From Lytechinus pictus (taxonomy: Eukaryota): a stretch of DNA of 64,000 bases. This document shows positions 1-64,000 of this stretch, piece by piece. The notes beneath the pieces were generated by a model that saw nothing but the letters and a program-made list of their open reading frames with translations, had not been told where the DNA came from and did no database searches. The position numbers and the translations under genes are program-made. The stretch is from NCBI RefSeq assembly GCF_037042905.1, contig NC_087252.1, forward strand, positions 1,676,001 through 1,740,000, given 5' to 3'. The first letter of the stretch is position 1. Every line of letters starts with the position of its first letter.

Positions 1-1
1 G

Positions 2-967
2 TCCCAAGGCCACAGCAATTTAATGCAGTTTCATTCATCCACTTCCAATACGCCCAACCAGTCATCTGAAAGTGTCTTTGCAGGCGGGGAAGTCCAGCGA
101 ATCACGTACCCATCACAAGGCGGAGGCGGGAGAGTACAAGAAAGCAGTCGAACCAAGAAGCGAGCCCCAAACCCTTCAGACAGTATTTTTGCTCGGGATC
201 CGCACGAGATTGATGGAACTCGCAGTACGTCCGTATCTCTGCTGCAAGATAACTGGTTTGGTAGTTCAGCTCGCATAAATACAACTAGTAGCAATGAGAC
301 TGCACCACCGACATTCCTGCCCAATTTCCCCAGCTCTCAGACTTCCCAGGGCCAATCGGAGAGTGTTACATCATCTTCGTCCACTAGTTCATCTCTCATT
401 TCAAACATCTCACCTTCTCGACGGTTGAGACAGAACGAGATGCCCACCTACCTCCCGTCCCATCTCCCAGGACCCATTCTTCCAAGTCCTCCACAAACCA
501 AAGGAAGTCATACGCGGGAGACGGACATCGCTTCCTTCAATCCCATGTTCACACCTTCCCGGACAGCTGGCATTCACAGCATGACTGCCAATTTCCCAGT
601 GTTTCACGAGCACCAACCTCCAGGCGGCTTCAACATCGCGAAGTCCAACCAACTGCCAGGTAGTGTCGCCCAAACCCCTTTCAACTTCAATAACATTTTT
701 AATGAATCCTCCCAAGTGGCCTCGAGCACTCATGTCACAGATGCTCAAACGTTAAACCACAGCATTGGCTTGACCCCAACCGTCCACCTCCATGGGAATG
801 CGTCGCTGCCCTCGGAGGAAAGTGTGCTTCATGGGAACATGAGTCAGAGACATCCTGCTCAGCCGTTTGGTCTGTTGGCTCAGAATCGCCCACCGATGGG
901 AGTCCCAACGCCGATGGGTAGGCCTCACCATCAGTTTCATAGCTCTTCTTTCATGCACCACTACTGA
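2..967 (+). CDS. Terminal coding exon (5'-partial) of an unidentified Ser/Pro/Gln/His-rich low-complexity protein
   Basis: The frame is open from position 2 (upstream of the ATG at 23) to TGA at 965-967, giving over 320 codons of GC-richer sequence followed by AT-rich UTR-like DNA. No recognisable domain. Confidence 0.7.
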   Translation, partial: SQGHSNLMQFHSSTSNTPNQSSESVFAGGEVQRITYPSQGGGGRVQESSRTKKRAPNPSDSIFARDPHEIDGTRSTSVSLLQDNWFGSSARINTTSSNETAPPTFLPNFPSSQTSQGQSESVTSSSSTSSSLISNISPSRRLRQNEMPTYLPSHLPGPILPSPPQTKGSHTRETDIASFNPMFTPSRTAGIHSMTANFPVFHEHQPPGGFNIAKSNQLPGSVAQTPFNFNNIFNESSQVASSTHVTDAQTLNHSIGLTPTVHLHGNASLPSEESVLHGNMSQRHPAQPFGLLAQNRPPMGVPTPMGRPHHQFHSSSFMHHY

Positions 968-3900
968 ATAAAATTCCCAGGGCCCGGTAAATACAAAGGT
1001 TATTGAATAATCGCTAATTTGAAAGATCAATTCTGATTGGTTCTTAGTCAGTCTACTGAGCAAAATGTGCATGGGAGGATGATCTTGATAGGCTATTTCA
1101 TTTAGCAATTAATCGCTAACCTTTTTTTTACGGGGCCATTATTATTGTATGACTGCTATCTTTATTCATCTGAAATATTAACTGCCAATCAGTTGAAACT
1201 GGTGCTTTGAAAGAAATAATCATATTGTAATATTCCCTTACATCCTGTTTTCACAAGATGAGGTAAATGAAGGGGCTTTCGATTTTTCACTCAGTCCCTT
1301 CTGATTTGTCCACAGGGTGCTAAGTATTTATGCATTTTCACTTTCAGGCTTTTTATCCAGGTTAGATACTGTAGCACCGAAAAATTGTTGAACAAAAAGT
1401 GATTTTTTTTTGGCGAGAGAAATTGATTCAATCGATTTCCATAAACAAAATTGTCATAAACTTTTTCCTAATTACAACATGAACCCATTTACCCAAAATG
1501 CACATGGCTAGTTGTTGACACATAAAACTGCCATGTATTTATTTCGCAGTGCGACAGTCTTTAATCTTCATTAAAGAACAGGATTTCTGCTAAATTGGGC
1601 AATAAATAGTTACCAGATTTCTTTTCAAGTAGATGATATCATTAGCTTCACATTTTGAACATGTTGTATGGATTCCCCAAGAGACTTCATGAGCTTCACA
1701 TTTTGAACATCTTGTACGGATTCCCCAAGAGGCTTTAGCCAAAGTTGGACTAAATGGGATACATCTGAAAATCTCCTTTATTATTTGAATTATCCATGCA
1801 TTAATTCTTTAAATTTTGAATAAAACAACTTATTGATCCTTTTTATTATACGCATGAAACTGTTTATTTTTCTTCATTGAAAACATTTGATATTGGACTT
1901 GCAGATGTACTGTATGTATCATTGATAACGGTCATTCGAAATTTTAGTCAATGGAAATTAATGTGTGTGATTAAATTTTTCTGTATGTGTATAGAAAATT
2001 TCAATTATGAATGGAGTTACGGAAACATAAACTTGCTAAATGAAAATGATTATTTCATTTTAATATGGTTTCGAACAAATCAAAATCAAGTTTTTTTGAT
2101 ACACAAAAAATTGTTGAAGATTATTTTTTCTCGGAGCATTAGTAACCATGATTATTGTGATAATATTTTCATTGTTGACGTTATGCCGTATTTTATGTAA
2201 ATTTATTTATTTATTTTCACATGTTGATACACCTATAGCACCTGTTATGTGTAGAATTTTGTTATGTAGTTATACAATTTAAAGATAATTTATACAATAC
2301 TAGAAAATTAAATTGATCTGCAAGTGACCTAACGGTGCGAGATTGTCAGAGAAACGTTAGCCTAACAACGCATTTACATCTTTGGGATTGTGAAGTCAAA
2401 ACATTTGTTTGAATGTGTAAAGTAATGCATTGTTGTAACATTAGGTAGGCATCACTGCCACATTAGTGGTTGTAACTGGGCCTCTGTCAGCGCTAACAAC
2501 GTTTCACTGCGGTCAGTTCAGAACCAAAAGACACATTGTCAAAGGCTTGTTTTGGACTGGGAATCCGCAAACATTCTCAAACTGCATCATATGGAATTCC
2601 AAAGCGATGACGTCAGTTGCCATGGTGTCATGGCGGCCTGGTTCTAAACAAATGATCGCTCTATATAGCGGGTGTTTCTCATAGGAATAAATGGCTGTTA
2701 TTGGAATTTCATCGCTTGCAGACGAGCCAAATTCATTGCAGCAAAACGCAAATCGATCAACATCGTTTTGATCACTAAATGGCATTAAAAATTGATACCA
2801 ACTTTATCGTCTTAATCCATTTTTGATTTTCACTTTCATCTTTGGGAAACCTATGAAATCTGCAGTTGCTTACAACCAGGGACAAAACACATCACCATTT
2901 TTGCAAATACAAATGTGTATAGACGATCGTCACCTGCGACTCTGTTTAGAACCAGCAGGTTCAATGTCATGACATTGTGACGTCATACTTCGGTACTCTA
3001 TTAAAAACAAATTTGAGTAGCAGGAAAGCTGCTATGAAAAGAAGCATATACATGTAGTCTTATAACAGGATCTCCACTTATAGAGAAGGAACAGAGTTTT
3101 GACAGTGTGCCTGTAGACACATCTGTGTGTTGATATTCCAACCATTACTTTTGTAGAATAAGCCAGTATGTACATGTAGTTAGTAGCTTTTGAGCAATAT
3201 TTATTGAATGACCTTCTCCATTTTACATTAGGATAAACACTAAAGACTTTTAAATTGAGGATGTGTACATGTAAGCTTTCAAACAGCATTTAGTGGTATT
3301 CCCGGTCTTGAAATCTTCAATCTACACAATTTTTAAAAGAGATACTAAAACACGTTTTAAGGGTGCAGCTATGTTTTTATTTTTTTATTGCTGAAAAAAT
3401 TATGTTATGTATTTTATTGAGATTATGCAAATTGGTGCATGTATTTTTATTTTGGTATTTCCTTCAAATGAGGACTTTTTTTCATACAAATCTTTTGCAA
3501 AAGTTGGTGTGAACCTTATTTGACATTGCTGTTTATGAGATTATGTCAGACTCTAGTTAATTATTCTATTTATTTTTTTTTCCTATTTTTTATGCATTTT
3601 AATTTTCAACAGCCATTTTTCACATTTAATACGTACTAACACTTGGGTGGTAATTTTATTGTATTCGGTTCGAACTAATTTTGAGATCGTTACCACAACT
3701 GTTTAATATTTATCTTTAAGACCGTAGCTCATGTCGCGCCGCCCTGATGTACTTGTTTTTTTATTTTAATCTCAGAAACAGCACTTGAGCACAGATGTTA
3801 TTGCAATAGATATGTTAACCTAAATGTACATGTAAATTGCAGAATGAAACAATTTGTATTGTTGCCTATTTAAAGGTTTTAAAGGTAATTAGCTGGGCAA

Positions 3901-4337
3901 TTCCATAAAATGATCAACCTCTTTGTACGTCCGACCCCCATTTTTCTCAAGTTTTACTTCACTTAATAAACTGACCAAGTCATGGCCCTGTGAGTACATT
4001 ACAGACTGTCAAAAGAACAAGAAATCAGAGACAGAAAATTTAATGAAGGTCCATAGGGGGTTGGATGTTCATATTTTATGGAATTGCCCAGCTGCTTACT
4101 TAAGTGATCACGGGAGGGGGGGGGGGGGGCTTTGCAGAAAGATGTTTGTTTAAACCCAACTGAAAATAATCAAACGCAAGTTCTACATAACTTAAATGCT
4201 TGTTTTTGATTTGTTGAAAATCAAATTTTGTTTAATTGAGTTACGTTTGATTACCGATCACTCTACAACAGGCCCCTCATGTAGTCCGGGCCGGTCATAC
4301 ACATGTACATTCTAGCAACATTAGTCAGTGAGAATTT

Positions 4338-7300
4338 TTGTAATTGTAATTGATTGTAATTGAAATGGTTTATTAAGAAAACTTCATCGCAGCCGAAGGC
4401 TGAATTGCGAAATTCTGTACAAGGTAAAATACAAAATATATACAATAACAGTGACTATAACAAAATGACATGTAAAAGTAATAAAATAAATGTTATATGT
4501 TGAAATTTAAGAAAGGAGAAGAGTAGAATAATTTTATACATGGGATAAAAGTAATCTTGGATAGTTGTAACAACAGTATGATTCTGTGGGGATAAAGTCA
4601 GTAATTCATAAGCTTGCATGAATGAAATAAGTAACAGAAATTATAAACAAATGGCATTTCTTTAAAGAATTGAAGATGAAATATAACTAGTGCCGGAATA
4701 AGGGGGAAAATGACGATAAGGTTGGTAAAACTGCTTAAAGGGATTTTGTCAATGAGATAGGTGCATTTCACCTGGCTTACAAGGAAATAAGAGATATCAT
4801 AAATATAATGATTGATTAAACAATTTCTGGTTGTACATGTATAAACATGGAATTAGCATATTAAACGATTATACCAAGATGGGGAAAAAACAACTATGCC
4901 CATTGAAAACAAGCAATGCTAGATGTGGTAAAAGTAATATTGAGCACAAATATGCAAGCTTTATTATTGTTATCATTTTGCTACAAAGAATCGTAACCAG
5001 AATTTAAAGTAAACGAAAACATAATAATAATAATAATAATATTATCATATTAGACGATAGCATATTAATATCGTTTTGTTTAAAATCTATTTGCATAATT
5101 TGGATATTGTTAACACATTGATTGCTTGTTGAGATGTCGTATCATGTATTAACTGAAAAGGCATGTTTTAATTAATCATAGTTTTTTAAATTAATTACAT
5201 ATTCGATTGATTGTTGAGTAGTCGGACCATGTATGGGACAGCGCTTTTGCGACGGCGTTCTGTTCTACAGCGTATTTCAGTGTACATATTGCTGTGACGT
5301 AGTGAACGTTTGTGGACCGCCTCACGAGTTGGAGGTAGCCAGTCGTGAAAGGGGGAGGAATGAAGACTCACGCCCTTTGCTAGTCTCATACATAGTCCTT
5401 CTCTCCGCTTATCAAGAGTAGATAGGTTGAGCACTTCTAGTGCATGGTCATAATCTTGGTATGCAGGCCCAAGCATGAGGCGGAATGCGCGTTTTTGTAT
5501 CCTCTCAATTTGTTTTCTCTGTGATGCGTCAAGTCCAGAGTGCCAAACTGGTGCACAGTACTCTAATGCTGGACGAACATAGGAGGAATAAATTACCTTC
5601 AAATCATCAAGGGGTAGTTTGAATCCCTTGAGGATGCGCAACATATGAAGCCTCATGCTTGCGCGCTTGGTGATCTCATTGACATGATATGTCCATTTCA
5701 AATCTTTCTGAATGCAAACTCCAAGTAGTTTCATGAACTGGACTTCAGATAGTTCCTGCCCTTCGAGTTCAACAGTGGGATTTGGTGGACTTGTTCTCAT
5801 GAAGCTTATGTGCATGACAGCACATTTACTCGGGTTGAGTTTCATGTTGTTATCTTTAGACCACTGCTGAAGCTCATCCGCACTCTTCTGGATGGTGGCA
5901 GGGTCGCTCGTTTTCCTGTTATCTAGTATCGAGAGATCATCTACGTATTTCCAATGTAGATTAGGACTCTGTTGGCATGCATCATTGATCAAGCAGAGGA
6001 AAATAAGCGGGCCTAAACGAGTTCCTTGCGGGGCACCAGCTTGTATGTTCTTCCATCCTGAGACTACTGATCTGTACTTAACACACTGTTGCCGGTCTTT
6101 CAAGAAGTTGCATATCCATGCAACCAATGCTGGTTGAACATTCATGTCTAAGAGCTTTGATAGAGCCAGGTTGTGGTCAATCCGATCGAAGGCCTTGGAG
6201 AAATCAGTGGCCAATAGGGTACATATTGATTTCGGTTTGTCAACATTAGCATGTATTACATTGAGGAGATCAATCAGATAGTGCGATGTTGACATACCCT
6301 TTCTATTTCCAAACTGAGCTTTGTCGATGGACCCTTCCATGTCTTTTAGAGCCCAATTAGCAACAAACTTCTCAGCTACTTTTGAAAAATGATCTGTCAG
6401 TGATACAGGTCGTAGGTTTTCAATAGTGGGCTGCGGGACTTTGGGCACTGGAACAACGCAAGCCCGTTTCCAGCACTCAGGCACCACTGCTTGCTGAAAA
6501 GAAGAATTCAAGATATCGCAAAGTGGTATGCATAACTCGTAGGCGAAGAGGTTTATCACTCTAGCTGGGATCCCATCTGGACCGGGAGCCTTACTCTGTT
6601 TGATGTTCTTCAGCTCTCTGTAGACCTGATACGGTTGTACAAAGGGAAGGAGTTTGCTTGCAGGGAGATAAGATGGCAAAGTAGATGTGTTCAACTTTGG
6701 GATGTCCTTTGCTATGTCAGTGAAGAACCTATTGATCTCTTCTGCACAGCTCCTCAGGTCACAGGGATCAGTACTAGGGATATCAATCTTTGGTGACTTC
6801 ACCTGACCACTTGTCATTATCTTGATGTGTCTATACCATTTCGATGGATTTGACTTCTTCATCTTCTGAACCCGGTTGACGTAGTAATCAGCTTTGGAAA
6901 GTACAATCTGTCGTTTCACCTTGTTCCTCAGCTGATGCCATCTTGGAATATCGTTTTGAGCAAAAGCGGTTTGCCGCTCTGAAATCAAGGATTTGATGGC
7001 TGGTGTCATCCACGGTTTGTCTTGTACATGGAGCCTTGATGTCTTCTTTGGAAAGTATGAATCTAACAGAGGTAACAGGATGTTGTAGAATTCATGGCAT
7101 TTGTCATCTACATTGTCAGATTCGAAGACACTCGACCAATCATAGTTAAGAAGTTTAGCGCCAAACTCACGAATAGCGCTGTCCTTCATAGGTCTGGTTA
7201 CTTTCTTGCTCACGCGATTCACTAGAATCGGGGTAGAGTCACTCGGGGGCCAAAGGATAGAATTATGATCACTTGATCCCAGAGGTGACATAATCGATGG

Positions 7301-7785
7301 TGACTTGTAGTAAGTGCCGACGTTAGTGATGATTTTGTCTAAGATTCTGTCACCCCGTGTAGCCTTGTCTACAACTTGGACGAAGCTCCTATCTGATGTC
7401 AAACAAGATGTATCAAGGTCGTTGAAGTCACCCATGATTACAAATCCAACATCAGGATAACGGGAAGAAATATAATCTGTTGTTTGTAAGATGTGATTTA
7501 TTAGTCTTTCCTCGTTCTCATTGTTAGGAGGGTGGTACACCACAGCTATTACCAAAATAGAAACAGATCTTGGAAGCTTTGACGGGTGCACTTTGACCCA
7601 TGTGATTTCTAAGTCATTGGGGACCACAATGTCGGGGACAGGTTGGGGGTTTAAATGACTCCTGACATAGACAGCTACGCCCCCACCCCTTCTTTGTGTC
7701 CTTGATTTCTCGTACATGATATAATCAGGGATAGATACATAGTCAGAATAGTCATAGTCAGAATTGAGAAAGGCAAACACTCTCA
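4338..7785 (-). mobile_element. 5'-truncated CR1-group (L2/Crack/Daphne-like) non-LTR retrotransposon
   Basis: Carries an APE-RT ORF, then a ~850-bp 3' UTR, AATAAA (4374-4369) and a (TTACAA)-like short repeat tail at ~4338-4363 on the minus strand. No clean TSD seen. Confidence 0.88.
5195..7780 (-). CDS. LINE ORF2: C-terminal part of the APE endonuclease plus reverse transcriptase (N-terminally truncated)
   Basis: Endonuclease motifs GGGVAVY, VYHPP, MGDFN, ILDKI, SDH; RT motifs KAPGPDGI, LRPVSLT, DFSKAFD, GAPQGTRLGP, YVDD, LLGV. 861 codons uninterrupted. The GTG start is an artefact of truncation. Confidence 0.92.
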   Translation of the reverse strand: MFAFLNSDYDYSDYVSIPDYIMYEKSRTQRRGGGVAVYVRSHLNPQPVPDIVVPNDLEITWVKVHPSKLPRSVSILVIAVVYHPPNNENEERLINHILQTTDYISSRYPDVGFVIMGDFNDLDTSCLTSDRSFVQVVDKATRGDRILDKIITNVGTYYKSPSIMSPLGSSDHNSILWPPSDSTPILVNRVSKKVTRPMKDSAIREFGAKLLNYDWSSVFESDNVDDKCHEFYNILLPLLDSYFPKKTSRLHVQDKPWMTPAIKSLISERQTAFAQNDIPRWHQLRNKVKRQIVLSKADYYVNRVQKMKKSNPSKWYRHIKIMTSGQVKSPKIDIPSTDPCDLRSCAEEINRFFTDIAKDIPKLNTSTLPSYLPASKLLPFVQPYQVYRELKNIKQSKAPGPDGIPARVINLFAYELCIPLCDILNSSFQQAVVPECWKRACVVPVPKVPQPTIENLRPVSLTDHFSKVAEKFVANWALKDMEGSIDKAQFGNRKGMSTSHYLIDLLNVIHANVDKPKSICTLLATDFSKAFDRIDHNLALSKLLDMNVQPALVAWICNFLKDRQQCVKYRSVVSGWKNIQAGAPQGTRLGPLIFLCLINDACQQSPNLHWKYVDDLSILDNRKTSDPATIQKSADELQQWSKDNNMKLNPSKCAVMHISFMRTSPPNPTVELEGQELSEVQFMKLLGVCIQKDLKWTYHVNEITKRASMRLHMLRILKGFKLPLDDLKVIYSSYVRPALEYCAPVWHSGLDASQRKQIERIQKRAFRLMLGPAYQDYDHALEVLNLSTLDKRREGLCMRLAKGVSLHSSPFHDWLPPTREAVHKRSLRHSNMYTEIRCRTERRRKSAVPYMVRLLNNQSNM

Positions 7786-8498
7786 GACAGATTTTTTCTT
7801 CATTTCAAATCCATTATTCGGAAAATCAAAATTTTGCAGTTCTACAGGTACATGTGTTTGATATATGTATTCCATGATTTTGTAAATGATTTGATTGTAC
7901 ACATACTGTATTTGTCATTTTATGTTTCCATGTACATCTTTGTCACCAAAATATTCAGAATACGGTCCTAAGAGAATAACAATGTAAATGGGTTTGCTAC
8001 GTAAAAAATCACACTTTATATAATTATGTCACTTCTTAAAATACTGATGTTCATGTTGCCCATAGTAATAATAATAGCAGAAAAATTATAGAAAATGGTG
8101 GAGGTTAGATTAAAATCCAAAGAAAAACAGTTATAAATGTTTGAAACCGGGGAAACCCCGGTGTAGTGGTCCACCTGCATTCCCCCAAACAGTTATCGGG
8201 AGGAGAGACCTGCGGGTCACAGTTCTGTGTGCGCGCCCTTGTAGGCGACCCAGATTGGTTGGCTCCTCCAATGCGCCTTTGAATGTCTTTGACAGATATA
8301 TGGCGCTATACAAATGCTGTGCATCATCATCATCATCATCAACTTTGATTTTGTGATGTCATAGAGGAGCAGCTCCTCCATATGTTGATCAATATAAATA
8401 TTAAAAAAAAACATTAAGAAAATGAAAGTGATTTTATTTGTGGGGTGGTTATATCATCAGACACATCAATGCATACCCACATCTATAAGCAAACAAAC

Positions 8499-8657
8499 CT
8501 GGTGGGTGTTTCATAAAGCTGTTTGTAAGTTAAAGCGACTTTAAGAACGAATGGTGATCCTTTCTTACGCGCTAATTAATCACCAATGAACATATCATTT
8601 ACCACAAGAAAGGATCACCAGTCGTTCTTACAAACGGCTTTATGAAACAGCCCCCTG
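8499..8657. mobile_element. Short palindromic MITE
   Basis: Inverted arms gtttcataaagctgtttgtaag...cttacaaacggctttatgaaac and tggtgatcctttctt...aagaaaggatcacca. Confidence 0.6.
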
Positions 8658-10464
8658 GAATTTGTATTATATGATAGGCAAGCTGCTCACATATGATTCA
8701 CAAACAAAAAAACTTTGAAATTTCATAACTCTTGTATTCTTTGATGGATGTTCATCCGACCTTCACAAATATTCTTTAATTTGTCTGCTTTTATTAAAAT
8801 AAACTTATCAAACAGGGCGAACTTCCCTTTTCATGCTGAAATTTTAGCCTGAATTGCTTTATATTCATGAACAACCAAACATTGATTTTAATAGTATGAT
8901 TGAGCGAGCGCTCATTTTTTTGGTTTTGTTTATCGGGTTTGTGCTTATGTGTTAACAACAAAGTGCCATTTGTTTCTGTTTTTCACTTCTACCTGTAATT
9001 CTGCTTGAAATATTCATGATGAAAATATATGCCTGTGAAAAGCACAGATGCAACATAAAGAAATAATTATTAGAAATATCTATTATACGACTAACTACCC
9101 CTGGCTTTTACAGGAACAATTAACAATTGCAATTTTCTGATAATTTTTTATGTAAAAGCCAGTGGAGGAAACGTTTCTATGTATATATCATAGAGTAATA
9201 AATTGTATTGAAAATTATGTGCTTAGAATATTTGCACATAGTTATGTTAAATGTGTGTTTAGAAGGAATGATAGTTTGTCTTATTTTGCACATACAAAGA
9301 TACTCTGACTTGGAGCGATGTGCATTTTATAAATCTGCATCTAGTGTAAATACATGTACAACAAATTATATGCAACAAAATATGAATTTTATTTTACTAG
9401 GAACATGTACATGTGTATGTATATAAACTATTCCTGTTGTACTTATCACTTACGTATTGTCATATTGTTTTAATAACGTGTATGAACAAGACAAAGTGAG
9501 TGACTTCACCGTTTTTTATCGTCCATTTTTGAAGTCATTGTGTAAATTGTATAGATGTGTATTTGGTGTACATATGTAAAGTTCTATGTTTTTGTTATGT
9601 TTGTTGTTTTGATATCATGAAAATGTGAATTTTATTCAATAAAACTCAAAGAGGAGTTTGAGTATTTATTACAGAATTCTTTCAGTTGACTGATTTGATT
9701 AGTATTTTGTATTTAGTTTGCTGTGCAAACCCTTCACTCGAGTAAAGGGTCTGAATGGCAGCCTACTCATGCCTTGTGTACTGAAGGCTTTGCGTGGAGA
9801 CACACTTGTTGATCAAAGTTTCAATCAGGGTCTGTGCCTGCAGACTATTTTGTATTGTATGCCAGACAGACTGGGTGGGTATAATGCACCGGTGACATTT
9901 GCTCCAGTCTTACTATCGTAATGGTTACATGTAGGATTGTAATATCGTTTTTGGTTCAGAATAATATAAAGATATGGATTACGGTTTAGTTAGTGTTGGA
10001 GGTAAGGTTTTATGTTTGGCTTAACATGCAGATTTTCCATCGAAGCAATTGTCGCCAGAGCAAATGTCATGGCCAAACACACCATATTAAATCTAGAAGA
10101 TCCTTATCTGCCCTAGCTTGGTCTTCATAAAAGCAGAAAACTTACAGAAATATATTGGTGAAGGTTTCACAAAAGCCAATCCAAGAACAAGAATAGTTAT
10201 CAGGCGCGTATACAGCAGCAGATCCTACAAAGCATTCCATGGGCCCAATTATCTGGGGACAATAGTGACTCTACTATGCTTGTGCACGGGCCCATACATT
10301 TCTCTGTCATAGTTGATGCTAGATACGCTAGTGGTAATTGATTCATGTTTAAAGTTCTAAATTTGTGATGTCATATATGCGAGTACCTTCCTGTGCACAT
10401 GTAGCATGTAATACATATCCCTTTTTAAAATAGATTATAATGAATACAACTATTTTGCTTGTAA

Positions 10465-10884
10465 AGCCCCCATCACACTTATTCCGAATCACGCAGAATT
10501 GGCCTGAATGAAAGGACTATTGTTTGACCACCAGTTGGTCATTTAAATCTACTTCGAACACCGTTCGAAAATATCCCTCGAATGTTTTGAACATGACCAA
10601 AACCTTCGGGACGGCCAAAAGAAATGACAAAAATATTTCGAATGCAGTCAGGATATTTAGAATGCCTCTAGAATGTCCAAAAACGTAGCACGAATTATCA
10701 ATCTGACTCCATTGCGGTTCATTTTGACTAGTGTATGATGATACACCTGGTCAATTTACTGAATTTCAACTCTAGTTTGGTGAATTCATAAGTTCCTCCC
10801 AAAAATTTCAAGATTTTTTGAATATTTTTTTCTTTCCAGCTTCTGCTTGATTCCTGCTGATTTCGAATAAGTGTGATGGGGGCT
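10465..10884. mobile_element. PIF/Harbinger-type MITE
   Basis: TIR agcccccatcacacttatt / aataagtgtgatgggggct with TAA on both flanks (10462-64, 10885-87). Confidence 0.8.
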
Positions 10885-12088
10885 TAAAAGACGACATGAA
10901 ATGATGCGTGTGATAATATATCCACCATGCATGAAATCACTAAAAAAAATTTGAGAAAATGGCATTTTGGGAATTAATATCACACGTCATATAATGTACC
11001 GATTTGTATCGCGCAAAAACTACATGTATGTGCATATATTCTTCTGTGCTGTAAGAGCTCCTGAAATGCTTGAAAAACAAAAATACATGGAATTTGATGG
11101 AAAAGATAGCACACAGGAAGGAGCCTCTTGTCTGATGTCACAAAAAAATAAAAACTTTGACTTTGTTCCTATCTGGCAGTTTTTCATTCAGCATTCACCA
11201 ATATCTTTCTCTATTTTTTCTGCTTTTATTAAAACCAACTTATCATAATCAGGGCGAACTGCCCTTTGAATAAATATAAGATGAAAAAGCTTTGCAATTG
11301 TACATGATTATAAGCCCATGGGAGATCATTGTCATTATTATCATTCATTTATTAGACATCAATTATATAAGGAACATACTGTACACCAAATAGGATAAGG
11401 AGAGTCACATTGATGCAGGGAAAGGAAAAAGATTAAATAAATAACAAAAACCTGAGGGTCTTCCTTTCCAAACATGTGACTTTACAGTCATTTTGACTAA
11501 AAAAAAAAAAAAAAGACTTAAAAATTGTCAATAACATGCTATGCCATGGCAGTACATGCTACATCTAAAATATATTTTTGATCATAATAACAATATTTGT
11601 AAGGCGTTTCATACAGATGATTCTGAGGGTTCAATTTTCTGACTTATAATTACTGGGACGTGTGTAATCAATAAATGAATGAATAACCAAATCTAAAAGA
11701 AACAAAAATAAATGAAACAAAGATGTGTACCTTCATAAAAGACCAACCCACAACCAATATATAGTGGAAATACCTAAAAATTGAAAAGGTTATTTTCCGG
11801 CGAGGTCTTCTATTGATCAAGAGAGTTGGCAATGTGGATACATTGGTAATTTATTCCAACTGTTACTTTCTATAATGAAGGTTTACATAAGTTGCATCAT
11901 ATGAATGAAGACTATCTAAACTTGTTAGTTATGCAATATGATTACCAGGGATGATGTCAAGGCCGGCCTCAAGGCCAAATTTTGCCGGTCTTGACCCCGG
12001 CCTTGGCCCAAGTCATTTATATCATGGAATCTCAGAATCATAGGGTTTACCATGCAATTCATTGTCCTCTTAGCAAGATAGAAGGGAT

Positions 12089-13140
12089 TTAACTGATGGC
12101 TTTCGTGAACTGGTCAACAGAGGAGGCTATCTTCACTGCAGCATGTCGGTGATTCCATAGTCTTGTACTGACCATAGAGGAGGCTATCTTCACTGCAGCA
12201 TGTAGGTGATTCCATAGTCTTGCACTGACCATAGAAGAGGCTATCTTCACTGCAGCATGTAGGTGATTCCATAGTCTTGTACTGACCATAGAAGAGGCTA
12301 TCTTCACTGCAGCATGTAGGTGATTCCATAGTCTTGTACTGACCATAGAAGAGGCTATCTTCACTGCAGCATGTAGGTGATTCCATAGTCTTGCACTGAC
12401 CATAGAAGAGGCTATCTTCACTGCAGCATGTAGGTGATTCCATAGTCTTGTACTGACCATAGAAGAGGCTATCTTCACTGCAGCATGTAGGTGATTCCAT
12501 AGTCTTGTACTGACCATAGAAGAGGCTATCTTCACTGCAGCATGTAGGTGATTCCATAGTCTTGTACTGACCATAGAAGAGGCTATCTTCACTGCAGCAT
12601 GTAGGTGATTCCATAGTCTTGTACTGACCATAGAAGAGGCTATCTTCACTGCAGCATGTAGGTGATTCCATAGTCTTGTACTGACCATAGAAGAGGCTAT
12701 CTTCACTGCAGCATGTAGGTGATTCCATAGTCTTGTACTGACCATAGAAGAGGCTATCTTCACTGCAGCATGTAGGTGATTCCATAGTCTTGTACTGACC
12801 ATAGAAGAGGCTATCTTCACTGCAGCATGTAGGTGATTCCATAGTCTTGTACTGACCATAGAAGAGGCTATCTTCACTGCAGCATGTAGGTGATTCCATA
12901 GTCTTGTACTGACCATAGAAGAGGACTTTTCACCTGCATGGCTCTTGGAAAGGCACTGAATAAGCCAGATTAATGACGATGAACGAGTATTATGGACTAG
13001 AATGTTATCAATGTATTCTGGACTTCTGTGATTGAGAGACTTGTCAACTAGCACCACAATTTTGAAGGCTACCATCTGTCTCACAGGCAACCATTGGAGC
13101 TGCAGTCGGAGAGACTCTGTGCAAGTCCTAATTGGAGCAG
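12089..13140 (-). mobile_element. Degenerate 3' fragment of an L2-like LINE ORF2, split by an internal minisatellite
   Basis: Translation LQWLPVRQMVAFKIVVLVDKSL...PEYI...GEKSSS...RLWNHL...SSVDQF resembles the L2 C-terminus LHWLPV..RI.FK...AFS..AP.LWN.LP. Confidence 0.7.
12119..12924. repeat. Minisatellite, 57-bp unit x14
   Basis: Head-to-tail agaagaggctatcttcactgcagcatgtaggtgattccatagtcttgtactgaccat, near-identical copies, no spacers. Confidence 0.97.
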
Positions 13141-13171
13141 AGAAGATAACCGTAGCAGCTGAATTCTTTAA

Positions 13172-13510
13172 AAGCGTTGTGGTGTAGCGATTCCGACTCG
13201 CCTTGTAATCCGAATCATGTGTTCGAATCCCACCATGGCCTAGCGTCCTTTGGCAAGGTATCAATCCACACTTTGAAACTCTCCACCCACGTGTTAAATG
13301 GGTACCCGGTAGGATGCAAAAGCATATGCAGTATGCCTAGCAATTGAGTCTCAGAACTCTTGTTGGAATGCTCCCCAGGGAGTGGAGAAAGTGCAGACAC
13401 TGTATGTGGGCACGTCGGGATCCGATGACTGCGGTAGTAATATATCTGTAAAGCGCTTAGAGACGTCTTTCCGATTAAGCGCTACATAAAAGTGGATTAC
13501 TATTATCATT
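13172..13510 (+). mobile_element. tRNA-derived SINE with an L2-type 3' tail
   Basis: A-box-like tggtgtagcga (~13180), B-box gttcgaatcc (13221-13230), central ccaccca..tgttaaatgggtacc, 3' tgtaaagcgcttagag...aagcgctacataa and a (TAT)-like tail. Confidence 0.8.
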
Positions 13511-13534
13511 CTGTAGTCTCTGAAGTTTGGAATA

Positions 13535-13707
13535 TCATCTCTTTGTCACATCCTTTGTCACCGATTCATCAAGTTCTTCTTCTACCACTACCTCGATACA
13601 AAGAGAGCAATTAGAACAGTTGACAAGCCTTGATTCCTCCGATGCATCATCCTCACTCAGGATATACTCCCCTCCACATCGGCATTGGTGGCTGTAGGTC
13701 AGGTCAT
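13535..13707 (-). CDS. DNAJC24: DNAJC24 last coding exon (CSL zinc finger)
   Basis: Acceptor ccatcag; DDLTYSHQCRCGGEYILSEDDASEESRLVNCSNCSLCIEVVVEEELDESVTKDVTKR*. Confidence 0.92.
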
Positions 13708-16144
13708 CTGATGGGAAAGGTCAAAGGTTACAGAAAAGGTCAAAAGTTAGATATTGAAAGAAATATTCATATTATATGGCTCAAAATGGGATATTAGACT
13801 GAATTATTCCATGAGTTGAGAGAATATTGCATTAGTTGTAGGAGGAGTGTAATATTGGCTCTAACAGGTGGAATATTTCTGATTCCCATGACGAAAAGCC
13901 ATTCAATATAATCATTATTATCTTCTTTGATGATTATTAGGCCTATGAAAAATTGTTACGTTGCCCTCATCAGCCCATAATCATTCGGTGCTTTTTTAAA
14001 TACCTTTGATGCTGCACTGTAAAAGAAAATAATGCAGGAATGATTCATTTATGTGGTCATGTGGTCAAACATGTCAAAATACATATTAAAGTGCTATTTA
14101 AGACATAGGCCTATTGTAAACAAATTTGAGCATTGAGCTTAACATTTGTATATTTTGTATCTGCCTAAAAAAAACGACTCTGTTTTTTTCGTATGTTAGG
14201 GTTGGTCAGATGAGGGCAACATACATTTTTTTCAATGCTTTATTAAAGGCATATGAGCAATATAAAACCCATGGAGCACTCATGAACAAATAATCTATGA
14301 TTTTTTAAAAAGCTACTGAATTCTTCACGTTCGTTTGCCTCACAGCAACATTGCTAGTGAAAAGCATTATTTGTTGCATGAAATTCTCCCTTTGTAGCTA
14401 CTTAGCAGTAAACCTACCTTCATTCCAAGACATGTCATCTAGACTGATCTCATCATTAACCAAAGTATTAGTTAATTGGGTGGCTGTAAAAAGTACAACA
14501 AAGAAAATTTACAGGTTCATCGATCACACAAGGTCCATTTAAATCTATTCACAACTTAAAATATTCTGAAACATTAATGGTACATGAAAAGTTAAATGGA
14601 TGCTCCGGGCTGAAAATATTTATATCTATACACACAAAAAATATTATATGTGAAATTTACTTGTTTGTATTTATGGCTTAATGTTTATCCATAAGTATAT
14701 GAAAAAATATATATCATTTCAGTTTGTACAAGTACTAACTATGTTTGAGGACAATGTAATATGAAGAAAAGCTAAAAAGCATTTAAAAAATAGACAAAAT
14801 AGGTATTGCAAAACTGGAAATTAGACAAAATGGTTGGTAAATGAACTGGATAGAGACTAACTAGGATTATAGCATGTGGGATTAGACCAAATGAAAAGTA
14901 GACCAAGTGGCAATCATATTCATGAGACACCTTTCCTTTGTAAAGCCTGGCTTGCACCTTTCTGTTTTGGATTCAGGGTTCCCAGCTTTTCAAGAAAACA
15001 AAAATCCCTGATTTTTCCCTGATGAAGTTTAAAAATTCCCTGATAATTATTTAAACCCATTCCCAGTTTCGCATGTTTCTAAGTTGTTGCAGTGAATTAC
15101 ATGTATTTTCAGTATAAAAACAAAAGTGTAAAACTAACTAGTACCACCACATCCAGTCATTCAATGGATGTTGTTTTGAAATGCAAAAAATATAACATGC
15201 AACTTTGTACAAGCATCTGAGCCCATAGGCAAACTGTGATTGCAACCAAATATTTTGCTGCATTGAATGCTGCGTTAGGCTACGTGTGGCTGTTTGGCTA
15301 ACATAGCAATCCACAGCTTAAAAAGCCAAGGTGTGAACTAGGCTTTAGCAGTAAAAGGGTGTGTTGTGTTTACCTCTTTGTCTGGTGTCATACTGGTGTC
15401 TAAGATTCGAGTCACTGAGGATCTTCCAAGCTTTATCTAATCTCTGGAACTCTGAATGACAGCCTTCCCTCTCATCTTCACTCACTTTATCTGGATGATA
15501 CTGATTCAGAGAAACCAACAGAAAATAAATAACATTTAGATTTCAAATTCTAATCCTGAATTTCATAATTAATTAACTACAAAAGGAAAACTTATCATCA
15601 TTCACAATCGTCCACTGTTGTTAACATCATCATCATCAATATAATTGGCAGTTATAGACACTTCATCACCATCGATACCATCATCCCAATCACCATCAAT
15701 ATTATCACCGTCTTCCTCCTTTTCTTCTTCACTATCACCATAACCATCATAATCATAATAATCATCACTATTATCATCACGGTCATCATCAACAACGAAC
15801 TGTGTCACCACCACCACCACCATTATCAATATCAGTTACCATTACCATTACCATCATTATCTTAATCTTCATTTATACCATCCCACACCTCCACCACCAC
15901 CACCACCACCACCACCATCATGACCAATATGAACATCATCATCATCATCAACATCATCACCATCATCATCATCACCACCACAACCATCATTTTCATCATC
16001 ACTTTCCCTGCAATCATTTGAGAGCTTTGAATTTTTGCTTACTTTTAGAACGAGTCTCCTGTAATTAGCTTTCAATTCTTCATACGAGGCTGACGAGGAA
16101 GATTCCAAAATGGTGTATAAATCTTGATCCACCGTTTCTTGCAT
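13535..16144 (-). CDS. DNAJC24: DnaJ homolog subfamily C member 24 / diphthamide biosynthesis protein Dph4 (J domain + CSL zinc finger), 155 aa, 4 coding exons
   Basis: join(16144-16043, 15500-15374, 14483-14418, 13707-13535) = 468 nt, all introns GT-AG and in frame. DLYTIL...YRRLVLK-YHPDK...FQRLDKAWKILSD...YD (J domain with HPD), then ISLDDM...YSHQCRCGGEY...CSNCSLCIEV (zf-CSL). Confidence 0.93.
14418..14483 (-). CDS. DNAJC24: DNAJC24 coding exon 3
   Basis: tttttacag | ATQLTNTLVNDEISLDDMSWNE | gtaggt. Confidence 0.88.
15374..15500 (-). CDS. DNAJC24: DNAJC24 coding exon 2 (HPD motif)
   Basis: aatcag | YHPDKVSEDEREGCHSEFQRLDKAWKILSDSNLRHQYDTRQR | gtaaac. Confidence 0.92.
15594..16000. repeat. 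Degenerate (CAT)n/(CAC)n trinucleotide tract in a DNAJC24 intron
   Basis: Runs of catcatcat and caccaccac between coding exons 1 and 2. Confidence 0.9.
16043..16144 (-). CDS. DNAJC24: DNAJC24 coding exon 1
   Basis: MQETVDQDLYTILESSSSASYEELKANYRRLVLK | gtaagc. In-frame TAG two codons upstream. A probable acceptor at ~16201 and donor at ~16972 suggest a non-coding first exon. Confidence 0.9.
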
Positions 16145-19100
16145 TCTCTATCCCTTTGTTTCTTCCATCAATTTTTTTTCTCTCATCTGCAGGGCTTTCC
16201 TTCAAATGATGAAAACAATAACAAAATGAATAAAGATTGTATTAATTAATTACCAAGAGGGTCTCCAACAAATTTTTGGGGGGCTACCTGTACCTCCTGT
16301 GTTTTATTTTTTGACAAAAAATGAAAAATGTGTTGTGTTTGTTGGATGTACACTAGATCTCTAAGTTAGATCTAGATCAAGTGAACATCATGAAGATTTT
16401 CTTGTTTTTATTCAATGTTGAACTTTAATTTCAACTGAATATTTTCAACTGAATAAATGCTACTAATATCAATTTACAACTGATTAATTTTTTACTAGCC
16501 GTTAAGGACACTCACACTATTGCGAGGTTAGTAGGATGGATATTATATGAGGAGAAATATTGCAAGTTATGACACCAAAAATCTCAAAAATAGTGCTAAA
16601 AACAGTTTTTACAAAACAAATAAGAAAAATAACAGTTACACTGTACTATAGCCTGTGTAGGCTGATAACGAATCTGGTATGATTAAGATTTAATAATAGC
16701 AATAATATTGACAAAAATAATAATAAAGATTCTTTTTTTTCTAACAAACAAATCTCCGATTTCCAAACAGTGAAACACAATGCGACATCAATGGGATTCG
16801 CAATTACATGTCCAGCCAATGAAACATAAGTTTTATACGTGTACAGCGCGGTGGTATGTGGCTCGTTAACGAAAGCAAAGACAAAGTCCTGAATTTGTGA
16901 ATTTAATTTCCATGCAGAAAATCCTGAAAATATCATACTATCGATGATGCTAAACGAAGTATGAATACATACCTGTAAATATAAAGTTAAGAACATATGT
17001 CTATCACTAAATTTTTATTAAAAAAAAAACAAATTTAGTTGGGCCTCCGATCCGATCCTCGCGCGTTAAACGTTATAGCAGAACATGACGTTTTATTTCA
17101 GCGATTGATCTGAATGGCGCAGGGGTTTCCCCGAATTTATTGGGCAATGGGTAGGGGGGGAAGAAGGTGGTGCAGCTGCAGGGGGATAATTTCATCTAAT
17201 CATCTGCATGGCCCTGGGAAGAGGGCAGAGGGGGTGCTGAAACACTCCCAAGATTTTCCTTGGGAGTACGTATTGCGTGTAGGCCTATTATTTTCCATAG
17301 GAAAAAAACCCTGAAATTTTGGAATTCAAGGTGCGAATATATGGATAACTTGAATATGTAACCCAAACGGGAACCCAAATGACCTTCACTATAATTTGTA
17401 TGGAATTTTTTTTTTGCTTTGCTTTTCAAATTTCCCGGGCAAATTTCTCGGCACCCAAATGACCTCCATTTTTTGTATTCTCATTTTTGTTAAACTGTGT
17501 AATATGTCTCTTGTTTTGATTGGTTTAAATAAACTTGAACTTGCATGAACTTGAACCCCCCTTTGTTTTTTTGCCTTAAAATTTTCGGGAGCAATATGAC
17601 TTCCATTTTATAGGAACCCTACTAATAAAAATTGTTCCCAGGACCCTGGTCTTTCCCAGAAATATCTATTTATTTGTATTTTTCGAAGAAAAAATGTAAC
17701 AATTGCAAATTAATTCTATAAATCTGTGATGATCGATGGACAGGAATGTTTTTTTAAATGGAAATCCCTTTCGAGTGACCACCAACACTCTTCTTCTTAT
17801 ATTAGTGTTGCTTTTCAAATTTCTCGGCACCCAAATCACCTCCATTAAGTTGAAGCATAGCAGCGAGCCTGTGGGGGGGGGGGGGGGTGAGTAGTCTGCA
17901 GAACCAGTACGACAATACTCCAGACGATTGCCTGTACTGTTTCTACTGTAGAAGAAGAAGGAGTATCAATTAAGGGAATACCACTGGCTTGGGCCATTCC
18001 TATACAAGCAATTTGCTTTCTTATGGTCCTATCCATATTCTGTATTATATTTTGCCACTTTATTGCATATGTACATGGTATGATTTGTATATTTCTATAT
18101 TATAATATGTCATATTTTTACATGACTATATACACCGTAATTTATTATTACCTAAAAATAAGTCATCATTATTTTGTTTTAGACAGCAGGTTGAAAAGTG
18201 TTGTGAAAATGGCTGATTTTACTAGCATGCAGGGGCGTAACAGGGGTCGGTGGAGGGGGGGGGGGGTGGACAAGAGCCAACAATTTCCCGGTCATATCAT
18301 GGTATATGAACAGGCAGTGGCGTATTTAAGAAAAAAAATTGAGGGGGGAGGCAGATATGGCGTATTGAGCAAAATTTATTTAAAAAATAAGAAAATAAAA
18401 AGTTGCGAGCGAGCGAGCAAAAATTTTGACATTTTTCTTACAAAAATCAAATTTTGTGATAAATTTTGACATAATATTTGTTAAATAATATCATATTTCA
18501 GCCCTTCTCTCTTTGCTTTTTTCCCCCCTTTCTCTTTTTTTTCATCTGTATGCAACCGTGAACAGGATTTTTTTCACGGCGCGCGAGCATTTGGGCTTAG
18601 CTCTATGCGGCAGTGGCGTGAGGAGTCAAAAAAAAAGAGGGGGCACAACATGGCGCGTGCCAAGAGTTGCTTAATTAATAATATAAGTCCTGATCGAGCG
18701 AAGAGAGCGAGAAAATCTCCTTTTCATGAGAATCTAACTTTGAGATAGATTTTGACATGACATTCAGACAATACCATCATATATACGTGTACCTAATACA
18801 TAATTTTTTTTTATTTGGGCCTTCGTGGAACTTTTGGGGGCCATGGCCCAAACTCTTCCACCTGTATGCCAGTGCTATGCGAGTGGGGTTCGGGGGCTCC
18901 GCCCCAGAACCTCTTGATATTATTAAAGCCATGCATTTCAGCCCTTACAGATGGCCCTATTTTTAATCAAAATTAATCGCGGGTATACGGCTTTTACACA
19001 ACACATATGAAAGTGGGGGGGGGGGGGGGCGGCTGGCCATGCAAAAAATTATAATCAGATGGTAACTTTTACGTTTTTGTACACGGCTTTGGAAAAAAAA

Positions 19101-19960
19101 GTTCGGGGGCTGAAGCTCCCAGCCTTCGATTCCGCGGCCCCTGCATTACTTCAACGCAGTTGCGTAATAAACCAGATATTTTAAATTAGGTTTAATGTAT
19201 TTAGTGATTTGATATTTGTAAAGCACACACATATATATATATATATAAAGAGTCTTTTTAGTAATATTATGCGCTATATGAATTTCAAATATTATTATTA
19301 TTAGCCAAATATGGGAAAATGTGTAAAAAGTCGCCAGTGAGCGAAGTGAGCCATAAAAAAAAAATCGCCTTTTGAAATTAACTACTTGTTATATGACAGA
19401 TTTTATACAGTATATTCAGCAAACAACATATCATTTTTTAATGTTTTCCATTCATTTTATTTCGTTGCCTTCTTCATTTTCTTTTATTTTCCCCTCGGCT
19501 GTGGAACCAAACACCGCCTTCCCCACTGTACGCCGTGCTTCAACGTAAAGCTCAATACAGGAAGGGTCCATACCGGGGGGGGGGGGGGCGTTATAGAGCA
19601 CTTTGAAGATTAAAAATGAAGATCCCATACTGCTGGGGTCTTGGACAGAGCCCCCGGTAGCTTTAGAGATTCAGCCAAAAGAAAGATTAAGAGAAGGGGC
19701 GGTGGAGCGAATTTGAAAGTTGGGGGGGGGGGGGGCACAGGGAAAAAGGGCACATTTTTTTTTCGAAAGGGGCACTATCTTAAAACAAAGAAAACAAACG
19801 ACTTATTTACAGTGGCGTAATGAGCCAAAAAGTTTCAGGCGGCTAGATATGTCGTATCACGGTAAATTTATAAGAAGTTGTGAGCGAGCGAGCAAAATTT
19901 TAGACATTTTTATAACGATAATCAAATTTAGTGATAGATTTTGACATAATATTCAGAATA

Positions 19961-20388
19961 TAGGGGGAAGTGGGGTAATGACGAACACCTTTCTGATCAG
20001 AGCGATAGCAAGAATCAAAGTGAGCCTTATTCCAAAACTAGTACATAATATGATAAAAACACACCATATATTGACTGTAACAACGTCTTTATTCAACATC
20101 AAGCATTTATAGTACAAACGCAGATTTTCGGGATTACCCCTCACTTCCGGGCCACAGGGTAATCGCGAACGCCATTCGTGGAAACATAAACAAGTAAAGA
20201 TATGTTATTTGGATTCTTTTCGATTATTCTTTAATCGGAAGAGACAAGTCAACAAATCCGTGCATAGGAATTCAGACAACATTCTGTGTTTCGGCTATTA
20301 CTGCCGTGACAGCAGAACCTCACCTCTCCTAGGAGATATTGAGATGTTCGGGATTACCCCGCGTTCGGGATTACCCCACTCTCCCCTA
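19961..20388. mobile_element. MITE with TA ends, nested in the hAT-like element
   Basis: tagggggaagtggggtaat ... attaccccactctccccta. Confidence 0.72.
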
Positions 20389-20481
20389 TATATATATAAT
20401 GTACATGTATATATTATATTTCACACAGCTCTCTTTCTTCTTCTTTCCTTTCTGTGTTTTTTCTTGATCGTAAAAAAACCG

Positions 20482-21322
20482 GGTCATTCTCAGATGTTAA
20501 AGGGGTACAGAACACATTCGTGAGGTTCAATTTTCTTGGGTAAAAAGGGGCACTGATTCAAGAAAATACACTTACATGAAGGCAAGGGGCACTTGCTCAC
20601 ACATAAAACGAGTCATTCTTATGTGAAAGGGGCACAGTACACGTTCGTGAAGGGACATTTTTCTTGGGTAAAATGGGACACTGATTCAAGAAAGGGCACT
20701 TACAAGAAGGCAAGAGGCGCTTGCTCACACATAAAACGAGTCCTTCTTAGGTGAAAGCGGCACAGTACACGTCCGTGAGGGGACATTTTTCTTGGGTAAA
20801 AAGGGGCACTGATTCAAGAAAGGGCACTTACAAGAAGGCAAGGGGCGCTTGCTCACACATAAAACGAGTCCTTCTTAGGTGAAAGGGGCACAGTACACGT
20901 TCGTGAGGGGACATTTTTCTTGGGTAAAATGGGGCACTGATTCAAGAAAGGGCACTTACAAGAAGGCAAGGGGCGCTTGCTCACACATAAAACGAGTCCT
21001 TCTTAGGTGAAAGGGGCACAGTACACGTTCGTGAGGGGACATTTTTCTTGGGTAAAATGGGGCACTGATTCAAGAAAGGGCACTTACAAGAAGGCAAGAG
21101 GCGCTTGCTCACACATAAAACGAGTCCTTCTTAGGTGAAAGCGGCACAGTACACGTCCGTGAGGGGACATTTTTCTTGGGTAAAATGGGGCACTGATTCA
21201 AGAAAGGGCACTTACAAGAAGGCAAGAGGCGCTTGCTCACACATAAAACGAGTCCTTCTTAGGTGAAAGGGGCACTGTACACGTTCGTGAGGGGACGTTT
21301 TCTTGCGTAACAAGGGGCACTT
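20482..21322. repeat. Tandem repeat, 128-bp unit x ~6.5
   Basis: ctgattcaag recurs at 20553, 20681, 20809, 20937, 21065, 21193. The unit is built from gggcac-containing subrepeats. Confidence 0.95.
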
Positions 21323-22630
21323 TTCAGTGCTTCAAAAAGTGGAGGGGGGCATGCTGTGCCCCCTGGCCCCCAGGATCGCCGCCCCTGATTAAGAGAATTT
21401 TTTACTGTAACTCTTGCAAGCGTATAAAGCTTTTAATTATAGGTAGGCATATAACGTAACTTTACGTAAAGGACTTTTATGTCCTGATTGCGACCATTAT
21501 TGCATTATCAAGCAAGCTTATAATAGACTTCAATCATGCACAATGTAATATGCCATCCATTCTTCCCATTCTTTATTTGTTTTCTTCGTTTTCCGATTTT
21601 GCTTTTGGCTCATTCCATTTTACCTTCATTCCTCGCTTTTGTTTGCCTCTTTTCTTTCCCCTTCACACAATCTTTTAATTTATTTCCCTTTCTTAATACT
21701 AATCACGTTAATGTATTAGTATTTCGGAATGATAAGTTCTTTCTCACATGCTTTTCCCTTTCTTTCTTTCTTTTTTTTCTTTCTTTCTCAGTCTCCCTTT
21801 TTCATTTTCCAGCTTTTTTTCTTCAGTTTTCGGATAAATCCGCCGGGAGGGGGGGGGGGGGGGGGGGCTACCCCCTGCCACCGCCTGTTACGCCACTGCT
21901 AGCATGGAATCGCCCAACTATTATACTTTAGGTTGGGAGATCAGGCCAATTAATCTCTCGCTCCCAATTTTTTTAAATTTTTTTTATTTCCTCTTTTTTG
22001 TTTTGTTTTATTTAATGATAAAAATGTTGTAAATGTTTTGATTGCTTGTGATTGTTTGTGATTTGTTTTTTACTTGTTCAATAAAAACATTAAAAAAAAT
22101 CAGCTCAGATATAAAACACTTAGTGATAATGTAATACACGCCATGCAATGTTGTACAGAGCATGTATATTTTCGAAGTATAAATGCGAATATTGCAAGGC
22201 CTATTTGGTTTTTCGACAATCGATCCCGCCTTCATCCTGCCAATCAATGCATTATATTATAAAAGGCTATATATAATGAACCATGCACTCCAAGAACATT
22301 ATGATATGGTGGCAATCAAGTTGTTTAAAACTTTATATAGACATATAAAACAAACGTGACACGGGCCGGTCTACGTGACAAATGTTCAGTGGTTGGTAGT
22401 TATTTCATACAGTGATTACCTATCAATTTTTTTTATAATGTGTACATTATGTGAATTGAAGTTGTACTTTGTAACTTTTTGAGCAGCCAGTGCATGATTA
22501 TGAATCACATAATCATCAGTCTTATCTAGGGTTAGAGTGTATGTGTAGAGGGATGGTAATCTACATGATCTAACGACTTCGTCAACTTATTCTCGCACAA
22601 AACTTGATCAAAGGAAAATACAATTCCACT

Positions 22631-22676
22631 ATGGGTTTGGCGCTGGCATTGATTTATATACTTTCATGTACATACT
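22631..22676 (+). CDS. Ig-GTPase exon 1 (signal peptide)
   Basis: MGLALALIYILSCTY t|gtaagt; hydrophobic, continues as SLLPVTA in exon 2. Confidence 0.75.
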
Positions 22677-22916
22677 GTAAGTATTAGAACAACTTATTCT
22701 GTAATGAATGAATCAGGTTTTACTTATATTCCCTGTTTTTCGTTCATATTTAATTCACCCGGTATTCCTTGCACTGTCATCGAGTAAATGGGACCGATCA
22801 TTGAGTTGTTTCGTTGTGTTGGCGATAATCAAATTATGAAGTCGAAGTTACCTGAAAACTTTATATTGGTATTGGGGAGAATCAGAGATACCTCAGTATC
22901 ATTATGATGATATGAA

Positions 22917-22959
<43 letters not shown>

Positions 22960-23135
22960 TATACTATTCACGAATCTTCCCTGAAGAAGGTAGATGCCTA
23001 CCGAAAATTTGGAAAGTGAACAATAAGGAACTTAATTGTTGGCATTGCAAAAATTGCATTACTCGTGAATTTGTTTCGCATTTCTGATGCCGTCTTATTA
23101 TTGCCAATACGTGGACAACCAAGATGTATATGTAT

Positions 23136-23177
<42 letters not shown>

Positions 23178-26100
23178 GGGAAAGAGAGGGAGAGAGAGGG
23201 GGGGGGGGGAGAGATATTCATATTCACATGAATTAAAGAGTGGGGCTGAGATTACGGGAACATTAATGGCTTAAAATGTTTCCAAATATTATCGCTAATG
23301 TCCTTTTCGAAATGTTTGTTAGCTCTACTTCCGGTCACTGCCATCAGTCCACCCTCCGTCCCCGATGACGCAGTATGGACATCACCTTCTGAAACGTTCT
23401 TGGTTGGGCAGAGTGGTGCATCGTTAAAGTGCTCGTTTCAAGAGAATCCCATTGCTGTTTACTGGTTAAAAGGTAAATGATTTAAAAATGGAATACACTA
23501 TTGTCCTCACAAGATATCCGGTTATAGGCGCTATTGAGCGTCAAATTCTCACTTGTATAGCGTCAACTTTAATTATTTGACGTCCCATGCGAAAAGTTGA
23601 CGCTCAAGAGATCGTGGTTAAATTTATATTCATACTAAATATAGTTGCCAATCATGAAACATGTTTGTATAATCATGATAATAATTTAAGTCAACAAAAT
23701 ATGATAGTGCATATTTTAGAGAGATTCGAATAAAAAGGAAAATCACAATTGGAAATCCAGTGTTTTTATAAGAGTGTATAGGATACTTTACAACTGCCAT
23801 ATTGAAACTATGATATATTCAGGCCTATATAGCTTCAGCAGTCTTGCAAAGACTATTTCATGAACTCGATGGCAGACAATGATGTTTCAACAGTAGCTTT
23901 ATCATCTTTATGATAATCTTCATGTGATTTTTTTCAAAGAATCTTTTACTTTAGTTCTTCCTGCATATGCTGAAATAGGGGTTAAATGAACCCCAGGGTT
24001 GGTACATAGCGGCACTCCAAGGTGTGCTAAATCTTCACGGTTCGGATCCCTGAAATATTCCCAAAGAATCAAAATAGAGAAGTAAGATATGATGAAAAAT
24101 AAATATTGTAAATGTAATTTCTTGAAGGTGAGTTGCTACAGACTGCAATGCCGCTTATCACGTGGTACAGAGGGGAGATAACCACCCAGAATGAAGGATT
24201 TGAGTTTGGCCCAGACTTCTCGCTGTTATTTGAGCATCCTGGGATATCAGATACCGGAAGATACTACTGCAGGGTGTCGAATCATCAAGGGATCCTCAGC
24301 TCGAACCATACGGATCTTACAGTGTTAGGTGAGGTTTATGAACCCGTGTTTATCTAGAATAAATTAATGGTGCAGTTTCGATAAAGTAGACGTTTGTTTA
24401 ACCAAATTCCTTGCAGATGCCGCCATCCGTTAAAGTCTCACGGTGGCGGATCCCCTGCCTTCCACTAGACTGCAAATTATTTTTCAACAAAAATTATGGC
24501 TAGAATTATTGTAGGTCTGTATTGCATTTCAGCTACATTCAAGTTTTGTAATGGTTTATATATATACCATTATTATGTTGATTACCATTTTTAATCTTTT
24601 AGTGTATAGTTTTATGGGATGCAGAATAAAACGAAATCACAAACAAACTATAAACTCGTAATAATTCTTACGGAATGACTTGCACTTATAATCCAAAAAT
24701 GTAACATTCTGTTGCTTCTCCTAAAGTTCAAGAATCAGATGAGGTTGACAAAGGTGAAGCCGGACATCATTATCTTCGGGTGACCCAGTGTGGAGGAGAC
24801 CCGTTTGATCAGGATTCACCATGTATCATCAAAGTCCACCCAGACCAGGACATCCTTGAACTTGATTGCATCGTAGAGGGCGCCCACCAACCTGTTCTTC
24901 TCACCTGGCATAATGCGGGTGCACTCCACATTTCCCTGAATACCACATCTTCCAGCGAGAAAATACTGGAAGATGGAAAGTACTTAAAGAAAATTTCTTT
25001 GAGACTGCACACTGAAGAGATGGAATCGGAGCGAAAAAGATTGATCTGCATGGCACAAGGTCCCAACGCTACTGAAACCGTAAACGTCACAATTCAATTT
25101 GAACCAGAAATACCCGAAGAAGGTATGTGAAAAAGGTTCATGATGATTTTTTCTACTGTCTGAAAAGGCATATTGATGAAATGCTAGTCATTTGGTTAGA
25201 TTCGAACTTAGAAGATCATTGTTTTATATCCATGCTCAGGTTTATCCAAAGTTTTGGCGCAGGGACACCACAAAATGTTCTCCCCTTGTAAATCGGTTCA
25301 AACATCTCCGTTTTTTATTGATAATAAATGAAACGAAAACAATAACGTGAATAACACATTTCTCTGCAGATAGGCCAGACATATTGAGTGATACATTGGA
25401 ATTAAATAAAGTCCATGTACGGCAACGTAAATTTGATGGAATAAAAAATACTTTAGGAAAGAAAGTAAAGAAAAGAAAGATACCACCTGTAATGAATAAT
25501 GATAACCCCCAAAAGAGAGAAAAACCTACTTTCAATAATCAAAAGTTTCAAAGTATAATTTTTACAAATTAATTAAGCTTCATTTTCAAAACCCTTTTTA
25601 AACAGGTGGCAATTTCAACTTTTTACTGTTTTTTTAAATAACTGATGTGTCGCCTTTGATCGGAAAGGAGACAGTGGCAGAGGCGTCGATACTGAAGAGG
25701 GGGGGGGGGGGGGCAGGGGATGATAGCCTCCTCAATTAAAATATTGGAGTAATTTTTGATATTTTCTTCATTTTGCCACCCCAGCCCCATCCGGAACATG
25801 GATTAATTACGCTCCTGGGCAATGATGATGAGTGGGACAAAAACAAGAACAAAAATAAATGAATTACAACGATTTAAATGAAATCAAAATGAAATCGCAA
25901 ACGTTGCATGAACTATAGATCCATTATCAATAATAATTTTGAAGATTTTTTTCTCGATACTTTGTTTTTATTAATGAAACTTTGTTTGTTTGTATCGTGT
26001 GTATGTCAGGTCCTTCAACAGTGGGGATCGTCGTGGGAGTAATTTTTATTCTGGCGGTCATTTCTGCACTTGTTGCTTTTGTCGTCTGGAAAAAACTTAT

Positions 26101-29100
26101 CAAGAGACCGAGGGAAAAAGGTAAAATTATATTTTTAGTATAGTCTGATAATGTCGTTCCAAATAATCATATTTATTTACATTGTCATGAAAAAGAAAAA
26201 TGTTTATTATCTATGAAACTGTGTTTATGCATTATTACATATAGAAATTGCGCAATATAAATGAGAATTATTATCATTATTATCTCTAATACTTGTATTA
26301 ATTTGTATCATTTTATTGTACAAAGTAATAGACTCAATAACATAAGCAAACAAACATTTCAGAAACAGACAACAGACAAACATTCATGTTTACACATTAA
26401 TGTTAGGATATAAGTTGGACTGCTTACATGGATTACTAAAGTATTTTTCAGTTTCGTAGTTCGAAAGTTTGTTGTATCATAAGCAACGAATAATTTACTT
26501 GTTTGTTATGAATCATTTTTCTTATATGCAGCTCAACGGAAAAATCAAGAAGAACTAGAAATGCTTGGTATGTATCTATCTGAAAATAAATAGGGTCTAA
26601 CTTTTGCTCGAGTTATATCAAGAGAAGGGGGGGGGTCAGCTACACTGTAAAAACGCTGTTTAAAATCTTTAAACAACTGTTTAAACCTTTTAAACAACTG
26701 TTTAAACTTTTTAAACAAGTTGGTTAAAAAGTTTAAACAATTACAAACAAGTTTAAACAACTTGTTGTTAGAGTGACAGGCTTAAACAACGGTTTTATTT
26801 TACTGTGTAAAGTTAATACCCATCTTGTTCATGAGACACTGTTACAGATAATTAGAACACCCACTCATCATCTCTGGATATTCAAAATTTTCAGCTTGCG
26901 CTCCACGCTCGCATAATTTATTGTGTGAAAATCGTCTCCACGATCGATTCACAGCAAACAGATCTTAACAGATCCGTTTGCAAGTCAGTATAGCCTAAAT
27001 CAAATATTTTAGCGCGGGCTGCTCGCTCAATGATGTGAAGCACCCCCCAAAAAAAAAATTGGTCTGAATACTATTAATATATCGTATCATAATCAGTTCA
27101 CTGATCCGCTAATTTGCCCTCGAGTTATTTTAATCAGTATTCCTTTGAAGGACGCACCGCCGTTTAATTTAATTTCCGATGATTATAATAATATGTTCTT
27201 CTGTATTCACTTAGATAAAACCACTGAAGAAAAACGAAAAAAGGTGTTGGCTTTCAGACCCCAGAACACCACCAAATCTCCTTCAGGTGGAAGTGATGAT
27301 CGTCCTCCACCCATACACCTCGGTGTCTTCGGCCTATCACGAGCTGGAAAGTCTGCCTTCATCAATTCTTTATTCTTTGCTGTTACAGGTAGGCCTATAG
27401 TTTGGGATGAAATGTCGATATAGGCCTATCAAACAAAATATTTTTCGCGGTTGTAACTATTTCCTCATATCCACTGTTTGCAAAAATAGTTAACACGAAT
27501 TCATATGAAATGAGGATTAAATTAGAGATTAATTGCTTATGCTTGAATTAGACAGGAAAAATATCCGAATTTTCATTACTCATACCTCGGTCACATTTTG
27601 TTCTACGACGGCCGTACGGCGAGTCGAAAACAGCCGTTTTGACATTTTTGTACCAGCTAAAAATAGGTGGTTTGAGTAAAAATGAATAAAACGGCTGTTT
27701 TCAACTCGCCGTACGGCCGCCGTAGAGCAAATGTGACCGAGGTATGAAGGTCCGCTCACTGACTCCTTTTATGAAATAAATATACATGTATTCCGCCATC
27801 TCGTGACGAGATCTTATTCATCACTAATAACACTGACAAAGTCCCCATTCTTCAACCATGTCAAAAATAATTGGTCCAAAGTTTCAGAGGTCCCCCCATT
27901 TTGTGCAAAGAAAGGATCGTATGTATGCATTATCAATCATCTGATTCATCTATATTAAATAACAAATCAAGGGGACGGGTTGGTTGGAATGAATACCGTT
28001 TGCTTTTCTTGTTTTAGTCCGGGGGGGGGGGAGGGCACTTACATTGACGAGTGGATACCATGCGCGACCCCCAAAACACGTGAAAAGGATGTCTTTTTAA
28101 AGATAGGGCACGTAACGTAATAAGGGTGTTAAAAACGCTAAAATAATGAAAAAAGGGTATCAATTTTCGCTAGGAAAAATACCTGTTTAGGGTCAAATTT
28201 GAGAGGGTGTAAAAATTGAGACTAAAATCTTTTATAAAGGACTACTTTTTGCCCCATGAGTCAACACTACGTGTTTAGAATACGATTTTGTGCGAGATGT
28301 GGGAGGTGGGGCTGTACTCAACCAATCAGGTAAAGGTAAAAACGACGACAGTGTCAGTGACATAACAGTAAATATCGTATACTTGTTTAGGGGGTCAATT
28401 CAGAGAATACTCGCGAGGAGTATCGTTTTGTTTCCAATACTTGTTTAGGGTAGGGTTTCACACGCCAATACTTGTTAAGGGGTGTATTTTCAGAATATGG
28501 AAAATACGTTTTAGGGTGCTGCTTTTCGAGACCCCATGGTCGCGCATGGTATCCACTCGTCAATGGAAGTCCCCTCCCCCTGGGGGTGTTAGTACAGGCG
28601 GACGAAGGCATCTCTACTCTCTTTATTCATAAAATGAATATTACAATGTTCTTTTTCAAATAGGCAATTATTCTTCTCATATCGCCGACGAGTCGAACCA
28701 AAAAAATCAGAGGACAAAATGGAGAGAAGCTAAAACCCTGACTCCTTATATAAACATATTGGATAATAGAGGTCTAAAGAATTACAACAACGTCATTTCC
28801 GAACCCATGGAACAGATTAGTAAGTCATCGTTGTTTTCTTAATTTCTTGTTGGGGCAGTGGTAATGGTCGCCCCCTCAAAAAAGAAAAAAAACCAAAGCA
28901 CGCCAATATAGAGCCAAAACGGGGAGAAGGAAAAAATCAGTGGAGAAAAAGAAGATGAAGTATCTTTGTGGGTTTTACATGTGCATGTATTATATCATGG
29001 AGGTAGAAAGAAATTCTACCTCCATGATTATATTATAATCAGGATAATATTTGTATTCGTGTTTGTCATGTTTGTAGGAGGAAGGAGAGGACAGATCCCC

Positions 29101-30646
29101 CAAAGGACAGTAAAAGATGGCGATGTCGTGGATTGTCCCATTCTGATATGTAATTTCAGGTAAACACATTTATATGATCAGTATTTTTTATGATTATTTA
29201 CGGTTGGCATTTCTCCCATCACATATTTTCATTTGATTATCAGTCGGGACTCTTTGTAAGGTTTCAGAGTTTAGCAGCCCCTTGAAATAAATCACTTACT
29301 ATAATCGTGTAGTAGGTCCCACGGAATATATATCAATGACTTTGTGAGTGTGTTAGCATGGACCTAGCTGTAGTATAGGTTCATGGTGATAGTAAGCCTA
29401 CTGAATCATATTTATGGTAAAACAACTTTCCTCTTTCTGTCATGTCTATTCTGATAATATTATAGTAAAGAGAGTCGTGATGAAAATGCTACGAAGTTTA
29501 TCTCGGATTTTTCAAGAGAAGTTTATGAGCTATTAGGTGAGTATTATGATGACACCATCAGGTAATCATATGTGACATTATTTTGATAACGATGCTGCAG
29601 GCCGAATCAACTCAAACTTGATATTGGTATTAATCTTTGAACTTGTTTCTTTCAAACCGCGCAGAAATGAACGTCTGAAAACATCCAAACTATGAACGCG
29701 ATTTTCTCGAAATCATGTTTTGGAGACAAGCCGAGGTTTGAGCCGTTTCGTAAAATCACTGACGAATTTTGAACTAAACTGAGACTTTATTATAGATATT
29801 TATGTATTCTATGAATTATCTATCTAAAAAAAAAAGGTGTTTTGGTGCATCTTGATGCACACGACTGATATTGTTATATAATTTTTGTTTTGTTGAAGCA
29901 ATAAAGATCAAGAAAAAAAACCTCAAACTGTATTATCTTATCATTATGTCAAAACATTAAAAAAAAAAAAAAAAAAAATATGACTCATGTCTAGCAAACA
30001 GGTTTTCTTTCCATCACCTCTACTTTAAAGTGTATTTTTCGCGAATAAAGAAATCAGTAAACAAATAAAAGATTTCAGAAATTGATGGGTGTCGACTACT
30101 CACGCTTTCTATTCATCGGGGGGGGGGGTGGCACTTTGAAATATTTCGTAATGTCCTTCCCCCAGATGAATAAATTTTTCTGCGGATCGAGACCATTGAG
30201 ATCAAATTATCGAGGCATCTTCTTTGTCGGAATAGAGTACCGGACAAATATTTTACCTATAAAAGATAGTTACATTTCATCAAATATATGTTTTTTAAAT
30301 CAAACACGATCAAACAGTGTACGTGCAGAGCAAAGTGAATGCGATTAATTTATTTTATGGTTTACCATTAGGTCGACGTTTGGTTGTTGTTTTGACACAC
30401 AAGGATGAATTGGCAAAGGATGACGATGGAATAGATAATATGAGAAACTGGCTTGTCAAAGAGTGTGAAATACCTCCTGATCATGTATTGATCGTTGAAA
30501 ACTACACTCAAGAAAACCATGAGGAGAACGTTATAAAGAGTAATGAACTCTTGGACTTTCTCTTAATATGTACGGATCTAGCCAAACAAAACATCGCCTT
30601 TAGACAGAAGAACGAAGCCCAAAAGGGGTCTTGTATTATTTTGTAA
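22631..30646 (+). CDS. Predicted type I membrane protein: signal peptide, 2 Ig domains, TM helix, IFI44-like P-loop GTPase, C-terminal CaaX; 565 aa, 11 exons
   Basis: join(22631-22676, 23323-23472, 24128-24328, 24727-25122, 26010-26120, 26532-26567, 27215-27388, 28664-28819, 29078-29159, 29466-29536, 30372-30646) = 1698 nt. Every intron is GT-AG, phases are compatible and there is no internal stop. Confidence 0.82.
22976..23016 (+). ncRNA. Candidate minimal type I hammerhead ribozyme in a Penelope-like relic between (TA)n tracts
   Basis: cttcc-CTGAAGA-a-GGTAG atgc CTACC-GAAA-attt-ggaaag: conserved core, 5-bp stem II, ttcc/ggaa stem I and palindromic aaattt stem III. Confidence 0.55.
23323..23472 (+). 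CDS. Ig-GTPase exon 2 (N-half of V/I-set Ig domain)
   Basis: ttgttag | ...GASLKCSFQENPIAVYWLK g|gtaaat; B-strand Cys and C-strand Trp. Confidence 0.88.
24128..24328 (+). CDS. Ig-GTPase exon 3 (C-half of V/I-set Ig domain)
   Basis: ...FSLLFEHPGISDTGRYYCRV...TDLTVL g|gtgagg; DxGxYxC motif. Confidence 0.9.
24727..25122 (+). CDS. Ig-GTPase exon 4 (second, C-type Ig domain)
   Basis: cctaaag | ...LELDCIVEGAHQPVLLTW...RLICMAQG...VNVTIQF g|gtatgt; N-glycosylation sequons NTT, NAT, NVT. Confidence 0.88.
26010..26120 (+). CDS. Ig-GTPase exon 5 (transmembrane helix)
   Basis: gtcag | GPSTVGIVVGVIFILAVISALVAFVVWKKLIKRPREK g|gtaaaa; 23 hydrophobic residues then a basic stop-transfer stretch. Confidence 0.88.
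26532..26567 (+). CDS. Ig-GTPase exon 6 (36-nt linker)
   Basis: tttttcttatatgcag | AQRKNQEELEML g|gtatgt; phase 1-1. Confidence 0.72.
26641..26809. mobile_element. Short CAC-ended MITE (EnSpm/CACTA-like) with internal tttaaacaa repeats
   Basis: tacactgtaaaa ... ttttactgtgta. Confidence 0.65.
27215..27388 (+). CDS. Ig-GTPase exon 7 (G1/Walker A)
   Basis: cacttag | DKTTEEKRKKVLAFRP...IHLGVFGLSRAGKSAFINSLFFAVT g|gtaggc. Confidence 0.9.
27583..27744. mobile_element. Palindromic MITE (Harbinger-like)
   Basis: ~58-bp arms tacctcggtcacattt...aaaacagccgtttt / aaaacggctgtttt...aaatgtgaccgaggta; TCA/TGA flanks. Confidence 0.75.
28019..28585. mobile_element. MITE with ~50-bp TIRs
   Basis: cattgacgagtggataccatgcgcgacc / ggtcgcgcatggtatccactcgtcaatg; flanks gttttagt / gtgttagt (8 bp, one mismatch). 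Confidence 0.78.
28664..28819 (+). CDS. Ig-GTPase exon 8 (G2/G3)
   Basis: tttcaaatag | GNYSSHIADESNQKNQRTKWREAKTLTPYINILDNRGLKNYNNVISEPMEQI a|gtaagt; DxxG present. Confidence 0.87.
29078..29159 (+). CDS. Ig-GTPase exon 9
   Basis: tttgtag | RGRRGQIPQRTVKDGDVVDCPILICNF ag|gtaaac. Confidence 0.8.
29357..29385. mobile_element. 29-bp CATGGACCTA-type palindromic insert (older copy)
   Basis: gtgttag-CATGGACCTA-gctgtagta-TAGGTTCATG-gtgatag. Confidence 0.65.
29466..29536 (+). CDS. Ig-GTPase exon 10
   Basis: attatag | SKESRDENATKFISDFSREVYELL g|gtgagt; bridges phase 2 to phase 1 exactly as required. Confidence 0.8.
30372..30646 (+). CDS. Ig-GTPase exon 11 (G4 motif and CaaX)
   Basis: ccattag | GRRLVVVLTHKDEL...HVLIVENYT...KGSCIIL*. 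Confidence 0.9.
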
Positions 30647-31631
30647 GCATTTTCCCCCTTGTAAGTGAACTTTAATAATTGTTATAATCCATCAACATTT
30701 TCGATTATTGTTGACAAATGTATATAGGTCTGCACAACAACAACAACAACAACAGCAACAACAAATACAAAAGGTGGAAAGGGCCAAGGAGTTTCATTGT
30801 TTTCCATCGTTTTGTAAAAACGTTGTCACCATGGTCAGGGGTAATTAAACTCTTCATATCCTTTCGTTTTTAGAGTGTATTTTGTTTTGGTTTGTATTAT
30901 AGAGGTTCGGAGTGGACTGAGGGTTTCATAAATGCTCTGCTATTGTTATTTTGCTATTATTACTTATGATATGAGCATTATTCCAAAATTACCCCCAAAA
31001 ATGAACAAGAAAAATGGAGGAAAATCTCACAATAGTGAAAAGTCCTTTTTTCTTTTAAGATGACATTGTCTACCCATCTTTATCTGTAAAAGAGAGAATC
31101 GAGAGGTTTTTCAACCTTCTGACTGCATTATTGTACTTTATTTGGAATACTAATACACACTATTCCGACGAGTGTTGCTGGAGGGGGGAAGTTTATTTTG
31201 CTGACTTTGTATTATACAGTAAAAAAAATAAAGAGGCGCATTTGACCTTTGATGTAAATATATACAAGTTAAAGTCTTTAAGTTTGTTTCACTCTGGGGG
31301 TCAGGGGCTGCTTTCTCCTTGCCCTCAACAGAAAAATATATGATATGTGTAGTGTCATGGTCTTAAGTTTTTTTTTCAGATCATAATTATGTATTGTTTA
31401 ATATTATGAAATGTGAGCCATAAGATGGATTTTTTGTGCAAAGTTTGTTTTGTGTATAGTTCAATTAAATTGAAAAAATGACAAGTCTTGAACTGTTTAA
31501 AATTCTCAATTTTGTGATGTTCCCTGTGAAAAGATCCTGGCCTCCTTGACGTAACTCCCTCATAATGTAAAATCAACAAACCGCTAGTGTTGCGTAAGTT
31601 ATGTGGAAAGTTCATGTAGAGAATTTATCAA

Positions 31632-32220
31632 AGGGATGCCCCGGGCTAAAACTATTTATATCTGAATAATTAGAATAAAATGTAAATTTTATCAAAATCT
31701 GATGACAAATAGCGATTTTTTTTTTTTTAAGTTTAGCAATATATTGTGACAACAGTTATATGCAAGTCATCATGAATATTATTTAGATGAGCTGATGATG
31801 TCACATTCCCACTTTCCCTTTTCTCATGTTATTACATAAAATCATAAATGTTTCATTTTTTCATACATGTGCGAATAATTATGTCTCTCTTGTATTGAAA
31901 TAAGTTGCAGCAAGTAATATATCTAATGCACTTAAAAGTTGTTATTCCAATAATTCGCTTGCTGGGATAAAACTTGAATTACCCTAATTTCATATATATA
32001 ATAAAATATGAGAGAACAAGTGGGGATATGACATCATCAATCTGCTCATTGAATATTCATGAAGACATGCCTAGAACTGTTTCACAAGAATAATGCAAAT
32101 CTTTAAAATGCCATAACTTTGTTATTCGTAGTCCGATTTGGATCAAATTTTCAGTGTTTTGTTTGTCTGATTTTTCTTTATCTGTTTAAATCATATTATT
32201 TTTTAGCCCCGAGCATCCCT
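31632..32220. mobile_element. Kolobok-like non-autonomous element
   Basis: agggatgccccgggctaaaa / ttttagccccgagcatccct with degenerate TTAA-like flanks. Confidence 0.7.
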
Positions 32221-32724
32221 TAAACCTCTTCCAAACTTTTCGTTTTTAGAGTGTCCTTTTTCCTTCATTTTTTAAATTTGTATTATAACCATTAAATTTG
32301 CAGACGGTTTGGGCCCTGGCTGGATCGAGGGTTTAATAAATAATGCTGTATGATTTGTTATATCATTACCTGAATGTAATTTAATAATTTGAAAAAGAAA
32401 AATAGAGGAAAATCTTACAATGGTGAAAAGCCCCTCTTCATTTACGATGGTATTTACCTGTATATAGTACTCATTAAAATACTTTGAGAAAATAGAGAGA
32501 GAGAGAATCTGAGGGTTTTCAACCTTGGATGGCAGTATTTATCTTTTAGTAGTATTAGCAGAGACTAAATTGATTATAGTGTTTCATCGGATGCTGGAGA
32601 GGGGATGTTCATGTTGACTCTGTGTCAGTACGAAAGAATTAAAGGACACATTTTACCTTTATGAAATGTATAGAAGTTGTAAAATGAAAATTGATAAAAA
32701 ATTATTACAATCTCTAGTGATGCG

Positions 32725-34264
32725 TACACACAAAAAACGAGAACTATTTTCCATGAGTAAAATTGTTTTTTACATAAAGAATTAAGTGCAAAAATTCGTA
32801 ACGTATGTGTTTTTACTCGAGAATCTGGGTTTCTGTTACACCTGATCTTTTTTTCAAGGACATGACTTATTAACTACTTTTCTTGAGTATCCCTGTCAGT
32901 GAAAGTATGTAAAACGTCCGTACAAATGAGTTTTTCTTCAAGTTTGTAAGGTATGATAGCAGAACGGGTGAAAAAACTCACAGCCAGGTAAAGCGATAAT
33001 CTGACGATTAACTGCGCTGAGAAAATGAGTAGTATATGACTCTTGTATGTGAGTTTTGGGGTGTTGAGATCATGCATCCAAGTAATTTTACTCGGATCTC
33101 GCGTTAATTGCTTGCGCGCACACGTGATACCGGCCAAATGTGCAGAGCATGAAGACTTTTCTGGTAAGTTCTACATGTCTTTTTATTTATTTTCCCCCTT
33201 TTCTTCTATAATTACTTTTCTTGACAATAATAGCTTAGACCTACATGTATGGGGCAAACATAAATGCTATTTATGGTGACAACAGAGTGCATTGATCTAC
33301 ATTCTCATCCATCCGAGGCTCACGCCTCTCGGTTTGGGTAACCACACACCAGCCTGTTGTTGCGCCGCTACCCCGGGGCCAGAAGGGAGTGAAGGCCAGT
33401 GTGCCGCTACGATTGCTGGAGTCATTTATGAGGAGGGCAAATAAGTGACATCGTCCATGATTTATGTTTATGAGGAGGGCAAATAAGTGACATCGTCCAT
33501 GATTTATGTAATCATGGACGATGTCACTTATTTGCCCTCCTCATAAATGACTCCAGCAATCGTAGCGGCACACTGGCCTTCACTCCCTTCTGGCCCCGGG
33601 GTAGCGGCGCAACAACAGGCTGGTGTGTGGTTACCAAAACCGAGAGGCGTGAGCCTCGGATGGATGAGAATGTAGATCAATGCACCCTGTTGTCACCATA
33701 AATAGCATTTATGTTTGCCCCATACATGTAGGTCTAAGCTATTATTGTCAAGAAAAGTAATTATAGAAGAAAAGGGGGAAAATAAATAAAAAGACATGTA
33801 GAACTTACCAGAAAAGTCTTCATGCTCTGCACATTTGGCCGGTATCACGTGTGCGCGCAAGCAATTAACGCGAGATCCGAGTAAAATTACTTGGATGCAT
33901 GATCTCAACACCCCAAAACTCACATACAAGAGTCATATACTACTCATTTTCTCAGCGCAGTTAATCGTCAGATTATCGCTAAAACTAATCAAGTGTGTAA
34001 TATGCTCACATACTCAAAAAGTCAGTAAATATACTTTAAACATACTCATTACACTGGGTTAAGTTACTCATTAGATTGAGTTATTCAAATTTACTCACTT
34101 GATGTGTCACTATAGTGTCAAATGAAATATACTCGACAAGATGAGTTTTCAAAGTACCTTCATTGAGTGAAAGTACTCATCAAAGTATGTCGCTATAGTG
34201 TCAAAATTATTTTGACATTTGAGTACGATTACTAACACATGCAAGTTTCTGTTTTTTGTGTGTA
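32725..34264. mobile_element. CAC-ended MITE enclosing the large palindrome
   Basis: tacacacaaaaaac (32725) / gttttttgtgtgta (34264); internal actca/tgagt subrepeats. Confidence 0.65.
32992..33980. repeat. ~1-kb near-perfect inverted repeat (foldback)
   Basis: Arms 32992-33462 and 33510-33980. Only two mismatches noticed. A 42-bp tandem duplication sits at the centre. Confidence 0.95.
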
Positions 34265-35518
34265 AGTAAAGGGGAGAGGTTCACCCTGTCTTAGATGTTT
34301 TTTTAAACAAAAACAGAAAATAAACAAAATAATTATATTAATGAAGGTTCGGCCAAAATCAATCAAAGAATATCATCACATGCGACAAATAACAAAAAAT
34401 GTCATTTTCTCAGAGAATTGAAAATGTTTTTAGCTGTGTATTCAACGTATATCCCATAAAACATCATTTCCCTACGGCTTTAAAAAGATAAATATTGTCA
34501 GTTATCATAAACCATTGAAACACGAGTAAATGAGGGTGTATGTGTGTGCGTGTGTGTGTGGGGGGGGGGGGGGGGTGTACACCACTGTGTTTCATTGTTA
34601 ATTATGGAAAGCAAATTTCTATTTTTATTACATTGTATTGTTCAATCTTTATATGTGCATGTGTATTTGTAAATACTTTTGTTATCCACCACTGCTGGTT
34701 TTGTACTCTTATTTTGAATTAAAATGACCGTTGAATTCAATAATTCAAAATCAAAATTATTTACATAAAATGGCATATGACTATTCGCCAACTGCTTGCT
34801 CATGCATGACACCACATGCAGGTGTGCTAATAAGTTAGTGAAACTCACCATAAAATACACCCTTTCATGCTAAGTGTTGAATGTAATCAACACTACAATG
34901 TCCAGTGAGCCCAGAGAAACAAACTTTATTGAATTTTATCACCAGACTTCACGATTAAGTATCTAAAACATGGCAGAATTTGAACACCTGAATTCTGCTA
35001 TTTTTTGGTGGGGTTCACTAACTTTTGAGCACAACTGTATGACTCTAAATATTTGAGGTACATGTATGATCAAAATAATCTGAATCTATCCTCCTCTATC
35101 CTTCCCATCATGATGTTGGAAGCTTCCTATTAGCCCCCTCAAAAGTAAATAAATAAATGAATAAATAAATAGCCATAACTAATGCGTATTAATGTTTTTC
35201 AACTTATGGCTGATTAATAAATAAAACAACATGCATAAACAAATGAGTACAGTTTCATTCTTTCATATTGTCTGTTTATTGATATAATATATTTCAAAGA
35301 TTTTCTCAACATGATCAGGATTTATTGGATTATCAATACAGGGTTTCACAAGATAGATGCAAACAAATCAACAAATATCCACAAGACAGACATTTTTCAA
35401 ACTCCTATTACCGACCAAAATAGTTGAAGTCAGAGAATAATGTTTTCATGAATATTTTTTTCAAAATAAACACCCCAAATGTCACCACCATTTCAGTTTC
35501 TTTCATTAACGCGCACTA

Positions 35519-36469
35519 CAATGCGGATAAAAAAAGTTTACACTTTGAAAAAGCCCTGGGAATTAAAAAAATATACAACATGTAGATATTTTTTCACATA
35601 TAATCTTGGGTTTGGTTCTCATCTATCCAATGATAGTAAAATTTTTGACAGAATGTTACACTTGATTGAGCACTGTAAGCTCGCAGAAATGCTCGTTTTC
35701 ACGCTGTGTCAACGGGAAAGGGTGAAATCAAACTTACCCTGCGAAATACTTCACATACATATCCCTTGCACTTTTAGTCAATTGAAATAAAACGGATACA
35801 TTCAAGCATTTTGTAACAACTTTGCTACCCAAATTGAAATTTCAAACCTTAATAAGCCCAACCTTTACCCTTTTTGTGCCAGCTGGATCTGGGGACATAA
35901 CTGAATCTGAACAAAAGTTAATATCAGGCATTTCCAGCATTTTTTCACTAAGTTTTTATCATTTAAAGTGGGTTTACATTTCATCTTTTAATTTAATACT
36001 TGTTTCTCCATACTTTTCCTAAGCTTGACAATGATTAACAAAATGAAAATCAAGCCTAAGCCATTTCATGTAAATCACAGCTCAGTGTTAAGCAAAATAT
36101 CGTCACAATGGCCTTGGTGTGTGGGGGAGTGGGGTGGGGCGCAATGCACTCTTCGAAGTGTTTTGGGCAAGGAAACAAGTTAAAAAGGTAAAAGGTATAT
36201 CTTTAAATCAATTTTACTAGCTAAATTCCACGTGTTCTTCATGATTAAGGTCTACTTTTATTTGCAAACTATTTCAAAGTTCTGCGCAAATCATTTTCAC
36301 TAACTTTTCAAAGGTAAGTGGTGATCACTCAAGCGGAAATATTTTTTGACAGTTAAATCCTCATTTGGATCTGTACCAATTATGAAATGTGGAAAAATCC
36401 TCAGGATATTACAAATGTATAGTTTCATAGGATTTTTTTCTAAGTGTAAGCTCTTTTTAATACGCACTT
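35519..36469. mobile_element. Tc1/mariner-type non-autonomous element
   Basis: TA-caatgcggataaaaaaagtttacactttgaaaaa ... tttttctaagtgtaagctctttttaatacgcactt-TA (imperfect TIR). Confidence 0.7.
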
Positions 36470-36539
36470 TATATAAGGTTGTTTTACTAACCATAATGCA
36501 CTGGGGTACATGTACATATTATGACACACATGGATTAAC

Positions 36540-36802
36540 AATCAGGTACATGCATGTATTTGATTGTATTCTTTTATGAAAACGGGTCTCATTTTTCTAC
36601 AGGTGATAATTATGAATGACACCTTCACTCAATCAATCTGGTACATGTATTTGATTTCAATCTTTTGTGAAAACGGGTCTCATTGTTTCTACAGGGTGAA
36701 CATTATGAATGATATTTTCATTTCAATCAATCAGACACATGTATTTTATTGTCTTCCTTGGTGCAAACAGGTCTCAGTGTGTAATGAGTATTTTCAATCA
36801 GT
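36540..36802. repeat. Degenerate ~90-bp tandem repeat x3
   Basis: caatc..gtacatgtattt...gaaaacgggtctcatt..ttctacagg...attatgaatga recurs. Confidence 0.65.
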
Positions 36803-38450
36803 TCCATGACTTAGATTTTAATTGCCCACTTCTTTCTGAACCAGAAACAAAATTATTATTAAATAAGTACCATGGTAAACAAGTTTGAAATTTGTGTAAT
36901 GAATGTGCAATATTGTATTATCTATCATTTTATTTTTTTTATCCATTTTAACTCCATTTTTTAGCTGCACAAATGTAATTTTAATTTGTATATTCATTGT
37001 TTATCTTAGTAATTTTGATCATTGTTATATATTGGCATTGTGTAAACATGTACAATTCAGTCTGTGACTGCCAATCATGATTTTTGCAATAAACCTGAAT
37101 TGAAAAAAAAAAAGAACAATACTAAACTTAACCTTTACATGTATAACAATATTCAGCATGTTCAGAGAAAGTGGCAAAAGGCGGATTGTCGCAGAAGAAA
37201 TTGCCCAGTTTTATTGAGCTTATATAACAATGCAATATATTTACTGTCACAACAAAATAAAAATGTAAATCAATCATCAAAACACTACATTTGAATTTAG
37301 CATATAGTTAGACTTGTATTTCATACCCACATTATAGTTGACCATATTTCATTAATTTATCATATCAAGGTGGTGTGTATATTGTACAATTAAATTAAAC
37401 CAGTGACAAAAAAACTAATGTCAATTTTACACCAGCCCAGGAAAAGACCAAAAGTGTTGAAACAACACCAGTTAAGAATCAAACCAATGTCATTTTAACA
37501 CTGACTAACTTTAAACACTGACTATAGTGTCGTTTAAATGACAATCTGGCGTTAGTCCAATCAGGTATTGTTGCGATGCTTCTCTGGTGTTTTCCAAAAT
37601 GGTCGGTTTTGCATTTAGGTTTGACGTATCTGAACAAGCTGATTGTGCATAATGTACATAAAGTTAAATAAAATCTCACAAAAATTAAGTGTAAGTTGTA
37701 AAACCCTTATCCATTCAAGTCGAACACATGTCAATCTATTCTATCCAGGATTGGAAATTCATATTGCAATGGAAATAAAAATGAATAAGTACATGTAAAT
37801 GTAAGGTGATCTAAATGAAAAAGAACTGCATGCAAAATATCAATACTTCCAAAGAAAAAGAAGGAAAACAATTTCTTTAATGCAGTACCGTATACCCAGA
37901 TACCGGTACTGCATTAAAGAATGTTGAAAATTTACAGTGTTTTTACAATGAAATTGGGAGAAGTGGTGTAAATCATATGAATTCAATCATACCGTAAATG
38001 TAACAATACATGTTATTCCTTTAAAAGTAACCCTCGCACACTTTTCTCAATATTCTCTGTGTGGCCTTATATACAATCAATTTGAACTGTAAGGCTACAG
38101 TATGACCAAGGGGTTGGGAGTACTCAAACTCCCTGGTGCATGCATCACTTGATGCATGCAAAAAGTTATTAAGTCTTGAAGATAAAATTGATTTCAATAT
38201 CCTGTAAGAACAGGGCATAGGAATGTAAACAATAGATTTGATATTAAATTATGATAAAAGTCCGCTAGAATAATAATTGGAGACAAATAATTATTTTTCT
38301 CTTCTCTACCATGTATTTTAATGTTAAGAGCTCCTTTAAGAAATTGCACCAAGCCACTACAGGCAGAAAAATATCCCCAACTAACGTTCTATTATTAAAA
38401 TGGCTCTACAAGTGAATATTTCTTCATCATTTGATTGTCAGAGTGTGTTA

Positions 38451-40785
38451 AGGCCTGGTCACACCACCCGAGCGTTGTTGGAGCGGTCGTGGAGCGGAGA
38501 GAAAAAAAATCATCACCGCTCGCTACCGTTCACCACCGTTTAACCAAAGTTGGCCTCCGTTAAGGCAACGCCGAATACGCTCGGCCACCGCTGATGGTCC
38601 CTCCTACCGCTCCGAAAGTTTTGAGCTGCTCAAAATATTGCGAGCGGTGAGGAGCGGGCAATTTTCCGCTCCGGCAAAGTTGACTACCGCTCTAACAACG
38701 CCCAGTCAAAGTTTGGCACTGTTAGACGAAAGTTCGTGAACGCTTGGGTCCGCTAGGCCAACGCAGAAATCTTGAACGCTGGACAACCGCTGCTTCGCCA
38801 GCGTTGCCCGGCCGGTGATCAAACGGTTCACAAACTTTGGTGGAGCGGTTGTAAGCGTTTTCCGAGCAGACACGGGATTGCTGGAACGGTGCTGGGCGTT
38901 AAAGTAGCGATCCATTGCGGTGATGAACCTTGGTTTAGCGTTGGTATGGAGGTGTCGGAGCGGTACCAGAATTTGGATATAAATACGGGGAGAAATGAAT
39001 AAGGAGCTCATTTGGAATCGAAATGGGCTGATAATCCATGTTTTTTGCATTTACATGAGAAACGTTTTGATTTCCGTGGATTTCCGTTTAAATTCTATCA
39101 TCATCATTTCGCCCGGTGTCTAAGCTTAAAGGCCCCCTCATGCACATCTAACCGAATTGCCTGAAATATGCCTTGCGATGGCTTGCGAAAGGCATTAAAA
39201 AAAAATCGTTTTCAATGGTAACTGATAGTAAATCATAATTATTTACCCTTCGTGTTTGGGTTCGTACATCTTCTGAACTAACAGCTGCGATTATTCAAAT
39301 TTGCGCGGAAATTTTGATCACGTTCAAAATTTCCCGACGAATTGAAAAATCGTTGGTCATCTGTTTGAATTCGCATCTCTTATTTAGTCTGCGTTAATCG
39401 TTCGTGTGTTTTTCTCGCGCATAGTCCCTCTTCGCGCTTTTGCCAAAGTGGACCGATCTCGAAAGAACCCGTAATGAAGCAACACGATGACACAACGAAC
39501 AAGATTGTCTGATCTATTCCCTCGTCTTCGTTTCTAATCGCACGCCATATCAAACCATTGCTCACTGTTCCTTCGTCTTATTGGGTTATATCAACCCTTC
39601 GCTCGCCTACGGCCGCAATTTTCTCAAAGAGGTGAACCGAAAAATCGATATCCTTTGCATGACACATTTATCCTTCGCTTACCGCTCGTTGATAAAATTT
39701 GACAATAGTTACTGATCGCATGATTTGACGGAAATTTTTATTTGAATTCGTTGAATTCGCGTGCATTTCGTTCATTTTTCTCTTTCGTCACCCTTCGTCC
39801 GCCTACATTCGGTCAGGTGTGAGGGGGCTTTTAAGTCGATACCAAATTTAGCTGCCCGTTTTTATGTTAGAGCCGATTTTACTTGAGACATCACCCCAAA
39901 AACCTGTTAAAAAACGGTCATTTTTATACCGTGCAGTCATCGCAGCGCACCGTGTGGGGTGTACATTGCAGTTCATTTGTGCAATTTTGCACGGCGGGGA
40001 CGATTCCCCTTCCATTCCATGAAATTCCGGGCATAATGTAAACAAAATAAAGGTTGATAACGCATATAAGGGCTGCCCAGCCCTCCTTCAGAGATAAAAG
40101 TTACTTGTAGAATAATTTCAGCCAAAAACCCTCCTCATAGTAAAAGATTCGTTGTGTTATATACTCTGCGTTTTAACCAAGTCTACACAGCTTGATAAAG
40201 CACGGATTTTTTAAAAATAGATTTTTAAGTATTTTTTTAATCTAATGATCATTTTGATGCCATAAAATTATTTTCAGGATCTCATACACACTTTTTAGGC
40301 ATGTGAGAAGCATAAACCAACATTCACTCTGATCAATCTTAAAGTAACACATAACACAAAGTTTATATACTTTATAGGTTTTAAGCAGCCAATCAAAATT
40401 TGGTATCAAAGTGACGTCATATGGGCTTTAAATTATGTTCAGTCGATTCTACGCCCAAAATTACCCTTAATCTATGTGTTAAAGTAAAAATATAACACGG
40501 AAAATAATTTTGGCGCACTTTCAACTCATTCTGGCCCACTGTGCGACGCCCGCATGCGCAGAACTGGGCTCTATCAACGATCGAGTCATCGCTAAACCAA
40601 CGCTCGCTACCGTTAAACCAACGCTAAAGCTACGCTGGCTTCAGCGGTGCACCGCTAAGGCAACGCCCATGTTTTCGATTTTTTCCCCAATTTTGTGAGC
40701 GTTGACGAGCGTTGTCGAAATTCGACCCTCTCTCCCTACCGCTCCACGACCGCTCCAACAACGCTCGGGCGGTGTGACCAGGCCT
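38451..40785. mobile_element. PIF/Harbinger-type non-autonomous transposon with nested insertions
   Basis: ~48-bp TIR aggcctggtcacaccacccgagcgttgttggagcggtcgtggagcgg; TTA at 38448-50 and 40786-88. Confidence 0.88.
39130..39830. mobile_element. Second Harbinger-type MITE nested in 38451-40785
   Basis: aggccccctca...accgaat / attcggtcaggtgtgagggggctt with TWA flanks. Confidence 0.7.
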
Positions 40786-41724
40786 TTATTAAGTGCAATG
40801 TAAACATGATTCTTGGTGACATCTCTTTAGTGGAAATCAACACGTACATTGTGCATTACACTGCCATACTTTGGCAAAAGGAAGCAAGTTACAAAAGTAT
40901 CATTTGTTGTAAATGAACTATGTGTTCGTTATTTATAGGCATCAAAGAAATTTAACAGCATATTTTTTTCAATATCTTTCCATAGAATGATTATTTCTTC
41001 CCCAAATTTTGCCTGAGCGTGCAACATACAAAGGGTGTTTCAGAAACAACAATAACTAAAATTTGACTGATGTGTCACTTGCTTCCTTTTGCCAAAGTTG
41101 GGCAGTACAGGAATCACATGATGTAAAATCCACACGAACATGAAAAACATTGTTTGATTTGAAACATCATAGCCTGGATTCACAAGTGAATTTGAATCTA
41201 CAGTGTATGGTCTGAAATCACAGTTAACTAGTGCACATTTCATTCATGACTTGATTTAAACTGTACATCTGTATAGTATAATTGCAAGCTACATATTTGT
41301 CTTCAGGCTCAAATTCAAGTTGGTTATTACATGTATGTACGTTGTGAGTTATTAAGTGTTCTGTTTAAGTTTTTATGCAAATTGATAATGATAATGTGGT
41401 TTCAAATGGACCATCCTACTAAATATCTGTTCACTTTTCATCTTTCAGTCGATTTTACCCCAATTTTTCAACCATGATATCACTTGTTGATTACCAGCCA
41501 GAAATAGACGTCTATTGGATTTTTGAATACCGCATGCTTTTATCGAAGACTTTCAGTTGTTAATACTTTATCCCCATGGAAACCTACCAAGAACATATCT
41601 TTTGAAGTGACCATGAAAAACATGTACTATTATTACCAAGTCTTTGAAAATTTATTCGTTTGATAATAAATCCTGAAATCGATCATGTGTGACCCAGTGT
41701 TTATTCAATATACAGTTTGTATAA

Positions 41725-42414
41725 ATTGAACATTCTTAAGGCTTTTGTAGGACGTTCTTTAATGTTTGTTGAGCATTTTTCCAATTCCTAAGACATTTTC
41801 AGACATTCTATAAAGGTGTTTTGAACGTTAATAGAACATTTTGACATAAAAACAAAACGTTTTCTGAACGTCCTGCAAGTGTTGTAAAAGGTATACTTTA
41901 CGTTCTTAAAACGTTTTCTGAACGTCCAACACATTTTATAAAGTTTTCCAAACGCTTTTTAAACGTCTCAAAGAGTACACAGACTTTTGGAAAACATTTT
42001 ATGAACGTTTTAGGCTTGTTTTAAAAGGTTTTTTAAACATTCTTAAAACGTTTATAGAAGATTTGGACGTTTAGAAAACGTTCCAAATGTGTTTTAAAAG
42101 GTTTTCAAGACGTTTTTAAAACGTTTCTTTTTGCATTTTAAGGTTTTAAAAACGTTTTAAGAACGTTCCAAACGTGTTTTGAAGGTTGCCTACACGTTCT
42201 AATAACGAACACAATAAATTTAGAACGTTTTGAAAAGGTTTTTTTACGTATCGAGCTTCTGAAAGGTTTTTTAAAGGTTTGTTTTTTAAAACGTTTTTTA
42301 AAACGTCTAAAATCTACCACACTTTTACGTCTATAAAGAGTTTTCACAAAACGTCCAAAAAACAACTTAGGACATTTTAAGAACGTTCATAAAACGTCAA
42401 TTTGTTAGCTAGGT
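41725..42414. mobile_element. Partial EnSpm-like MITE with aaacgttt subrepeats
   Basis: Dense (a/g)aacgtt(t/c) repeats ending in tttgttagctaggt; left terminus not found. Confidence 0.55.
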
Positions 42415-42465
42415 GGTCTTTCCCAGAATTATCGAAGATATATATATTTGTATTTTTGGACTTAA

Positions 42466-43067
42466 AGGACAAGTCCACCCCAACAAAAAGTGGATTTGAA
42501 TAAAAAGAGAAAAATCCAACAAACAAAACACTGAAAATTTCGTCAAAATCGGATGTAAAATAAGAAAGTTATGGCATTTTAAAGTGTCGCTTATTTTCCC
42601 CAAAACAGTTCTACGCTCACCTCATTGATATGCAAATGAGAGAGTTGATGATGTCACTCACTCACTATTTCTTTCGTTTTTTATTGTTTGAATTATACAA
42701 TATTTCATTTTTTACGGATATGACAATTAGGACCATCTTGTTTGAACCACAAAGTGTTAAAACAATCAAATCCCACATGTTAAGGGAGGAATGAAACTTT
42801 GCTCACATGACATTGAGGAGAAAATTCAAATATATCATATTTCATATAATAAAATACAAAACAAATAGTGAGTGGGTGATGTCATCGGTCCCCGCATTTG
42901 CATACTGACCAGGATGTGCATATAACTGTTTGGTGAAATTTATCAAAACTTTAAAATGTCATAACTTTCTTATTTCAGATCCGATTTTGATGAAACTTTC
43001 AGTGTTATTCTCGTTTAATTTTTCTCTTTCTATTCAAATCATCTTTTTGTTGGGGTGGACTTGTCCT
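42466..43067. mobile_element. Kolobok-type MITE with TTAA TSD
   Basis: TTAA-aggacaagtccaccccaacaaaaag ... ctttttgttggggtggacttgtcct-TTAA; absent from the paralogous site at ~17683. Confidence 0.88.
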
Positions 43068-45291
43068 TTAAAGAAAAAAATATCCCAATTGCATTAATTC
43101 TATAAATATGTGATGATGAACAGGGACTGCATTTTTTTGAAATACGACTATATACTCCAGACGAGATGGCCTGTAATGTTTCTACTGTAGAAGAAGGAGC
43201 ATCAAGGGAATACAACTTGGGCCATTCCCTACAAGCAATTTGCTTTCTTATGGCCCTATCCATATTCTGTATTATATTTTGCCACTTTAGTGCATATGTA
43301 TTGTATGATTTGTATATCATAATATGTCATATATTTACATGACTACACCGTAGTACTTTGATACCTCAAAATAAGCAATCATTATTTTGTTTTAGACAGC
43401 AGGTTGAAACGAAAATTGTTGTGAAAATGACTAATTTACTAGCATGCAGGGGCGTAACAGGGGTCGATGACCAGGTAGGAGGGGGGGTCAAGAGCCAAAA
43501 ATGTCCCGGTCATAATGGTATATGCACAGGAAGCGGCGTAATGAGGCAAAACAAAATTAGGGGGCCAGATATGGCGTATTGAGCAAAATTTGTTTGAAAA
43601 AAAAAATTGAAAATTAAAAAGTTGCGACATTTTTATTACAAAAATCAAATTTTGTGATAGATTTTGACATAATATTTTCAAAAAATAATAAAATATTTCA
43701 GCCCTTCTCTCTGTCTTCTCCTTCTTCTGGAAACAGTACAGGCTACCGCCTGGTGTATTGTCATACTTTCCTTTTTCCCCCTTTCCCTGAGCGAGCGAAG
43801 TGAGCGAGAAAAAAAATCACCTTTTTCATGAGAATCTAGCTTTGAGATAGATTTTGACATGACATTCAGAAAATACCTTCATACATGTATCTTATATTTT
43901 TCTCTTTTTCTTTCATTGTCCTTGGTTGTGGAACTTTCAGGGGCCATGGCCCAAGCTCTTCCATCTGTAACCCGGGGGGGGGGGGGGTCCGCCTCGCAAC
44001 CTCTCGAAATAAAACAATTTTAAACCTTACAGATGGACGCTATTTTTTATCAAAATTAATCGCGGGTATATAGCTTTTACCAAAGGCTTTTACACAACTC
44101 ATTACGGGGGCCGCGGAACGGTTTCGAAAGTGGGGGAGGGGGGCTGAGCTGAAAGTGTGTGTGTGGGGGGGGGGGGGGCTGACCATGCACAAAATCATAC
44201 ATGGCTTTGGAAAAAAAAATCGGGGGCTGAAGCCCCAGCCCCCGGTTCCGCGACCCCTACATTCCCGAACATGTGGAATAATTATTGATTGATTGATTTT
44301 CTCTAAAATTATTCAAATCAACATTTTTCTGGGGTGGACTTGACCTTTGAATCAGGTTTAATGTATAATAAGAAATTCAATATTTGTAAAGCGCATAGAA
44401 AGTCTTTTTTATATTATGCGCTACATAAATTTTAAATGTTAGGCCTATTATTATTAGTAAGGTGGGAAAATTTGTGAAAAGTCGCCAGCGAGCGAAGTGA
44501 GCCAGAAAAAAATCGCCTTTTAGAAATTAAATACTTGTTATATAGATTTTCTAATGTTTTTACCATTCATTTCAATTCGTTGCCTTCTTCACTTTCTTTT
44601 ATTTTCCCTCGGCTGTGGAACCAAACCCTTCCCGCACTGTACGCGAGTGCTTCAACCTAAAGCTTATTGCAGGAAGGGTCCATATGGGGGGGGGGGGGGC
44701 ATTATAGAGCCCTGTGATGATTGAAGATGAAAAGCCTCTACTGCCTGGAGTCTTGGGCAGCTGAGAGTCCCCGGTAGCTTTGGATATTTAGCCAAAGTAA
44801 AGATTAAAAGGCTTTTTACGGTAACTCTTAACAGCTAGCGTCAAGCTTATAGGTTATAGGTAGGGACATAATATTACGTATATAAGGGGATGATAATTAT
44901 GTCTAGCCCTAATTCGCTAAGGACTTTTTAAAATCCTGATTGCGACCGTTAATTAATTGAAAGCTTACACTGTTATGAAAGACTTCATGCACGATGTTAC
45001 ATGCCATCCATCTTTCGTCCCGTTCATTATTTGTTTTCCCTATTTTCTATTTTTCGATCTTGCTTTTGGCTCATCCATTCTACCTTCATTTCCCGCTTTT
45101 GTTTGCCCCTTCTCTTTCCCCGTCCCACAATCATATGATTTATTTCCCTTTTTTACTAATCAAATAATTTGTTCTTTTTCACATGCCTTTCTTTTCTTGA
45201 TTTCCCGCTGTTCTTCTATTTTCCCTTTTATCTTTTTTTCTTTTCACTTTTTTTCCATTTCCCTTCCCTTTCCCCCTTTCTTTCTTCCTTC

Positions 45292-45342
<51 letters not shown>

Positions 45343-45813
45343 TTTGTAGGTCTTTCTTCTTTTCTTTCTTTCTTTATTTTTTTTCTTTCTTTCTTTTTGT
45401 AGGTCTTTCTTCTTTTCTTTCTTTCTTTATTTTTTTTCTTTCTTTCTTTTTGTAGGTCTTTCTTCTTTTCTTTCTTTCTTTCTTTCTATTTTTTTTTCTT
45501 TCTTTCTCTCTTTCTTTCTCAGTCTCCCTTTTTCCTTTTCCAGTTTTTTTTTTTTTTTAGTTTTCCGATAGAATCCACCGGGGGGGGGGGGGTACCCCTG
45601 CCCCTCGCATGTTACGCCACTGCTAGTATGGAATCGCCCAACTATTACTTAAGTTAGGAGATCAAGCCAATTAATCTTTCGCTCCCAATTCAGCTCAGAT
45701 ATATATAGTACACGCCATGCAATGTTGTACAGAGCATGTATATTTTCGAAGGGTAAATGTGAATATTTAGCATATTTGGTTTTTCGACAATCAATCCCGC
45801 GCCTTCATCCTAC

Positions 45814-45839
45814 CATGGACCTACTAGCATAGGTCCATG
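45814..45839. mobile_element. 26-bp palindromic insert with 7-bp TSD (also at 59905-59930 and 63046-63071 by duplication)
   Basis: atcctac-CATGGACCTA-ctagca-TAGGTCCATG-atcctac; the paralog at ~22234 has a single atcctgc. Confidence 0.85.
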
Positions 45840-46484
45840 ATCCTACCAATCAATGCATTATATTATAAAAGCCTATAATGAACCACTCCAAGAACAAAAT
45901 GATATGGTGGCAATAAAGTTGTTTAAAACGTTATATAATAATATAGAGAACGTGACACGGGCCGGTCTACGTGACAAATGTTTGGTGGTTGGTAGTTATT
46001 TTTTATACAGTGATTACCTATCAATTCTTAAAATTTTTATAATGTGTACATTATTTGAATTGAAGTTGTACTTTGTAACTTTTTGAGCAGCCAGTGCATT
46101 ATTATGAATCACATAATCATCAGTCTTATCTAGGGTTAGAGTGTATGTGTAGAGGGATGGTAATCTATGTTACATGCCATCCATCTTTCGTCCCGTTCAT
46201 TATTTGTTTTCCCTATTTTCTATTTTTCGATCTTGCTTTTGGCTCATCCATTCTACCTTCATTTCCGCTTTTATTTGCCCCTTCTCTTTCCCCGTCCCAC
46301 AATCATAATGATTTATTTCCCTTTCTTACTAATCACACAATATTTCCTTTTTCACACGCCTTTCTTTTCTTGCTTTTCCCGCTGTTCTTACGTTTTCCCT
46401 TTTATGTTTTTTTTTCTTTCTCTTTTTTACCATTTCCCTTCCCTTTCCCCTTTTCCTCTTTTTCTTCCTTTCTCTTTCTTCTTT

Positions 46485-46560
<76 letters not shown>

Positions 46561-46771
46561 TCGTGAGGTAGTTGTGTTTTTTTCGAGCTCCGGTTTTTCT
46601 GGTTTTTCACTGATTTATATGACCATTTGGTCCTTGATTTTTGTACCATTACAATTGTGTTGGGTTATAGATTGATATAGTCTCGATCCTCCTTCGTCAG
46701 GTTTACCAATTTTAGTGTTTTTTAAACACATTTTCTGTTATTTTTTGTAAGGTTTCTAGACTGGTTCGTAC

Positions 46772-48316
46772 ATGGCCAGTCAAGCAAACCAACGTAGTGT
46801 ACAGGGCCAGCGTACCACAAGTGCAGCTGGCCCTTTGTTAAACAATGTAGGACATTTTAAAAATGTCACCCGTCACAATGGTGTAAGCTTTCAAGCTATT
46901 GAAAATGTAACGATACAATCTTATATCAATGTCTTTACTACAACTATACCCGCTAATGACGTAATATCTGCCTCTCGCATCTCTAATGGTCGCATAGCTG
47001 TGTATCTAAAATCAAAAGAAGCTGTTATCAATGCTGTACAAAAAGGCCTTGAGTATGAGGGGGCCTTTCTTGAACTAACCCCCCTTGTACGGCCCACTAC
47101 TCGAGTCATTTTATCTAATGTATACCCAGAACTACCGAATTCTGTCTTGACTGAAAATCTAGCACCTTTTTGCAAAGTTGTGTCCGACTGCAAACCAATA
47201 CCTCTAGGATTTAAAGACAAACGTCTAAACCATATTATGAGTTTTAGAAGGCACGTTCAAGTGTTAGTGAAACCTAACACAACACTTCCAGATAACATTA
47301 ATTTCGTGTTTTCAGGTATGAACTATCGTGTTTTTATTTCAACTGAGTCAGTCAGATGTTTTAACTGTGGTGAATTTGGTCATATTTCCCGCAATTGTAA
47401 GAAACCTCAAACAAGCACAAATACTAATCAGTCAAAGACAAACGCTGCCCCAGTTTCAAATGACACGAGAGTGCGCCAGCGCGGATCCTCCCCGCCCCTC
47501 ACTACGGTTTCGGACCCCATGCCACCATCACCTCCCCCCTTGGCGGCAACTACAATGCCCCCACCTGTACCCACCTCCTCTGATTTCCCTAGTTTACCAC
47601 CTCGTGATTGTGGGCCCCTTTCTACCTCAGCCACCCCCTCGCGCATCAGGAAGCCTCAATCCTCCCCACTGCACATACCTCTGACATCACCTGCTCAGCC
47701 GTCCAGCAATTCAACTACCACGCCCATAGTCGTGTCCTCCAAGTCCCCTCCCCCCAAATCTATTTCTGCGTGCCCTTCGCCTGTGTGGAAAACTCCCCCA
47801 TCACCTGTCCGAACTTTCTCTGAAGTTGTTTCAAAACGTAAGCAACTAACACCCGAATCAAACGAAAACAATACTACTCTTACTACACTGAAGGCCCCCT
47901 CTCCTCTTCGGAAAGTGGCCAGGAAAGCTCCCTCCTCCCAAACCGAAACCGTAGACTCTCCAACCTTAACGCAAGTCCTTGACTCCCAAACCCCCAATAT
48001 CCCTCCTACCCCATCCTCCACAGTTGGAGATTCATCTACCGACACTGACTCCATGACTTGGGAAGATGCCCAAACGGATGAAGATGTCCCGAAGGAAGAT
48101 GCACTCCCATTGACTCAAGGCCCCCTCTCCCAAGGCCAAATTGTGAAATTTCTGTCAAACGTAAAAGGGCGGAAAAAGCCTGCCCAGATTGCACGGAAAT
48201 ATACATCAAATATTCCAGGGCTAGTTAAACAATTAAAGCCCCTGAAAAACAGCCCCCTAGTAAAACATAACATGCAGCAGAGGATATACAAATTGATCAG
48301 CACTCTGGAGAGCTAA
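46772..48316 (+). CDS. Tx1 ORF1 (CCHC zinc knuckle, Pro/Ser-rich tail), 514 aa
   Basis: SASRISN...TRVILSNVYPELPN...HIMSFRRHVQV...CFNCGEFGHISRNC, as in Tx1 ORF1 proteins. Confidence 0.92.
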   Translation: MASQANQRSVQGQRTTSAAGPLLNNVGHFKNVTRHNGVSFQAIENVTIQSYINVFTTTIPANDVISASRISNGRIAVYLKSKEAVINAVQKGLEYEGAFLELTPLVRPTTRVILSNVYPELPNSVLTENLAPFCKVVSDCKPIPLGFKDKRLNHIMSFRRHVQVLVKPNTTLPDNINFVFSGMNYRVFISTESVRCFNCGEFGHISRNCKKPQTSTNTNQSKTNAAPVSNDTRVRQRGSSPPLTTVSDPMPPSPPPLAATTMPPPVPTSSDFPSLPPRDCGPLSTSATPSRIRKPQSSPLHIPLTSPAQPSSNSTTTPIVVSSKSPPPKSISACPSPVWKTPPSPVRTFSEVVSKRKQLTPESNENNTTLTTLKAPSPLRKVARKAPSSQTETVDSPTLTQVLDSQTPNIPPTPSSTVGDSSTDTDSMTWEDAQTDEDVPKEDALPLTQGPLSQGQIVKFLSNVKGRKKPAQIARKYTSNIPGLVKQLKPLKNSPLVKHNMQQRIYKLISTLES

Positions 48317-48370
48317 TTCCTTTTTACCTTCTCTCCATTCATTACGTACGCTCAAGTTGCTATAGCCATA

Positions 48371-51300
48371 ATGGCACTGTCAATGCTGACCCTCAACACC
48401 GGAGGATGCTCCTCCCAAACTCAAAATGCCTCCTTCCGAGTTTATGTTGAGCAAATTGCATGCAACCCGCTCGTTGTATTTTTACAGGAAACTTACCACC
48501 TTAAAGATAGCAATCCTTGCTGGAGCAACTGGTCGCATAAACCTTTTTGCTCACCCGGTATTACTCGAGGGTCAGGAGTGACAACTTTGGTTAATAATTC
48601 TCAAGTCGATATTTTATCTACTTGTATTGTTTTTGATGGCTATATATTGTATAACAAGCTCTCCCATAATAACTGTATTTATCATGTATACAACACACTC
48701 ATTCCTCAATCTGATGAAATGGCAATTAAAGCTATTAATGCCCTTAATTGTCATATATCCACCTGTTGCGAAGATAATATTGTGATTGTGGGTGATTTTA
48801 ATTGCACTGAAAATCCTGCGATTGATCGTTTGTGCACGCTCACAGAACGCAGACCTAAACTTGTTACGGCTTTGCAAAATGTTCTGAATAAATCTTCTCT
48901 TTGTGATGCATGGCGTTTTCTAAATCCAAATGAAAAGAAATTCACCTGGCAACGGCACAATCCAGCCAGTGCACAGGGCTTTTCAAAGTCTAGATTAGAT
49001 CGATTTTATGTACCATCGTGTCTAGTTTCTTCTATTCATAAGTGTGAAATTATACCTTGTTCCTTATCTGACCACTCTGCAGTTTCTCTAACCTTGAAAT
49101 TTCCAATACGAGCTAAAGGAAAAAGTGCATATTGGATTTTTAATAACACTCTTTTGGAAGACGAAAGTTACATTGATATTATTCGTCTTTTTTGGTCAGA
49201 TTGGCAAAAAGAAAAAAATGACTTCCCGAATCTTGCATCTTGGTGGGATTTCGGCAAGGTTCATATAAAATCAATTACTCAAATGTATAGCAAAAAAATA
49301 GTACAAAGGAAAAGGCAAGCTCTAATAGAAATTAACAAAGAGATTGATAAACTTCAGAGCGCAAAAGAATCTAGCCAACAAGATAAATATACTCTCGACG
49401 AGCATAGAAATGCATTAAACTCGTTACTGAAAAATGAAGCACGCGGAGCTCTTGTGAGGTCTCGCTTTAAATACACAAATGAAACAGACTCATGCTCCAA
49501 TTTTTTCTTCAACTTAGAAAAAAAGAATTCCTTATCAAAAAGTATATCCCGCATTCGGCTCGCTTCGGGACGTATTTCGGAGAACCCTTCTGAGATAAAA
49601 AATCATGTTCGGGAATTTTATGAATCTCTTTACACTCGAAAGCCAACTGACAAGAGCGCCATCAATAGTTTACTTGTAAATATCAAGACGCTTGATCCGT
49701 CCTTATCAAAGGACCTTGAGAATCCAATATCTGTAGAAGAACTTGATAATGCTGTCAAGCAGCTAGGCAAAAATAAGTCTCCTGGTATCGATGGACTTAC
49801 CTCTGAATTTTATCATGTCTTTTGGCCCATGCTCAAAGATGATTTTCTCGAAGTTCTTACCTCCTCTCTTGAATCTGGATTTTTACCATACTCTTTTAGG
49901 AGGGCGGTCATTACTTTACTCCCCAAAAAAGGAGACCTCGCTGATATTTCAAATTGGCGTCCCGTCTCCCTCCTCAACACAGACTATAAAATTTTTGCTA
50001 GGCTGCTTGCCAGTAGGCTAAAATCATGCATTGACCATGTTATTGGAAGAGACCAAAGTTATTGTATCCCCGGTCGTTCTATTTATGACAACATTAATCT
50101 CATTAGAGATATTTTGTTCTATGCAAACACTGATAATATTTCTTTGGCTGTATTGAACTTGGACCAGAAAAAGGCATTTGATAATGTAGATCATGTTTAT
50201 TTATTCAATGTTATGAAACGCATGGGCTTTGGAAGTCATTTTATATCTTATATACAAATTCTGTATGAAGGGGCTGAAAGCCTTATTAAAGTGTGTGGAT
50301 CCCTGACAGCTCCCTTCCCCTTTGAGAAAGGAATACGACAGGGATGCCCTCGATCAGGGTTGCTATATACTCTCGCCATTGAGCCTCTCCTGAACTCACT
50401 AAGAGAGAACGTGTCAAATCATGCATTAAATATCCCTGCTATTAACAAACGTTGTGTAGTATCTGCATATGCAGACGATGTATCGATATTTGTTACAGCC
50501 GATGCTGGCTTTGAATTAGTTGAACAAACTTACAATATGTTTAGTCTGGCCTCTGCTGCATGTTTAAATACAAAAAAATCACAAGGCCTTTGGGTCGGCC
50601 GTTGGAAAGGGCGGAATGATAAACCCCTCAACTTTTCTTGGAATAGTGAAGGTCTCCCTTTTTTAGGAGTTCATTCAGGGAACACCTTTAATTATTCTAA
50701 ACAAAACTGGATTAAATGTAAAGAAAGACTTAATAAGACTTTCATTTCGTGGTCTCGTTTATCGAACTCACTCTCATTTAAAGGCAAGGTATTGATTGCA
50801 AACCAGCTCGCTGCATCAAAAATATTTCATGTTCTTGCAGTTCTTTCTCCTCCTGAAAATGTATTAAACGAACTTCAGAATTTAATTGTGAATTTTATCT
50901 GGTCAAATAAGCGGCACTGGTTAAAGAAAGAAGTGTTGTATGAAAAACCTGACGAAGGAGGGCTGGGGCTAGCTTGTCTCCAAGCTCGTGTTCTAACTTA
51001 CAGATTTTCGATTATTCAACGGTTTCTTTCGTTAAATTCTCATCCAGTAAATGACTTTATGGCTCATTTTCTGAGACAGTATTGTAAATTAGGATTTGAT
51101 TACCATTTGTTCTTTACAAGAATTGATCCTAAGTTTTACACAAGTCTTCCAGTTTACTATAGTGAAGTTCTGCGAGCTTGGTTGACATCTGGAGCTCGAA
51201 TTGTGACACAATCCCTCTCTTTCAGCCATGCAATTAACATGCCCTTAAGTAGTTTTCATATTATTGATGCAATTGATGTGGATAATTTTTTTCCGACGCG

Positions 51301-52229
51301 CCTGATGGCATGCGGAGTGAAACTAGTTCGCCATTTGATAAACCACTCAACCGGTCTTTGGATTGAGAGTAGCTGTCTCCAAAAGAACTTTCCAAGAGGA
51401 CTTCGACAACCATCATCGCGTCTCATCGAACGTGAAACATTACTCATTCGAACTGCACTCTCTAAAGTTTTTCCTACATATTTTAATGACTCAGGCTGTC
51501 AACACGAATACTCTGATTTATTGTCTGTTCCAGTAACTCCGATCAACTTCACTCTGGCTTCTTCCGAAAATGGACTTACTGCTTCTTCTAAAGCCATCTA
51601 CACAATCTACAGGAAAGAACTAGATAACACGACAATCTCATCAAGCTCACATTGGCATGATACTGGATTTCTCGATCCATCTACAAAAGTGAACTGGCTA
51701 TCTATCTATCAACTACCAACACCTAAAAAAAGAGGCTGATATTCAATACAAACTCCTTCACAATATTTTACCGTCGCTCACTGTACTCCATCATCTTAAT
51801 ACAGACATTTCTTCTTTTTGCGGATGGTGCGGAGAAGCAGGAACCATTCAACATCTGTTCATCGAATGTAAAGGAATTCAACCCCCTCTCAATCTTCTTC
51901 ATAGACTGTTGAACAATCTCCTCCCCTCTCTCAAACTTAATTTTGACCTGTACTGGGCACTCATTCCGCATGCCAGAGGGCGTGACAGAAAGATTATCCG
52001 CCTTGCTAATTTCCTTATTATTAGTTTAAAAAGTACAATTTATTTTATGTACCGTACCTCAAATTTCACCGATCCACTTATAATTTGGTTACATCGTCTC
52101 AAAAACAGAATACTCTATGAATTTACTTATTACAAATTATGTTCTAATATTGATGCTTTTTCACGTAAATGGTGTATGAATAGATTACTTTTTACAATTA
52201 ACGAGGGCAGCATTGCATGGCTAATTTAA
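48371..52229 (+). pseudogene. Tx1 ORF2 (APE-RT-CCHC), copy 1, +1 frameshift at A7 51725-51731
   Basis: LQET, GDFN, SRLDRFY, SDH, KSPGIDGL, NWRPVSLLNTDYKI, LDQKKAFD, YADD. QGCPRS replaces QGCPLS. The frame resumes after the extra A and runs to TAA 52229. Confidence 0.9.
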
Positions 52230-52370
52230 ACATTTGATTTTATAACTCTGTGCTTGTAATCAACCTGATCTCATTTGAATGTTTATGTCAAGCTATTCTT
52301 TTATTATATACCTGACTTTTGTGATTATAATTTGTAAATAAAGTTTTCATTTGAAAAGTAAAAAAAAAAG

Positions 52371-53132
<762 letters not shown>

Positions 53133-53341
53133 GTGAGGTAGTTGTGTTTTTTTCGAGCTCCGGTTTTTCTGGTTTTTCACTGATTTATATGACCATTTGG
53201 TCCTTGATTTTTGTACCATTACAATTGTGTTGGGTTATAGATTGATATAGTCTCGATCCTCCTTCGTCAGGTTTACCAATTTTAGTGTTTTTTAAACACA
53301 TTTTCTGTTATTTTTTGTAAGGTTTCTAGACTGGTTCGTAC

Positions 53342-54886
53342 ATGGCCAGTCAAGCAAACCAACGTAGTGTACAGGGTCAGCGTACCACAAGTGCAGCTGG
53401 CCCTTTGTTAAACAATGTAGGACATTTTAAAAATGTCACCCGTCACAATGGTGTAAGCTTTCAAGCTATTGAAAATGTAACGATACAATCTTATATCAAT
53501 GTCTTTACTACAACTATACCCGCTAATGACGTAATATCTGCCTCTCGCATCTCTAATGGTCGCATAGCTGTGTATCTAAAATCAAAAGAAGCTGTTATCA
53601 ATGCTGTACAAAAAGGCCTTGAGTATGAGGGGGCCTTTCTTGAACTAACCCCCCTTGTACGGCCCACTACTCGAGTCATTTTATCTAATGTATACCCAGA
53701 ACTACCGAATTCTGTCTTGACTGAAAATCTAGCACCTTTTTGCAAAGTTGTGTCCGACTGCAAACCAATACCTCTAGGATTTAAAGACAAACGTCTAAAC
53801 CATATTATGAGTTTTAGAAGGCACGTTCAAGTGTTAGTGAAACCTAACACAACACTTCCAGATAACATTAATTTCGTGTTTTCAGGTATGAACTATCGTG
53901 TTTTTATTTCAACTGAGTCAGTCAGATGTTTTAACTGTGGTGAATTTGGTCATATTTCCCGCAATTGTAAGAAACCTCAAACAAGCACAAATACTAATCA
54001 GTCAAAGACAAACGCTGCCCCAGTTTCAAATGACACGAGAGTGCGCCAGTGCGGATCCTCCCCGCCTCTCACTACGGTTTCGGACCCCATGCCACCATCA
54101 CCTCCCCCCTTGGCGGCAACTACAATGCCCCCACCTGTACCCACCTCCTCTGATTTCCCTAGTTTACCACCTCGTGATTGTGGGCCCCTTTCTACCTCAG
54201 CCACCCCCTCGCGCATCAGGAAGCCTCAATCCTCCCCACTGCACATACCTCTGACATCACCTGCTCAGCCGTCCAGCAATTCAACTACCACGCCCATAGT
54301 CGTGTCCTCCAAGTCCCCTCCCCCCAAATCTATTTCTGCGTGCCCTTCGCCTGTGTGGAAAACTCCCCCATCACCTGTCCGAACTTTCTCTGAAGTTGTT
54401 TCAAAACGTAAGCAACTAACACCCGAATCAAACGAAAACAATACTACTCTTACTACACTGAAGGCCCCCTCTCCTCTTCGGAAAGTGGCCAGGAAAGCTC
54501 CCTCCTCCCAAACCGAAACCGTAGACTCTCCAACCTTAACGCAAGTCCTTGACTCCCAAACCCCCAATATCCCTCCTACCCCATCCTCCACAGTTGGAGA
54601 TTCATCTACCGACACTGACTCCATGACTTGGGAAGATGCCCAAACGGATGAAGATGTCCCGAAGGAAGATGCACTCCCATTGACTCAAGGCCCCCTCTCC
54701 CAAGGCCAAATTGTGAAATTTCTGTCAAACGTAAAAGGGCGGAAAAAGCCTGCCCAGATTGCATGGAAATATACATCAAATATTCCAGGGCTAGTTAAAC
54801 AATTAAAGCCCCTGAAAAACAGCCCCCTAGTAAAACGTAACATGCAGCAGAGGATATACAAATTGATCAGCACTCTGGAGAGCTAA
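53342..54886 (+). CDS. Tx1 ORF1, copy 2, 514 aa
   Basis: Three amino-acid differences from copy 1 (QRG/QCG, ARK/AWK, KHN/KRN). Confidence 0.92.
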   Translation: MASQANQRSVQGQRTTSAAGPLLNNVGHFKNVTRHNGVSFQAIENVTIQSYINVFTTTIPANDVISASRISNGRIAVYLKSKEAVINAVQKGLEYEGAFLELTPLVRPTTRVILSNVYPELPNSVLTENLAPFCKVVSDCKPIPLGFKDKRLNHIMSFRRHVQVLVKPNTTLPDNINFVFSGMNYRVFISTESVRCFNCGEFGHISRNCKKPQTSTNTNQSKTNAAPVSNDTRVRQCGSSPPLTTVSDPMPPSPPPLAATTMPPPVPTSSDFPSLPPRDCGPLSTSATPSRIRKPQSSPLHIPLTSPAQPSSNSTTTPIVVSSKSPPPKSISACPSPVWKTPPSPVRTFSEVVSKRKQLTPESNENNTTLTTLKAPSPLRKVARKAPSSQTETVDSPTLTQVLDSQTPNIPPTPSSTVGDSSTDTDSMTWEDAQTDEDVPKEDALPLTQGPLSQGQIVKFLSNVKGRKKPAQIAWKYTSNIPGLVKQLKPLKNSPLVKRNMQQRIYKLISTLES

Positions 54887-54940
54887 TTCCTTTTTACCTT
54901 CTCTCCATTCATTACGTACGCTCAAGTTGCTATAGCCATA

Positions 54941-57900
54941 ATGGCACTGTCAATGCTGACCCTCAACACCGGAGGATGCTCCTCCCAAACTCAAAATGCC
55001 TCCTTCCGAGTTTATGTTGAGCAAATTGCATGCAACCCGCTCGTTGTATTTTTACAGGAAACTTACCACCTTAAAGATAGCAATCCTTGCTGGAGCAACT
55101 GGTCGCATAAACCTTTTTGCTCACCCGGTATTACTCGAGGGTCAGGAGTGACAACTTTGGTTAATAATTCTCAAGTCGATATTTTATCTACTTGTATTGT
55201 TTTTGATGGCTATATATTGTATAACAAGCTCTCCCATAATAACTGTATTTATCATGTATACAACACACTCATTCCTCAATCTGATGAAATGGCAATTAAA
55301 GCTATTAATGCCCTTAATTGTCATATATCCACCTGTTGCGAAGATAATATTGTGATTGTGGGTGATTTTAATTGCACTGAAAATCCTGCGATTGATCGTT
55401 TGTGCACGCTCACAGAACGCAGACCTAAACTTGTTACGGCTTTGCAAAATGTTCTGAATAAATCTTCTCTTTGTGATGCATGGCGTTTTCTAAATCCAAA
55501 TGAAAAGAAATTCACCTGGCAACGGCACAATCCAGCCAGTGCACAGGGCTTTTCAAAGTCTAGATTAGATCGATTTTATGTACCATCGTGTCTAGTTTCT
55601 TCTATTCATAAGTGTGAAATTATACCTTGTTCCTTATCTGACCACTCTGCAGTTTCTCTAACTTTGAAATTTCCAATACGAGCTAAAGGAAAAAGTGCAT
55701 ATTGGATTTTTAATAACACTCTTTTGGAAGACGAAAGTTACATTGATATTATTCGTCTTTTTTGGTCAGATTGGCAAAAAGAAAAAAATGACTTCCCGAA
55801 TCTTGCATCTTGGTGGGATTTCGGCAAGGTTCATATAAAATCAATTACTCAAATGTATAGCAAAAAAATAGTACAAAGGAAAAGGCAAGCTCTAATAGAA
55901 ATTAACAAAGAGATTGATAAACTTCAGAGCGCAAAAGAATCTAGCCAACAAGATAAATATACTCTCGACGAGCATAGAAATGCATTAAACTCGTTACTGA
56001 AAAATGAAGCACGCGGAGCTCTTGTGAGGTCTCGCTTTAAATACACAAATGAAACAGACTCATGCTCCAATTTTTTCTTCAACTTAGAAAAAAAGAATTC
56101 CTTATCAAAAAGTATATCCCGCATTCGGCTCGCTTCGGGACGTATTTCGGAGAACCCTTCTGAGATAAAAAATCATGTTCGGGAATTTTATGAATCTCTT
56201 TACACTCGAAAGCCAACTGACAAGAGCGCCATCAATAGTTTACTTGTAAATATCAAGACGCTTGATCCGTCCTTATCAAAGGACCTTGAGAATCCAATAT
56301 CTGTAGAAGAACTTGATAATGCTGTCAAGCAGCTAGGCAAAAATAAGTCTCCTGGTATCGATGGACTTACCTCTGAATTTTATCATGTCTTTTGGCCCAT
56401 GCTCAAAGATGATTTTCTCGAAGTTCTTACCTCCTCTCTTGAATCTGGATTTTTACCATACTCTTTTAGGAGGGCGGTCATTACTTTACTCCCCAAAAAA
56501 GGAGACCTCGCTGATATTTCAAATTGGCGTCCCGTCTCCCTCCTCAACACAGACTATAAAATTTTTGCTAGGCTGCTTGCCAGTAGGCTAAAATCATGCA
56601 TTGACCATGTTATTGGAAGAGACCAAAGTTATTGTATCCCCGGTCGTTCTATTTATGACAACATTAATCTCATTAGAGATATTTTGTTCTATGCAAACAC
56701 TGATAATATTTCTTTGGCTGTATTGAACTTGGACCAGAAAAAGGCATTTGATAATGTAGATCATGTTTATTTATTCAATGTTATGAAACGCATGGGCTTT
56801 GGAAGTCATTTTATATCTTATATACAAATTCTGTATGAAGGGGCTGAAAGCCTTATTAAAGTGTGTGGATCCCTGACAGCTCCCTTCCCCTTTGAGAAAG
56901 GAATACGACAGGGATGCCCTCTATCAGGGTTGCTATATACTCTCGCCATTGAGCCTCTCCTGAACTCACTAAGAGAGAACGTGTCAAATCATGCATTAAA
57001 TATCCCTGCTATTAACAAACGTTGTGTAGTATCTGCATATGCAGACGATGTATCGATATTTGTTACAGCCGATGCTGGCTTTGAATTAGTTGAACAAACT
57101 TACAATATGTTTAGTCTGGCCTCTGCTGCATGTTTAAATACAAAAAAATCACAAGGCCTTTGGGTCGGCCGTTGGAAAGGGCGGAATGATAAACCCCTCA
57201 ACTTTTCTTGGAATAGTGAAGGTCTCCCCTTTTTAGGAGTTCATTTAGGGAACACCTTTAATTATTCTAAACAAAACTGGATTAAATGTAAAGAAAGACT
57301 TAATAAGACTTTCATTTCGTGGTCTCGTTTATCGAACTCACTCTCATTTAAAGGCAAGGTATTGATTGCAAACCAGCTCGCTGCATCAAAAATATTTCAT
57401 GTTCTTGCAGTTCTTTCTCCTCCTGAAAATGTATTAAACGAACTTCAGAATTTAATTGTGAATTTTATCTGGTCAAATAAGCGGCACTGGTTAAAGAAAG
57501 AAGTGTTGTATGAAAAACCTGACGAAGGAGGGCTGGGGCTAGCTTGTCTCCAAGCTCGTGTTCTAACTTACAGATTTTCGATTATTCAACGGTTTCTTTC
57601 GTTAAATTCTCATCCAGTAAATGACTTTATGGCTCATTTTCTGAGACAGTATTGTAAATTAGGATTTGATTACCATTTGTTCTTTACAAGAATTGATCCT
57701 AAGTTTTACACAAGTCTTCCAGTTTACTATAGTGAAGTTCTGCGAGCTTGGTTGACATCTGGAGCTCGAATTGTGACACAATCCCTCTCTTTCAGCCATG
57801 CAATTAACATGCCCTTAAGTAGTTTTCATATTATTGATGCAATTGATGTTGATAATTTTTTTCCGACGCGCCTGATGGCATGCGGAGTGAAACTAGTTCG

Positions 57901-58681
57901 CCATTTGATAAACCACTCAACCGGTCTTTGGATTGAGAGTAGCTGTCTCCAAAAGAACTTTCCAAGAGGACTTCGACAACCATCATCGCGTCTCATCGAA
58001 CGTGAAACATTACTCATTCGAACTGTCTCTAAAGTTTTTCCTACATATTTTAATGACTCAGGCTGTCAACACGAATACTCTGATTTATTGTCTGTTCCAG
58101 TAACTCCGATCAACTTCACTCTGGCTTCTTCCGAAAATGGACTTACTGCTTCTTCTAAAGCCATCTACACAATCTACAGGAAAGAACTAGATAACACGAC
58201 AATCTCATCAAGCTCACATTGGCATGATACTGGATTTCTCGATCCATCTACAAAAGTGAACTGGCTATCTATCTATCAACTACCAACACCTAAAAAAGAG
58301 GCTGATATTCAATACAAACTCCTTCACAATATTTTACCGTCGCTCACTGTACTCCATCATCTTAATACAGACATTTCTTCTTTTTGCGGATGGTGCGGAG
58401 AAGCAGGAACCATTCAACATCTGTTCATCGAATGTAAAGGAATTCAACCCCCTCTCAATCTTCTTCATAGACTGTTGAACAATCTCCTCCCCTCTCTCAA
58501 ACTTAATTTTGACCTGTACTGGGCACTCATTCCGCATGCCAGAGGGCGTGACAGAAAGATTATCCGCCTTGCTAATTCCCTTATTATTAGTTTAAAAAGT
58601 ACAATTTATTTTATGTACCGTACCTCAAATTTCACCGATCCACTTATAATTTGGTTATCTCAAAAACAGAATACTCTATGA
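54941..58681 (+). CDS. Tx1 ORF2 (APE-RT-CCHC), copy 2, C-terminus truncated by a 5-bp deletion
   Basis: Intact QGCPLS, YADD and CGWCGEAGTIQHLFIEC. catcg is missing after 58657; the ancestral stop would be 58788-90. Confidence 0.92.
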   Translation: MALSMLTLNTGGCSSQTQNASFRVYVEQIACNPLVVFLQETYHLKDSNPCWSNWSHKPFCSPGITRGSGVTTLVNNSQVDILSTCIVFDGYILYNKLSHNNCIYHVYNTLIPQSDEMAIKAINALNCHISTCCEDNIVIVGDFNCTENPAIDRLCTLTERRPKLVTALQNVLNKSSLCDAWRFLNPNEKKFTWQRHNPASAQGFSKSRLDRFYVPSCLVSSIHKCEIIPCSLSDHSAVSLTLKFPIRAKGKSAYWIFNNTLLEDESYIDIIRLFWSDWQKEKNDFPNLASWWDFGKVHIKSITQMYSKKIVQRKRQALIEINKEIDKLQSAKESSQQDKYTLDEHRNALNSLLKNEARGALVRSRFKYTNETDSCSNFFFNLEKKNSLSKSISRIRLASGRISENPSEIKNHVREFYESLYTRKPTDKSAINSLLVNIKTLDPSLSKDLENPISVEELDNAVKQLGKNKSPGIDGLTSEFYHVFWPMLKDDFLEVLTSSLESGFLPYSFRRAVITLLPKKGDLADISNWRPVSLLNTDYKIFARLLASRLKSCIDHVIGRDQSYCIPGRSIYDNINLIRDILFYANTDNISLAVLNLDQKKAFDNVDHVYLFNVMKRMGFGSHFISYIQILYEGAESLIKVCGSLTAPFPFEKGIRQGCPLSGLLYTLAIEPLLNSLRENVSNHALNIPAINKRCVVSAYADDVSIFVTADAGFELVEQTYNMFSLASAACLNTKKSQGLWVGRWKGRNDKPLNFSWNSEGLPFLGVHLGNTFNYSKQNWIKCKERLNKTFISWSRLSNSLSFKGKVLIANQLAASKIFHVLAVLSPPENVLNELQNLIVNFIWSNKRHWLKKEVLYEKPDEGGLGLACLQARVLTYRFSIIQRFLSLNSHPVNDFMAHFLRQYCKLGFDYHLFFTRIDPKFYTSLPVYYSEVLRAWLTSGARIVTQSLSFSHAINMPLSSFHIIDAIDVDNFFPTRLMACGVKLVRHLINHSTGLWIESSCLQKNFPRGLRQPSSRLIERETLLIRTVSKVFPTYFNDSGCQHEYSDLLSVPVTPINFTLASSENGLTASSKAIYTIYRKELDNTTISSSSHWHDTGFLDPSTKVNWLSIYQLPTPKKEADIQYKLLHNILPSLTVLHHLNTDISSFCGWCGEAGTIQHLFIECKGIQPPLNLLHRLLNNLLPSLKLNFDLYWALIPHARGRDRKIIRLANSLIISLKSTIYFMYRTSNFTDPLIIWLSQKQNTL

Positions 58682-58926
58682 ATTTACTTATTACAAATTA
58701 TGTTCTAATATTGATGCTTTTTCACGTAAATGGTGTATGAATAGATTACTTTTTACAATTAACGAGGGCAGCATTGCATGGCTCATTTAAACATTTGATT
58801 TTATAACTCTGTGCTTGTAATCAACCTGATCTCATTTGAATGTTTATGTCAAACTATTCTTTTATTATATACCTGACTTTTGTGATTATAATTTGTAAAT
58901 AAAGTTTTCATTTGAAAAGTCAAAAG

Positions 58927-59640
<714 letters not shown>

Positions 59641-60220
59641 TTGTCTCAGTCTCCCTTTACCTTTTCCAGTTTTCCGATAGAATCCCCCTGCCCCTCGCGG
59701 ATTACGAAACTGCTATCATGGAATCGCCCAACTATTACCTTAAGTTAGGAGATCAAGCCAATTAATCTTTCGCTCCCAATTCAGCTCAGATATATATAGT
59801 ACACGCCATGCAATGTTGTACAGAGCATGTATATTTTCGAAGGGTAAATGTGAATATTTAGCATATTTGGTTTTTCGACAATCAATCCCGCGCCTTCATC
59901 CTACCATGGACCTACTAGCATAGGTCCATGATCCTACCAATCAATGCATTATATTATAAAAGCCTATAATGAACCACTCCAAGAACAAAATGATATGGTG
60001 GCAATAAAGTTGTTTAAAACGTTATATAATAATATAGAGAACGTGACACGGGCCGGTCTACGTGACAAATGTTTGGTGGTTGGTAGTTATTTTTTATACA
60101 GTGATTACATATCAATTCTTAAAATTTTTATAATGTGTACATTATTTGAATTGAAGTTGTACTTTGTAACTTTTTGAGCAGCCAGTGCATTATTATGAAT
60201 CACATAATCATCAGTCTTAT

Positions 60221-60240
60221 CATGGACCTATAGGTCCATG
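60221..60240. mobile_element. 20-bp perfect palindrome insert with 7-bp TSD
   Basis: gtcttat-CATGGACCTATAGGTCCATG-gtcttat; single gtcttat at paralogs ~22519, ~46123 and ~63355. Confidence 0.88.
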
Positions 60241-60355
60241 GTCTTATCTAGGGTTAGAGTGTATATGTAGAGGGATGGTAATCTACACGATCTAACGACT
60301 TCGTCAAGTTTAATATTCTCGCACAAAACTTGATCAAGGAAAATACAATTCCACT

Positions 60356-60401
60356 ATGGGTTTGGCGCTGGTATTAATTCATATACTTTCATGTACATAC
60401 T
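60356..60401 (+). pseudogene. Duplicate of Ig-GTPase exon 1 (signal peptide) with intact donor; no gene body follows within the window
   Basis: MGLALVLIHILSCTY t|gtaagt; intron similarity ends at ~60558. Confidence 0.7.
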
Positions 60402-61509
60402 GTAAGTATTAGAACAACTTATTCTGTAATTAATGAATCAGTTTTTACTTATATTCTGTGTTTTTCGTTCATATTTAATTCACCCGGTATTGATCCTTGC
60501 ACTGTCATAGAGTAAATGGGACCGATCATTAAAGTTGTTTTGTTGTGTTGGCGATATATATACATAATGAGATGGGGCGAGGCCAACTCAACAGATGACG
60601 CAGGACACCATTATTTATATATATATATAAATTTTAACTATTATTATTATTAGCAAATGGTGGGAAAATTAGTTAAAAGTCGCTAGCGAGCGAAGCGAGC
60701 TAGAAAAAAAAATCGCCTTTTGAAATTAAATACTTGTTATAAAGATTTTCTATATTAAGCATATAACATATGGTATTTTATTGTTTTTCCATTCAATTCA
60801 TTTCGTTGGCTTCTTCATTTTCTTTTATTTCCCCTCGGCTGTGGAACCAAACCCTTCCCGCACTGTACGCCAGTGCTTCAACTTAAAGCTTAATGCAGAA
60901 AGGGTCCATATAGGGGGGGGGGGGCATTATAGAGTCCTGTGATGATTAAAGACGAAAAGTCCCAACTGCCTGGAGTCTTGGGCAGCTGAGAGTCCCCCGT
61001 AGCTTTGGAGATTTAGCAAAAGTAAAGATTAAAAGGCTTTTTACGGTAACTCTTGCCAGCTAGCGTAAAACCTATAGGTAGGGACATAATATTACGTATA
61101 TAAGGGGATGACATGTCTAGCCCTAATTCGCTAAGGACTTGTTTTAAAACCTGATTATAACAGTTAATTAATTGAAAGCTTACACTGTTATGAAAGACTT
61201 CATGCACGATGTTACATGCCATCCATCTTTCGTCCCGTTCATTATTTGTTTTCCCTATTTTCTATTTTTCGATCTTGCTTTTGGCTCATCCATTCTACCT
61301 TCATTTCCGCTTTTATTTGCCCCTTCTCTTTCCCCGTCCCACAATCATAATGATTTATTTCCCTTTCTTACTAATCACACAATATTTCCTTTTTCACACG
61401 CCTTTCTTTTCTTGCTTTTCCCGCTGTTCTTACGTTTTCCCTTTTATGTTTTTTTTTCTTTCTCTTTTTTACCATTTCCCTTCCCTTTCCCCTTTTCCTC
61501 TTTTTCTTC

Positions 61510-62785
<1,276 letters not shown>

Positions 62786-63469
62786 CTCAGTCTCCCTTTA
62801 CCTTTTCCAGTTTTCCGATAGAATCCCCCTGCCCCTCGCGGATTACGAAACTGCTATCATGGAATCGCCCAACTATTACCTTAAGTTAGGAGATCAAGCC
62901 AATTAATCTTTCGCTCCCAATTCAGCTCAGATATATATAGTACACGCCATGCAATGTTGTACAGAGCATGTATATTTTCGAAGGGTAAATGTGAATATTT
63001 AGCATATTTGGTTTTTCGACAATCAATCCCGCGCCTTCATCCTACCATGGACCTACTAGCATAGGTCCATGATCCTACCAATCAATGCATTATATTATAA
63101 AAGCCTATAATGAACCACTCCAAGAACAAAATGATATGGTGGCAATAAAGTTGTTTAAAACGTTATATAATAATATAGAGAACGTGACACGGGCCGGTCT
63201 ACGTGACAAATGTTTGGTGGTTGGTAGTTATTTTTTATACAGTGATTACCTATCAATTCTTAAAATTTTTATAATGTGTACATTATTTGAATTGAAGTTG
63301 TACTTTGTAACTTTTTGAGCAGCCAGTGCATTATTATGAATCACATAATCATCAGTCTTATCTAGGGTTAGAGTGTATGTGTAGAGGGATGGTAATCTAC
63401 ACGATCTAACGACTTCGTCAAGTTTAATATTCTCGCACAAAACTTGATCAAGGAAAATACAATTCCACT

Positions 63470-63513
63470 ATGGGTTTGGCGCTGGTATTAATTCATATAC
63501 TTTCATGTACATA
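63470..63513 (+). pseudogene. Third copy of Ig-GTPase exon 1, interrupted at its 3' end
   Basis: atgggtttggcgctgg...tgtacata is followed by unrelated ccagtcactccg instead of ctgtaagt. Confidence 0.72.
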
Positions 63514-64000
63514 CCAGTCACTCCGCCGCGCGAGCTAATTCGCACGTATTTATTCAGCTCGTATTCATGACCGCTCGGTTCATGAATACGTAATGAGGAA
63601 CGCAAGGGTCTAGTTTCTCTGCGTTTTACCGGGTTAATTTTCTGTTTTAAACCATAAACATTATATCGATAGAAAGGGGAAGAATCAAGGATTCGATATA
63701 TACCATAATTATCGACATATTTCATTAACTTAGTAAGGTAAACTGCCCTAGAACTTTGCCCCCGGAAAGATTCAAATCATTCAGCTTTAACGACGTATAA
63801 TACCATTTCATGATTCTTGCGTCCTTCAAATTTAATAACAGTTGTAAAGCTGAATTATCACTCTTTAAAATGAGACATAATTCATGGTTTTTCATTAATG
63901 AGGAGAGTCAGGAACCAGGGAAACATACCGCCAAGTCATTATGAGGGCCTGTCCAAAACGAGCTTCAAACGAGTTACGTAAATAGAGCATTCTGATTGGT
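63514..64000. mobile_element. Probable insertion at a TA site (other end outside the window)
   Basis: Paralogy to copies A and C is lost abruptly right after TA 63512-13. Confidence 0.5.

What the first reader, a model, noticed from the sequence alone, without database searches (positions are those of the whole stretch)
22631..30646. Ig-superfamily receptor whose cytoplasmic tail is an IFI44-like GTPase ending in a CaaX box
Seen: 11 GT-AG exons join in frame into 565 aa comprising a signal peptide, a V/I-set Ig (LKC..VYW..DTGRYYC), a C-type Ig, a 23-residue TM helix followed by KK, and a P-loop GTPase with G1 GLSRAGKS, G3 DNRG, G4 THKD and IVENY, ending GSCIIL*. Known: IFI44/IFI44L are intracellular interferon-induced proteins with similar motifs (GxxxAGKSSF.NS, DxxGL, LTxxD, VxNY), usually behind a TLDc-like N-terminus. 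Inference: this is a receptor-GTPase that couples extracellular Ig recognition directly to an immunity-type GTPase. I do not recognise this architecture from described families. The ORF track misses it because the TM and several GTPase exons are short.
Basis: partly seen in the sequence, partly recalled or inferred. Interest (0 to 1): 0.88.

Follow-up and report, generated by a model that had tools for sequence, protein, structure and literature searches.

The report
Sea urchin Ig receptor-GTPase family
This is a real, spliced sea urchin gene for a membrane protein with antibody-like domains outside the cell and an immune-type GTP-binding enzyme inside; the layout is shared by a small unstudied family in several sea urchins and may be a new way to wire recognition directly to an enzyme.

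Summary
Confirmed. Eleven GT-AG exons give a 565-aa protein, identical to an unnamed Lytechinus pictus RefSeq model. One 352-nt RNA contig runs from the C-type Ig exon through the TM exon into the G1 motif, so this is one gene. The ectodomain folds as V+C Ig. The tail folds as a TRAFAC GTPase, nearest to Toc33, GIMAPs and septins among solved structures, and at TM 0.78 to IFI44 among predicted ones. Their GTPase domains group in one echinoid branch, derived from soluble relatives that often end in CaaX. CaaX is inherited and dispensable (2 of 13 receptor-type proteins keep it). Most likely it is an innate recognition receptor whose clustering brings G domains together; this is inferred, untested. 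Nearest described analogue: sea cucumber AjNLRC4 (Ig-TM-NACHT). Caveat: an Ig-bearing 'IFI44-like' chordate cluster exists, topology unknown. Ten literature searches found no description.

The parts
22631..22676 (+). Exon 1, aa 1-15, signal-peptide-like hydrophobic N-terminus
   Evidence: junction 22676/23323 seen in run X1, possibly from the paralogue
23323..23472 (+). Exon 2, aa 16-65, first half of V-type Ig domain (C52)
   Evidence: V-set 37-132, E 3.7e-7
24128..24328 (+). Exon 3, aa 66-132, second half of V-type Ig domain (C113)
24727..25122 (+). Exon 4, aa 133-264, linker with an extra Cys pair (C154, C165) and C-type Ig domain (C180-C240)
   Evidence: C2-set_2 weak, E 0.016; all-beta fold
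26010..26120 (+). Exon 5, aa 265-301, single TM helix (about 269-291) followed by basic residues
   Evidence: hydropathy; helix 273-325; joints 25122/26010 and 26120/26532
26532..26567 (+). Exon 6, aa 302-313, juxtamembrane helix
27215..27388 (+). Exon 7, aa 314-371, start of GTPase domain; G1 P-loop codons at 27331-27354
   Evidence: (record 4)
28664..28819 (+). Exon 8, aa 372-423, G2 threonine (T389) and G3 DxxG (405-408)
29078..29159 (+). Exon 9, aa 424-450, GTPase core strand
29466..29536 (+). Exon 10, aa 451-474, GTPase helix
30372..30646 (+). Exon 11, aa 475-565, G4-like THKD, ENY motif, long C-terminal helix, CaaX box (C562) and stop
   Evidence: depth on the exon, junction 10-11 not among the rows shown
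30647..31470 (+). 3' UTR to at least 31470; holds the alternative last exon (from about 30728) of RefSeq isoform X2, which lacks G4 and CaaX
   Evidence: record 8 (30503-31470)
60356..60401 (+). Duplicated exon 1 with intact donor, with upstream flank; candidate first exon of the downstream paralogue B
   Evidence: link to B not shown

Best explanation
A type I membrane receptor with a built-in IFI44-like GTPase, most likely acting in innate recognition. Shown: one transcript; signal-like N-terminus, V+C Ig ectodomain, one TM helix, a juxtamembrane helix and a complete G domain with G1-G4; a multigene family across sea urchins. Inferred origin: in an echinoid ancestor a V+C+TM cassette was joined by phase-1 exon shuffling to a soluble, CaaX-anchored GTPase of an unnamed IFI44-related group; the TM helix made CaaX dispensable. 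Inferred mechanism: ligand (microbial surface or non-self cell) clusters the ectodomains, which brings G domains together; as in Toc33/34, GIMAPs and septins (G-domain dimerisation, recalled knowledge) this switches nucleotide state and drives a local membrane response such as uptake, phagosome handling or restriction of what was bound. In this gene the retained CIIL end would be geranylgeranylated and pin the G domain to the inner leaflet (rule recalled, not tested).
For: Transcript continuity. Ectodomain matches nectin-3, CD80, butyrophilin and TCR V+C folds. Tail: Toc33 Z 13.8, rmsd 4.0, 202 aligned; GIMAP4 Z 12.2; septins Z 11.4-11.9 (rows within 1 Z are tied); GIMAP2/7 top by Foldseek, E 2e-7; IFI44 clusters TM 0.78 over about 230 residues. 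Among 13 receptor-type rows: AGKS in 13, G2 Thr at the aligned place in 11, DxxG in 12, TH of G4 in 10. Window gene vs paralogue B: dN/dS 0.28 (ectodomain) and 0.38 (GTPase), so both halves are constrained. Lineage-specific duplication and low identity (23-31% between most receptors) fit immune gene families. A relative is fused to a guanylate-binding protein in a toad (P0051). Precedent: AjNLRC4, an echinoderm Ig-TM-NACHT receptor that binds microbes, dimerises and drives phagocytosis (PMC8699970). IFI44 homologues are induced in cnidarian immune cells (PMC13319465).
Against: No ligand, tissue, induction or enzyme data. No positive selection seen in the one pair tested. The family is small (7 receptor genes found) compared with sea urchin TLR or SRCR expansions. 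No arginine is invariant across the family after G3 that I could name as a trans-acting finger. V+C ectodomains are equally typical of adhesion molecules; the top Foldseek hit is nectin-3. In one paper's GO tables IFI44L is listed under GTP binding but not under GTPase activity (PMC12008787).
Confidence: 0.5

Rival explanations
1. Adhesion or junction protein (nectin/JAM/CAR-like). The Ig domains bind neighbouring cells and the G domain organises membrane or cytoskeleton at contacts, with no special immune role.
For: Nectins rank first and recur in the fold search of the full model. Both halves are under purifying selection. Septin-like fold of the tail.
Against: Rapid turnover and tandem duplication; the tail's nearest named relatives are immune GTPases; absent from 3 of 4 RNA runs laid, which does not suggest a housekeeping junction protein, though the tissues are unknown.
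Confidence: 0.17
2. Recognition receptor whose tail binds GTP but works as a scaffold or inhibitor (as proposed for IFI44/IFI44L as feedback dampeners; recalled), with little or no hydrolysis and no allosteric link to the ectodomain. The Ig-TM part only sets the location.
For: G4 is THxD rather than NKxD; some members lose G3 or G4 residues (P0014). IFI44L appears under GTP binding only in the GO tables seen. A flexible link is predicted between ectodomain and TM (pLDDT below 50 at 262-274).
Against: G1, G2 and G3 are intact in this gene and in most receptor members. TH at G4 is also seen in active Toc34/GIMAP-type GTPases (recalled).
Confidence: 0.22
3. The working product is mainly a released or separately started soluble GTPase (CaaX-anchored); the receptor form is a precursor or a minor isoform.
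For: CaaX retained here; a Met lies at the end of exon 6; RefSeq models paralogue B as a GTPase-only 272-aa protein and L. variegatus P0009 without a TM.
Against: Contig depth is the same on exons 4-7 (23.7) and 7-10 (24.4) in X1 (a weak measure). Paralogue B has an intact TM exon in frame-compatible phase. 11 of 13 receptor-type proteins lack CaaX.
Confidence: 0.08
4. Two separate genes joined by a modelling error or read-through.
For: Logan contigs are graph paths, not single molecules; junction 10-11 was not among the rows shown.
Against: One contig spans Ig-TM-G1 with gene-specific letters; same order in 7 loci here and in 5 species.
Confidence: 0.02

Closest known systems
IFI44 / IFI44L (interferon-induced protein 44 family)
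   Same: G domain of the same predicted fold (TM 0.78 over about 230 residues; feature score 0.96, 195 of 256 shared); similar motif order G1-G4.
   Different: IFI44 is intracellular with a putative TLDc N-terminus (PMC5614904; TLD in 79-82% of two Atlas clusters). Here Ig-Ig-TM replaces it. None of the 23 homologues looked up by name is called IFI44; the nearest Atlas cluster is an unnamed chordate one (TM 0.82).
AjNLRC4 of the sea cucumber Apostichopus japonicus (Ig-Ig-TM-NACHT; PMC8699970)
   Same: Echinoderm membrane protein with two extracellular Ig domains and an intracellular P-loop NTPase; shown there to bind microbes, dimerise and drive phagocytosis.
   Different: Its tail is a NACHT (STAND) domain with a second TM; here a TRAFAC GTPase, one TM. 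No NACHT match in this protein.
Toc33/Toc34, GIMAP/AIG1 and septin GTPases
   Same: Best solved-structure matches of the tail; membrane-anchored G domains that dimerise.
   Different: They have C-terminal or no membrane anchors and no extracellular recognition domain. Pfam AIG1 is not among the 25 families shown for 24 family members. AIG/GIMAP genes were reported as not known from Strongylocentrotus (PMC7053062).
Sea urchin IgV-IgC1 transmembrane receptors (mentioned in review PMC3308324)
   Same: V+C ectodomain on a putative TM receptor in sea urchins.
   Different: The passage read names no cytoplasmic GTPase. Whether those gene models belong to this family was not checked; the primary papers were not read.
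Chordate 'Interferon-induced protein 44-like' cluster with I-set Ig (ESM Atlas, 75 members, 411 aa)
   Same: Ig domain and IFI44-like domain in one protein (I-set 99% of members; TM 0.78).
   Different: Unknown whether it has a signal peptide and TM. Sequences could not be fetched. No such protein was recognised among the 57 phmmer hits.

Membership tests
IFI44 family | IFI44-type P-loop G domain (fold) | tested here: met
   Predicted model vs predicted models: 6 of the 10 rows shown are named IFI44 or IFI44-like, TM 0.78
IFI44 family | Sequence-level homology or tree placement with named IFI44 proteins | tested here: inconclusive
   No IFI44-named protein among 23 looked up of the hits; no IFI44 sequence was available for the tree
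IFI44 family | N-terminal TLDc-like domain | tested here: not met
   Residues 1-313 are signal, two Ig domains, TM and a helix; no TLD hit at E up to 1
IFI44 family | Soluble intracellular protein | tested here: not met
   Predicted type I membrane protein; localisation not measured
IFI44 family | Induction by interferon or viral challenge | not testable with these tools
   Run tissues and treatments are not given
TRAFAC GTPases | G1 GxxxxGKS, G2 Thr, G3 DxxG, G4 and the Ras-like alpha/beta fold | tested here: met
   Motifs (G4 is the variant THKD); fold
TRAFAC GTPases | GTP binding and hydrolysis | not testable with these tools
   Needs an assay
GIMAP/AIG1 | AIG1 domain (Pfam PF04548) with conserved box | tested here: not met
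   No AIG1 hit for P0010 or P0007 at E up to 1; not among the 25 of 36 families shown for 24 members; fold is related
Ig-NACHT membrane NLR (AjNLRC4 type) | Extracellular Ig domains before a TM | tested here: met
Ig-NACHT membrane NLR (AjNLRC4 type) | NACHT domain and second TM | tested here: not met
   No NACHT hit; single TM
Ig superfamily V+C type I receptors (nectin/B7/butyrophilin-like) | V domain then C domain with canonical Cys pairs, single TM | tested here: met
   V-set above cut-off, C-type weak by Pfam but supported by fold
CaaX-prenylated proteins | Terminal C-aliphatic-aliphatic-X | tested here: met
   CIIL; Cys at -4 in 15 of 56 relatives against 1.0 expected
CaaX-prenylated proteins | Actual prenylation | not testable with these tools
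   Needs labelling or mass spectrometry

The most novel reading that the evidence does not exclude
These proteins are a class of enzyme-linked receptor not described in animals, 'receptor GTPases', comparable in logic to receptor tyrosine kinases: ligand binding to the Ig domains dimerises an intrinsic IFI44-like G domain and so switches it. Sea urchins would use one V+C+TM cassette with exchangeable tails (GTPase here, death-domain-like tails in nearby genes, NACHT in sea cucumber). This would also give the first handle on how IFI44-type G domains are activated.
Probability: 0.35. Interest if true: 0.9.

Novelty: new variant of a known kind. Interest (0 to 1): 0.74.

Why it matters
To my knowledge (recalled) animal single-pass receptors carry kinases, phosphatases, cyclases, GAPs, TIR or death domains inside, but not a GTPase of their own. 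A conserved, expressed family with this layout offers a testable new signalling logic in a lab sea urchin. It also bears on IFI44/IFI44L, common interferon-signature genes whose biochemistry is poorly defined: a version tied to an ectodomain predicts that proximity or dimerisation controls the domain.

Tried and rejected
Sequencing-run search: no RNA holder listed; only the lay is used. Raw RNA runs X2-X4 covered only intronic repeats. Homodimer prediction of the paralogue G domain: no verdict, score 0.00; not used either way. Word-index protein searches found only Lytechinus proteins; phmmer was needed. One phmmer hit (P0058, repetitive cadherin-like) was dropped as spurious. PDB sequence searches gave only weak Ig hits for the protein and weak generic GTPase hits for the profile; no IFI44 entry appeared in any PDB list. 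Viral fold library: generic G domains only. TLD search of the genome gave 7 exon matches at 4 places, none at the GTPase loci found; not followed. NACHT search gave 73 matches, none at the Ig exons of C8:1.97-2.21 Mb, so an Ig-TM-NACHT gene was not shown here. The idea that the C8:31 Mb GTPase cluster is also receptor-type was rejected: no Ig exon in 170 kb covering 3 genes. Ectodomain swapping between GTPase-tail and death-like-tail genes: the V-domain tree hints at it (87/82) but the AU test does not reject one clade of GTPase-linked V domains (p 0.149). Positive selection between gene A and B: not seen. Earlier findings: nothing by sequence or words. Literature: 10 searches gave no paper describing an Ig-TM-GTPase; the library lacks most subscription papers, including the main sea urchin immune-repertoire papers, and no supplements were opened.
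Full report
Observation. Each of the 10 introns starts GT and ends AG, and the joined frame is 1698 nt with a single stop, giving 565 aa. Nine of the ten introns are phase 1; the 9-10 intron is phase 2. The protein is identical to RefSeq XP_063959092.1 of Lytechinus pictus, named only 'uncharacterized protein LOC135154834 isoform X1'. A second RefSeq isoform (522 aa) uses another last exon from about 30728 and lacks G4 and CaaX.

One transcript. Four public runs were laid on 21900-32000. Run X1 (assembled contigs; its kind is not on record, but its joints skip introns exactly, so it is RNA) shows junctions 1-2 to 9-10 as GT..AG joints among the 15 rows shown. Junction 10-11 is not among them; 32 rows were hidden. 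Record 4 is 352 nt at depth 23.7 and accounts for 60 nt of exon 4, exons 5 and 6, and 144 nt of exon 7, past the G1 codons at 27331-27354. It has no difference from this gene over those 144 nt, where the neighbouring paralogue differs at more than 30 places. So the Ig, TM and P-loop exons are on one mRNA path of this gene. Contigs are graph paths, not single molecules. The contig across junction 1-2 carries two paralogue-type variants and may come from the paralogue; record 1 (7 differences in 122 nt) matches the paralogue's count exactly, so that gene seems transcribed too. The three raw RNA runs (about 6% of each read) gave zero or near-zero depth on the exon bins.

Anatomy. Pfam gives V-set at 37-132 (E 3.7e-7), a weak C2-set at 177-241 and a weak MMR_HSR1 at 349-451. 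AlphaFold2 on a 27-row alignment (mean pLDDT 84, pTM 0.53) gives two beta-sandwiches, a continuous helix 273-325 through and beyond the membrane, and an alpha/beta domain ending in a long helix. The ectodomain matches nectin-3, TCR chains, CD80 and butyrophilins. The G domain was folded from the paralogue P0007 (72% identical in the tail; pTM 0.84). Against 48,161 solved chains the best were Toc33 (Z 13.8, rmsd 4.0, 202 aligned), then a broad tied field of TRAFAC GTPases including mitofusin, EngB, GIMAP4 and septins. Foldseek ranked GIMAP2 and GIMAP7 first (E 2e-7). In the ESM Atlas, residues 314-565 matched an unnamed chordate cluster best (TM 0.82) and IFI44-named clusters at TM 0.78 in 6 of the 10 rows shown. 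The two Atlas searches count as one source. G1 (353-360), G2 (T389), G3 (405-408) and a THKD G4 (483-486) are intact.

A family. A phmmer search of 1.84 billion representatives with P0007 gave 57 hits; one was dropped as spurious. Twelve of the 57 have Ig, then TM, then the G domain (Ig profiles built from these proteins). Pfam independently found V-set in 11 of the 40 hits scanned. Of 23 proteins looked up by name, receptor forms come from L. pictus, L. variegatus, Strongylocentrotus purpuratus, Diadema antillarum and D. setosum; one more has no species shown. Nearly all are 'uncharacterized'. They have one to three Ig domains. Diadematoids and camarodonts split roughly 200 million years ago (recalled). 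In this genome I found 7 loci with Ig and G-domain exons in order on one strand: the window gene; B at C8:1.772-1.794 Mb; C8:4.24-4.26; C8:14.97-14.99; two at C1:24.24-24.32; and C1:28.9. A TM exon or TM-bearing RefSeq model was seen for 6 of the 7; it was not sought at C8:4.25. These are lower bounds. About 20 further G-domain loci showed no Ig exon in the stretches examined.

Origin. Soluble relatives occur in urchins, frogs (Xenopus, Pelobates, and a GBP fusion in Bombina) and Hydra. Fifteen of 56 hits end in C-x-x-x against 1.0 expected, so CaaX is an old feature of the group. A tree of 35 G domains (14 of 49 dropped as duplicates, isoforms, double domains or fragments; rooted on Hydra; no true IFI44 available) puts all 14 receptor-type rows in one 16-row branch at 93/97, short of the starred mark, with one probably truncated model and one soluble subfamily. 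Excluding that subfamily is not rejected (AU p 0.248). One fusion in an echinoid ancestor is the simplest reading, not a proven one. Only 2 of 13 receptor-type proteins with a complete end keep CaaX; paralogue B lost it through a 17-nt insertion. Gene A and B show dN/dS 0.28 in the ectodomain and 0.38 in the G domain. Genes 290-400 kb downstream carry a V domain 39% identical to this one followed by exons with weak Death hits (2 of 5 exons, E 0.006-0.008, below cut-off), a hint that the cassette takes other tails; the V-domain tree does not settle it.

How it probably works. Shown: structure of the gene, one transcript, domain order, intact motifs, constraint on both halves, family spread. Inferred: type I topology with the G domain in the cytosol; ligand-driven clustering of ectodomains; G-domain dimerisation as in Toc/GIMAP/septin enzymes (recalled); a local output such as uptake or restriction. 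I give this 0.5. A nucleotide-binding scaffold tail gets 0.22, an adhesion role 0.17, a mainly soluble product 0.08, two genes 0.02. The best precedent is AjNLRC4 (PMC8699970; abstract, outline and 12 passages seen): two Ig domains, TM and a NACHT NTPase, which binds microbes, dimerises and drives phagocytosis in sea cucumber coelomocytes.

Comparison with what is known. It works like an Ig-TM-NTPase recognition receptor and its tail is IFI44-like by fold. It is not an IFI44 (no TLDc, membrane-spanning), not a GIMAP (no AIG1 hit) and not an NLR. Papers seen as passages only: bioRxiv 10.1101/693333 (zebrafish ifi44 expansion, no Ig fusion in the passages), PMC13319465, PMC3308324 (sea urchin IgV-IgC1 receptors, no tail named), PMC7053062, PMC9334734, PMC12008787, PMC5614904. 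The rest were seen as search listings. Ten searches found no description of this layout; the library omits most subscription journals and no supplements were read, so a mention in a gene table could have been missed. The main point against full novelty is Atlas row 10: a 75-member chordate cluster named IFI44-like in which 99% carry an I-set Ig. Its topology is unknown, and at 411 aa it could hold a signal peptide and TM, as the 421-aa urchin receptor P0019 does.

Verdict. A real, expressed, conserved and unnamed receptor family with an intrinsic immune-type GTPase. Scored as a new variant of a known kind, interest 0.74, with a 0.35 chance that it is a new class of enzyme-linked receptor.

Noticed in passing
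window 44900-63514 (and to about 79900 in the same numbering beyond the window): Repeated copies of this gene's upstream flank and exon 1 (ATG at 60356 with intact donor; at 63470 cut off), interleaved with two near-identical non-LTR retrotransposons (46760-52229, 53330-58681; zinc-knuckle ORF1, endonuclease-RT ORF2) flanked by TTTC runs, Tx1/L1-like by recall.
   Followed up: partly
G000:C8:1771693-1794035 (L007-L009): Paralogue B has all receptor exons, a 13.6-kb TM-to-G1 intron, a damaged acceptor at the exon-6 copy and no CaaX. RefSeq annotates only its GTPase half (272 aa). Ectodomain dS 0.17 against GTPase dS 0.40 suggests conversion or a chimeric history.
   Followed up: partly
L106, L107 (C8:1.99 and 2.08 Mb, minus strand): V+C Ig genes related to this ectodomain, followed by several exons with weak death-domain similarity: candidate Ig-TM-multi-death receptors.
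   Followed up: partly
L077-L081, L103 (C9:1.35-1.41 Mb): Tandem array of close V+C+TM genes of the same ectodomain type; no G-domain exon in the 80 kb read, tail unknown.
   Followed up: partly
C8:31.05-31.43 Mb and 35.71-36.03 Mb: At least 9 copies of a soluble, CaaX-type subfamily that falls inside the receptor branch of the tree; the two clusters may be mirror copies.
   Followed up: partly
P0051 (Bombina bombina XP_053551275): Guanylate-binding protein fused to this G-domain type; amphibians hold many soluble members, some with two domains.
   Followed up: no
ESM Atlas row 10: Chordate cluster 'IFI44-like' (75 members, 411 aa) with an I-set Ig in 99% of members; topology unknown.
   Followed up: no
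window 15869-16147, minus strand: Frame end resembling the start of a J-domain protein (by eye, recalled), probably an exon of the upstream neighbour.
   Followed up: no
window 5195-7804, minus strand: Endonuclease-RT ORF of a non-LTR retrotransposon, 869 aa.
   Followed up: partly
window 12119-12938, 20499-21321, 32992-33980: 57-bp and 128-bp tandem repeats and a roughly 990-bp self-inverted element.
   Followed up: no
window 27580-27747 and 28030-28580: Repeats in intron 7 (one with inverted ends) that draw many RNA reads from elsewhere in the genome.
   Followed up: no
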